From the NCBI GenBank assembly GCA_965645245.1, contig OZ287076.1, positions 2,108,001-2,172,000 of the forward strand: 64,000 bases of DNA, read 5' to 3'. This document shows, one piece after another, positions 1 through 64,000 of this stretch (within the stretch, counting starts at the first letter, position 1; each line of letters opens with the position of its first letter). The notes below the pieces were generated by a model. The model did not search any database. It had not been told where the DNA came from and worked only from the letters and a program-made list of their open reading frames with translations. The stretch is from Massalongia carnosa (lineage: Eukaryota). The position numbers and the translations under genes were made by a program.

Positions 1-699
1 GTGCTCCCTGAAGCGGTCATTAATAATTTCTCCCGCTTCAATCTTTTACAGAATATCACTCGAACTCAACCCCCATGAAGACACAGCTGGCTTGCATGAG
101 GAATTGCATTGTCTTCAAGGATCAATGCTACCAATGCAAATACAAAAGCTAGGGTTTAACAAACAATCCCTGCTCTTTCTTTCCTAAATTCGATCTTTCA
201 AAGTAACGTAACCATCGTTCTCCCCTTCCGCGCCCTTTCTCACACTCCGATAACAGTTTTCGCTCTGAATCTCCATCTCAAGCCTTGCCTCCAGCCCACT
301 CGACTTCTTTGCCGCATTTCGATAGCACCAACTTAGGCCCTTCACCCCAGCCATTGCTGACAGCATCAACCGCATGGATGGGAAACCTACGATGCGCCAT
401 CTTTTTTTCGCCGTTTGCAGACCGAACACTTTCACCTCTCCAGAGTCCGGTAGCGTCAAATCGTCAGGGCGTTCGATATTGTAACGGTGTCCAAGAGCCT
501 CCTGTAGTTAAGCCTAATTTGGTCCATCTACGATGCTTTGTTGGTAGGAGTTGAACATTCAACATTTTTTTGAAGTGTTTATTAGTTATTTTTTCAAAAT
601 AATTTAATCAACTCAAATGCGATTTGTAATATTCTTAAAGATAGAAATTCTTGTAAAAACTCGCATGTTTAACATTTATGTGATTGCATAATTTTATAT

Positions 700-795
700 A
701 TAAAGGAGAGACTTTCACCTGACCCCCGCCAAGGCCTCTCCGAAAAATGTGACTCCCGAACCCGCTATCAGTATAGGTTTTAGAGCCCCGTAACG
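700..795 (+). repeat. Short dispersed repeat fragment related to ~44733-44830 (probably LTR-derived)
   Basis: Shared blocks AGACT-TCACCTGAC, CCGAAAA, ACTCCCGAACCCGCTA and TTTAGAG in the same order. Confidence 0.5.
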
Positions 796-949
796 AAACA
801 TCTAGAAGATGCTAGAAGCACGCCTCTTTCAATATAAATATCTAAGGTCCCCCAAACCTCTCTCTGCAATAGAGATTATAAAGAGAACATTAAGATATAT
901 TAACAGATGTATTATTGAATGATGTACTTAATAATCGCTTAGACTAGTT

Positions 950-3900
950 CTAACATAGGAGTTCGCCTTCAAAATTAAACTCGAGAAAGGTTAGATGACC
1001 GGATGCATGTCCCAAGCAGATAAAGTTCCCGTAAATAGCTGAACATATCGATCGATAGTCGGATGGAAGCCAAAGAAAACGTTGTTCTTTAAAAGCTATC
1101 CATTGATCTTCAACAAAGATAGAACATAGCTCTTTTTTCTGACGGAAAGGAGCACTATGGAGATATAAAGGAATGGAGATTTGCCCCCTATCCGTCTTTA
1201 ATTGTGAACCATCTGGAGAAAAGGATAGAGTGCTAATTATTTTTTCAGTCAAAAGCGTGCTGCGGCAAGACCCTGTACCTGCGTCCCAGAGCCGGATCGT
1301 GTTGTCCTCCGAGGCAGACGCTATCAGCTGGCCGTCCGGCGAGAAGGCTACAGCGTTGATCCAGCCCGAGTGACCCTCGAGCGTGCTGCGGCAAGACCCT
1401 GTACCTGCGTCCCAGAGCCGGATCGTGTTGTCGTCCGAGGCAGACGCTATCAGCTGGCCGTCCGGCGAGAAGGCTACAGCGCTGATCTCGTCCGAGTGAC
1501 CCTCGAGCGTGCTGCGGCAAGACCCTGTACCTGCGTCCCAGAGCCGGATCGTGTTGTCGTCCGAGGCAGACGCTATCAGCTGGCCGTCCGGCGAGAAGGC
1601 TACAGCGCTGATCTCGTCCGAGTGACCCTCGAGCGTGCTGCGGCAAGACCCTGTACCTGCGTCCCAGAGCCGGATCGTGTTGTCGCCCGAGGCAGACGCT
1701 ATCAGCTGGCCGTCCGGCGAGAAGGCTACAGCGTTGATCTCCGCCGAGTGACCCTCGAGCGTGCTGCGGCAAGACCCTGTACCTGCGTCCCAGAGCCGGA
1801 TCGTGTTGTCGCCCGAGGCAGACGCTATCAGCTGGCCGTCCGGCGAGAAGGCTACAGCGCTGACCCAGTCCGAGTGACCCTCGAGCGTGCTGCGGCAAGA
1901 CCCTGTACCTGCGTCCCAGAGCCGGATCGTGTTGTCGCCCGAGCCAGACGCTATCAGCTGGCCGTCCGGCGAGAAGGCTACAGCGCTGATCCATCTTGAG
2001 TGACCTTCGAGCGTGCTGCGGCAAGACCCTGTACCTGCGTCCCAGAGCCGGATCGTGTTGTCGTACGAGGCAGACGCTATCAGCTGGCCGTCCGGCGAGA
2101 AGGCTACAGCGCTGATCCATCTTGAGTGACCTTCGAGCGTGCTGCGGCAAGACCCTGTACCTGCGTCCCAGAGCCGGATCGTGTTGTCGTACGAGGCAGA
2201 CGCTATCAGCTGGCCGTCCGGCGAGAAGGCTACAGCGTTGATCTCCGCCGAGTGACCCTCGAGCGTGCTGCGGCAAGACCCTGTACCTGCGTCCCAGAGC
2301 CGGATCGTCTTGTCGCCCGAGGCAGACGCTATCAGCTGGCCGTCCGGCGAGAAGGCTACATCGCTGATCACGTCCGAGTGACCCTCGAGCGTGCTGCGGC
2401 AAGACCCTGTACCTGCGTCCCAGAGCCGGATCGTGTTGTCGCCCGAGGCAGACGCTATCAGCTGGCCGTCCGGCGAGAAGGCTACATCGCTGACCCAGCC
2501 CGAGTGACCCTCGAGCGTGCTGCGGCAAGACCCTGTACCTGCGTCCCAGAGCCGGATCGTGTTGTCGCCCGAGGCAGACGCTATCAGCTGGCCGTCCGGC
2601 GAGAAGGCTACATCGCTGATCACGTCCGAGTGACCCTCGAGCGTGCTGCGGCAAGACCCTGTACCTGCGTCCCAGAGCCGGATCGTGTTGTCGCCCGAGG
2701 CAGACGCTATCAGCTGGCCGTCCGGCGAGAAGGCTACAGCGTTGATCACGTCCGAGTGACCCTCGAGCGTGCTGCGGCAAGACCCTGTACCTGCGTCCCA
2801 GAGCCGGATGGTGTTGTCCTCCGAGGCAGATGCTATCAGCTGGCCGTCCGGCGAGAAGGCTACAGCATAGGTCCTGCCTGAGTGACCCTCGAGCGTCTGC
2901 AGTAAGGCATTCCAATCTTTTTGCACCTTTGGTAGTCTAGTAATCCATTTAGGAATATGATCGTCGAATGTTTTCCGTGTTATACTCATCTCTGGAGCGA
3001 AGATTAAGGCTGAAGAATATAGTTGTAGAGGTGCCTCTTCTAGTATTGATCTGTTCCGCAGGGCAAAGCGCTTTCCATCGTGAAGAAAAGCCGATATCGC
3101 GGCACTTTTATCGGCCTAGATTGACAAGTAAGAATAGGAACCAATACAAAGTGCCTAATAATAATTTACATCTGTAAGCGGTTGCAGGCTGTTAATTATA
3201 CGAATGCTATCGGATGTCTCTCCCATAAGACTCATAGCTTCTAGCCAGTAAAGGAAGTACTTTTGTAGAAATACATGAACTGGGTCTCCGTCACGGATAC
3301 AGCCTTCACTCTGCTTTAAGTGGTGCGCCCAATAGCGGCAGGCGTATCGGACTTCTAGTGACAAAGCATTGTCTATTATCTGATTATTGAGCTCGCTTCT
3401 TAGAGTTCCAGGCCTCGTTAAGTTGCACATGTTTTGCCTTAGACCCTTTGGACTGGACATTAGTTGAAGGCACTTGCTAGCTAACCTCTTATGCGTTTCC
3501 CCCTCGTCTACCCAGAACGGGCTCTTCCCACGCTTTTGAGTATCAAGGAGAAAGTCACGAAAAGATAAATGTAGAAGCCTTATGGGCATATCCTCGTCAA
3601 CAGGGATGCTGAGCACAGAGTGTAGTAAGTCTAGCCTGCAGCTAATATCCTCTTTAGGAATATTAACGAGGTGTGCAAGTGAGACAATCGAGAGGGGACT
3701 CTCCAGAACAACAATACTCCCGACTAATTCTCGGAATTCGCTAGTTCTCCTCTCTTTGTCTACCTCGTCTTTATCATCAAATAACTGATTTAGAATGGGA
3801 AGATACGTTCTATCCAGCTTGGAGACCTGATTTGTCGTTTGATACTGAAGAATGATCTCCAAGCGCTTTTTAGGATTGTCTCGTTTGTCTTCAATAAATC

Positions 3901-5273
3901 GACAGGCCGTGGCAGCGAAGATAAACAGGGGAATGGCCATCTCAACTAGGGCCTGGATTTGATTCTTGCTAGGCCAGCCTGGGGGCAATGAGCGCTGCTC
4001 GCCTATCACTCTGAGTTCATGCTCTAAGAAGAGCGTTATGTCATGTTCAATTGTCTCTTTTGGTATGTCGTGAAGAATTAGGTCCTGATACGTTCCGTCT
4101 AACATTTGCTTGAAGCCGAGACGAATGGGGAGCTCCGGTCTGCTCGTTACAAAAGCCCGTAACGAGATCGGCCTAAGACACTTAGTTCGTGCGAGAAGTT
4201 GAAGGATTACTTTTATATCTTCATCTCGCTCGCACTCGTCTAACGCGTCTATTACGATAACTAGTCCCAATGCATTTGGAGGAGCCTGCCTCAGTTCTGA
4301 GAGTGGCTGGAGGATCAACTTCTCGAACTGTTCTTTTAGAGCTTTATCGGAAATCCCTGGGTCAGCATCGATTGCTTTCGCTATGCCTGATTTTAACCCT
4401 GGTTCATGAGCCATCAGATCTTTGGCGATAGTGGTGAAGAATCTGCCTGCAGTTCCCCGGTCACCCTCCCCTTTCTTGAAGAAAAAGCTTGCGCCAAGCT
4501 GACCTTCATCGGCAAATAGCCGGGCAACAGTCCGTGCAATCGTAGACTTTCCAGTGCCAGCCATACCGTTTAACCAGAATATGGGTTTGCCATGCCCGTC
4601 CTTCGCCCATCCCTTAATTTGACGCTGCAGCTCCACTCTAGTATTTGTAAGGCATCTTGCACTGTGCTCCTCCATGTGCGAGTCGAATGACGCTCCATTA
4701 GCGACCGGCAGTTTGGCGAAGTCGATCTTCTGATGAAGGTTGTCGGTCTTCTTGTCAACAAGGTTCATCTTCTGATCAACGTCTAGCATGATGCCCCTAC
4801 ATAGCTTATCAGCCACCCTCGTCCGCAACAAGACTCAGGAGCTCAGGGACTCACGTTTGGTCCGTTTGGAGTGCTAGATTGTAGGTCTGCTCGTATCTTT
4901 CAAGACTAGCGACAAGCTTTTCCACGTTCTCGCTCGTAAAAGGCCATTGCAAAGATCGAACCCCAAACCTGCTCATGGCCTTGCGAGTCTTCCCGAACTT
5001 CAGCTGCGAATTCAGCTCTTCTAGCTGCTCAAAGCAGTCTTTGAGCGAGCCCGTTAACTTGTGGGTAGTCAAAAGCCGCGTTTTGTCCCGTCCATCCAAT
5101 AGCTTCTTGACTTCTTCGAGGACGTGTTTGATGTCGCTAACCTTCCTTTGAAGGCGTTCGATGTCCTTCTTCGCATTCTTGACGGCGGCTGAATACTGCA
5201 AACAGAGCGAGGTGATTTTAGCGGATATGTCGATGATAGCGATGACACTTGCTGCTCCCGAAAGGCCATCCAT
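950..5273 (-). CDS. Fungal NLR, HET-E/HNWD-like: N-terminal HeLo-like/SesA-type domain + NACHT + WD40 repeats; 3 exons (5273-4855, 4796-3170, 3115-950), 1403 aa
   Basis: Starts MDGLSGAASVIAII (typical fungal STAND N-terminus); Walker A GMAGTGKS, Walker B VIVIDALDECE, RLLHLSFRDFL; GT-AG introns 4854-4797 (GTGAGT..TAG) and 3169-3116 (GTAAAT..TAG) join three ORF-track ORFs in frame (4212 nt). Confidence 0.92.
1256..2897 (-). repeat. 13 tandem 126-bp (42-aa) WD40 repeats with very high internal identity
   Basis: Unit TLEGHSxxxxxVAFSPDGQLIASASxDxTIRLWDAGTGSCRS occurs 13 times; a degenerate 14th (STLSFSPDG) follows. Confidence 0.97.
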
Positions 5274-6562
5274 AATGCGAGGCTTAGCGGAGGTGCTGGG
5301 TTTGACGATAAACGTGCAGTAGCACACTCGTGCACACACTCAACTGCAAGAGAGTATCAACTCGACTGAGGCTGAGAAGGTAAGCCAGCGCGGCTGACAC
5401 CTGGAGTTGCTGGCAGCATTTCATTGGGGGGTTCGACTTTACATTCATTCGCTCGTTTCTTCTCGGCGCTGATCACGCGCAGACTTCGCCTAATAACAGT
5501 CCGGCGGTTGGCAAATTTTACATCATGTTTCAGGCTTAGCACCAGGGTTCGTTTCATCATCATTCTGTACCATCGCCGTCCGCTATTCGGTTCATTCCTG
5601 TATTGGTTTACAATACAGTTTCTAGATCTGCCAGATCGCTTCGGAGTAAAGGATATATCCTCTTACCAGGTCGAATTTATCGGTGAGCCCTTGACCCAGT
5701 GCGAACAGGCCGATCAAGTCCCTGCGGTTGGTTGACTTCACCGCTCGGATTCTACCTTTAGTCGCTTCGTGATAGGCCTCTGGGAAAGCATTCCATATGC
5801 TCTGGGCGATTGCGCAGTCGATCCAAGTGTGTTCAGTGATTTATGGTTCATCATTCAGAAGACATCGCTACTCTTCTTCGATTAGTCAAGTTAAAGCTTA
5901 ATTAGTTTGGACTACATTTGGTAGTCATTTAGTAGAAGTCGATAGAGCAAGTCATTGGCCTTGAATACTCTTTAGGCGCGCCCAATGGCCTTCCATAGCT
6001 CCAAAGCTCATGCTACTCGATTTAATACTTCCTGACACAACTTTCGCGATGCCGTCTTTCAGCGATAAGTCCCGAACCTTCTCCGTTATGACCTTATAAG
6101 CACACCGATAGGAGACCTGCTGCAGGCCTTTCCACTCTTTCACGCCAGCTCCTAGTTATTCTCTCGTTATTCGCTTCATACTTCGGTGCTGAAATTGTAT
6201 CTTGCCGGGCGCTCACGCTGAGACTACGTCGCCGGGAGCGATGTTCAAGAAATCGATTCAATCCGCCGGTAGCCCCTTCATTTAAGGTGAGCACCGTCTT
6301 TTCCCCCGGATCCTCTCTGTGCCGTTGTTGTCATAAGTCCTTAAAATTTTGGTGATGAGGTCGTAGTTATCACCTATTATTCTGATTTCTTCGTACTCTT
6401 CAGAGGCTAATCGCCCTCATATATCTGAGGATGAGACGCCAATGCCTCGACTTCTCAGACGGCGGGGCCTCTCTCAGACAGTCGCGAGAAGTACCAAAGA
6501 TTAATATCCAACATCTCTCTCGCCATTGTCAGCTCGACAAATGTTGAAAGGTCTATTAAGGT

Positions 6563-6737
6563 GAATTGATCACTTGAATGCATGATACGAATATTTAGAA
6601 GGAATAGTTCTTCTGTTTATCATCGGCAGAAATTTTACCTAAACTCCTAGGAATGCAAGCTAGCCTAATCGAGATAATCGCAGTCATCAACTGCCTGACC
6701 ACAATCTAGTTAGGCTAACATAGACTAACATCAACAG
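6563..6737 (+). repeat. ~180-bp dispersed repeat, second copy at 54890-55078
   Basis: GAATTGATCAC..TGCATGATACGAATATTTAGAAGG.ATAGTTC..CAAGCTAGCCTAAT..TAATCGCAGTC..GTTAGGCTAA..CTAACATCAACAG in both copies. Confidence 0.85.
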
Positions 6738-7321
6738 GTTCATGATTGAAGCTTCCGGGTTGTTCGCCTAGTTGCTGTCATCACAATGCTCAAATATGCG
6801 TCAGGCTAGGAGTATTCATAACGTTTTGCCCGGCGTGATTAAACTATTGCTTTCACGATATCAGCGTCATTTCCGCCCGCAAGTGCCGTGTTTGTGTATT
6901 TCTCATGAAAATGATAGTGAACTTCACTTACGAAAGATAAGAGCGTTTTTCCATCTTCATCATTCAAGGAATGACTGAGACTGCCTCAACAGAGTCTAAA
7001 TCTTGAGTTGTCAGCTCCCTCTCGGTCGTTTGATAGACGAAGATTGCTGATCAAATGGGCGTAGTTTTCTTCACATGTCAGTTTTTACTATAACTCTTCA
7101 ATGATATCCAAGTTCTTCTTTAATATCAATAGGTGAGACACAGCGTATCACGAAATGAACATTAAAATCGTTGCCGTCACTCATGTTCGCGCTCTTTGAG
7201 ACAATCGAGTCTTGATCCACCCGTTGACCTTTCCTCGCAGTTCTTCAATCATCAGTCCTCAAAACCCAGCTATTGACCCTGTGATGTTCACTCCTATCCC
7301 ATATGCTTAATTCCACTTTAG

Positions 7322-7494
7322 TGTGAGGGATAAAACGAGTTCAATTTCAATAGCCTAGTTCTACACCAAAATCTTCAGACGAAGTCTAAAAGCTTTACTC
7401 GGGCGGAGTTCTATATAACCCCTGAAAAGTCGGTTCCTCGGCACATTACCTAATCGATGCTAGTCTGATGTCAGGTGACCTCAGGACCCTGACA
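7322..7494 (-). repeat. 3' LTR of the Gypsy element
   Basis: Direct repeat of 13198-13370. Confidence 0.97.
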
Positions 7495-10400
7495 CTACCT
7501 CCTCTGAGACGGCGGCTCCGGACGTCGATGGTTGACTGTTATTCATGAATAGGACATCCTTTGGGGCGTTGGGTTTTCCTTTATTGTCTGTATGAAATTT
7601 TCTGATTTCTTCTTTGGCGCGAATGAAATCAGTCCATGGCTGCCAAGGTGGGTTTGCGTTCCAGTCATCCCATGAGCCGATATAGGTTGCTTTATACTGA
7701 GTGCCGTATTTCTTAGTTTCACGGCAGTCGACGATTTCGAGGACTTCATATTCTTCATGAGGACTGGATTCGGCGTCTTCTTGAATCAGTATCGGGGGAC
7801 CCGGTTCAATAAGTTGACCGGGGAATGGGTTCGTAGGAGCCAGATGAAGTTTCCATGGATGAAATATGGGTGTGAGCCCCACTCTTTTCAAGTGTTCGGG
7901 AATTTCCAATTCATAGGCCTTGTTATCTATGTTTCGGATGATTTTCCATGGCCCCGCGTTTTTGGAACTCAGGGAGCGACTCTGCTTGTCGACGGAGAAA
8001 TCTTTGGTGTTGACATATACCATGTCTCCTATCTTGTAGTCTGGATGTGGGGCCCGCGACTCATTGGCATATCTCATCTGATCTGCCTGTGCCCAGGTTA
8101 GGTGCTCGATAAGCCATTTGGTCATGGCTTCTTGTCGGGCGGTTATTTTGTCTGCCGACATCAGTTCCGCGCGTCCGGTGACATTTGAGTCAAAAGGCTG
8201 AGGCGGCTCCGAGCCACTACGAGGGTGATAACCGTGATCAGCGAAGAAGGGGGACATTCCGGTTGAAGCGTTCGTATGATTATTGACTGCAAATTCGGCA
8301 TCTGGTAAGTAGTCCACCCAGTCGTCTTGAGCATGTCTGACGTATGCTCTCAGGTAGTTCTTCATAACCTTATTCGCATTTTCGGTTTGACCATCTGTTT
8401 CTGGATGATGCGCGGAGGACGGTTTCGATTTGACTCCTAATCGCTGACAAATTCGCTTCCACAGATGGGCTGTCAATTGCGTCCCGCGATCGTGGACGAT
8501 GGAGTTTGGCAAGCCGTATGTTGAAAAGACCCGACGTTTGAGGACTTCTAGTACGTCCTTCGTGCCTATATCCACCATAGGTTCGTACAACCTACGTTTG
8601 GTCAATCTGTCCACGATAACCAAGATATTTTCGTACGTCCGGCCCCGTCTGTGACATTTGGGCAGTTTGACTACAAAGTCCAGAGATAAGTCTGTCCATT
8701 TTCTTTGAGGTATGGGTAGTGGGGCTAATAGTCCCTGTTTCTGATCGTTGTACGCCTTGGACCTTCGGCATGTAGAGCAGTTAGTAGCGTATCTTCGACA
8801 ATCATCCTTCATGGACATCCAGAAATAGTTCTCCAGCATTTTGGCATACATGCCTCGATACCCGGGGTGTCCTTGCATCGGGGGATTATGATGATCCGAT
8901 AAAAGACGCAGCTTCAGCTTGTCGAAATTCGGAATGAAGAGGCGTGTTTTGTAGTATAGTCTTTCGTGACGGACTTCCAAGTCACCCATCGCCAGTCTCA
9001 GCCCGTTGCTTAGAATTTTATCGGGCAATTTCTTCAGATTTTCCAACTTAGCCTTCATGACTTCCTGAATCATTGCGTCTTCTTGATATGCCTCCGCTAA
9101 AAGATTTTCTAATAATTCATCAGGCTTTTCTGCATCCGAATCATCATTCGAATTGATTGTGAACTCCTCTACCGTCAAGTCCTCTACTTCCTCATCCCTG
9201 ATTTGATCGGATGAGTCAGTAGTAATGTTGTCTTCAACCCGTTCTCGATTGGCCATGGATCTGGTTGTCACGTACAGCTTCAGGTCCTGTTTCACTTCAT
9301 CGTCCAGCTGATTTTCTTTTAGCAGCACCTGATATTGATATCTGGTGCGATCATCCTCCGCGTCCATCGGCAGATCTTGCTCTCTTCTGGTGAGGGCGTC
9401 CGGTTTGCCCCCTTGCTTGCCTGGTCTATACATAATGCGAAAATTATATTCCGCCAGCATCTCAGCCCAACGCACTTGACGGCGATTTAGTTGTTTCAAA
9501 GTCATGAAGGTCTCCAGATTCTTATGATCTGAGTAGACCTTTGTTGATTGCTCCACTCCCGCTAGCTCCGGTCTCCAGATGACGAAACTTTCTACGATGG
9601 CTAGGAGTTCTTTATCGTAGATCTCATAATTGCATTCGGCGGGGCTCATCTTCTTCGAGAAATAAGCCACGGGTTTCAGAACGCCTTCATGCATCTGAGA
9701 GAGTATCCCCGATACTACGAAGTCAGATGCGTCTGTCTCCACCCAGGTCTCTAGCCTTGGGTCGTAATGAGCAAGAATCGGCGCAGAGGTAAAAGAAATC
9801 TTCATGTCTTCGAAAGCTTGCTGACATTCAGTGGTCCACACGAAGTCTTGATACTTGGTGCGTCTCTTTCCGCCTTTCGTGACATATTGCTCTCCGCGGG
9901 TTAGCTCGGTCAGACACTTCACCTTTTCGGAGAATCGCTCAATGAAGCGACGATAGAAGTTAGCGAATCCAAGAAAGGACTGCACCTCTTTTACTGACGC
10001 GGGCGTCTTCCATTCTAGTATGGCCGTCACCTTTTCTGGGTCCATTCTAACGCCATTCACCCCTACGAACATTCCGAGGTACTTGACTTCGGAGACAGAG
10101 AATTCACACTTGTCTATGTCCAGTTGAAGTCCTCTTTCTTTCAGACGACGAAGTACCTTCAGTACCTGCTCGATGTGCTCCGTTTCTGTTTCACTGAACA
10201 CCAGTACGTCGTCCAGATAGGCGGTGACGAAATAATCTAAGTATTCTCGCAGGGAGTTATTGATATAGTTCTGAAATGTTGATGGAGCGTTGCATAGTCC
10301 GAAGGGCATCACAAGATATTCAAATTGACCGTATCGAGTATTGAACGCCGTGAGGCACTCTTGTCCCTCTTTAATCCTCATCCTATTGAATGCATGAATG

Positions 10401-11563
10401 ACGTCCAATTTAGTAAACCACTTTGCTTTGGCGAGTTTCGCCAATGTCTCGCTGATCAATGGAATGGGGTATCGACTTTTCTCCGTGATATTATTCAGAT
10501 CTCGATAATCTACGCAAAAGCGAAGACCCCCGCCTGGTTTCCTGACCAATAGTACCGGCGCGGCCGCCTTTGACGAGCTCGGACGAATAAACCCTTTTGC
10601 TAAGTGCTCATCTAGATATTTTCTTACCGCGGTCAATTCCTGTTCGGACATGGGCCGATAATTCTTGATGAACGGAGGCTCGATCCCGGGCATCAAATTG
10701 ATTTCGTGATCCTCTTTTCGATGAGGTGCCAACTCGTCTGCCTTAGCCCTCATGAAGACTTCAATCTCGCCATGATAGGCCTCGGGTACTCGTTTTTTCA
10801 ATTCTTCCAGAGTATATTCGACTTTGTCTTTCATGAACTTCTCATGATCGTCGCTGGTGACTGCGTTGATACTTGAAGCAGTCAGAAGCTTCTTCTCGTA
10901 CCTATCTAACTTCTTGTTGAGCTTTTCCCTCGGATAGAAACAGTAAGTCTGATGACCCGATCTTCGAAGAAGTTTCATAAATCGCTTCGGGGTGAGGGAC
11001 TGAATATCGAAATTTTCAAAGGCCTCGTTCTTTGCTGAGGCAGTCGTTTCCTTCTCCAAGATTGTGGATTCAAATTTTGAGACTGAATGAGATCGAGGTG
11101 CGCATCCCTTACTGACGCACCGATTGGAGAACGTCATGGTGCGTTCAACCCAATCAATGTGAGGGTTATGCTCCTGCAGCCATCCATCACCGATGATCAA
11201 GGTATGATTACCTATGTCGGCCAGATAGCAGAATAACTTTTCCTCATGATCTCCGATTCTGACGGGAACGATAACGGCCTTATCAATGATTTGATGGACT
11301 TTTCCATCCCCAAGTTCCAGTCTGACCCTGTCTCTTTTTTTTAGTCTAATGGTCTCTAGTTTTCTTTTGCGCGCAAAGGATTCATGAAGAAATTGAGCTT
11401 CACTTCCGTTATCGATCATCAACTGATTTTCATTAGAGGCTATACTACATCTAAATAAAAGATGCTTGCCCGGAACGAGATGATCGACAGAAAGAACAGA
11501 TGCTCTAACAACCCTTAATGAAACTTCTCGACATTCCTGATGGCGACTATCATCAGGAATCAT
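7481..11563 (-). CDS. pol: Gypsy Pol: protease, RT, RNase H, integrase, chromodomain (1360 aa)
   Basis: LRFCVDYR, MPFGLCNAP, YLDD, ETDASD, integrase H-H-C-C and GQTE, C-terminal EYEVLEIVD..W chromodomain; stop lies inside the 3' LTR. Confidence 0.95.
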   Translation of the reverse strand: MIPDDSRHQECREVSLRVVRASVLSVDHLVPGKHLLFRCSIASNENQLMIDNGSEAQFLHESFARKRKLETIRLKKRDRVRLELGDGKVHQIIDKAVIVPVRIGDHEEKLFCYLADIGNHTLIIGDGWLQEHNPHIDWVERTMTFSNRCVSKGCAPRSHSVSKFESTILEKETTASAKNEAFENFDIQSLTPKRFMKLLRRSGHQTYCFYPREKLNKKLDRYEKKLLTASSINAVTSDDHEKFMKDKVEYTLEELKKRVPEAYHGEIEVFMRAKADELAPHRKEDHEINLMPGIEPPFIKNYRPMSEQELTAVRKYLDEHLAKGFIRPSSSKAAAPVLLVRKPGGGLRFCVDYRDLNNITEKSRYPIPLISETLAKLAKAKWFTKLDVIHAFNRMRIKEGQECLTAFNTRYGQFEYLVMPFGLCNAPSTFQNYINNSLREYLDYFVTAYLDDVLVFSETETEHIEQVLKVLRRLKERGLQLDIDKCEFSVSEVKYLGMFVGVNGVRMDPEKVTAILEWKTPASVKEVQSFLGFANFYRRFIERFSEKVKCLTELTRGEQYVTKGGKRRTKYQDFVWTTECQQAFEDMKISFTSAPILAHYDPRLETWVETDASDFVVSGILSQMHEGVLKPVAYFSKKMSPAECNYEIYDKELLAIVESFVIWRPELAGVEQSTKVYSDHKNLETFMTLKQLNRRQVRWAEMLAEYNFRIMYRPGKQGGKPDALTRREQDLPMDAEDDRTRYQYQVLLKENQLDDEVKQDLKLYVTTRSMANRERVEDNITTDSSDQIRDEEVEDLTVEEFTINSNDDSDAEKPDELLENLLAEAYQEDAMIQEVMKAKLENLKKLPDKILSNGLRLAMGDLEVRHERLYYKTRLFIPNFDKLKLRLLSDHHNPPMQGHPGYRGMYAKMLENYFWMSMKDDCRRYATNCSTCRRSKAYNDQKQGLLAPLPIPQRKWTDLSLDFVVKLPKCHRRGRTYENILVIVDRLTKRRLYEPMVDIGTKDVLEVLKRRVFSTYGLPNSIVHDRGTQLTAHLWKRICQRLGVKSKPSSAHHPETDGQTENANKVMKNYLRAYVRHAQDDWVDYLPDAEFAVNNHTNASTGMSPFFADHGYHPRSGSEPPQPFDSNVTGRAELMSADKITARQEAMTKWLIEHLTWAQADQMRYANESRAPHPDYKIGDMVYVNTKDFSVDKQSRSLSSKNAGPWKIIRNIDNKAYELEIPEHLKRVGLTPIFHPWKLHLAPTNPFPGQLIEPGPPILIQEDAESSPHEEYEVLEIVDCRETKKYGTQYKATYIGSWDDWNANPPWQPWTDFIRAKEEIRKFHTDNKGKPNAPKDVLFMNNSQPSTSGAAVSEEVVSGS

Positions 11564-13152
11564 TCTTTTTCCGAGTCCTCGGACTCGGATGAGTCTTCTC
11601 GAATGGCGACTCTACTGAGATTCACTGCTTGCCTAATGCAACAGGGGTCTCGGCCCCTATGCCCTGATCCTCTGCACGACCAACATCGGCCCTGTCGTGA
11701 CAGAGTCTCTCGTTCCCCGTCCTCCAACTTGGGCGGGTGAAGCGTCCCCTCGTACCAAGCTCCTACCCATCCTTCCGGTTTGGTCGAGACCTGTCCGAAT
11801 TTCGAGTTCGGGTTGGCGGAGATGGCGGAGTTGGTCGTAGTCGCTTTTGGTTTGACTGTGATCGAGGTACTGGAGGTGGCGGTCGTGGTTTTGTTTAAAC
11901 CACGACCGACGGAAGAAGAAGGAGAAGTCGTCGTTTTCGCGGGCTTCTGAGATTCCGACTTCGCGTACTTCTGATTCATCTCCTTTCTTCCCTGTTCGAT
12001 TTTCCTGGCTTCATGCAAGAGGGTTTCTAGACTGATGAAGTCCCGTCCCAATAGAGACAGCGCGATGTTCGGCCGCAGGGTGTCCTTGAACGTCTCAATT
12101 CTCTCATCCGCGGGGGTTTTTGCACGTTGCCAGAGTTTGAACATTCGATGATAGTATTCAGTCACCGTTTCATCTTTGTTCATGCTTATTTCTTTCAATT
12201 CCTTCTTCGCGTCCTTTGTCAAATATGCTATCCCGAGATAGCTCTCAATTTCCTTGAAGAACGTATTCAAAGAGAGAGTGGGACCGGCATCCACTACCCA
12301 GGTGTGTATGGCGTCGAAAATGGGATCCTTCATCTGCGATAAGGCGTAGTCGATTTTAAACTCCTCACTAGTGTACATTGGGGAGTCGGTTCTGATTTTT
12401 CTTTCCACCGTAAACGCCCATGCACTATAGGCGTCTGAGTTGGAACCGTCGAGGGCCTCCTTCGGGTTGGTGCCTTTGGGTCGATAATTGCTTAAGGGGG
12501 CAGCGACGGCGGATTGATCTTCAGTTTGACCAGTCGATGAGGTCGACGTCTGAGTAGCTTCGCGAGCTAGACGTTTCATCTCTGATATTTCACGAATGAG
12601 GTCCGAGTTTTCCGCTTTGACCTTCTGAGTCTCCAATTTTTCAGCCGCGATATCCTCCTCAAATACTAGTCTCTCGTGATCCCAGCTCTTTATCATTCGG
12701 GTCCATTCTGCCTGTAGACCTTTTAGATCTTTGTTTCTTTTTTTCAAGTCCTGATATTTCTCGATCAAGACCTCATGTTGTAGGAGCGTGCCGGCTAGAA
12801 CAGTGTACCATATGTCGCCGTCTCCCTTTAGGACGAGGGCCCTTCTCAACTCTTCTCGATTGGCCACCTTGATGATCATAGCTGATTTCGACGGATTGCT
12901 TTCCGTCAGACTTCGATAAATGGCATAATTGCTTATGTCGATTTTCTGTTCTGAGGTCGGGGCCTCGATCTTCGGTTCCCTGCCTTTGTCTTTGTTTGTC
13001 GGCAAAACAGTGTCATTTCCCACCTCTTCGTCGGCGGGTTCATATTCGCCTGGTATGCTCTGTGTCGATTGTCGCGACATGGAGCGAGCTCTAGTGTTGA
13101 AGGCCGGCCCCGAGGGAGCGACATCTCTGCTGGATGATTCTAATGAGTTCAT
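11560..13152 (-). CDS. gag: Gypsy Gag (530 aa)
   Basis: Position after the 5' LTR, coiled-coil region, ETVTEYYHRM capsid-like motif, terminal CWSCRGSGHRGRDPCC zinc knuckle. Confidence 0.9.
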   Translation of the reverse strand: MNSLESSSRDVAPSGPAFNTRARSMSRQSTQSIPGEYEPADEEVGNDTVLPTNKDKGREPKIEAPTSEQKIDISNYAIYRSLTESNPSKSAMIIKVANREELRRALVLKGDGDIWYTVLAGTLLQHEVLIEKYQDLKKRNKDLKGLQAEWTRMIKSWDHERLVFEEDIAAEKLETQKVKAENSDLIREISEMKRLAREATQTSTSSTGQTEDQSAVAAPLSNYRPKGTNPKEALDGSNSDAYSAWAFTVERKIRTDSPMYTSEEFKIDYALSQMKDPIFDAIHTWVVDAGPTLSLNTFFKEIESYLGIAYLTKDAKKELKEISMNKDETVTEYYHRMFKLWQRAKTPADERIETFKDTLRPNIALSLLGRDFISLETLLHEARKIEQGRKEMNQKYAKSESQKPAKTTTSPSSSVGRGLNKTTTATSSTSITVKPKATTTNSAISANPNSKFGQVSTKPEGWVGAWYEGTLHPPKLEDGERETLSRQGRCWSCRGSGHRGRDPCCIRQAVNLSRVAIREDSSESEDSEKE

Positions 13153-13197
13153 GTTTTCTGATTAGCCTAATGATTCTGATTGTAGGTCTGAAGATTG

Positions 13198-13370
13198 TGT
13201 GAGGGATAAAACGAGTTCAATTTCAATAGCCTAGTTCTACACCAAAATCTTCAGACGAAGTCTAAAAGCTTTACTCGGGCGGAGTTCTATATAACCCCTG
13301 AAAAGTCGATTCCTCGGCACATTACCTAATCGATGCTAGTCTGATGTCAGGTGACCTCAGGACCCTGACA
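13198..13370 (-). repeat. 5' LTR of the Gypsy element
   Basis: Direct repeat of 7322-7494; TATA-like TTATATAG on the minus strand. Confidence 0.97.
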
Positions 13371-14261
13371 TTTAGAATATAACTGTTAGGGACTAAATTT
13401 ACTTAAGCGGCATACATACATGTCATCTGGGGGGGTACGGTAGAATAATATTCAAGGGTAGGGTGCCATTTCGCCCTGGGCCGATTTACTTAATTCGAGC
13501 GGCCAGTAATAGCCCGGATTCGAAATATTAACATATGTCGGAATGAAAAAAAACTCGATCATATTGTGATTTTATAAAAATCGCGGCGCAAAGGGTGTTT
13601 GAAGAGGTTTTGCCTATTCAAAGTACAGGAACATCAAGACTCGAGGCCGAAGAACATCAGCAGATGATGAGTACCGTGAGAAATATTGTATATGTTGAAT
13701 GGCGGTTGCGATTATGGTTATAATGGCTTGTTGGGCTCACTGCGTGGATAGCGGGTAGTCTAATCTTCTCTAGGAAGGTTTTAGGTTTAGCGTGCTTTGC
13801 CCTTTGGTGAAAAGTCTGCTCTTTTCCTTTCAGATAGCTATATAGTCAATGCGATTACCTGCAACCAGAGTCTCCTTTTAACTGTATATATAAACTGTAC
13901 AGTTTCGTGCGGCGATTCCGACTCTGTAAGAATTAACCTGGTCGCATGAATATTAAGCTGTAAAGCCAATAAAACAATCCAGCTTCATTGAACATAAGCG
14001 GATAAGCGGGAACCCACATATTGATCCACGCAATGAAAAATTTTCCTCCCGAGTTAGCAGTTGTCATCATCATCATCATGAGCGCATTACCCATTGAGTA
14101 TTTGAGCGAGTGGCAAATGATCGTGTGTCGCAAATATCAACATACTATTTGGCCCGCTCAGGTGCAGTCCCATTTTCAAGGCCCACAGCATCGCATGAAA
14201 ATTGTTGAGAATTGAGCCGAGATGTCTGCTTATTAATAAGAGCACTAACCGAATGCGGATC

Positions 14262-14369
14262 TTGCCTCAGTACCTCAGACGTGCGTGGCTCAATGAGCCG
14301 GCTAAGCCCCTCCGGGTTAGCCTATTTTCGCTAAGCCCCTTCGGTTTAGCGTCGCTGCTGACTAACATC
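14262..14369 (+). repeat. Left TIR of the AcademH-like element
   Basis: TTGCCTCAGTACCTCAGACGTGCGTGGCTCAATGAGCCGG..GACTAACATC; internal GCTAAGCCCCT repeats. Confidence 0.95.
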
Positions 14370-14761
14370 CAGTGCGATAGCACGTCTGAGCGCAAAACTC
14401 AAAATTACGGCCAGATCCGCGTAATAAAAATTTTAGCAGTGCAACCATTCCTTTTATGGATTTAATACAATGATTAGGGTCGTATTAGTTTACCAGAGAC
14501 TGTATTTTATACCAAAAACGCACCTCTCAAGATGGATGACTCGATAATCATGTATTATAACTACTGTCAGGCTAAGAAAAGCGATGTGAAAGTCGATTAA
14601 GTGATAAATTGTTCGCTTTCGCTCAATTTTGAGGTTGATGAACTGATTATTTTCATGTGGCGCGATTACATTGAGTTACAAAGATCATGATGATATGAAT
14701 AACGACGGCCAATCAATGGTATTGTATGATTTATCTAGATTGAAGCTATCTGACGAAAGCC

Positions 14762-17439
14762 ATGGCTCTTGTCGGGGGCCCCTCCTCGCCACTTACCGAC
14801 CTACGGACAAGTCCCTTGACTCCCGCCGGTGCGCTCAAGCGGCCCCACCCATCGCCGTCAGGCAGTAATGATAGCTCACCCTCTTCCTCCTCCCCTCCTG
14901 CCTTACCTGAAAAAAATGGAGGCGCGAAACGCCACCGCCGGCGCATATCAGATTACGACAAGCTGGTTGAGGTGCTTAAATTTCTGAGCTCTCTAAATTG
15001 GTCGGTAAAAGATTTTTTATCAACACTTGGTAAGAATCGAGCCCGTCATAGTATGCGAAAGGCGCAAGGCCAGCTCTTCGATTTTGCTATGTCGATATTG
15101 TGCGGCAAGAAGACTTTTCAAGCCTCATTGGGCCTGGTAGAATATCCACTATCCTTCGCGAGAGAGGATGGGTTTGGGCCGCGGATGTGCTTCGTGAAGA
15201 AATCAAAGCTTTGGCAGATCACGCAGCCTTTGGCCCTTTCCAGCCGCCCTCTGCGACAGTCGAGTTTGGGACCTTGGAGGCTATTAAACTTGCTGCATCT
15301 GCCGCCAAGCAGTTGGCGCCACGATGGCTTGAGCTAATTGATAGTGTTTGTCGCGAGGCTCGCCCGCAGGAACCTCTCGATGTGACGTTGGATTCTCCCA
15401 GCGGCCGGCACACCGTTATATTGGCAATGCTTTGTCACAAATTGCGACCAAATAAGGCGACCAATATTCAGTCCGTCTTAGGCCTTTATATTTATCAAGG
15501 TGGGGCGAGGCGGCGAGTTCTAGATACACTCTGTCATTTTGACCTGACGATGTCATATACTACCCTGCAGCGGCGCATGTTGTCCTTGATTAAGGAGGCC
15601 GAACGAAAGGTTCAGATGCTAGGACAAGGCTCAAACATGATCTTGACATACGATAACTTTGACTTCGCAGAAGGTAAACGAGGAGAGCGCACGGGGGATA
15701 ATAGAGACGTCAGATCAATCACTACCGCTCTAATTTTCCAGGGGCAAGGATTCGATGCCGGCGCTTTGAGGCAGGATATGTGGCGCCCCGCCACGCATCT
15801 TTTATCAGCTGAAAGAATTGCGCGAAAGCTGGAGACTGGTGATCTCGAGATGCAGGTGAGTTCAATACAGGACGAGGTGTATATACCGCGCTCAATCGCT
15901 AATGCACCGCGTACCTAGATTCGTCTTCATCATCTAGAGTCAGCGATTCGAGCGCTTTATGGCCCAGAGATCGGCGACGTTCAACTTCCTTGGTCGACTG
16001 CAATGCCCGTGCTGAATAAGATGAAAAAATACAAGACCAATTACATTCCTATCAAACCAGTCATGAAGGATGAGAGCACAACATCTAATAATATTCAAAT
16101 ATTGGAGGATATATTTGTGCGACAGTTCAAGTTCAAGGAGGATGACTCGACGTTTGCGAGCGTCATTCGGCTTAACTATGGTGACCTCAAGACATGGTCG
16201 AGAATGCAATCTGTCAAGGAATTACGTCGTGGGATATCGGAGCAATCTTTCGATCGGTTCGACTGGATTTTACCGGGATTAGGGTTATGGCATCTTCGCT
16301 TTAACATGCTGCAGCTTATTCATAAAATACATTGGGGAGAGGCCCAGCCGGTTGATCCTTCGACTCTTCAATATGCCGCCGATCGGTGGGGCCGCGCTCG
16401 TGTCGTGCAGCCGAACGATTTCCAGGCCTTAGAGGATCTGATCATTCAGAGCTATCAAGCTAGAATCGTTGGGACGTGGATTAGGTTTTTACGAAAGGAT
16501 GGATATGCTCCGCAGCGAATCGAAGCAACTATTTCGTGGCTCACAGCGCAGACTTGCGGGCAGGATGGCACCTGGATGAATATGTTGGGCAGGATATCTC
16601 GCAAACTTCACGCGGAATTACCCTCAACGTCAATAGATATGCTTCCTCCAACGCTTGATCAACAATTTCAGAATCATCAGAACTTCTGTGATCACGTTGA
16701 ATCGTATCTAACACTTCGATACGCAATCAAATATGCGGATATTGGACTACTTCGTCACGCATTGCGCCACGCAACGGTGATCTTTCAGGCAAGCGTAGCT
16801 GGCACCCCGAAATATGCGCAAGCTCTTCTATACACCCTTCATGCGATTGATTCTTCCGCAGCGACCATAAGGCTACAGGAAAGTATTTTAATGAATAGTC
16901 TTGTCAATTTACGCGGTGACGAAGAGTCGAGTTTTGAGACTGATCGGCTTTTAGAGATACTAAACAATAACCTCAAGACGTTCCAGCACGAGCGATCTTA
17001 TTTTTCAAAGTATAGTGACACCTTGCTCGAGAACTGGGCACTCAACGGTCCATATCTTATGAAGCTCAAAGAAATCGTTGAGTTTTACTTTGGAAGAGTC
17101 AACTCTTCAAGGCATCCAGCAAAATCGGCCGCAGAGGATGTGTGGGGCATGGCTACGGCACTAGCGCATAAATCACTCTGTAAAAGAAGCTATGATCGAT
17201 TTTCAACTAATCCAACAGCTAATCTTTATGTTGAGGGATTGAAGAAACTTGTAGAAAATGTATTAAAATACAATCAGCAGTATCTTTCCGAAGAAATTTC
17301 AAAAGAAATTTCAACAGACGACCTTGAGGGTAAGTATGAAGCCGAGCCCGATTTTGTCAATGAAACAAAGCAGGTCCCCGACAGCCCTGTCATTTCAATG
17401 GCCCGTCTCGAGATATCCGGCGGTATGTTTTTTGATTAA
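14762..17439 (+). CDS. Academ-type (DUF6589-like) DDE transposase; intron 15856-15918; one apparent 1-nt frameshift near 15088
   Basis: Motifs LGLYIYQGG, LTYDNFDF, YGDLKT, GLWHLRFN, ETDRLLEILN; phase-0 intron GTGAGT..GCTAAT..TAG joins the 15100 and 16003 frames; adding one T at GCT[T]ATGTC joins the 14762 frame (FAYVDIVRQED). Confidence 0.8.
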
Positions 17440-17498
17440 ATCATCGATACCACGAGATAGCCTAGTCATGTAAATCCGCGCCGCGCGGCTTTACAGAG

Positions 17499-19674
17499 TC
17501 AGAGGTAGCGGACGGGGCACTTTCTTTCTTGTCTAGATCGTGTCGGAGGAAGGGCCATGGGTACATTCAGCGACAACGCTTCCATAGGATCTCGAGGCGC
17601 TTTTTTGGTCTTTGATGCCTTCATCGATGATTTAAGAGCATCAACATTGTCAACAACGAGCGCCGCATCGGAGATATTGTGATTAGGCGCAGGATTCTCG
17701 CCCGATGGCTCCGTGCTCTCGCTTTCCTTCGAGACTTTCTTCTTGACCGCATTTCGCTTTTTAAAAACCTTTCTCGACATATATCCTTGTTTGATCATCC
17801 AGTTTTTCCTCCGTTCCTCAAATTCAATACTGGCGGAGTTGCATGTTAGGCTGGGTAATCGTTTTCTCTTTATGTCGTTGTGTCGTTTCCATTCCTCGAA
17901 CATGTCTCCCTCGTCTAATCTCATTGCTTGACCCCGCTTTAAAATTTCTAAAAGCTCGGCGCCGTAGGGCCTAATACCAGTCCATGTGTTACCAATCCAT
18001 CGCCGCATGGTGGGCTCGTCCACAATCTGATCCGCCCAAGTGGTCAAAGAATTCAGTACCTCATCGGGCATTATCAATGATGGGAAGTATCGCATATGTG
18101 AATTTGGGAACTTTTCCTGCGCCTTGGCCTCCCTCCATTCTCGAAGTTTAAGGGTGAACCAAGGCCGCCTAGACGAGTCACGCTCGGCCGTTCTATTTAA
18201 CATCTCATTGGCGGCTGTTGATGTCTGAAAACTTGGATCGCAAATTGAACAGCAAGGTTGCGGCTTAACATAGGCCGACGTTGGATACACTTTATCATTG
18301 AAGAAATTCAAGCCAATACCTCGAACGCAACCATCTGAAGGCACATTGATTATCTCCCAAAGACCCGGTGGCATATCTCGTCGCCGATCAGCATCCTTTT
18401 GATTGATGCGGCGTTTACTGGCCTTGGATTCAATCTCAATTCCCGCGTCATATCCGTCCTGTTCGTCCATTTTTGATCCGCTTCTTGGACCCATGCACCA
18501 AGAAGGATGCAAAAGAGTAAAATGCGCCTGTCCTCGACCGCAACGCAAAGCACGACCTAAACGTTGATATAGCTTCGCCATTGACGAGGGTAGCAGCCAT
18601 TGCGTAACTCTCATAACGTCTGGATTATCAATACCAAGCCCGTATGCATCCGTTGCGATCAGGATTCGAGGAAATTTACATTGATTCGAGGGCATTTCGA
18701 AGCGAGCCGCAATCCTTTCTTTGTCTTGGGTGGCCATGTCGGAAAAGAAAGGCGCGACCCAACTAGCAGCCTCAATTGGATAGGACAATTGATTCATCCA
18801 TACTTTCATTAGGGCACACGCCTTTTTGATAGATGAAATTGAATCCATGAAGATAATCGTTTTCGGAATATCAAAAGGACTCTCAGCCCGTGTTGGTAAA
18901 AGATGTTGAAGATCGATCATGCTGTTCATAGGCCGCTGTAGACTGCTTGTCTGTATGTATATCTCTGGACGATCAAGCGCTGTTTGAATAACAGTACTTT
19001 CGTTATCAAAGCCACAGCGATCTTTAACGCTCTCTAGGGTTCTTGGATCCAGCGTTGCAGACGCACCCAGAAAAGGAATACCATCTGGTAATCGTGTACG
19101 AAGCACACCGAGATTGAAGTATTCGGGCCGGAAATCTCGCCATTCGGATACAAGATGCATCTCATCAAGAGCTAAAAGACATAAATTCAAGAAGAAACTT
19201 GGATGCCTCAGAACCTCCTGATTAAACAGCTTTGACGTCGCTATCTCTGGGCTAGTAAAAACTATTCATATTAACGAGTAAGTTTTTATATTTATCTCAA
19301 TCATAATTTGAATACACACCATGCGTATAATTGTTTTCACGAATTAACTTTAAATTAGAAGAATTATTACTATCACCGTCCAACACGAAAGGCTTGCATC
19401 CCTCGATAACGCTCAATTTCTTGCACTGTTGAGCTTCTAAGGTCTTGAGAGGCATGATAATTAAAGCGATCTTAAGACAAGAGAACATTAATGGCATAGC
19501 TTGAAAGATAATACTCTTTCCAAATCCAGTCTTGGCGATAAATATCAGATCCTTTTGATCTTGTGCTAAAGTCATGATAGCGTCAACTTGCTCATTCTTT
19601 GGATAAAAGCCGAATTTACTTAAAATCACGGTCGTCACCTGCTCGCGAGTTATCGACGCTATAGGATCGTCCAT
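17499..19674 (-). CDS. RecQ-like SF2 helicase of the AcademH element; exons 19674-19320 and 19261-17499 (start may be 19740)
   Basis: AKTGFGKS, DEMH, SAT, ATDAYGLGID, YQRLGRALR, C..CCSIC zinc-binding region, HRDC-like LREWR..LIMPDEVL; intron 19319-19262 (GTGTGT..TAG) restores YTHVFTSPE. Confidence 0.9.
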
Positions 19675-20197
19675 TTCGATGTGTTCGCGAGCGATATTCG
19701 ACGATTCGCGAGTTGGATTCTTAGCCCGCAAAACGCACATCAAGCAAGTTCATCATATTCAACGATTTTAGGCTTTCGAAAACAACGCTCGGAGGATCAG
19801 ATTAATGATCAGAAGCGCCGACAATGAAAAACTGGAGCTAGTGACCCGTTGAGTCTGCTGTGGTGGTGTCGAAATTTCGAGTCAAAGTCGAGTCCTCGTC
19901 GCGAGATCGATATTGCGACTCAATTTTGCATCGATATGTAATTAAAATATTGATTAATCGATAGAATGTATATCAAAGCATCATTTCTATTATTACATAA
20001 TTTATGAAATGTCGTTGCGCGATGTTGATTCCGCCGTCAACTTGATTCTTGATGATTTTTGAGGTTAAGCCAAAAATTTGTATGAGCGCGCACCAAAATA
20101 AGCCGGATCTGACAAAAATACAGAGTTTTGCGCTCAGACGTGCCGCCCGTAGCATGCGTAGTCAGCTAAAGGGCCGCTAACCCGAAGGGAATTAGCT

Positions 20198-20398
20198 ACG
20201 CTAACCCGAAGGGGCTTAGCGAAAATAGGCTTACCCAGAGGGGCTTAGCCGGCTCATAGAGCCACGCACGTCTGAGGTACTGAGGCAACTGATGTTAGTC
20301 AGCAGCGACGCTAACCCGAAGGGGCTTAGCGAAAATAGGCTAACCCGGAGGGGCTTAGCCGGCTCATTGAGCCACGCACGTCTGAGGTACTGAGGCAA
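20198..20398 (-). repeat. Right TIR present twice in tandem (inner ~20198-20288, outer 20291-20398)
   Basis: Both copies end in GTCTGAGGTACTGAGGCAA. Confidence 0.93.
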
Positions 20399-21776
20399 TG
20401 CGGATCAAGCACTAAGGGTTATTTCGGCCGTGGCAACACATCACTAATCATTCGAGATGTCATCCATCTGCCAGCTAAGGGAGGCAAAACGGAATATATT
20501 GTTAGATGGTGAGGCTACCATTGGTTAGAGGGTCAGGCTACCATCAATATAGGCATCCATCGTGAGTCACACGGGTGTCTACCAGGCACCTATGGAGGTG
20601 CCTAACAGGCAGCTATGGAGGTGCCTAACAGGCAGCTATGGGAAGCCTACAGCATTACTGCTGTGTGACTGCTATAAAAGCAGGTAGATAGCCCACATAG
20701 ATAATAACCCTCAATGACATGTATGCTTCTTATTTGCCCTACTTCCGTTTCATGATCAATAGCCTGGTGTTTCAACAAAAATCAAAGAAGCCCCACCCAT
20801 CGCGGGACGGCGCAATCATGGCCCAATTCAATTCAATATCCCGTTGAATTACAGATCCCCATTCGAATCGATAGTCCCGTCCGTATTTTGCCTGTGTATT
20901 CCGATGGTTTATTATGTCAAATGGAACCGGAACGATGTCAATACATTTGTCGCAATGAACACGGCATGAGAATGCATAGCAAACAAAATCATGGATGGAC
21001 GGCGCAAGCGCGAAAGGGAAGACCCAGTAAGATTTCCACCATAAACCCGACTCCCAAGCCATGGCGAACCGTCACATGTCAGCGGTTTTTCGTTTATGGT
21101 CAAGGATCACATTTTATAGAGATAGTTAATGTAGAATCGTCATGAAGAACGACTGCGAGAGCTAGAGTTAGTTTGCAAAGTCAAGAGCGACAGACCATTA
21201 GTCAGGCTATGACGGCAGTCAAAGAGAAAGAACGCAGGATGATCCAGGAGGGAGAGTAGACGGAGGTGAACCAATGGTTGGAGAGAACTGGGTTTTTGTG
21301 CGCATGGAAGCAGTGCGCAAAGACAACAGCAGCCAGGAATACACGCCGTTGCAACCATAGATGGACAACCAAGCAATCCAAGATCACAGTCGGCCATGGA
21401 AGCAGGTGTTGATGTTTTTTGCCTGTGCGCGGCCTCAAGGCAGCAAGAGTAACCCGCCATATCGATTTACCCCAGCCCAGAAACGAGCATGGAGACGATT
21501 TTGTACCACCATGAAAGGGCCTAGGAAAAAATGAGTCAGTCGAGGAAGTCGAATCAAAATCGTCAGCGGTGCAAATCCCAGATGTTGAAGAGACAGACCG
21601 CCCCATACATAAAGACGCCGGACTGAGTCGGGTCGATGAATTTTGTTTGGATTTTTGCGTTGCGTTGTTGGATCAACGAATCAAACGCACCGAATGCGAC
21701 AGCCATTGGTGAACGCTTTGGCGGTGTTGGGAGTGGACGAGGATCGATTGTTAGGACCCGATCGATACCCACCCAT

Positions 21777-24410
21777 TGTCACGTTCGGTAGGCAGAGGTC
21801 CTATCCATGTGGTGAACAGTGCTTTATTACGAAGTATGCTACATGATAGCTAGACAAGACGAACACGAAGAGAAAAGCATTGCTTGCTTGCAGAGATTTC
21901 CTATATGCCTCCTAAATGACACCTTAAGCTCAATGTGATTAGACTGCAGGAGCGCGGAAGAGGCAACAATCGAGCTGGTCCGTGAAACCGAGCTATACCT
22001 TAATGGTGCACCTACGGAAACTATAGATGGAAGTTCAATGAACCTTCAGGTGTTCAGTTCATACCATGACAGTAGCTCCCTCCATCAAGACCTGATTCTA
22101 CGCAGGCTAATGATGACAGTAGGTGTGAATCACTGGGGCTTACCTGGATAACGTCTGTGAAATTCCTTCACTCTAGCAGTTGCGTTGGTAACGTACTCAG
22201 CTGTCAGATAGATGATGATGGGCGAAGACCTTGCTTGCTACTACAGAAAAGGGAGATGACTATATACAGAGTGACAGGGCTGAGGGCCGAGCTCGCTTAG
22301 TAATGGCCACTTTGACACACCCCTTCGAGCGAAGGACCTTGCTGTCGGCCTCGCTGTCACCTTGACATTGAGCATCCCTTGACTGTGTAGTTTCTTCCTT
22401 GACGATGTTGTCCTGCTTTGTAGTCTCATTAAACCCACAACCAGCACTCATTCGTAGACCTCGTGGGTGGATGGGAAGAGTACTATGGATGTTTTCCTAC
22501 CGCGGACGTAGCAGATAGGGCTTTTTGCTGTTGGCCTGTACGAAGGGCTTTTTGCTGAAGATTGTTTGATTGAATCTCCTTCGCAGGCTGAGCTAGTGAG
22601 AACCCCTCGATGGGGCCGAAGTGTAGCTACTTTGTGGATGCTAAGCCATAAATGCTGGCCTGCACGAAGGGCTTTTTGATTGATCGTCTCCTTCGTAGGC
22701 TCGATGTGGTGTCATCTTCTTCTTTATCGTAATCGTCTCGTTTCTGCCCGACATCTCGCTCGTTTCTGTCTCGTGTCCCGCTCGTTTCTGCTCTATGGCT
22801 CGTTTCTGCTTCGTGTCCGACTCGTTTCCGCTTGACGTCCCCGCTCGTTGTCCCTCGATGTCAGCTCGTTTCTGCTCTGGCCCGTGTCGGCTCTGGCTTG
22901 TGTCTGCTTATTCGACCCGTATCTGCTTCGTGGTTGTATCTGGCTGATGTGATGAATAAGAAGGATGACATGGCTTACGACACAATAGCTTCCGCCAAGC
23001 TATCGTGAAGGAAGGCTTCTTTCTATCTATCAAATGAGGGTAGCGGAACGTGTACGGAACACTGCTGACCAACCGGGCTCATAACTGTCAGATAGATGAT
23101 GATGGCGAAGACCTTGCTTGCTACTACAGAAAAGGGAGATGACTATATACAGAGTGACAGGGCTGAGGGCCGAGCTCGCTTAGTAATGGCCACTTTGACA
23201 TCAGCTTACTCCCAGGTAGGATCGTTCCATCTTATCCACTGCACAAGATACTTCAGACGTTTACGCACAAGCTTGGAGTCGAGAATTTCCTCCACTTCAT
23301 ACTCTTCCTCGCCGTCGACGAGGACTGCTGGAGGAGCCGGAGGGATATGGCCAGGATGAGGATCGCGAGGGACAGGGGTCAGGAGCGAGACATGGAACAC
23401 TGCATGGATTTTCATACCGGGAGGGAGGTCGAGGCGATAGGCGTATTTGCTGACGACTTGGGATACCCTGAAGGGACCGAGCTTCTTCCAGTCTAGTTTG
23501 CGAGTAGGTCTCTGAGTACGTATGTTTTTAGCATTCAGCCATACGCCGTCTCCTACTGGAGCTGGGACTCAATGTTCATTGGCGTTTTACTCATATTTGG
23601 CTTGCGAGAACTGCATTTCTTCTTGAAGCTTTCTGCTTATTTCCTGCATTCTGATGATAAAGCTCTCAGCGTTGAGACTGGCGGGTGACGATACTTGATC
23701 CACAGGCTCGAATCCCATGCGAGGGTGGAATCCCATTTCTGCAAAGAAGGGGCTGTAGCCAGTGGTTTCCGAAGTCGTGTTATTGCCCGTGAACTCTGCC
23801 AGCGGCAACCAGTCAACCCAATCGTCCTATAAGTAGTCGGAGTACATCCGCAGATAATTTTCAATGGACGAATGAGAAGTGGCGTCTCTTGGAAAGACGG
23901 TCAACTACTACCATGATCGCATCGAAGCCCTAACTCTCGGGTAGACCGGTGACGAAGTCAACTGAAATATCCTGCCAGCGTTGTTCTGGTACATTGCAGG
24001 GGCCTGAGTACTCCCATCTTTCCTTGACGAGAGGCCTTGCTTCGGGCGCAAACATGACAGTGCTTCACATAATTAGCTATGAACTGATCTAACCGAGGCT
24101 AATAGTACTGGCGTTGCATAAGATCAAAAGTCTTCGCTCTTCCTAGGTGTCCGCCACTGGACTGTCGTGCATTATTTTACAGACTTTCATTTTCAGTGAA
24201 ATGTGAGTTCGGGACGTACATCTTCCCTCGATAATGCAGTCGACTATTGATTTCTTCGCACTCTGCCAATGAGATTTCTTTCGGGTGGCTTACTTCGTCT
24301 CGCAATAGTCCAAGAATCTTCGTCGGAAAGGGGTCGACTTGAAGGCCTTCAGTCTAGAGTTCTTCCAGAGTCCGTTCGGCCTCTTGCTCCATTTGACGAT
24401 CGTCAACTTG
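21777..24410 (-). mobile_element. 5'-truncated degenerate Gypsy chromovirus (integrase, chromodomain, 3' LTR 21777-22071)
   Basis: LPLAEF..NN, KLDWKKLGPF, HAVFHVSLL, EYEVEEILDS..YLVQW..PTWE continuing across the TRIM as AEYVTNATARVKEFHRRYPGKP; purine tract before the TGTCA..TGACA LTR; many stops. Confidence 0.85.
22202..23200 (-). mobile_element. TRIM-like non-autonomous LTR element (999 bp) inserted in the Gypsy chromodomain
   Basis: LTRs 22202-22317 and 23086-23200 differ by one G indel; TSD TCAGC; PBS-like GTTATGAGCCCGG; PPT GAAGGGGGTG; non-coding interior. Confidence 0.92.
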
Positions 24411-27400
24411 ACTAGCATTGTTGTAATTCGGCTCGGGCGAAAGGTAATGCCGGGACCGAGTAGAGGCAGGCCGCGGATAGCCGACGAAGGACAGGAAGGG
24501 AAGAAAAAAGCTTAAATAGGTGGCCTTTTGGCACCATTGATTCGGAGTTCAGCACCAAAAGGTCTTTTGAAAGTCTTTCCCGAATTAAAAACATCTATCA
24601 ATTACTCACCCCCAATCCCATCATTCCAAATCACCTCCACCTCTCATTCTATATTACCCTCCACACTGAGTCCATCATGCCTTTCCATCGCCCTCAAAGA
24701 ATCATCAAGCCCTTCGTCCACTTCGAAAACACCTCCGGGCCCGGTCAACGTTTCAGTCGTTCCACCCGATCCCCTAGAAGAGGGGTCATAGTTTCAGAAA
24801 CACAGCCTCCTTCGAACACTCAAGGTTCGGAGGGAACACTTCGGGACGATGTGATAGACGTTCATCGAACATCGAATCAATCCCGGACCTGCTGTTGGAT
24901 CTCAGGGCTCAGCAGGAGGCCACAAGGAGACCCGTCACCTTCAAAAACAAATCGCCGACAACTTGGCGGCCATTCAGCGCATAAGGGAGGGAAACACAGT
25001 CCCCGACGGAGACATCAAGGGACTACCCCACTTAGTTCGCTGCCTCGGGGTGTATTGGCAGGTCTTGCTTCATTTGGCTTCATCCGGAATAAAAGACAGT
25101 CTTTGTATGGCCTTTCAAATCTATCAGGACCGCTTGTTGTTACATTACACCACCTACACCTGAGAGTCAGTACGAGTGTTTCATATAATCTTCTACAGGG
25201 GTCGAGTGTACCAGGGAGTGAACGACCCGGCCGGATGGAGGAGAATCGACACTATCATCGAAAACATGTATCTTACTCGACGGACACCTAACTTGTTCAT
25301 GACGGGAGGTATCACCAAACAGCACCCGGGATCACTCCCGGTAGGCGGCTCCACTGAATCAAAGCCCATGTCCTGCAATCGATACAACGCAGGGCGGGAA
25401 TACAAGGACTGCAGGTATCCTCACGTCTACAGTCTCTGTTTCGGCCAGCACACGAAAAACAACTGCCTCAAGGCACATATCAGCAACCCAAATTTCATGT
25501 CAACGGGTAGACGAGATTGACTAGCCGGCCCATTTGATCATATCGCCGAAGGGTTCCCCTATCCGCTGATAGATAAACCAGCAATCGTACCCTCAGGGCC
25601 TCTAAGAAAAGAAGGCTGGGAACTTCACCTCATGGGTCATCCGGAAAAAAAAATTAAAAACAGACCATTCACGATATAATCATGCACGTGGCCAAAATTG
25701 AATACACCGGCCCAGATCAGTTCATTCTAAGCAACAACCTAGCCTCGGCCAACGCGGCCCCAGAAATTCTGACCATGGACGTAGAGGACCAGAGGGCCAA
25801 GAACCGATTGATCGAGGTACTCACCCTACCAGCCAGATATATATGCTCCCTCTTAGGCCTGGTCCCCAAAGTAAACGGAGGATGGCGCCGTATTCATCAC
25901 CTCTCCCACCCCGAGGGTAATTCGGTGAACGACTTCATTCCCGAAGAATGGGGCGCTCTGGAATATATCACTTTCGACGAAGCCCTCGCCGGCGTCAGAA
26001 GAATGGGCAAGGACTGCGTACTGATCAAACGAGATCCAGCCGATGCCTTTCGCCACGTTCCAGTGGCGTAAAGCGAGTGGTGGTTGCTGGGTTTTTGTTG
26101 AAAAGGGGTTTACTGGATGGAACGCTTTCTTCCATTCGGCCTCAGGACGTCTCCCTTCTTGTTTGACATATTCGCGAAAGGTCTGAACTGGATGATGATT
26201 AATTGTTCAGACCTCGGCCTAAAAATCAACGATAAGAAAATAAACAAGGCACGGTAGTCGAATTCCTGGGTTTCGAGCTGGAAACACACCTCATGCAGGC
26301 ACGACTACCGGCCGAAAAGCTTCAGAAAGCTGAGGATCTCGTCCAAGCAACATTGAATAAATTCACGATAACCAGAAACAAGCTAGACACTCTTGCGGAC
26401 TTCGGAATCGGGGAATACATACTCTTAGATGGTCAGACCACACACACACTGCCCGCTGAGCAAGTAATGTCTGAACGATACACCACTAGGCTCAGAGCCA
26501 AATATATCAATGAGAAGGAGATGACAGCGATCCTGCACGCCATACTGCGGTGGCTCCCCCTATGCAAGGGAGCCCATCTTCTTTATTGCGACAGCTTTGC
26601 TGTAATGTACGGGGTCAAAAAGACCTCCATTCGGGGAGGAGCCATGCACCCTCTTCGGAATATCGCCATGATGGCGGCTGTAAATGACATTGAAATCGAG
26701 CGACACTGGCTGTCGACCAAAGAAAACTTCTTAGCAGATTGGTTGTCACGAGGACTATTTGGGAAAATCGCTGACAATTACCCCAAACTGCAGGGCATTT
26801 CATCGGACAAATAACGGCGACACACGCCCGCGACCCTCCAGAAACATGGTACAATGAGGTCCCGCTGGATCGTCGGGCAGCCAGATATCTATGGTGGGGC
26901 ATAGCAATTAGGACTCGAGGACTATACGATGCAGCCCGAAAAAGCTACACGACCCACTGTCAGCTGGCGACGAATTTCCCCACCTTTCCAGCAACAATTC
27001 GAAGTCTTTCGGCGTGGATAGCCGCTCTAGGCCAACGGGGACTCCGTCCCAAAACTATCGAAAACTATCTAGCTGGGGCGCGATCAAGTCAATTGGACAT
27101 GGGCCTAGGGGACCTGGAGGTTTTCCATCATCCAGTCCTAGACAGGATGATAGCAGGAATAAAACGGATGCACGGTGAACCCGAAAACGAGAAAGACTAC
27201 CAATCACACGCGACGTTCTGATAAAATTGCTACGAAAATTAGACACTACTAACGAGGTCCAAGCAACACTCCATGCGGCATATAGCATCACATTCGCCGC
27301 CTTCTTAAGAGCGGGAGAATTTACTTACAAACAAGGAGACATGCAAGACCCCAGCTTCGATTCATGGCATTTAACCAGGAAATCCGTGGACCTACGAGAA

Positions 27401-27970
27401 GATCGAATGATTCTCTCCTTACCATCATCGAAAACGGACCCTTTTCGAAGAGGTAGAAAAATTTACATCGCAGCAACAAACGACGAAGCATGCTCGGTCG
27501 CCTCCACCCGGAACTTGTTACCCGGTTCCCGAAATCAGCATCGTCCCCGCTGTTCTAGGTTCAAAACAAGGCCTTCACCCGTGATTATTTGGTGCAGGCC
27601 CTGCGAAACGGTCTCCGAGCGATTGGAGTTCGGGGTAATTATTCGGGTCATTCGTTTCGACGTGGGGCAGCAACAACGGCCAAGGACTCGGACTTGCTGG
27701 AATAAGATATTCAAACCTTGGGCCGATGGAAATCGGACTCGTATCAGCTATACATCCAACACCCGGACCAGCTAATAGCGATTTCCCTTCGTTTTCAACG
27801 ACCCCCCCCCGTCATGTTTCGAACAGCACCACCATAGGTGGGCCATTCCCTGGTTTGGGTTTGGGAGTTTTCCCCTCATCGCTGCCATAATAAAGCCATT
27901 ATAGGCGGGGCCCTCAGCAAAACTGAGCGCCAGCATGGCAGCAGCGAGGGGGAGTTGCCCAAACATAGAT
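24411..27970 (+). mobile_element. Degenerate tyrosine-recombinase retrotransposon (DIRS/Ngaro-like): Gag-like, RT, RNase H, YR
   Basis: GLVPK..WRRIHHLSHP..SVNDFI, DAFRHVPV, LPFGLRTSPFLF; RNase H INEKEM..YCD..NFLADWLSR; YR FAAFLRAGEF, SKTDPF, YSGHSFRRGAAT, LGRWKSDSYQLYI; stops and frameshifts; boundaries approximate. Confidence 0.88.
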
Positions 27971-28015
27971 AGTAATTATATGATGTTCTGACGATACGAT
28001 GGAGCCCGCGAACTA

Positions 28016-29500
28016 CGCCTAAAACAATCCCCTCGTGTATGGTACCAGATCCTGCAGGATTTTCTGCAAAATATGGGGTTTAAACGAACATATTCGGATC
28101 ATGGAGTTTATGTATCGGACGATATGTTTATAGCGATTTACGTTGACGACCTCGTCATCTTCGGAAAAGATACTTCAAAATTGCAGCAATTGCAACACGA
28201 ATTGAAGTTCCGTTTCCGCATGACGGACTTGGGAGAAGTCTCTCATTATCCGGGAATCGAAGTCGACGTCAACATCGATAAATCGGTTATAACTCTTCGA
28301 CAAACAACTTACCTGAAGTAGGTGCTGCAGCGATTTAATATGATCGACTGCAGGCCCATTTCCACCCCCATGGACCCCGGTGCCGGAAACACACTCATGC
28401 CGTCGGAAGACCAGGCCGACAAGAAAACAATTACCTGGTACCAGTCGGTGGTGGGCTTGCTGATGTGGCCAGCCATGCATACACGTCCCGACATCGCCTA
28501 TGCAGTGGGAGTCCTGAGCCGATATTGTTTGAACCCAGGCCCACTTTATTGTAAATACCTCCAGCGAATTATGCGCTATATTTCCAGTACCTTAAACGAA
28601 GGCCTCGTGTTCAGAAGAGACACCGAGGATGACATTGTAGGGAACTCGGACTCCGATTATGCTGGAACAAAAGATGGGAGAAAATCGACCGGGGCCTATA
28701 CGTTTTTGTTAGCAGTCGCCCCAATTTCTCACTGTTCCAAGCTACAACCTACCGTCGCCCTATCCACCTGCGAGGCCGAATATATGGCCCTGACGGAAGC
28801 AGCTAAAGAGGCCATTTGGTGCGCGCGATTTCTGGCCGAGTTAGGATATCGGAAGAAGAACACCCCTGTCCTACTTCGAGGGGACAATCATGTTGATTCA
28901 TACTGTCTTGGCGTTATTTGCTTTTGCCACTATACCAAGGTCAATTTAGTTATAGAGCTTCAAGCGCAGCATATCAATCAGCCTTTTCATTAATTCAGTG
29001 CAGCTCCCTCAGCCCCTTTTATATCAACAAATCAAGGGTCAATTGCATTGGCTGAAAACCCTGAATTCCACCGTCGAACCAAGCACACTGAAATCAAATG
29101 GCATTGGATCGGGGAGGTGGTTGAATTGGGAACGGTAAGCATCAAGTTTATCCCTACCACAGAGATGGTGGCAGATGGGCTTACAAAGCCGCTGGTCGCT
29201 AAACCCTTTGAGGACTTTAAGTCAATGCTTGGCATGGGCTAAACCCAAAGAGGCAAAATATACGGATAGCCTCAATCCATCAATATGGGCATCCATCATG
29301 AGCTCCGGGAGGTGCCTGGCAAAGTGCCTAAACAAGCAGATATGGAAGCCAAGGTCTGACCGTCAGGGTGCCTAAACAAGCAGATATGGGGTGACAAGGT
29401 CTGACCGTTTAGGCTCCAAGATGTGACAGTTTTGTGACTGCTATATAAAGCAGACAAATAGCCCACATAGGTCAATGACAATCATGCTATTATACCTACA
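28016..29500 (+). mobile_element. Ty1/Copia 3' remnant (RT, RNase H) with LTR-like tail
   Basis: LKQSPRVW, IYVDD, TRPDI, RKST, STCEAEY, RTKHTEIKWH, MVADGLTKPL; 29270-29500 resembles the solo LTR at 20540-20740. Confidence 0.88.
28891..29029. mobile_element. 139-bp solo LTR inserted in the Copia RNase H
   Basis: TGTTGAT..ATCAACA with TSD AATCA; removal restores GDNQGSIALAENP. Confidence 0.88.
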
Positions 29501-32500
29501 AAGTGAATCTGAAGATGGGTCTGGAATTAGCTTACGTCAATTGCAGTATAATTTCATAGTACGTTCCTATCCACTTCTCTTAGAAAGGCTGTAATTCTTT
29601 TGTTGAGGGATTTACACTGTCGACAAAATAGATTGAAAGCACACCAATATGTTAGGGCGGCTCAAGCACGGAGATAGGGTCATCATTTAATCTATAATCA
29701 TACATTATGAGTATTTTATAGGATTTTAAATAAAGCTCGAAAAAAAAACCATTGATTATATGTAGGCAAGGTCTCTGTTGCGAGATGGCGGCCATTATAA
29801 TCAGCAATATCTCGAGAGCGAAGCGTAACTTCTTTGATGATGCTTTAAGGAGCTGCAACGAGTCTCTTGATCTGTGCAAAATCCTGCAATTGAGCTTCTG
29901 GGGAACCAGCCCTGGGGAGGATCGGATTTTGGGGGCTATGCGCGGGCGGCGACTTCCGGGGTCAATTCCAGAAGCAAGGATAGATAGGGCTGCCGAAGTT
30001 TCGATTCGTAAAAATAACTTTCTTTCATGGCTGCCCCTCATTGCCTTTACGCCAATCGAGAGATGCCTTATACAAACACGTTTTCTTCAGTGAAGTTCCT
30101 CTTTATCAACAGACGTTCCTTTTTACTAAATTTGGTCGCTGGACTGTGCAAACAATCGCTAGACTTGCAAAAAGCAACAGCTGAATTCAAAGAACATTTT
30201 ACCATTATTTGCTGCGGTCACTGTCTAGTCTTGAAGAGCTACCTGTTTGTTGAACACGACTAAGTCAGTTAGTTTAAAGGCACGTCAGTCTCTCACTTTG
30301 TTGGATGACACCAATTTGAGCTGGCTGAAAAGGCAGCCACGAGCGATCACGCTTGTAGTTATATTACAATACTGCCTTTCGAGTTAAGATATTTGATTGT
30401 CTACTCTGGCCACGATCCTACTTTTTATTCTCAACCCTTGTCACTCAAGATGTCAGACGACCACACATTTCAGAGAAGCCATACTCCTGACTTGTATTCA
30501 TTGAGTCAAAGCACGCAAGCCATGGCTAAAAAGATCAAAAGGATTAGGATACAATATTGTGAGGACGATGAGCTGATTAATGAGTATAAGAAAGAAGTAT
30601 CATAGTTCAAAAGCTCATGATGATAGAGTAACTAGATGATGATGATGATTGATTCTTGTACCGATCTGACACCGGCCGAAGGCCGGCTTATGCGGGCTAT
30701 CTACTATTCTTACAGGGAAAACCTTTTAGAGGGATAAAAACCATGCAGACTGCGCCATTATCCCAAACGTGTTCCGTTTCTGGACTGCATTCTTCGCTCG
30801 ATGTTCTGTGAAATCCTTGACAAAATGAGATATCAAGCTGGTTATCACTTAGATATGCGTAAGCTTTCCAGCTTATTTGTTAGGTAGGTTTACGTTCTAA
30901 AGAGACTCGTTTTGGATTTGATAAATTGATCTGGTTTATTTAGGATGGTTGTTGATGATAGAAATCATCTCTAGCTAAATATCTATTTTATCTTATCCCA
31001 TCACCTTTTGTGCGTACTCGGTAGCCAGCCATTCACTAAGTGCAACAATTGCTAACCGAGTGACACTTCTATTAGTGGTGATATTGGCAGGCCACCTACC
31101 AATTAGTGTGGTCTAATCGGTTAACATGAGAGTTATCACTCGTATAACAGTTGCGATGCTAGTGAAAATTGGGTCAGCAAATTTGCTTTTATTATCCATG
31201 TGGTTAGTTTTTTCAATATGTTCGACGAGTTCATAATCGTTCGATAGTCGTTGGTGCCTATTTGTTTTAGCACTTCGTATCTGCCGTCGATTAGCCTGCA
31301 ATGTAGAATGATGTGTTTGGCTATCTGCTTCTGCCATCCGCACGAGCAGGCCGGGGTCATAACGCCCGGTACCCGATGATTGAACAGGAAGTTTGCCAAG
31401 CCTATTTTTTTCGGTGCGGATTTGCGTGGTTAGCGCGCTTTCCACTTTCATCAGGTTGTTGTGAATCTTCAGTCTCGTCCTACTGAGAGATCCCAACTGT
31501 GCCTCTGTCGGGCGGGGAATGCGGTTCTGGTACGTCTTCCATTTGGAGTCCCAGCGTTCCTTGATGCGTTCTGTGGTGACCTTTGTGTGTTTCTCTATGG
31601 TATGGCGTGTCGTGGTGCATTTTTCGAGGTGCGCCGGGTCAGGTGTGGATCAGGGCGGGGGCGATGGGGGCATTGTGACTGGTGCCTCGTTATTCAATAT
31701 TTTGCTGGCCCATTCGTATTTCAACTCTCCTGGGGTGAGTTGTTGCGTCCTTTTGCGTCCTGCCTTACCCCGTAGCTTGTTCGCTATTGTATTGCAGGCT
31801 TTGGAAATCAGTTTCGCCTGCCCTGCGGCCAGTAGACGATACCTTGCTTTTATCTGTAGATTGTCTAGATGCAACTTCATGGGGGCGATGAACGTTTCCG
31901 CTTCAAGAACTTCGACGGGTGTTGCCTTGAACGCCCCTGTCACGGTGCGTAAGCATTTGTTCTGCATGATGATGAGTTTGGACGTCGTGGCCTTGTTTTT
32001 CTTGATTTCCCTGGGTGTGTGCCACACGGTGCTTCCATAAGTCATTGCCGGGCGAACGACGGCGGTGTAAACCTGCCGGGCCTTCGCGAAAGAAGCTCCC
32101 CAGATGGATGTCGAAATTTTTGTGAGCGCCAGCGACTGCGACGTCATCTTTTCCTGTGTTTTCCGTATGTGGGCTCCCTATTTCAATTTGGTGTCGATTT
32201 GGAGGCCTAGAACTCGTATGTCCGTTTTCGGTTCTATTAGGTTGTTTTCCATTTGAATAGTAGCCAACATGTCGAATTTCTTTGGATTTCTGGACAAATG
32301 AATGAGCTCATACTTATCCGATGCAAATACGGACCCGTGGCGTGCCGCCCATAGTTCGCATTTTCTGTGAATTCTTTCGAGGGTTGTGCAGTTTTCTTCC
32401 GTGCTCTTGCCGTATGCCAACACATTTACGTCGTCTACAAATCCTAGCGCGCTGGTGTTTGTGCCGGGTCTCTCGCATATCTCTAAATGTCCGCATTGTA

Positions 32501-33465
32501 GAACAGGTAGAGAATAGGTGAAATGGGTGAGCGTTGAGGAATGCCCGTGAACTCCTCGGTTACTCGCCGGTTTATCGTTAGCGTGGTTCTTCTTTCCTTC
32601 AGAAAGCTTGCCGTCCAGTCTGTGATCCATTTCGGGATTTTCCTTTTTCGCAGATTGTGTATCAGCCTGCGATGAGACACTGTGTCGAATGCGCCTGCTA
32701 CATCCATGCTGAGGAGAGTTGCCACCTTGTTGTTGCCTTGTCCCCATACAGTGTGTACCTGTTCGGTGAGGAGTTCGAGCGCAGACTCGGTAGATCGGCC
32801 ACGCCGAGCGCCCATTTGTGTGTCCGGCAGGAGCCGGTGCTGTTCCGCTATATGAGTGATCTTCCTTGCGATGACTGCTTCTAATACCTTACCCATTGTG
32901 TTCAGTAAAGCTATGGGTCTGTATGCCTTTGAACTGGTATTGTATTTCTTTCCCGGTTTTCTGAGCGCGATCGTGTTTGCTCTTTTGAACTCGCGGGGAT
33001 GATACGCATGCGTGACGCAATCCTGAAATAAAGGGGTTAGCAACTCTGCTAGCTTTGTGGAGCATGCCTTGAGAATTCTGTTGGTGGTCCCGTCAGGGCC
33101 TGGAGCCTTGTCGGACTTAAGACGTTGTATGTTTGCGATCACTTCGTCATTTGTGATTGTCATGGGGCAATCCGCGGCGGCGGGGTAGAATGACCCGGGT
33201 ATGTCGCTCAAGTCAGCCGGCGGGGGGGGGGAAGAATTTGGCTTTCAGCATTTCCGCTTTTTCTTCGAACGTCTCCGCTGTTTGCCCTTCGTGCCTCAAT
33301 GGCGGCATTTTCGGTATCTTGCGGGGCTTCTGACTCTTGTTTTTTGCCCATCTTGCTAGCTTCCATATGCCCAACGGCGACTCGGTGGCTTTGCTTATCT
33401 CTTTACGAAATGAGAGCGTTTTTGCTTTTTGGATTATCTTTTGCTTCTTGTCGTTGGACTTCATA

Positions 33466-34804
33466 CAGTACTAGGTCAAAAGTTTCCGACAGCCCCCCAT
33501 CAACTTTTTACCCCCCCCACTGCTTTGAATTATCAACCACCAAGTTTTTATTTTGATGCCTTGAAACTTCGTACGATGATTACATATATTCTAGCAACGA
33601 GTTTGGGCTGAGAAATATATTTTTAATATTTCGTATACCATCCTTTCGATTGGATGCAAGCTTCAATCCTCCTTTCCATGCTCACTATTAAACTTCTCAA
33701 CATTTCCTCATCTATCAAGGCCCATGCTTCTTCCAACGCTTTCCAAAGTACCTCGTGGACCTTATCATCACTACTAGTCACCGATTCGATGTCCGGATTG
33801 ACTTGATAAACGAGCTGTTTGAGCACATACCAAACGTGCTCGATGGGATTCAAATTAGGAGAATAAGGAGGCCAATCGATGATTGTTATACCGTTTTCAT
33901 CGAACCATTTCTTCACCTTTTTGGCAGTATGAATCAGTGCATTATCCTGCATGAAAATGAGGCCCGGTTCCCAAAGTCCAAGCAGATTATCGTTCAATAA
34001 TTCCAAATATGAATTCGCGGAGTACCCCATCTTCTTTGCTTCGAAATCGCGGGCCAATTTGTAAAGATCTGACCTTTCTCTCCTCCAAAAAGCTCCCCAT
34101 ACCATAACCTTGACCTCCTTGCCTTTGGCGTACGGTTGTATCATAGGTTTTTTCCATTTTTCCTCCGGAAATCTGAACATCCATTGACGCTGTTTTCCTG
34201 ACCCCTTTTCCACCGAACACTCGTCTGACCATATAATTTTTGACCATTGCTCAGAAGTCCACTCACGCCGAAGCAAGCACCATTCCAATCTCCTCTTTGC
34301 CACCTCGGGCGTCAATAAAGGCCGCTTTTTAGCCAGCCAGTTTGTTAGACCGTAATCTTTGAGCGTCCGATAGAGAGTGGATCGACTGCATTGCACCCCG
34401 GCCTCCGTACGCAGCTGCGCATAGGTGATGCGAGGATTGATTCGTGCAAATTTGATGGTACGTCTTCTATCGCGATCCGAAAATATTCCAGGCCGACCCG
34501 ATCGCGATTTGGACTTTTCGTTGTTGCGTTCTGGGTGCTTTTGAAGAGTGTAAATGACGGTGGTTCGAGGCACATTTAATGTCTTTGCAATTTCGGCCGG
34601 TGCATGCCCCAACGTCTGGGCTCCAATAATCATTCCTCTTTGAAATTGATTCAATTCGGTATTACGAGGCTCATTACCAGAAATTGAAGCCAACGTAGTG
34701 CGTGGCATGGTGAAATGATGAGGTCAAAGTTGATGGGTTGGAGGGGTTGAAACGCGAAATCAAGAAAATCGCGGGTAGAGTCGGAAACTTTTGGCATGGG
34801 ACTG
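33466..34804 (-). mobile_element. Tc1/mariner (DD34E) DNA transposon, 1339 bp, inside LINE A ORF2
   Basis: 25-bp imperfect TIRs (CAGTACTAGGTCAAAAGTTTCCGAC vs CAGTCCCATGCCAAAAGTTTCCGAC, 4 mismatches), TA TSD (33464-65 / 34805-06); removal restores DWKAYMKSNDKK. Confidence 0.96.
33623..34708 (-). CDS. Tc1-like transposase, 361 aa, open
   Basis: N-terminal HTH and RSGRP; IWSDE, FMQDNA, SPNLNPIE with 34 residues between D and E. Confidence 0.95.
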   Translation of the reverse strand: MPRTTLASISGNEPRNTELNQFQRGMIIGAQTLGHAPAEIAKTLNVPRTTVIYTLQKHPERNNEKSKSRSGRPGIFSDRDRRRTIKFARINPRITYAQLRTEAGVQCSRSTLYRTLKDYGLTNWLAKKRPLLTPEVAKRRLEWCLLRREWTSEQWSKIIWSDECSVEKGSGKQRQWMFRFPEEKWKKPMIQPYAKGKEVKVMVWGAFWRRERSDLYKLARDFEAKKMGYSANSYLELLNDNLLGLWEPGLIFMQDNALIHTAKKVKKWFDENGITIIDWPPYSPNLNPIEHVWYVLKQLVYQVNPDIESVTSSDDKVHEVLWKALEEAWALIDEEMLRSLIVSMERRIEACIQSKGWYTKY

Positions 34805-37800
34805 TATATGCCTTCCAGTCGTCTAAGTGGCGCGATGACGACCAGAAGCGGCGCAATTTGCGAGTCTCACGGGTAGCGCGGTTGCATTCTTCGTTCCAAA
34901 AGGGTTTCGCATATTCGCTGGGTCTGGCCCAGGGGACGGAGGCGGTTATGATTTTCTGTTTGAATTGTCTGAGCGTACTGATCTATTTCTGCGGTTGAGC
35001 AGGGGTGGGTTACGGGCAAGGCCTTGCTTTCGGCCTCCCTCAATTTCTCCATGTTCAGCAGCTTCCATGCTCTGCGCTTTACTTTCGTTAGCTGTTCACT
35101 CCCGAGAAGAATGCGAGTGGATATCGGAATGTGATCAGAGGATTGATTCATTTCTGTTCTTGACATGCAGTGTTCCAGTCTTTCCGCCAGAAATTCCGAC
35201 ATGAATACTAGATCTATAGTGCTAAAAGAGTTCCGGGCTTCCCACGTGACGGTTTATTTGGGCAGCGTCAATGAGAGGTCAAATTCTTCTACTATATCCA
35301 ATAACTGATCTGCGGCTGCGTGTTGTGTTGGCCTTGTGATTCCATTACAAAAAGAGTGGTGAAGATTGAAGTCGCCGAGAAGAACGTGCTGTGCGTCTGC
35401 GGCAAGCTGCTGGCGTACGACGGGGAGAGTGGACGGGCTGTCTGTGGATGAATAAGAGGACGGGGAGAGTGGACGGGCTGTCTGTGGTGAGTAAGAAGAC
35501 GGGGACGGATTGTACACGTTATGAATGTGCAGCACTTTCGTAACCCCATCGGTACACACGTTCATTTTCAACGTGCATAGATCTGCAGTAGGGAATTCTA
35601 CTTCCCAGCTTTCCGGGTCTATTTTCTCGTTAACGTAAAAACATACGCGTGTGTCACCGCCGGGACGATACAGGAGGTGAAATTCGCTTTGATGTGAGCT
35701 GAGCGTTGTGGGAGCGTTGCGTGCTCCGCCACGGTTCCTGTATTGCTATAACATCGTAGTCCTGCGTGTTTAAATCTGCTAAAAGTGGAAGCATTGTGCT
35801 TACTCGATCATTTCTGACGTTGTACTGTAGTATGTTAATGGATTTTGTGTCCTTCATAAATCTCCTTCCATTACGTCCGTTGCCAGGGCGGTGGGGTGGT
35901 CCGATTCTGGGTCGGCGGGAGAGGGAGATGATTCAGGGGTCGACGGGGGGCGGGGGCGGGATCCGTGCGGGACGGGGCGGGTGTTGCTGCGGTTGGTGTG
36001 TTTGGTGGTCTGCCAAGAGTGGGCTTTGCCATCGCTCTTTGCATGTTCATAGGTTTCATGATCTCCGTGTCCTTCCATGACATGCCCGCTACGCGGCTGG
36101 GACCTGCCGAGGACACTTCTTGGGAACCCGCTGGGGCGGTTTTCCTTTTCTTGCTGGTGACGACCTTCCAGGCACCGTTGACGGGTCTCTCCGTTGCCTC
36201 CCCTGGTGTTGCGCTGCATTCCTTGTCCGTTGAGGTTTGAGACGAGAAGATGAATGACCGTGCTACGATCGGGTCGCCCGTGACGAAGAGCTGGGGTGAG
36301 CTTTTCCTGGCCTTCTCTATCTTGCTCATTTCTAGTAATCTGAGTTTGCATGTTGGGACCCACGCTACGTGGCCTCTCTCCTCGCAGCATGCGCACCTTT
36401 TGTGTTTACCTGTTGTTTCTGGGTTGCATTCGTTGGTCGAGTGCCCGCCGGCGCAGAGCCCGCACGCCGTTAGGTTGCGGCAGCGTTTTCCTATGTGTCC
36501 ATATTTATAGCAGTTGAAGCACTGCGTTAGCTTGCAACTTTTTACGAATTTTTCGCAATTCTTAATCTCATGATCGACGAGGACGCCCACGGTGATGAGG
36601 CGGTTCGCCATCGCGGGAGTCTCTACTTCTACATGCAGCGACGAGTATGTCTTCTATTCTTTGATGGCCCTGAACGACTAGGCGATTCTCGTGATTTTTA
36701 GGCCTGAGTGTAATGGTGCGTTAGCTGCCTGCAGGTACTGAATGGTTTGATTCTGATTGGTGGCATCGATATGTGCCATCTTTACTCCGCTAGCTCGTAC
36801 TGCATAGGTGCGGCGTTGGACTGTAGCAGACGCCGCAATCGCGGTGATCCATTCAGTGTTTTCACGTAGAGTCTTCTTGACCTCTGCTGATTCTGCGTGA
36901 ATTCATATGTCTCCGCTTGTAAGTCGCGATATTCCCACTATCCCTTCGATGTTTTTCTGCAGCGATTCCACCAACTCCTGAGTTGGCATCTGTCTCACTC
37001 TTTCTCGATCGGCCTCGTTCGTGACTCGTAGTGTGATCTCCCGGGCCCTTTTGGCCTCGCTGGGGGATGGCCTTTTGGTTTTTTGGGGTTTGGGGTGCTT
37101 AAGATTGTACGTCGGGCTTTGCCCGGCCTGGTTCTGGGGCGCCAGCGGGGTGGCCGCGGCGGCGTAGCTTGTGGGGGGATCGTTATTCTTTTTGCTGCCT
37201 TCCATGCGATTAAGTGCGTTTCTTATGTCCCGTAGGGACTCTGCTACCGTGACGGTGTCTTCGTTTTCCGAATTATTGTGAAGCTGGGCTTGCAACGTGG
37301 CTTTAACCTCCTTCAACAGAGTTTGCGCCACCGGGTCTCCTACGCTGTTACCGGGCTTTAAGTACTCATATATCTTTGCTCCCAAGAGCTTTATCTTCTC
37401 CTCCTGCTCCTTCTTGCGTTTCTCGCGGTCTTGTGCGGGTGTGTTGATCATTTTCGAAGTTTTTTTCGACTATCTCCCGAGTTTATTCAACAACAACTGG
37501 AATTATAAGAAGAACGCGATGCAACAAGTCAGAAAGTATATATTTATTAAATTTATTAATGCATCGTATAAATCTGAATATAAGATTCATCGTCGATTTT
37601 GATGATGTATTCATACTCCGATATGTCACCGACCGTAGGCCGGCCCATGCGGGCAAAGCTATCTAAGTTATGTTATATGGAAAACCTTTTTCAGGTGCAA
37701 AAACCATATCCCTTGATACCTGTCCGATGTGACACCAGGTCGACGTCGGACAGGAGACGCAGAGCGAAAATCATGTGAGAACTGTGATGCCTTGTGAGAT

Positions 37801-38898
37801 AAGAAGGAAAAGAGAAGTGAAACTACTGTTAATTGTACAAAAGTGTAGATGCCAGTGAGAATTGGGTCAGTAGACCTGTTTTCATTAGCCAAGTAGTTAA
37901 TATCTTTAGAGTTTTTGATATTTCGGTCAGCTGTTGATAGTTGTTCGTGCCAGCGGCGCAAAACATCTGTTCTCTATTGTCAATAAGTCTACAGAACATA
38001 ATTACATGTTCTGGAGTTTGTCTGTGCCAGCCACATGGGCAGGCCGGTGAGGTAACGGCGGGGACCCGTCGCTGGTAGAGGAAGTCAGCTAGACCGATCT
38101 TACCGGTGCGGATCTGTGTTGTCAGGGCGCTTTCTGCCTTTTTTAGCAGCGTGTGTATTTTCAGTCGTTTTTTGCTCAGTGGGACTGATTGCGCTATGGA
38201 GAGTTCGGGGACGCGATTTTGATATGCGCTCCACGAGTCGTTCCAGACTTTCAGCTGTCGTGCTTTAATTGTCTGCATTTGTTTTTGACGAGCCAACGCT
38301 CCTACGGAGACTTCGCGGAGATGCGCTGGGGAGGGGTCGGACCATGGTGGGTGTGCTTTGGGTGGTTGAACGATTTTTGCGTCGATCAGTAGGTTTTTGG
38401 CCCAGGTGTGCTTCAGCTCTCCCCGAGTGGGTTTTTGAAGGCGTTTGCGACCTGCCTTGCCTTGAAGTTTGTTAACTATTTTGCTGCATGCGGAAGAAAT
38501 GACCTTCGATTGACCTCCGGCTCGGAGTCGATGTCTGGCCTGCGCCTGTAGCGTGTCGAGGTGTACATCTATGGGTGCTATGTATGTCTCTGCTTCAAGA
38601 ACTGGAATGGGAGTGGCTTTAAAGGCACCGGCTATGGTGCGAAGGCAGTTGTTTTGCATAACGGAGAGCTTGCTCGTTGACGTTTTTGACTTTTTGACTT
38701 CTTTGGGCATATGCCATACGGTTGACCCGTATGTCATGACCGGACGCACTACGGCGCTGTAAACTTGCCTTGCTTTGGTGAAGGTGGCACCCCAAGTCGA
38801 TGTGGAGATTTTTGTCAATGCCATGGATTGTTTAACCATTTTCTTTTGCGTTTTGCGAACGTGCGGTCCCCATTTCAATTTGGTGTCAATTTGCAAGC

Positions 38899-40518
38899 CT
38901 AAGACTCTAATGTCCGTTTTGGTTCAATTTCGGTGTTTGCAATGTTGATAGATGCAGCCATATTGAATCTTTTGGGATTTCTAGACAAGTGAATGAGTTC
39001 GTACTTCGTCGGAGCGAATAGAGATCCGTGTCGGGAAGCCCACTTTTCGCATTGTCTGTGTATTGACTCCAGAGTCTTGCAATTCTCTTCGGTGGTTTTT
39101 CCGTATGCCAAAATGTTGGCATCGTCTACAAATCCTATGGCACTTGTGTTTGTGCCTGGTCGCTCACATATTTCCAATAGGTCTGCATTATAGAATAGAT
39201 AAAGGATGGATGAGAGAGGGGAGCCCTGTGGTATGCCAGTTCTCACCGCGAATCGTCCGGTCGCTTTTCGATTTATAGCTAGAGTTGTGCTACGATCATT
39301 TAAAAAGCTGTTTAACCAATCAGTAATCCATTTCGGGATTTTTCTTTTACGTAGATTGTGCGTTAGTCTTTGATGTGAAACTGTATCAAACGCGCCGGCG
39401 ACGTCCATGCTTAAAAGTGTGGCTACTTTATCTTTTCCTTGTCCCCAAATCGTGTGAACCTGTTCGGTTAACAACTCCAGAGCTGATTCTGTAGATCTGC
39501 TCTTTCTCGCTCCCATCTGTGTGTCGGGTAGGAGCCGAAGTGTTTCCGCTAAATAGGTTATTTTTGATCCTATGATAGATTCCATTACTTTGCTGAGCGT
39601 GTTGAGTAATGCAATTGGTCGGTAAGCCTTTGGAGTGGTGTAATTCCCTTTGTCTATTTTTCTTAATGCTATTGTGTTTGCCATTTTGAAGGCTCGGGGA
39701 TGGTACGAAAGTGTAACGCACGCCTGAAACAGAGGTGTTAATAGTTCAACAAGTTTTTCCGCGCATGCCTTGAGTACTCTATTAGATATGCCGTCAGGAC
39801 CCGGTGCTTTATCGGGCTTGAGCCGATGCAGGGCCTTCGACACTTCTGACCTGGTGATGATTATTGGACAGTGCGGCGATGCTGGATAGAAGGATCCTTC
39901 TATATCGCTTAAGTCGGCCGGTGGTGGTGCGGGAAAGAAAATGCTTTTCAGTATCATCTCTTTATTCCATTTTTCTTTCGGCAATCTGAACACCCACTGA
40001 CGCTGTTTTCCTGACCCCTTTTCCACGGAGCACTTATCTGACCATATAACTCTTGACCACTGCTCAAAAGTCCAATCACGCCGCAGCAAGCACCAATCCA
40101 ATCGTTTCTTGGCCACCTCAGGCGTCAAAGGTCGTTTTTTAGCCACCCAGTTGGTTAAACCATACAGTTTGAGTGCCCGATAAATAGTCGTACGACTGCA
40201 GCCGAGCCCCACTTCTAGTTTGATTTGTGCATAAGTGATTCGTGGATTGATTCGTGCATGCTTGATGATATAACGTCGATCGCGTTCTGACAGCACTTCA
40301 GGCCGTCCAGAACGTGATATAGACACGCCGTCGTTGCGAATTGAGTGCTTCTGAATAGTGCTCTGCACGGTCGATTTAGTGAAATTAAGAGTCTTCCCAA
40401 TCTCGGTCGGTGTGTGCCCCAACGCCTGGGCCCCAACAATCATACCACGTTGATATGGCGTCAATTCAGTGTTACGAGGCCGATTACCACTTATGGGGGT
40501 CAAAGAAGCACGAAGCAT
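38899..40518 (-). CDS. Chimeric ORF: Tc1 transposase N-terminal half fused in frame to LINE B reverse transcriptase (539 aa)
   Basis: First ~190 aa align to the 33623-34708 transposase (RNTEL..QRGMI.GAQ.LGH, ARINPRITYAQ, CSVEKGSGKQRQW), then LKSIFFPAPPPADL..KAPGPDG..GIPQGSPLS..FVDD; junction ~39950. Confidence 0.85.
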   Translation of the reverse strand: MLRASLTPISGNRPRNTELTPYQRGMIVGAQALGHTPTEIGKTLNFTKSTVQSTIQKHSIRNDGVSISRSGRPEVLSERDRRYIIKHARINPRITYAQIKLEVGLGCSRTTIYRALKLYGLTNWVAKKRPLTPEVAKKRLDWCLLRRDWTFEQWSRVIWSDKCSVEKGSGKQRQWVFRLPKEKWNKEMILKSIFFPAPPPADLSDIEGSFYPASPHCPIIITRSEVSKALHRLKPDKAPGPDGISNRVLKACAEKLVELLTPLFQACVTLSYHPRAFKMANTIALRKIDKGNYTTPKAYRPIALLNTLSKVMESIIGSKITYLAETLRLLPDTQMGARKSRSTESALELLTEQVHTIWGQGKDKVATLLSMDVAGAFDTVSHQRLTHNLRKRKIPKWITDWLNSFLNDRSTTLAINRKATGRFAVRTGIPQGSPLSSILYLFYNADLLEICERPGTNTSAIGFVDDANILAYGKTTEENCKTLESIHRQCEKWASRHGSLFAPTKYELIHLSRNPKRFNMAASINIANTEIEPKRTLES

Positions 40519-40614
40519 GGTGAAATGATGAGGTGGAAGATGGGGGGTTGATGAGTTGAAAATGCGAAATCACGAAAATTACGGGTTGGGCCGCAGACTT
40601 TTGGCACGGGACTG
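39950..40614 (-). mobile_element. Truncated Tc1 (5' TIR and N-terminal transposase) inside LINE B ORF2
   Basis: Minus strand starts TA|CAGTCCCGTGCCAAAAGTCTGCGGC, resembling the Tc1 end at 34804; 3' half absent. Confidence 0.9.
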
Positions 40615-41774
40615 TAGTTGGACCAGTCCGCTGGATCTCGTGTGTCAGACCATATGCGGCGTAATTTTTCGTGTGGCTTTGGTGGCAATATTGCATTCTT
40701 CTGTCTAGAAAGGCTTAGCATATTCGCTAGGTTTCGCCTATGGAACGGCTGCATTGATAACATTTTGTAGGAATTTTTGAATCGATTCTGTGTACGTATC
40801 GATCTCGGCAGGTGTGCAGGGAGACGTCGGTGGAGGTGCGTGGCGCTCGGCTTCCCTTACTTTTTCCAAATTCAGAAGTTTCCATGCCCTGCTTTTATTT
40901 TTTGGTTGCGACTCACTACCGAGTAGGATGCGGGTTGATATCGGTACGTGATCGGACGATGATTTAATTCTGGTCTGGTCATGCAGTGTTTAAGTCTTTC
41001 AACTAGATATTCTGACATGAAAACTAGATCGATCGTGCTAAACGTGTTTCTTGCTTCCCATGTTACGGTGCCTTTCGGCAATGTTAGCGAGAGATTGAAT
41101 TCATCGATGATATCTAACAATTGATCAGCTGCAGCATGTTGTGTGGGTCTTGAAGGACCGTTCCAAAATGGATGATGCAGATTGAAATCTCCAAGCAGGA
41201 TATGATGCACGCCTTGGGTTAGCATGCTCCGAGCGGTCGATAGAGTAGAGGGGCTGTCAGTGGACGAATAGGAGGCAGGGGAGGGATTGTATACGTTGTG
41301 TATATTGATCACCTCCGCTACGCCTTCGGTGCATGTTTCTATTTTTAGCGTGCACATGTCGGCCGAGGGAAATTCTACTTCCCAGCTGTCAGTGTCTATT
41401 GAATCGTTGATATAGAAGCACACTCTGGTGTCGCCTCCTGGGTGGTATAGAAGGTGAAAGCCACTTTGATGAGAACTGAGCGATGTGGGGGCGGATCGGT
41501 TGCGCCACGGCTCCTGTATTGCAATGATATCATAGTCCTGGGTGTTTGTGTCTGCTAAGAGGGGTATCATAGTACTCACTCTGTCATTTCTGACATTATA
41601 CTGCAATATCGACAGGGATTTTGTGTCCTTCATAGGATTTCCATGGTTTCGACCACAGTGACTGGGGTGGCCTGGGTACCTGTCGTTACTACGGATTCTG
41701 CGCGGGGTCTGCCTAGCGCTGGTTTTGCTAAGGCTTTGATCAGGTTTTCAGGATTCATAATGCCTATATTAGCC

Positions 41775-42222
41775 TGTCAAGGACTGGGCAGGGGATTGAA
41801 CTAATGTTCCTAGGAATTGGATTGGGTGATCAAGATGTCTTTATTAATAAGGCTATAGCTAGGTGATGGATTGCTATACAAGACGTCGGACAAGGAGTCA
41901 ACTATCTAATTAACTTGTCCTTCCTTTTATATTTGTCTCGAACCCCTTTGCATGAAGATTCCATCAGTGTTCATCTCCCCCTATTAGGAGACGTACGGCA
42001 CGAAGGTTTGACGAGGTGTTTGACGATAAAAGGTGGAGATGAGGTTCTCCTGTCGTTGGTACGCTTTGATGGTGATGGTACAGCTTTGACCTGAAGCCGT
42101 TGAGAGGGGTCTAAACTCGATTTAGTTAATGAGATTCTGACTAAGCTGAATAGAGGAACGGGAGCTTAGTCAGATTCATCTGCGGGATTGATTCTGGATC
42201 GGGTTGGTTCGATTTCATGACA
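41775..42222 (-). mobile_element. 448-bp solo LTR in LINE B ORF1; same family as the LTR at 63188-63635
   Basis: TGTCA..TGACA, TSD TAGCC; near-identical reverse complement of 63188-63635. Confidence 0.95.
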
Positions 42223-42657
42223 TAGCCCAAGTTAATACTTGCTCTCCTCGGGGGAAGCCCGGTGATAAATCGGCTGAGAGCCCCGCGTTGTGCATTTTTC
42301 TTTTCTTGCCGTTCACAATCTTCCATGTTGACGAAATTTCGTTCGTTTGTGTAGCTGCGAGTGTCGGCGCTCCTTGAGACTGGAATGAGGGCGATTGTGA
42401 CTCGATTGTGTATAGTGGAGCGCGATTTTGCATAGCAATTTCAGTTTTTCGCTTTTCAGCCTTTCTGATTTTGCATGCCGTAGACCACGCCTCGTGTCCC
42501 TTCTCTCCGCATACGGCACATCGACGGTATTGCCCCGTTGTCTCCAAGTTGCATTCTTTACTTTGATATCCACCGGCACAGTGACCACAAGCGGCGGGAT
42601 TGCGACATGATCTACCTATGTGGCCATATTTCTGACAATTGAAGCATTGGGTCATGG

Positions 42658-42867
42658 TGTAACTGTAAATGTAATCATCATAATAAGGGTGTGTAAAAGG
42701 ATGTCTATTGAGATTTGCGAGCAAGCTCGTCTATATACAGCTAATCTAGACTAGTCCCAATCTGGACCTGCTCCTATCATGGAAGGACCAAAGAGTTAAG
42801 CCGGGCTTATCACGGAGATAAGCAAGTGTTAGAGTACGAAAGCATGCTATGTTATATTATCGTGACA
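42658..42867. mobile_element. 210-bp solo-LTR-like insert in LINE B ORF1
   Basis: TGTAAC..GTGACA termini, splits ERFTRGC|TMTQCFNC; no TSD visible. Confidence 0.65.
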
Positions 42868-43894
42868 GCAACCGCGTGTAAAACGCTCACAGTCTTTTAT
42901 TTCGTAGTCCTCCATCAGACTCTCGGTGATAAGCCGGTTGGCCATCTCGGCGGTAGCGACCTCCATGTGTAGCGTGGAGTATGCTTTCTTCTCCCTGATG
43001 GCCTTGACTGACCAAGCTACTTTGATGATCTTGAGGTCAGGATGCAGGCGTGCGTTGGCGGCCTGCAGGTACGCGATAGCAGTTGTAAGATTGACCACTT
43101 TGATGTTTTCCAACCTGATTCCATTTGCCCTTACAGTGAAGGTACGAGTATTCACCGCTGCGGAGGCGGCCATCATGCGGGTCCAGTCGGTCTTTTCCTG
43201 CAGAATTTTCTTTGCCTCCAATGACTCCGTGTGAATCCTTATGTCGCCATTTAACAAGCGCGACACTCCTCGTATTCCTTCCGCTCCATTTTGCAATGTT
43301 TCTACTAGCTCTTTGGTTGGCATCAGATTTATTTTTTCCTTATCTGCATTCTCCGTTATGTGAACAGTGATTTCTCGAGCGCGTCGCGCTTCCTTCGGTG
43401 TAGGTGTTTTGTCCTTTGAAGTCGGTTGGGACTGGACATTTTTCTTCGCTTGGGGTGCGGGTCCATCACGACCTCGCCCCGTGGCGGCAGCGGCGTAGCT
43501 TTGGGGAGTTGTATCCTTCTGTTCTATGCGTGTCAGTGTTTGTTGAATAGATTGTAGAGTGTCATTGAGGATATTGGGCGCCTTTGCGACTTCGTCGTCG
43601 ATCTGCTTTTGCGCTTGCAAAAGCTCCGCTGAATTTTTCAGCAACTGTAACGCCACCGGGTCACCCACAGTGCCCACACGATCAAGATACTCCATGACAT
43701 TCTCACGCAAGCTTTCCTTCTTTTCGCTATGTTCATTCAAGAACGCGTTTTGCTGATTGAATGAATTCATCATCGCCCTTCATCGTCGATTTTAATCAAT
43801 CGTTATTGAGTCAAAAATTATTTACAAAGAAGAAAAGAATTATCGTGCGCGACTCGTTAAAAATATCTTCATCGAATGTCGTGTTAATCTACGC

Positions 43895-44861
43895 TGTCAC
43901 GGTGCGAGGGCGTGTAGTAATTCAGATGGTGCAAACGTGAGACTTGATTCTCTAACTAAATGGAAAAGACGTTCGACAAAGAGAAAAGAAACAGTAGAAC
44001 GAAAAGACATGCCTATTATGTGACGAAGCGAGATAGTGAATAGATTTCTACCATTGCGCCACCTGTCCTTCCCGACCAAAAGGCACAATACTTAGTCCGC
44101 AGACCAAGCTCTATTCTACTATAACTGGGTCTCCTGCTATGTTCGCTGTAGGTCCTGCCGTCCGCACCACGCTTGGTCGAACCGTTACACTATCGAACTG
44201 TTACATATTACTCCTGATAACTAAGCTAGTCCACCTTCGGACGTTGCCTGCCCTGATTACCTGTTGACTTCGTCATGCTTTCGGCATGCACTTCCGCAAT
44301 GCCATTATCTCATGACTGTTCTTAGCACCTCCGGAAGGCGGTATATGCTAGCCTCGCGTACTCTCGTGATTCCTCTTTTCATCTCAGCTGGCGCTAAGTA
44401 ACCCCTATGTCAGGCTAGTGTGGTGGGGCGACATGTGTCATCTATGGTCAGGTGATATGGCAGGCCTGTGTGGGGATAAAACGGGTTTTTTGCTGGCGTT
44501 GTGGAAGGATGAACTGGGTGGTGTGCGTGGTCCACTACTGCTAGGAGTGCAAGAGAACAAACAAACAAGAGAAGAACAGAACAATAGAATAAGGACAATA
44601 GCTAGATTGGTCTCTGTATGCCTCGTACCTCGTGCCTCGTGCCTGTGAACTGTATGTGTTGATGCTATGTGTTGTAGCTATTGCTACGAGCATGCTTGCT
44701 CTATAAGGAAAAGAACTATCTATAACTAAACTAAAAGAAAGACTGTCACCTGACTTCCCCGCTACCTTTACCGAGTATCAACCGAAAAGAACCAACTCCC
44801 GAACCGCTAGCAATTTGAATTTAGAGTATCACCGCTCCACCCCCCTACAACGTGCGTGACA
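43895..44861. repeat. Probable LTR fragments (TGTCAC start 43895, TGTCAG start 44408, GTGACA end 44861)
   Basis: TG/CA-type termini, non-coding, similarity to 700-795; no TSD resolved. Confidence 0.4.
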
Positions 44862-46166
44862 AGCTCAGAGGTATATTTTCGTTTGTATAGACGGATCAAA
44901 TCAACCGCTCAGTATTGATGTAATACCTATATCTAAGGAACGGCTTCAAGAATGTCTCTGAAACTGGTCTTGAATGATTCTACCGTTATATATCCCGTTG
45001 TTATCTTCATTCTTACACTTTTGAAGTTCCTGCCTGTTATTAAGTACAGTTCTACCCGTAGCTGTCGAAGCAATCTTTGCTCTTCTGACTGACAGTTTAC
45101 ATATTTTGGCGTCATAATTCTATACCCTTTCGGAACAAGCTTCCATGACTATTTGCTTTTCAATTTTGTTTCATAGAGAGGCTTTGGATACTTCACGTTC
45201 CGCTTTGCAGTTATTTTCTTGACATTGATGTCTTTGATAACAGGTTGAAAGGTGTTATGAATTCGATATCTACTTCTCGAAGTAAGTTTAATTAAACCCC
45301 CACGACGAAAGAGAGCGGTGATTAAAAGCATTAGTCTATTTATTTTCCCTCACTATGCAATTCTCGAGAAGACACGGGACAGTCCCCCTACCGTCCCCCC
45401 AGCGAAAACCATTCCAAATTAGGACTTGCTACAAGCCACCTCCTATACTAAATAATTAAGTGCATTTACTATCTCTTCCTCTAGCTGTGAACGTTCTATA
45501 CCTAGGCAAATTATCAGTTTGTTTCCGCATAAACCACAAAGTTCTAATTTAGATGCACAGAGCCCATAAAGGGTGAAAGGTTTGCATCCATTGGTAAAAA
45601 ATGTGACAAATAGGCATGCATCTATTAAAGACTCGGTGCGGAAAATATGCGAAACAGTGCAAAGGGTTCAGATTGATTACGAAATATCATAACGAATCAA
45701 CAGCCCCCGGCTAATGAATAAAAGTGCGTTCAAAGACCTTATAGGTTTAATAACTCATCATGCTATTGACCTCATATCTAGAGAGTTATATGCAGCTAAA
45801 CTTTTAGCCGAAGATTTCAATCAAGAATTTTCTTTTGAAGTCGAATGGACTGCATTAATCGAACCAACTTTTGAATAGGTCTATGACTATGGCTATATGA
45901 CTATGTAAAGATAGGGGCCTGTATTACTATAATGTTAAGGATGCAGAGTTGCTACGGAGTGCAGAGCAATCTGTTCCCTTTATATTGGTCACCTCTGCTA
46001 AGCGAGATGATAATACTTTATCCGAGCCTCTATGTGATTAGATTAGATCTGATCTTATCTAATCTATCGGCTAGGCAATGCTGGTAGAAGTTGAACATTC
46101 AAAACCCTCCCTCAAGTTCTGCCAGTACTTGTTCTGATGATCAAAACCGCGCTGCGCGGTATGAAC

Positions 46167-49100
46167 TCAACTAGATGAATTCATGTGAAGTTGTCTGATG
46201 AAGGAGAAGAATTTGACGTGGGTAAGCGGTTTGGTCAGTCCGTCCGCTACCATGTGTTCTGTTGAAACATAGGTAAGGTCTATTCGACCCTCTGTGACCT
46301 CATTCCGTATGAAGTGATGCTGAATGTCGATGTGCTTAGTCCTTGAATGTAAGACGGGATTATTGGCCAGTGCTATAGCACTCTGATTATCACCTTTCAA
46401 TTCTATAGCGCCTTCCCTTTCAAGTACATTCACTGTCGGAGTAGCATCATCCTGCATCAGGCCGAGTTCTGTCATCAATAAGCGTATCCATATGGTCTCC
46501 TTAGCAGCTAAGGTGAGTGCCATATATTCGGCTTCTGTGGATGAGAGGGCAACGGTTTTCTGTCTTTTTGAGGCCCAACTGATCGGTCCATTGTTCAGCA
46601 TGAAGACGTATCCGGAGGTGGACTTGCGGTCTTCCTTGTCACCGGCCCAATCAGAATCGGAATAGCCCTGTATAGACAAATCTCCGCCACCAAAGGTAAT
46701 GCCTCTGTTTCTGGTTGCACTGAGATATCTGAGAATCTGCTTGGCTGCCTCCATGTGTGATTTGCCAGGATTTTTGGCATGTCGGCTGACCGCTGAGGTC
46801 GCGTAGGCAATGTCAGGCCTTGTTTCTATCATAGCAAACATGATGGAGCCGACGATTGCTTGATACTGTTTAATGTCTGATTCTGAGGCCTGGGATTCAT
46901 TTCTGAATAGACTGCCTTCTTTCATTGGGGTGGTGGTAGTTTTCACGTTCTGCATATGAAATTTATCCAGGACCTTTTCGATGTAGGTAGATTGAGATAG
47001 TTTGATTGTTCTGTTATCGCGATTTCGTTCTACCTTTAGGCCTAGATAATGACTGATTGAGCCCATGTCCACCATCTTGAACGCAATGTTCAGTTGTTTC
47101 TTGACTTCAGATATCATTGGAGATCCCTTTGGATCTATGATGTTCAGATCATCAACGAAGGAGGTAACAATTGGACCTCTTATTCCTGCCGAAGAAGAGA
47201 AGATACTATGATCTGCGTGAAGTTTGGACAGACCCAGCTTGGTAAGTAGAAATTCGGATAGCCTTTCATACCATAGGCGTGGAGATTGTTTCAGGCCATA
47301 GAGAGCCTTGTTCAGTTTGCAGATCATGCCCGCTTTTTCATATCCTTTGGGCATTTGGACGTAAATCAGTTGATCTATTACCCCATACAAGAATGCTGTG
47401 ACGACATCAAGCTGTTCGATGTCCAAGTCATGATGAGCTGCTATGGCAAACAATAATCGGATGGCCATTGGTTTCACTACGGAGGCATAGGTCTGTTCGA
47501 AATCTACTCCGTACTGCTGGAGATAGCCTTTCACCACCCATCTGGATTTGTACCGTGTGATATTTCCATTGACGTCTCGTTTCAGTTTGTATACCCATTT
47601 TCCACTGAGAGCAGTATGATTGGGCTCCATATCCTCGGTTCTGACAAGAGTCCATGTTTCGTTCTCGAGAAGACTGTTGTGTTCATTGTCCATGGAACGA
47701 CTCCAGCTTTCTGAATGTGGACCTTTCATAGCTTGATGGTATGTCTGAGGTTCAGCTATGTCGAGTTGAGACAGTGCGTCATAGTCTTCCAATCCTGATG
47801 ATCCTTCCTTTTTCCAAGGTTCTGGCAAGAAGAACGAGTGGATCCTCTGTGTCTATGTAGGAGTATGTAGGAGTATGATTGAGTTCATCTAAAGCTGTGT
47901 CTGATAGAAGAGACAATGCGTGTTCTATCTGAGCATGCTTTCTGGGTCTGCCACGTCCACGTTTTGGAATCGTTGTGGGGGATGAAATGACTGTTGATTT
48001 TGATGGAGTGACTATATCGGGAGTCATGATGGCTTCGTATGTAGGAACGTTGGTCTGGTCTTTGGAGATGGCATCTTCGTGAATGCGCAGATCTTTGACC
48101 CTGATGACCCTGTAGTCCTTTTTCAGAAAGACTCGATAGATCGTGCATCCATCGTACCCACACAAGACTCCGCGTTGGGCCCGAGGTAGAAATTTGGCCG
48201 ATTTGCTGTTGGCGCCTTTGCGTTCTTCCTCATGAATGAGGACATACACGGTTGATCCCAACACTCGCAGATGATTCAGAGGAGGTGACTTTGACTCGTA
48301 AATTTCAAATGGGGTCTTTCCGGATCAAGCATTTGTAGGTCTGACGTTTTTTGTGTTAACCATAGCTAAAACCACCTCTGTCCATAGGTAGTCCGGAATG
48401 CCTCCTGCAATGATGGTACATCTAGTCATGTCCATGATAGTTCTGCCTGTTCGTTCAGACACACCGTTTTGTTCCTGTGAATACGGTGCGGAGGGTTCAA
48501 ACGTTATCCCTTCTTTCAAGAACCAATCATCCGATTTCAGACTTCGAAGTTCTGTGCCGAAATCAGTTCGAAAGATGTTTATTGGCTTGCTCTTTCCTGT
48601 CTTGTTCTGAGCTAGACTGTAGTATGTCAACAGATGATCAAACCATTCGCTCTTCTTGATGCCTGTATACACATGAGTGTATCTGCTGGCATCGCAGGTG
48701 AAGGTAAGGAAGTACTGTTCTTCAAGAAGTCCTGCTGGTTTGATGGGTCCTACTAGATCGGAATGAACCCTTTGAAAGATGCCTGTTGCTCTCTCCTGAG
48801 GTGTCCGGTTGTATATCTTAGTGGCCTTTCCGAGTTCACAGGATGAACAGTACCAATCTTTGTTCACGTTGTCTGAGTACGACACATCGAGTCTTTTCAG
48901 AAAAGCTCGGCAGGTGATCAGGTTTAAATGACCAAGACGCGCATGCCATGTTGACAGGTCTGTTATGGCTGACGTGTGGTAGACTGATGTGTTCGGCCAC
49001 TGAAAGGTGCCCTCATCTGTCTGCATAAGATGTGTAGCCACGTCTGGGGCGTCCATGGTCTTTAGTACAAAGTTTGTATTGACTCTTGGCACATAGCCTA

Positions 49101-50406
49101 TGATGTTCTGACTAATCCCGTTGAATAGGGTCCAGTTAACATTGTCATAGTAGATGTTGTTTTGGTTGAGTAGTGCCAGACGGACGAGGTTCACTGGACA
49201 CTGTGGAATGAAAAGAACGTTGTTCAGTATTAACACTGACGAGGGTGAGTCGTCCTGTAGTGCCAACGTTTTCCGGATCATTCCCCTCCCTGGAGACGTG
49301 CCATCTGATGTAGATCCTGCCAGACCTGTGGAGCGTGTTATGTAGTTGATGAACGACGGCCTGTGATTGCATACGTGCATGTCCGCTGCGCTGTCTAGTA
49401 GCCAGGTGTCTCTGTTGAGATGGTTGATGGTCATGACCTTCTGTAGAGTGGTAGTCATGACCACTGTGAGTCAACTGCTCACTGTGGGAGTTGTAGTGAC
49501 TGTGGTGTCTGGAGTTGACGTGGTGACTTCTGGATTGGAGTTCTTTTGTCTCTTGACCCTCCCTGATTCAGCCGTGTCTCCTCTCGCCCGTTTTAGATGG
49601 GGGAATTTCTGGAAACAATCATCTGGCCAATGTCGTGTTCTGTTCCTATTTACACACTCTGGAACGGTGCAACTTCCGATAGGTGCTCTACCTCTGTTGC
49701 AAGCGCCAGTGTGAAAAGCCTTGACAGTTAGGTTTCGTGCATAGGCTATGAGGATTTTTGTTGTTTCCGAAAGGTTTGTGGTGTCGTGCGTCTAGTCCCT
49801 GCGGAGTTGTGCAATGAGCGGGTCATACTTGTCTGTGCAGTTACCCAGCAGCATTCCCTGAAGTACAAACTCTATGGAGTCGACGTTCACCTTGACCTCT
49901 TCGATCAACATGCCCTTGATCTGATTGAAGGCACCGTCATACTCTGAACAGTATTGACTGACTGTGTCGAAGTCTCTCATATTTTTCGTACTAACCCTCA
50001 AGATGACATCCGTGATGCTCATTGGTGCCACGTCCTGGAACCTATTCTTCAGAATGGCCCACATCTCGGCAGCGGTCTTGTTATTGATGAGGTTGTAGTG
50101 ACATGGTGCAACCAGTCCATGGATGATTCCAATAGCCTTGGTCATCTCGGTTTTCTGTCTGTTCTTATCATCCCGAAGTTCTTTGACGAGGATGCTGGTA
50201 GTAAGACTGGCCGGAGTAAACCCTGATACGATGAGGCTCTCTCTGATGGAGTCCAATGAGATCTCTGGTTGGGTTTCCAGAATGGCTGTGTCACAGTTAT
50301 TCTTCAGCAGAATACCTCTGGTGTAACTAGCCCATGCTGAGTAGTGTTCCGAGTTCTCTAGAAGGTGAGGCTTTTCTGTGGAACTGTTGATTTCAGGAAG
50401 AGACAT
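46167..50406 (-). pseudogene. Copia gag-pol broken into ORFs 50406-49792, 49464-48325, 48264-47779, 47828-46167
   Basis: KWVYKLK, YKSRWVVKG, LYGLKQSPRLW, FVDD, GYSDSDWAG, SSTEAEY, RTKHIDIQHH; stop at ~49792 and frameshifts. Confidence 0.9.
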
Positions 50407-50839
50407 GATGAAGTCAGATGAAGAGAGTCAGATGAAGATGAAGAAGAGGTCTCTAGTAAACTTCTGTAGATTGAAAGGTATCTAAGTTTCTGAGATTGGT
50501 GCAGGAGTAGGATGTGCACTGGAATGAATGGAGGAGATGGGAATATGTGATCTAGTTATAGACAAAACATTTCCCTTCCTTTGTCATCAAACTGTGATGT
50601 TCCTTTCTTTGCCACAACGCTTGTACCCTCATGAAAGAACTCTCTTCAGATGGTGAAACTTTCACTTGGTGGTATGGAGATAGGGGGCTGTCGGAACCAC
50701 GGTCCGACCGTTCCATTTAATAGGCCGGGCCTGTTAAATGGAATAAGGTTTTTTCCGGATTGAATTTCTCGATTGAGGCGTTCTGCTTAATTGAAGTCTG
50801 ATTACTCCATCTGTATACGCGTAGACTAGTCAGAAAGTC

Positions 50840-51555
50840 TGTTAATGAATGATGCAGCAAGGATCAAACCTTGGAACTGAATTTCCTAAGTCTGTCTCTG
50901 GATCAAAGTATGTTGAGTGGTGATGCAGCAAAAGTCAGAATGAAGTCTGCCCTTGGGTCAACGTCAGTCATTTGATGATTCAGCAGAAATCGGACCCTGA
51001 AAGATAGTTTAGATGGTCGGTCTCTGGGTCAAAGTAAGTTGAGTGGTGATGCAGCAAAAGTCAGAATGAAGTCTGCCTTTGGGTCAACGTCAGTCAATTG
51101 ATGATTCAGCAGAAATCAGAGTTTCATAAGTGGTCAAGGCCGCGCTGCGCGGTTTTTGAACAAACCTCAGTGAAAAGGTCTGTTCCTGGATCAAAGTCAA
51201 ATGAATGATGATGCAGCAGAGGTCAATCGTTGGAACTAGTCCACTGGAGTTCTGTCTCTGGGTCAAAGTCAAATGAATGATGATGCAGCAGAGGTCAATC
51301 GTTGGAACTGGTCCACTAGAGTTCTGTCTCTGGGTCAAAGTCAAATGAATGATGATGCAGCAGAGGTCACTCATTGGAACTGGTCCACTGGAGTCTGTCT
51401 CTGGGTCAATGTCAAATGAGTGATGATGCAGCAGAGGTCAAACCTTGGAGCTAGTCCACTGGAGTCTGCCTCTGGGTCAAAAGTCAAATGGATGGTGATG
51501 CAGCAGAGGTCAAACAATGGAATTGGTCCACTGGAGTCTGCCTCTGGGTCAACGT
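50840..51555. repeat. ~72-bp tandem array (about 5 good units 51179-51555 plus degenerate units) in the Copia leader
   Basis: Unit TCTGTCTCTGGGTCAAAGTCAAATGAATGATGATGCAGCAGAGGTCAATCGTTGGAACTGGTCCACTGGAGT; starts at 51251 and 51323 give period 72. Confidence 0.9.
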
Positions 51556-54500
51556 CATCCTCCGGAGTGCCTCTCAGATATTCGGGCATGAGAGCATTCT
51601 GATGGTCTGATATAAAGAGAATGTCTTCTGATGCTTGTAGTCTGGCAAAGAGCCTCTCTGCTTATGATGTAGACGATTTCCATGCTCTTTCTGATAACCC
51701 TTTGTAGGTAGGGAACGCTGGATCAGGTGGCGTTGTTGTTAAACGTCTCTATTTGATTGAGAGGTTGTCATGATGTGCTTTCACGAAGCTGTTCAACTAG
51801 CTAGACTTGCGGGTGCGAATCCCGCCTGATTCAGGTCTGTAAACAAGTAAAGATTTAGTCTTTGCATTGTCCGTCTAGTTCTTTTCGAGAAAGGATAATG
51901 ATGCTCAGCTAATGATTTTGCATCGTGATGCTGCGGATAAGAATTGCTTCGATTCCTGTATGATCGATAGCGCCCTTCCGGGCTCATAACCTGTTGAATA
52001 GGTCTATGACTATGGCTATATGACTATGTAAAGATAGGGGCCTGTATGACCATGATGTTAAGGATGCAGAGTTGCTACGGAGTGCAGAGCAATCTGTTCC
52101 CTTTATATTGGTCACCTCTGCTAAGCGAGATGATAATAGTTTATCCGAGCCTCTATGCGATTAGATTAGATCTGATCTTATCTAATCTATCGGCTAGGCA
52201 ATGCTGGTACCAACCGATGAGGATTGATTTTGATTTGCCTCCACGATACGATATTCCGTGCAGATGCTAGTTGTATCATTGCGTCATTGATGTTATCCCC
52301 ATACCTTTCTCCCTAATTAATCCCCGCTGATTTTTCGATTGCCCGCCTTTTGTGATCTCGTGAAGAATGGTTTTCGACCCCACCATAAGTTTCGCTGAGA
52401 TGTTTCGGAGAGCAGCTCACAGGAAGACCACAGAAGAGCAGGATGAGGAGGCGGATGAGGGGGAGAATGCTCAACAATGACAAGAATCTGGGCCGGAAGA
52501 GGAGATCGAGAAGGCAGTTGACAATAATACTGAGGATAGATTACGTCGCGGGGGTGTTTATTTGCTGCATGCGGCCGCACATCAATCTATTGATTTCCAT
52601 AAATCAATAGAAAATGTGCATAGAAGGGAGGGATACGCTCGTGAATTCGCCAAATTCACTGCTATTTTCAATAAAAAATGGCAGGATAAGGAGCTGGGGA
52701 GGCCACTTATCCCTACAACTTTCTCCGACGAAATCCGACCGAAGGACAACCTCATGTATAAAAAGAGTGGGAGTCGCCGGCGGGCTTACACTGGCCGTGA
52801 GGCAGCTGAGGCAGATGAAGCTAAGCAGCGACGTGCTAAACGTAAGGACTCGATTGAAGAAGTAAGGAGAGGAAGGCATGAGGATGAATTGCGGGCAGGT
52901 GATGAAGACAAGGATATGATTAATGTTAAAAAACCCATGATATTAGCAAATCGATCGATGCAGCGCGGCTAATATTCGGTATAGATTCCGGAGATGCTAT
53001 CATCGTATTTGACGACGATGACCTGCAATATATAGCAACTCAGCCTACCCCCGATCCTCCACTCCCTCTGAGTGAGAATATGATTTTATCCCTCCATCCT
53101 CGGCATCTTCTTCCGATTCATTTGAAGATATTGATGACGTGCTGGCGAAACATAGCCAAAAGGCTCTTTCCCAAACAATTCCCTCTTCAAAAGCTCCTTC
53201 CCTTTATAGCCTAAGTCAGAAAAACATCCGCGCTAGCCAGACACCATCCACATCGTCTGCAACAACAACACGAGGGTCACGGAGTGTGGTAGCCAAAAAA
53301 ATTGAAGGCTCAGTTGGAGTTGGAGTCTCAGCAGAGGGCCGACCAAGCGGCCAAACAAGCAAGGGCTGAGGAGAGGAAAAACGCAGCTGCAAGAAAGCTT
53401 ACTAAGACTATGAAGCCTAGAAAGGATAATGTTTCGCAATTGAGTGATGCATTTTCGGAATTGAGATCATCGCAATGAGTGGTAGGAGTAGTAGTAATAG
53501 TAGTAGTATGAATAGATGAGAATTTTGTTGGAACTGTGACTGCAACAGGCGGAATGGTAGCACTGGGCAATTGATATGACTAGTTCGACAAACGAGTTCT
53601 TGCACATGCAAAACAAACTGGGAGAAACGATTGACTTTCTACCACTACGTAGGGTAAAACTGCTCCTAATTATGCCCGTCCACCAGCGATTCCAGAAGCT
53701 TCCATTTCCATCTCATCGGTTCCCGCTTCCGATGCGATTTCTGACTTCATACAAATTTGCCACCGCCACAAGCCTTTCCTTGACGAGGTAGATGCAAATT
53801 GCTTTGTCAGCTGGTTTCGGTACTTTGCATCGATTGCCGTTTTAACAGATTTTTCAGAATGCAAGGCTAAGCTAAATCAGCTAGAGGAAGCTTGCGGAGA
53901 GACGGTGGACGTGCACATATTTAGTATGGGGAGGTGGCTTGTAAATTTGCAATGATTTTCGCTGGGGGGATGGGGGGGGGACTGTCCCGAGTCTTCTCGT
54001 GCAATTCTCACTACGTAGCGGGCACCTTGAGTGAAGGCTTCTCGATGACGCGAGGACATTTGCGAAAGGACGCTGGACGAAGCATCCGGCGAACTGGGGC
54101 CTATTTCCAACCGCGGGATTATCAGTGGCGACGCAAGGCCTTCGACATCAAGGAATCCACTGACTGACGACAATACCATGGTGCTTTACGCCAAGAGCAT
54201 CTCGGACATTCTAGTGACAAATCATGGAGGAGCATCCGGCGACAGAGGGGCGGTAGTTAGTGATCATGACATCGATAATATCTGCATAGAAGAAGAGTTC
54301 AGGAACGGTTTTGATCATCTTGAACTCACAGTCTATCGCGCAAACACTGGTCAGAAAGTATGATGTTGGGATCGGATGCATCCTACTGCAAAGCATTTGA
54401 ATCCAGAAAACGAGGTTCTGGGTGTACATTCGGTCAAATAGTTTTCAGTAAACGTTGATTTAAAACTATTTCAAGCTCTTTTGCAGTATGCCGTCTATTC

Positions 54501-54889
54501 AATCCTCTTCAGTCTAGTATCCGCCGAAGAATTTAAATCATATAAAAAATAAAAAAAGTGAAAAAAGATCAAGTCCCGACTTCTCTGCTCATCGATCCAT
54601 TTTGGTTAACAAACTTCCACAGCCTTGGTAAGAAATGTGACATATTCAAGATTCTTCAATATATGTAAAGTCTTTCACGCTTAATGTTAATCTAATACAT
54701 CTCAAATTGTCTTTTTGGAATTCGTCAGCCGTAATGAGAGTTTATCCGACCTTATCTACGATGTATGCAAGTCTGACACGATCGCAAAGTGCTGCCGAAC
54801 TCGGTATTACGAGTACATACGTTCAACAGCCTTTCACTTCCCATGCAGTCCTCGCGTCAAATAGGCCTCTTCTGTCAATATTGGAGGGA

Positions 54890-55078
54890 GAATTGATCAC
54901 CTTGGTGCATGATACGAATATTTAGAAGGGATAGTTCATTTGTTTACTATCTGCAGAGATTTTACCTGAACTCCTAAAATTCAAGCTAGCCTAATTGGGT
55001 AACTAATCGCAGTCGCCTGACCCAATCTTGTTAGGCTAAAACAGGCTAACACAGGCTAACACAGGCTAACATCAACAG
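54890..55078 (+). promoter_or_regulatory. Dispersed repeat immediately upstream of the second NLR start codon (copy of 6563-6737), with ACAGGCTAAC x3
   Basis: Sequence similarity is direct; regulatory role is inferred from position only. Confidence 0.45.
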
Positions 55079-55101
55079 TCAACATTGCTCAGCAGTTCAT
55101 C

Positions 55102-58100
55102 ATGGATCCCATTACAGGCATCGGTCTTGCGGCATCAGTCGTACAGCTCGTACAGTTCGGTATCAGCGCTGCTGAAATCTGTCTACAGATCTATCGGCAA
55201 GGCTTTACGAGCGAAAATATTGATGCAGACTACGTAGCAGGTCAACTAGCTAGCCTCACCAGCTCACTCCAGCAGTCACTGTATCATTCACGGACGAAAT
55301 CCGATGCGCTATCGAAGGAAGAAAAGGACCTTGTAGACCTTGGACGTAAATGCGAGGATTGCGCCAATAAACTACAGTATGAACTTCGCAAGTTACGAGC
55401 GCGACCGCAGGCATCAGCTCTAGAAACTGCGCGTATAGCTGCTCGCTCAATCTTGAAAAAGAGTAGCATCATGAAGATACAAGAGCAATTGGGTACCTAT
55501 ACAAAGACGTTAGAGACCTCATTACTCTGTCGACTCAGGTGAGATTTTCTGCTCGTTCCTGTCATTAGTTGCTCTCTTTGTGGTGGACTTGGATGCCTTT
55601 TGCTCTGGATCTCGACTGCCAGCACTTTCTTATTTGCGGCGATCGGCCCTATTGTACAAAGAGTCCGTTGCCGCCTACTTTGGCTTGATGGGCACTTCTA
55701 CATGACCCCTTACAAATGGATAGCACGCTCGTCATAACGAAAGAAATTGGTTGGGAAAAATGTGTCGGGTCGCTATAGAGTACTTTTGGCATACTGTAAA
55801 CGGCACTCCATCAAACAACAAGCGACAATGAACTTTTACTATGCCAGAGAAGTCAAGAGAATATCTCTCCATTCAATTCACTCTTCCCCTTGAGACTTGC
55901 ACACGAGAGCCTTTCATGGATTTGACTTATTGTCCCATGAAAGAATCATTGAAGATAGGTGTATTACCACGATTTTGGTGTGTAAATGCGCTCAGGGACA
56001 AGCAAATTCCTTTGCATACTTCCCATCCATTGGCGGAAGTGCTTATGAATGGGTCTATCAAGCCTTTAAAATTTTTTAAGATCAGCAAAGACTAGATCTC
56101 AGCACTATCGGAACCCTTCTGATGTTATCAATTCTCTTCAAACAATGTTCTTCACCAATTTAGATATTTAAAAATAACCTAGAGCCATTACTGACCTGAG
56201 CTTCTAGCAAACGATTTGACGTTCAAAGCTTGAGCGCCAATGAACGCTTTATCGATCTAGATCAAAGTCTAAAGCACATTATCACATGTCTCGCTAGATC
56301 GCAAACAGATCTCTCCACACTTGTCGTGCAGGAGTCAGAGCAAACTCGTCAATCTATCACTGCAGGATTCGATCGTCTAGTGCAGCTTCACATAAATGAG
56401 CGCTTGTATCAAGATGTCATCAGAAGCCTATTCTACCCCGACATAACTTCCCGTCAAGCACAAATCGAGAAGGAATTTGACGGGATAGAAGATAGTTATA
56501 CTTTGACGAGTTTCAAGAGAAACAACGTTGGAGCAACTTTTCAGAATGGCTGAGATCTGGGAATGCAGTTTACTGGATCAACGGCAAGGCTGGCTCGGGC
56601 AAGTCGACTCTTATGAATTACATTTGTAATCATAATCGAAAAGATGAGCTTCTCAAACAGTGGAGTGCCGAAAGGCGGCTACTGACTCCCACATTCTTTT
56701 TCTGGAATGCGGGTACTCGCCAGCAAAAGACTGTAGATGGCCTCCTCCGATCAATAATCTATCAAATGCTGGAGGAGTGTTCCGAGCTGATTGCTTGCTT
56801 CAAGGTGAGCTAGATATCTCGCATCTAAAGCCCTTATAGTGCCTCTCTAATTACAACGTAGAACGAGCCGTTGCACAGTTGGAATGAGACGCGTCTCTTA
56901 AACGAATTTGTCACTCTATTGACCCAGGAAAAAATCCCGCTTGCTATCTGTATGTTCATTGACGGTCTAGACGAGTTTGATGGACGATACAATGCTGTTA
57001 TCGAGGCAGTCAACAGCCTGGCCAACCAAGCCCATGTTAAGATCTGTCTATCTAGCAGGCCGCTATTGGATTTCGAGAAAGCTTTCGCCGACAAGCCAGG
57101 TTTGAGGTTACAGGATATGACATCCGACAGCATTAATGCGTACGCTCATGGTCAGCTCATGGACTTGATCCAGCAGCGATTCTCAAGCGACTCGAATAAC
57201 CAGGAAAAAGCCAACGATTTATTACACAAGATAGTGAGGCGGGCGGAAGGGGTGTTCCTTTGGGTTGTCATTGCCATCAGGGATGTTCGCGATGGCTTGC
57301 AGGGTTTTGCCGACTTGCACGAGCTTGCACGAGCGATAGAAGAGCTCCCTGCTGGAGTAGACAGTCTTTACATAAAGATGCTCGATCGGATAAAGCCTGC
57401 ATATCGACGAGAAGCTGCAAGACTCATCCAGATTGTTCTATGTCAGCAGTTTCCGGTTCCAAATTCGTCTAGTCTAGATCTCTATAAGCTATACTTTATA
57501 GATTCACAGCGAGTAGTCGAAGATTTACCTTTAGCCTATGATGGAATTGATGCGCATGAGATAGTTAAAGCTTGTCATGATCTAAAGATCCGATTGCTCT
57601 CTCACACTGTAGGACTGTTGGACCTTACGCCATCCGAAGAGATTGATGAGTCGAATCCTTCAGAAAGAAAATTATCCGTATTTTGGGAAAGAAAATTATG
57701 ACCAGATCGGATTCACTACAGTTCAAGTCCATCATAGAACTGTCCGAGATTTTCTCTTACACAACGCAGCAGCAAAAGTATTTATGGCTAATACAGGGAT
57801 TTTGGAGCAACATCTATGCCTTTCTATTGCCCGAGGGACATTTGCTCACCTGGTTTATTTTTCCCAGAAAGACGGCGAGCCTCTCGAGCGTTTTAGTTTC
57901 ATGTTCTCAGTATACTTGCCCCTGCAATATGTAATGCTCCAAGTATCGATAATAGAAGAATTGGTTGGCGCTGCTCAAGCGAAGTTTATGCGATCGTTGC
58001 ATGCCTATTCCTTCATACCGAAGCACCGCATCACAGCGGACACAAAACTCCAAGGGCAGAGCTCGACGTTAGACCTTTTTGTAACTCATCGTTTGCGTGA

Positions 58101-59235
58101 GGGCTTGATTGATCTAATCGGTATGGCTGCACACTTTGGAGTGGTGCGATATGTTTGCGAAGTGCTCGATCTCCCACTTGTCGAGCCTGCAAGTTTCTGT
58201 GGCCTTCGGGAATTACATGCTAACGATGGAACCGTCGTTCAGAGCCTATCGTGGGTTCCTTCTACCAATCATCAATTGCACCCTTCCGGCTACCACAAAC
58301 AGCTTAACGAACATCTCAAGTGGAAAGAAAATGACCAAGTAGCCGAGCAGACAGAGATCCAAGTGGATTCCAATGCGCTAGCCGAGACGTATCTGCTTGC
58401 TTGTTGTCATCCACTTAACATGCAAATCAACCCTGCAGCTAACCTCACTTTTGTCCGAGTCCTCCTAAAGGCATGCGCGAATCCCATGGTGCAAGTCAAG
58501 CCGGCCGAGGGCTTGTTCGGACTAGCAGACTTTCCCTACCGTTCTTGTTTCTGGGGCAAGTGGCTGGATTTCTTAATGTTTCTCACATGGAAGGACTCTA
58601 AATTTCTTTCAGCCAGACTCAACTCGGTCAATTACATTGGTCCGCTTCTCGACCCTTTACTGCGCACCCTGTTTGGAATCCACTGCTCAACTCATCTTGA
58701 TCACAACGATCATCGAGTAACTTTAGATGATATTTGGAAAACCACTAAAGCCTTAATCGCTCAAGGTGCAAACATCAATTTCCGGTACATGATCGACCTA
58801 TCTAACCAACCAACGTTTAATGTTGCACAATTCCAGGTGAAGATGTACAATATTGAGTTTAGCTGCTCGGCGATGTTTTGGCTCGAGGATCTTTTCAATG
58901 GGTTTCCCGAATTTCAAGATTTCGCTGCGGCGATAGAGTCCAAGGTCATGAGGCCGTCAAGAAAGATCGTCTGTATTGTTTACCCTTTCAAGCAATATAA
59001 CCATTCTCAGGAGCCAGCTAGAGCTTACCTCAATAACGAGGAGTCAGAGATGCTGTGGCCATTCATCGAAAAATGGGAAAAGACTTTATATCATGATGAT
59101 TTTGATGTGCTTCAGTCAGCGCTAAGACAAGTCTGGAGAGCCCACAAGCCTAATATCAAGCTACCGGGTGAATCAGAGGAGGATACGGATGAAGAGTTGG
59201 ACGAGGAGTTGAATGAGGAGGTGAATAAAAGGTAG
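55102..59235 (+). pseudogene. Fungal NLR-like NACHT gene (HeLo-like/SesA-type N-terminus), two apparent frameshifts (~56500, ~57660-57700); introns 55539-56207 and 56805-56861
   Basis: MDPITGIGLAASVVQLVQF; YWINGKAGSGKSTLM; FFFWNAG; CMFIDGLDEFDG; KICLSSRP; AEGVFLWV; HRTVRDFL; both introns GT-AG and frame-preserving; no C-terminal repeats recognised. Confidence 0.85.
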
Positions 59236-59811
59236 TGAAAACTCCTTGGACTTTGTCCTCATCAGAAACGCCTGCGAGAGTTGGTTATGAAGAAAATTAT
59301 TGGAGAATTGTTCTCACAATCGACAGAATCGAAGAAATCATTGAGAAGTAGAGCTGAGTATCAATTTATTGAACCATCAAATATTCTTCCAGGACATCTA
59401 GTATTAGTGACTTGAGAAGATGAATGCACCTGCGCTTCGACACCTGTTAAAAGTTGATGTTTGGGCTTGAAGGTCAAATCAGAATGTGTCAGACAGTTTG
59501 TGACTGCCCGCTTAGACCTAGCGTACATTGTGAAGTTGGTAAAGCCTCTGCAGATAGTAAACAAATAAGCTATTACTTTCAGATATTCATATCATGAATC
59601 AAGATAATCAATTCTCGAATTCAGTAAATTATAAAAATTCGAATGTGCATACTTCATAATAATAATATAATTAATTAAATCTCGAGAATTTTAATCGAAA
59701 CAATTAATTAATCAATTAAGTTTTTCTGCGATTTCAATGATAATTGACTAATCTTACTTCGGGTTTTTATAACGATAAAAACGTATCAATTTCGATCGAT
59801 ATGAATCAACA

Positions 59812-61393
59812 TATTGAAATAGGTATATGACTATGTGTAATGCGGATGGCGCTAGAGGGATACGTCATCGCCTACGGCGGTTGCGGGATTAACTAGCATT
59901 AGCCAGGCCGTAGTACTTAGTCGAATAGCCGTCGAGGTTGACACGACGCCACCTTGCCACACAACTCCGAATTAGTTGTTACTACGTTCTAGACTGCTTA
60001 CAGATCAAACACCTGTCGAGGCCGTAGTGGTAGATTGCCATGGAGTAAGGCGAACTCCTGTGGAGACTAGCCGTGAACTCTATATGGAATCTACTGGCCT
60101 ACTCGGAGCTACTCGATCTCTTGATAGATCAAGAGTTGTAGCAGGAGGCACGGCTAGCTGGACGCAGCTTGAGCTCGGCCTCCCCGGTGTAAACTTCAGC
60201 TTCCACCTTTATTGCTACTGAAGAGGGGTAGTCGTGGGTGGTGCATACGTGATGACCTCAAGGAGAGAAGACCGGCAGAAAGCAAACAAGGAACACACGT
60301 GAAAACAACAAACAGAACGTTGGCGGTGACGACTCGGCAACTCTGACACTGTCACTCGGACACGAATACTGACTCTGAAGGAAAGAAAAATGTTGATTGC
60401 CTGGCTGTCTAGAGGGTGCCCTATCTATAGAAAAATGGGCGCCTCAGCCCCGGAAAAACCTCCCCTCCGCTCCGTCTATACCAATCCCCCCCCTCCCCTC
60501 AGCACCTGCCCTTGTCCCTATTCACCCTATCACACTACGTTGGTAGTGATGTCGGCTGAATGAACCTACATGAACTTGTGGTCTAGACCTTGTGTCTAGA
60601 GGCCGGTCGGCAGTGTAGATAGAGATTCAGTCGGAGGTAACCTTCCATCGCTAGGTTGGTAGTGGTGACGGCGAAATGAAGCTACATAGCCTCGGCGTCT
60701 AGAATTTATGTTTAGAGGCAGGCTAGCAATGTAGTGAGGGATCTAGCCGGAGGTAGAAGTGTTCTACCTTGCAAGGGAAGATCTAGAAGGCTGCTCGAGG
60801 CTGACTAGATGACCCAGCGAACGCCGAGTTCGTAGATGGATCCTGAGGGATGGTTGGATGTAAGGCCATAAGGTCAGAAAGTGGGTTGCAAGGCTCCTAA
60901 GGTTCCAAGGCTCCCAAGGCTATAGGCTTGGGGTGAGTAGGATAAATACCAGAACGAATCCTGTAGTATTCGTTAGCAATTAGTCTTTATTCTATGAACA
61001 ACCTACGTTTGGGTCTCGGACGAGATCTCTTGGTCTGAGCACTTCCACATCCATTAGTTCTTTAGATCATATATACTCTCGGAGACCAGCACGTAGTAGC
61101 TACCTTCCACCTCTCACGCTGAGCATTTCCCCTTTCAAGATCAGTGTCGCTCGTGATAAGCTTACTGGCCTCGTAGTTTATTACACTATAGCTATATAAC
61201 TATGTAATAATAAGTATATGTATAACCGTGATGTTAAGGATAAAGAGTGCTGTTCAGCAGTCTTTATCCTATTACTGGTCATCTTTTGTTAAGTGAGGTG
61301 ATCTTTATCTTATCTTGGGACTAGGCCTAATGCGGCTTCTACGGTTTCCTAGATTGTATGTTCATTGTACTGATAGGAGTTGGATATTCAACA
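59812..61393. mobile_element. Degenerate Copia-type solo LTR related to the 45869/51992 LTRs, split by a 1350-bp insert
   Basis: TATTGAAATAGGTATATGACTATG|CTATAGCTATATAACTATGTAA..GATGTTAAGGAT..ATTCAACA; flanks CAACA / CAACT. Confidence 0.7.
59836..61185. mobile_element. 1350-bp non-coding insert, probably a long solo LTR
   Basis: TGTAAT..ATTACA termini, flanks CTATG / CTATA. Confidence 0.7.
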
Positions 61394-61495
61394 CAACTAA
61401 TTAATCGCTTTAAGTCGTAACGATAGTATTGAAGTTAAAAAATAATTATAAATAAAGTTTAAAAGATATTTTTTTCACCTATCTATCTATATATA

Positions 61496-62600
61496 AAGCA
61501 CCAGGTCAAAAGATTCTGTCAGGGCATAGAAGGAATAAGGGCTAAGCTAACTAAGCGGGGCTTAGTTCTACGGCTAGGCTTAGTCATATGGAAAGCAGTT
61601 GGTCTGCGTTACGCGGCTGGTATCTACTGCCGAGAGTATAGTACGAGCGATCGAGATATACGAGGATGCTCGTACGATTAGTGAGCGAATAGTACGATAC
61701 AGACAGCACAGTGTCCACGATACAGTCAGCACAGTGTCTACGATACAGTCAGCACAGTGTCCACGATGCAGTCAGCAGAGTGTTAAGCCGGCTTATCCGG
61801 TAGGAGTAATGGGCGGTCAAGATAGTTACAGTATCAAGGGCCCAGAGGGTCAAGGGCTTCGGTCCGGGTATATAAGGAGGCTGCTCGAGGGAGATGCAAT
61901 CTTCAACGATTAGTCTTCCGCTTTACCTATATACTTCTTTTAGTATATTAGTATAGCAAATCATTAGTGTCTTCACATTATCACATATCCCTAGGCCTGG
62001 TGTCTGATAATCGCCAGGTCTGACTCTTACAGATTCCCACAACTTTTTCATCAGCTTTTGATTCTTATTACTGCTTTGAATTATTAATGATCGGGTTTTT
62101 ATTATGAGATCTTGAAACTTGGTGCGATTATTATATAAATTTTAACATGAAATTTTTATTGAAATTTTTATTAAAATCTCGTATATTACTCTTTCGATTG
62201 AATGCAATTTTCAATTTTTTTTATGCTTTTTACTAAAATTTTTTCAACTCTTTCTTTTGTGTCAAGCTTTTGCTTTTTTTAAATGTTTATCAAAGTATTT
62301 TTCGAGTTTTATCATCATATCGATTCATTTTTCGGATTAATCTGATAAATGAGTTCTTTATGCCAATCTCAAACGTGCTAGATGAGATTTTAATCAGAAG
62401 AAAATCAATCGATAATGGTTCTATCGGTTTTATCGAATTATTTTTCAATTTTTTTAGTAAATTAAATCGATGCATTATTCTGCTTAAAAATAAGACTTGG
62501 TTCTCAGAATTAAAGCAGATTATCGTTCAATAATTTCTAGTATGAATCCGAGAATAATTTTATATTTCTTGCTTCGAAATCGGAAATCAATTTTTAACGA
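61496..62600 (-). mobile_element. AT-rich hypermutated Tc1 relic (3' TIR and transposase C-terminus)
   Basis: AAGCACCAGGTCAAAAG resembles the TIR at 33466; ACTGCTTTGAATTAT, CTTGAAACTT, CTTTCGATTG, GCAGATTATCGTTCAATAATT align to 33520-34060. Confidence 0.85.
61517..62031. mobile_element. 515-bp solo LTR inserted in the Tc1 relic TIR
   Basis: TGTCAG..CTTACA, TSD GATTC (61512-16 / 62032-36); internal 23-bp tandem CAGCACAGTGTCCACGATACAGT (~61694-61782). Confidence 0.9.
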
Positions 62601-63187
62601 TTGTAGAATATTAAACTATTATTAATACAGTAAAAATAAATATATTCTACAAACATAACATCTGTCATAAAACGGCTTCGAACCAAAAGGATCTCGGCCT
62701 TATCCGTAGTTGCCCCCTCTTTCCTCTCCCTACCTACCGTACCGCAGGTTTATTGGAGCTACATGTTACGGTCTACCTAGAGGCTAGTCATAGGGACGCC
62801 ATGAACGAAAACAATAAAGCTGAAGAGAAAAGAAAGACTCGAAGGTCTGACCCGTCCCTATATACCAACGCGTTCCCTTGCCCTCATGCAGTACGGTCGC
62901 GAAAGAGTTTTCCGCGCTATCTCGTGAATCTCGTTATCCGACCCGTAGGTGCTCGATTAGGTTTAGCTCCTAAAGGCGAAAGGTGGAATCGTGACACTAC
63001 CCTCCGCTTTAGATCGCGAGTCACCTGACCGCGATAAAGTCCGCTTTACCTCCGTTCGTTTCATCACGTGATAGATTGAGTTATAAATGCGGTTTAACGT
63101 TGTTTGTTAGGGTGTCGTCGATAAAAGTCCTTCACCAGTTCTTCTGCATTTTCGAAGCCGTCAGCATCATACCACGTCAGGTCTTCG

Positions 63188-64000
63188 TGTCATGAAATCG
63201 AACTAACCCGATCCAGAATCAATCCCGCAGATGAATCTGACTAAGCTCCCGTTCCTCTATTCAGCTTAGTCAGAATCTCATTAACTAAATCGAGTTTAGA
63301 CCCCTCTCAAGGGCTTCAGGTCAAAGCTGTACCATCACCATTAAAGCGTACCAACGACAGGAGAACCTCATCTCCACCTTTTATCGTCAAACACCTCGTC
63401 AAACCTTCGTGCCGTACGTCTCCTAATAGGGGGAGATGAATACTGATCCAATCTTCATGCAAAGGGGTTCGAGACAAATATAAAAGGAAGGACAAGTTAA
63501 TTAGATAGTTGACTCCTTGTCCGACGTCTTGTATAGCAATTCATCACCTAGCTATAGCCTTATTAATAAAGACATCTTGATCACCCAATCCAATTCCTAG
63601 GAACATTAGTTCAATCCCCTGCCCAATCCTTGACATTACGTCGGACCTACATCGAAAGGTGTCTTTCATAGCACTAGCCCCTGTCCCCCCTCATATTCCA
63701 CAATCATGTCTTCGTCTTCAGAAGAGATGACCGTCCCCCAAAATCCTCTCATCGACGAGAACGTGAAGTTGTTTCAAAACCAGTTCCAAACCAATCCTGA
63801 AGCATTCGTCGCGGAAATACGACGACTTCAAGACGAGGTGGCCCGGTTGCAGGCCGCCCCAGCTCCCGAACCCCCTATACCCACTCCAGCATCAACCTCG
63901 TCTCCCTCGTCCGTTCCGGCAATGGACCCTCAGATAGCTGCCCTCCTGCAGCTCCTTTTGACCCGGAATTCCGAGTCCAAAACCGATCTTCGTTCCGAAA
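63188..64000 (+). mobile_element. 5' end of an LTR retrotransposon (LTR 63188-63635), running off the window
   Basis: 448-bp LTR matching 41775-42222, followed after 70 bp by an open Gag-like frame. Confidence 0.88.
63706..64000 (+). CDS. Gag-like ORF, partial
   Basis: MSSSSEEMTVPQNPLIDENVKLFQ..EIRRLQDEVARLQAAPAPEPPIPTP..DLRSE, open to the window end; coiled-coil plus Pro-rich pattern, positioned after an LTR. Confidence 0.7.
   Translation, partial: MSSSSEEMTVPQNPLIDENVKLFQNQFQTNPEAFVAEIRRLQDEVARLQAAPAPEPPIPTPASTSSPSSVPAMDPQIAALLQLLLTRNSESKTDLRSE

Follow-up and report, generated by a model that had tools for sequence, protein, structure and literature searches.

Two diverged Tc1 transposons 2 bp apart at the homologous codons of two diverged LINEs: probably separate insertions at a motif-favoured site

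The transposons described here resemble Tc1 of Caenorhabditis elegans and Sleeping Beauty in the duplication of a TA target, in their CAGT termini and in a transposase that combines DDE_3 and Tc3-type helix-turn-helix (HTH) domains with DD34E spacing. Published target motifs are palindromic for Tc1, CAYATATRTG (CAYA-TA-TRTG), and the motif RCAYATATRTGY for Sleeping Beauty (PMC2577343; PMC9635669). Cases in which copies of a mobile element recur at one and the same nucleotide of a different repeated sequence are described for Tx1-clade LINEs and their SINEs, which target Mariner-N4 of crocodilians (PMC4494074), and for Dada DNA transposons, which target small RNA genes (PMC8869645). The present locus shares that feature, but the direction, a DNA transposon into the coding region of a LINE, differs from the one described there (PMC4494074; PMC8869645). 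Our search of the literature for a DNA transposon that targets a LINE found no such relationship.

The window, a stretch of 64,000 nucleotides from the lichen-type ascomycete Massalongia carnosa, is crowded with copies of LINE, copia-like and Tc1 elements (Table 1). In this it is like other repeat-rich, gene-poor fungal regions with ordinary nested insertions, where landing in a dead repeat is neutral and such events build up; nesting by itself, however, would not be expected to place two hits within 2 bp of a homologous site. Two APE-type LINEs, LINE A and LINE B, lie head to tail and co-oriented on the minus strand, the 5′ end of LINE A adjoining the 3′ end of LINE B. They are the two LINEs of their family in the window, and both are occupied by a Tc1. 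Their organization is that of APE-type non-LTR retrotransposons, with an exo-endo-phosphatase-fold endonuclease upstream of a reverse transcriptase (RT) in a single ORF2 (Exo_endo_phos_2, 7e-19, and RVT_1, 4e-28, in LINE B; both families also occur in LINE A). An intact relative (P0128, 1096 residues) holds endonuclease and RT within one ORF. The LINEs are tentatively Tad-like (Tad1/I-like clade), given fungal matches with RNase H domains. LINE A is 88–94% identical in amino acid sequence to the related protein P0035, and the compared parts of LINE A and LINE B are 69–71% identical in nucleotide sequence (divergence about 27–32%).

Table 1 Features of the LINE–Tc1 locus (positions in the window)
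Feature	Position	Strand	Basis or remark
LINE B, APE-type non-LTR retrotransposon	37540..43779	-	ORFs and Pfam; split by Tc1 B remnant
LINE B ORF1	43779-42215	-	ORF list
LINE B endonuclease	41747-40872	-	Pfam Exo_endo_phos_2
LINE B linker	40856-40617	-	ORF list
TA target, Tc1 B	40615..40616	-	within AAC-TA-C ATG, Tyr codon of LINE B
Tc1 B remnant, 5′ half only	39951..40614	-	5′ inverted repeat, 5′ UTR, first 190 transposase codons
LINE B RT and C-terminal part	39950-37829	-	Pfam RVT_1
LINE B 3′ UTR	to ~37540	-	probable 3′ limit, from repeat-depth jump at 37539 (contig repeat depth is not equivalent to copy number)
LINE A	31113..37538	-	ORFs and Pfam; several frameshifts
LINE A ORF1	37469-35871	-	ORF list
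LINE A endonuclease	35932-34867	-	ORFs and Pfam
LINE A linker	34982-34807	-	ORF list
TA target-site duplication, Tc1 A 5′ copy	34805..34806	-	second TA of GCA TA-TA-TG
Tc1 A, complete, 1339 bp	33466..34804	-	inverted repeats, TA duplication, transposase ORF
Tc1 A transposase, intact, 361 aa, DD34E	34708-33623	-	ORF and Pfam
TA target-site duplication, Tc1 A 3′ copy	33464..33465	-	sequence and empty-site joint
LINE A RT and C-terminal part, 3′ of Tc1 A	33463-31113	-	ORFs and Pfam
Third Tc1 relic, degenerate, AT-rich	61505..62601	-	62601-62070 similar to Tc1 A positions 740-1289

The terminal inverted repeats of Tc1 A (CAGT..CAAAAGTTTCCGAC) are imperfect and about 25 bp long, agreeing over 20 of their first 25 positions and at 28 of 45 over the full comparison; CAGT..CAAAAGT.. 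ends are common to 17 related elements. The Tc1 A transposase contains HTH_Tnp_Tc3_2 (3e-14) and DDE_3 (6.8e-15) domains, with D162, D255 and E290 as the putative catalytic residues (spacing 34, by motif position). The TA duplication, the inverted repeats and the N-terminal HTH followed by a DDE domain are those of a DD34E Tc1/mariner element. Tc1 A and Tc1 B are 75.6% identical in nucleotide sequence (about 24% divergence), and each is co-oriented with its host LINE.

Compared with the layout of LINE A, LINE B is without 886 bp (A 34137-33251), comprising the 3′ half of the Tc1 and about 70 LINE codons. Intact forms of Tc1 B are present in contigs, where they extend beyond 39951 (joints 34036/34075->39951), and Tc1 B is a member of a live multi-copy family, being 95–97% identical in amino acid sequence to P0027 and to P0036 (64 clustered sequences). 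The deletion has created an in-frame ORF of 556 residues (38899-40569) in which the transposase HTH domain is joined to the RT. We considered whether this fusion is a real protein and take it to have arisen incidentally from the deletion: none of the 120 matches listed spans both halves, and the highest query coverage among them is 70%. The third Tc1 relic, which an earlier note on this DNA had placed outside recognizable LINE sequence, is real (62601-62070), carries near 61505-61535 a terminus that resembles an end-repeat and has TA after it, and has no LINE of the LINE A/B family beside it.

The observation with which the earlier note began, two Tc1s at the homologous Tyr codon, 2 bp apart and co-oriented with the LINEs, is borne out by the sequence, the ORFs and Pfam, and the limits it gave (33464 and 40616) correspond to the outermost TA duplications. 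LINE A reads ..KLRRFWSSSRHLDDWKAY, TA (34805-34806), Tc1 A, TA (33464-33465) and then LINE again as MKSNDKKQK; excising Tc1 A restores the reading frame. LINE B reads ..KLRRIWSDTRDPADWSNY, TA (40615-40616) and then Tc1 B, from 40614 down to 39951. Both insertions lie in the endonuclease–RT linker at conserved Tyr-Met codons, 2 bp apart on the codon alignment.

Empty sites, drawn from contigs and proteins of related assemblies, were found for both LINE subfamilies. The exact A-type empty-site joint (33463->34805, skipping 1341 with 2 shared letters) is present in four of four contig runs, and P0035 passes the Tc1 A site without a gap (residues 123|124 at 34806|33464). Empty A-type LINEs read GCA TAT ATG, the second TA being the one used by Tc1 A, and a further empty site in contigs, A′-type (X3), reads AAA GCG TAC ATG. 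The B-type empty site (X1; joint 33463->40613) reads AAC TAC ATG AAG, and its sole TA is the one used by Tc1 B; six proteins (P0121, P0128, P0132, P0133, P0134 and P0138) read ..DWSNYMK.. across it. Because B-type LINEs have no second TA, the 2-bp offset is genuine and points to two separate insertion events, as the earlier note had proposed from the offset itself. The two insertions are thus very probably independent.

LINE A contains 201 TA sites and LINE B 291, and, if all TAs were equal, a second insertion within 2 bp of the homologous site would have a probability of at most 1%, a post hoc figure. The statement that Tc1/mariner elements normally need only TA is, however, too strong, since a palindromic target motif is published (PMC2577343; PMC9635669) and the LINE site half-matches it. 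The LINE A flank, CATA-TA, is a perfect half-site of the published motif; in LINE B, TA-CATG matches at three of four half-site positions and the other half is poor (GTTG). Because the TAY ATG codons half-match the motif, the Tyr-Met spot belongs to a small set of favoured targets among the TAs of each LINE; the published half-site accompanies only 7 of the 201 TAs of LINE A and 4 of the 291 of LINE B.

The flanks of relatives are likewise enriched for the half-site, as in Tc1 and Sleeping Beauty. Recognizable ends were present in 17 of 37 elements examined, one of them a duplicate, which left 16 independent elements. TRTG occurs in 3 of their 32 half-sites (background 0.65%, p = 0.001) and YAT in 7 of 32 (background 5.7%, p = 0.002), the YAT/YATG variant having been picked after the data were seen. 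Unlike Tc1 and Sleeping Beauty, the present family is fungal and its half-site seems relaxed to Y at the first position (TA-YAT). The preference is gauged here from 16 elements, as against the 83 to 1,659 sites reported in the worm studies (PMC9635669; PMC2577343). Rough weighting by the motif puts a second insertion at the homologous spot at about 0.3% to 7%, depending on motif scoring. The motif accounts for the coincidence only in part.

We conclude that the locus is probably the product of an ordinary motif-driven hot spot together with coincidence, two Tc1 subfamilies having inserted separately. The principal alternative is that this Tc1 family prefers the LINE endonuclease–RT linker beyond its TA motif, for instance through DNA structure or a tethering factor, with LINE copies serving as a safe landing pad. 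Such a preference would explain why two subfamilies made two independent hits within 2 bp and in the same orientation in both family LINEs of the window, and why the LINE B site could be used although it matches the motif only partially. In both LINEs the conserved GACTGG (Asp-Trp) that lies 7–9 bp upstream also reads as the Tc1 terminus CAGTC(C) in reverse complement, a match that might favour such a preference.

Insertions elsewhere argue against this alternative. In samples that are small and unsystematic, all five further Tc1 ends (P0152, P0123, P0124 and two contigs) lie in non-LINE DNA and 13 of 19 related LINE proteins run through the Tyr-Met site uninterrupted. Among 80 loci that hold Tc1 relatives at a greater distance (27–60% identity), none is in a LINE linker, although two have intact LINEs adjoining. 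In Tx1-clade and Dada families, as described (PMC4494074; PMC8869645), most or all copies are in the target; the five ends, the relic and the relatives' loci sampled here give no such majority in one target. The remaining proteins in the same small sample, 6 of the 19, begin exactly at the Met after the site, a start that is expected too if a Tc1 lay upstream. We tried such starts as a proxy for occupancy and rejected it, as other conserved Met residues behave similarly (EML 4, KMP 3 and MGLW 1, versus 6).

Searches for other junctions gave a similar picture. A word-index search for junction-spanning proteins gave P0121 alone, which is an empty site, among proteins of 'near' length, and no candidate in the 'longer' range. 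A full HMMER search gave four matches and no LINE::Tc1 composite: P0121 again; P0123 and P0124, which enter the Tc1 end from non-LINE flanks; and P0122, which is repetitive and was judged unrelated. The absence of such proteins is weak evidence, as these ORFs are short and possibly uncalled as genes. An exact search of metagenome contigs with a 25-base end-repeat pattern gave no matches. A preference for the linker beyond the motif is unlikely. A more far-reaching version, in which evolution has sharpened the liking of this fungal Tc1 family for the Tyr-Met site in LINE ORF2, so that the transposon finds a safe harbour in retrotransposon coding sequence and incidentally disables the LINE copy, is distinctly unlikely. 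The site specificity for LINE ORF2 that the earlier note had offered as one of two explanations is not borne out by the non-LINE ends, the LINE copies sampled (most of them empty) or the relatives' loci.

Its other explanation was an old LINE::Tc1 composite spreading as a unit. Such a composite would have arisen a single time and been multiplied whole, through retrotransposition in trans or tandem duplication of the neighbouring copies, before the two copies diverged. Two composites standing adjacent, head to tail and co-oriented would fit this, as would the similar overall nucleotide divergence of the two parts (Tc1 24%, LINE 27–32%). A dead unit, however, would decay evenly across codon positions and across its parts. 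Differences at codon positions 1/2/3 are instead.20/.09/.59 for EN,.20/.17/.55 and.22/.17/.59 for RT, and.23/.13/.36 for the Tc1, a bias that is significant throughout (chi-square, p = 8e-7 in the Tc1 and at most 1e-12 in the LINE parts). The Tc1 has a dN/dS of 0.275 and a dS of 0.77, whereas dS in the LINE is saturated or >3, and the third-position difference is smaller in the Tc1 (.36 versus.58, p = 9e-7). Judged from these substitution patterns, the LINE parts diverged under strong purifying selection and the Tc1 parts under selection, neither of them neutrally, and the Tc1 divergence is younger than that of the LINEs. RIP-type decay was considered as the source of the A/B divergence and rejected: transitions are not dominant (for instance, 73 versus 60 transversions in EN1) and long ORFs survive.

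Also at odds with a composite are the intact ORF of Tc1 A, the 95–97% identity between Tc1 B and copies at other places (among them P0152, which has a non-LINE flank), the fit of each subfamily's empty site to the different TA used, with junctions 2 bp apart, and the lack of a further composite in the junction-spanning protein searches. On this evidence we reject spread as a unit as very unlikely. Gene conversion or gap repair that carried a Tc1 insertion from one LINE copy to the other would account for the same position in two related, side-by-side repeats, but is scarcely credible when the Tc1s are 24% diverged, the LINE flanks differ by about 30% up to the junction (31.6% in the linker) and the junctions differ by 2 bp just as the empty sites predict.

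Under the reading that we favour, motif-driven insertion plus coincidence, two subfamilies from a single fungal DD34E Tc1 family would each have made one cut-and-paste insertion into a different LINE subfamily. Tc1 A used the second TA in GCATA-TA-TG, and Tc1 B used the sole TA in AAC-TA-CATG. Both elements would have been drawn by the half-match of TAY ATG to CAYA-TA-TRTG, the remainder being coincidence; motif preference is presumably what brought both elements to the Tyr-Met spot. The host LINE copies either were killed by the insertions or had died beforehand. A later deletion at a short shared Glu-Met stretch would then have taken out the 3′ half of Tc1 B together with LINE codons next to it.

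If motif and chance alone are at work, the locus shows how the conserved TAY ATG codons of one transposon can repeatedly offer another a place to land, and it has no broader significance. If genome-wide enrichment at this site is real, it would represent a cut-and-paste transposon that targets retrotransposon coding sequence, and would bear on safe harbours and on the mutual restraint of mobile elements in repeat-rich fungal genomes.

Two non-LTR retrotransposons, LINE B and LINE A, lie head to tail on the minus strand, and each is interrupted by a Tc1-type transposon in the same orientation as its host. In both LINEs, a gag-like ORF1 bearing Cys/His knuckles is accompanied by an endonuclease (EN) of the exo-endo-phosphatase type and a reverse transcriptase (RT) (Pfam Exo_endo_phos_2 and RVT_1). 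Their LINE parts are 69–71% identical in nucleotides, with protein identities of 66–76% (EN), 71–76% (RT) and 41–47% (ORF1); no further copy of the family was found across the 64-kb window. The A/T-rich 3′ end of LINE B adjoins the 5′ end of LINE A in tandem (37470–37830), and in each of the four sequencing runs repeat depth rises ~10-fold at 37539, a step that suggests that one LINE inserted at, or beside, the tail of the other. LINE A contains a tandem duplication of ~40 bp (35420–35500; ACGGGGAGAGTGGACGGGCTGTCTGTGG is present twice), at which contigs of related copies omit 39 bases (joints 35452→35492 and 35458→35498). Transposon-like ORFs crowd the rest of the window (long ORFs at 950–19265, 46167–49470 and 56862–59235), and no ordinary genes were noticed near the LINE/Tc1 locus.

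Coordinates of the LINEs, the Tc1 elements and associated features
Feature	Position	Strand	Description
LINE B	43779 down to ~37540	minus	ORFs and Pfam
LINE A	~37538 down to 31113	minus	ORFs and Pfam
Tc1 A	34804 to 33466	minus	Complete, 1339 bp; between endonuclease and RT of LINE A
Tc1 B	40614 to 39951	minus	5′ half only; between endonuclease and RT of LINE B
556-aa fusion ORF	38899–40569	minus	Tc1 B HTH domains (HTH_Tnp_Tc3_2) in frame with LINE B RT (RVT_1)
Third Tc1 relic	62601–62070; end-repeat-like terminus near 61505–61535	minus	Decayed, AT-rich
Copia-type polymerase remnant	27992–29242	plus	ORF

Tc1 A has imperfect inverted repeats of ~25 bp, is flanked by TA on either side and encodes an intact 361-aa transposase (DDE_3 and Tc3-type HTH domains, DD34E spacing). 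It is 75.6% identical to Tc1 B in nucleotides and 70% in the transposase N terminus. In some contigs, six extra letters separate an A-like Tc1 body from the B-like 5′ UTR joined to it (34741/40559), and others extend the B-type Tc1 beyond its deletion point (34036–34075/39951); several intergrading Tc1 subfamilies are thus present in the genome. In two contigs, one Tc1 end lies ~30 bp from another. The third relic, which the earlier note had placed outside recognisable LINE sequence, has no member of the LINE A/B family adjoining it. It is far more AT-rich than Tc1 A and Tc1 B, which lack such decay, and looks like the product of a RIP-type or other heavy transition process.

The B copy lacks 886 bp that are present in A (A 34137–33251). 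Its junction, KEKWNKEMILKSIFFPAPPP, falls at a Glu-Met stretch common to an intact transposase (P0036, KEKWNKEMIQPVPKGK) and an intact LINE protein (P0121, FDEKAEMLKSIFFPAPPP), and we infer a microhomology deletion; contigs in which the B-type Tc1 or the B-type LINE is intact continue beyond 39951 and 39939. This deletion created the transposase–RT open frame, which we take to be incidental; none of the 120 matches listed for it spans both halves.

Both insertions lie at the conserved Tyr-Met codons (TAY ATG) of the EN–RT linker. LINE A reads GAC TGG AAG GCA TA-TA / CAGTCCC and, after ..ACTG / TA, continues TG AAG TCC; excising Tc1 A plus one TA gives back in-frame DDWKAYMKSNDKK. LINE B reads GAC TGG TCC AAC TA / CAGTCCC. 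The peptides and junction letters previously reported were correct. The GACTGG 7–9 bp upstream of each insertion (Asp-Trp codons; 34815–34830 and 40625–40632, minus strand) is the reverse complement of the CAGTC(C) terminus of Tc1, a match that may be chance, given that amino-acid conservation fixes these bases.

Empty sites, which the earlier note had proposed to look for, were found as three joints in Logan contigs of four public runs (one lichen metagenome, two of organism A and one of organism B) aligned to 33000–41000 at 80% likeness. The first (33463→34805, 4/4 runs) omits exactly Tc1 A and one TA; the second (33464→34813), whose two sides are separated by seven additional letters, reads AAA GCG TAC ATG AAG on the coding strand; the third (33463→40613, runs X3 and X1) is a B-type empty site, AAC TAC ATG AAG. 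P0035, a protein 88–94% identical to LINE A, is unbroken across the Tc1 A site (residues 68–123 on 34973–34806, residues 124–205 on 33464–33225), and DWSNYMK(S/P)NDKK in P0121, P0128, P0132, P0133, P0134 and P0138 is likewise an uninterrupted site. A-type LINEs have two TAs (GCA-TA-TA-TG), the second of which was used; B-type LINEs have a single TA (AAC-TA-CATG), which was used. The TA choices thus differ, and the 2-bp offset between the insertions is genuine rather than a junction slip.

A Tc1 lineage with site specificity for LINE ORF2, one of two options raised previously, would fit the occupancy of both window LINEs by Tc1s in the same orientation, and also the partial motif match at the LINE B site, but the small samples available do not support it. 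Five further Tc1 ends were observed, a small sample, all in non-LINE DNA: the transposase ORF of P0152 runs upstream through the end-repeat into GRRNH/TVPCQK, P0123 and P0124 have FAMY/SHVPKVCG at the Tc1 end, and in two contigs the end is followed by TA and unrelated sequence. Of the related LINE proteins, 19 extend as far as the insertion site: 13 pass through it (P0121, P0035, P0010, P0044, P0012, P0004, P0128, P0134, P0138, P0133, P0132, P0149 and P0164) and six start at the Met directly after it (P0001, P0127, P0005, P0017, P0007 and P0142). These six starts were rejected as a mark of extra disruptions, because other conserved downstream Mets are used about as frequently (4, 3 and 1 starts). 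A transposase alignment, used to scan metagenome contigs, matched relatives of 27–60% identity at 80 loci, none with a Tc1 inside a LINE linker; at two, L016 and L062, an uninterrupted LINE lies close to the Tc1 relative. Within the reach of these samples, the family does not appear to be LINE-specific. Our full-text literature search found no description of a Tc1-type element targeting a LINE coding site, which is not proof of absence. Tx1-type LINEs and SINEs are described as landing in a mariner family (PMC4494074), the opposite direction to that seen here, and Dada DNA transposons as targeting small RNA genes (PMC8869645).

The other option, a LINE::Tc1 composite spreading as a unit, would after copying and decay show differences distributed evenly over codon positions and equally deep in both parts. 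Instead, differences at positions 1/2/3 are.20/.09/.59 in EN,.20/.17/.55 and.22/.17/.59 in RT, and.23/.13/.36 in Tc1 (heterogeneity p ≤ 1e-12 for LINE parts, p = 8e-7 for Tc1). Nei–Gojobori estimates are dN 0.21 and dS 0.77 (dN/dS 0.275) for the Tc1 pair, and dN 0.15–0.26 in EN and RT with dS saturated or >3 for the LINE pair; third-position difference is.36 in Tc1 versus.58 in LINE (p = 9e-7). On this pattern, the LINEs and the Tc1s each diverged as working elements, the Tc1 subfamilies splitting later than the LINE subfamilies. Over its 190 codons, Tc1 B shares 95–97% identity with P0027 and with P0036, a cluster in which 64 sequences are grouped at 90% identity, and Tc1 B thus derives from a multi-copy family. 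Searches for proteins running from the LINE linker into a Tc1 end gave no second composite, weak evidence as such ORFs are short. The composite is rejected. Copying of Tc1 between LINEs by homology was also considered and rejected. With the 2-bp offset, the empty sites and the divergence pattern all in strong support, Tc1 A and Tc1 B are very probably two independent insertions, the option that the earlier note had taken the offset to favour.

In the literature, the target motif is given as CAYATATRTG for Tc1 and as RCAYATATRTGY for Sleeping Beauty (PMC2577343; PMC9635669, citing 83 and 1,659 sites). The TA used in LINE A has a perfect 5′ half-site (CATA-TA) and the adjacent TA a perfect 3′ half (TA-TATG); TA-CATG of LINE B agrees at 3 of 4 half-site positions. 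Inverted repeats and TA duplications were located in 17 of 37 full-length relatives (n = 16 after removal of a duplicate locus). Their 32 half-sites include TRTG three times (background 0.65%, p = 0.001) and, as Y-variants picked post hoc, YAT seven times (background 5.7%, p = 0.002) and YATG four times (background 0.6%). A published half-site is present at only 7 of the 201 TAs of LINE A and 4 of the 291 of LINE B, so with the half-match at Tyr-Met the conserved codons would provide one of few favoured TAs. By our rough estimate, a second hit on the homologous spot would have a chance of ~0.3–7% by motif weighting, versus ≤1% if all TAs were equal. Most likely, the paired insertions reflect an ordinary motif-driven hot spot, in which the conserved Tyr-Met codons of the LINE would present a favoured TA to Tc1, the remainder being coincidence.
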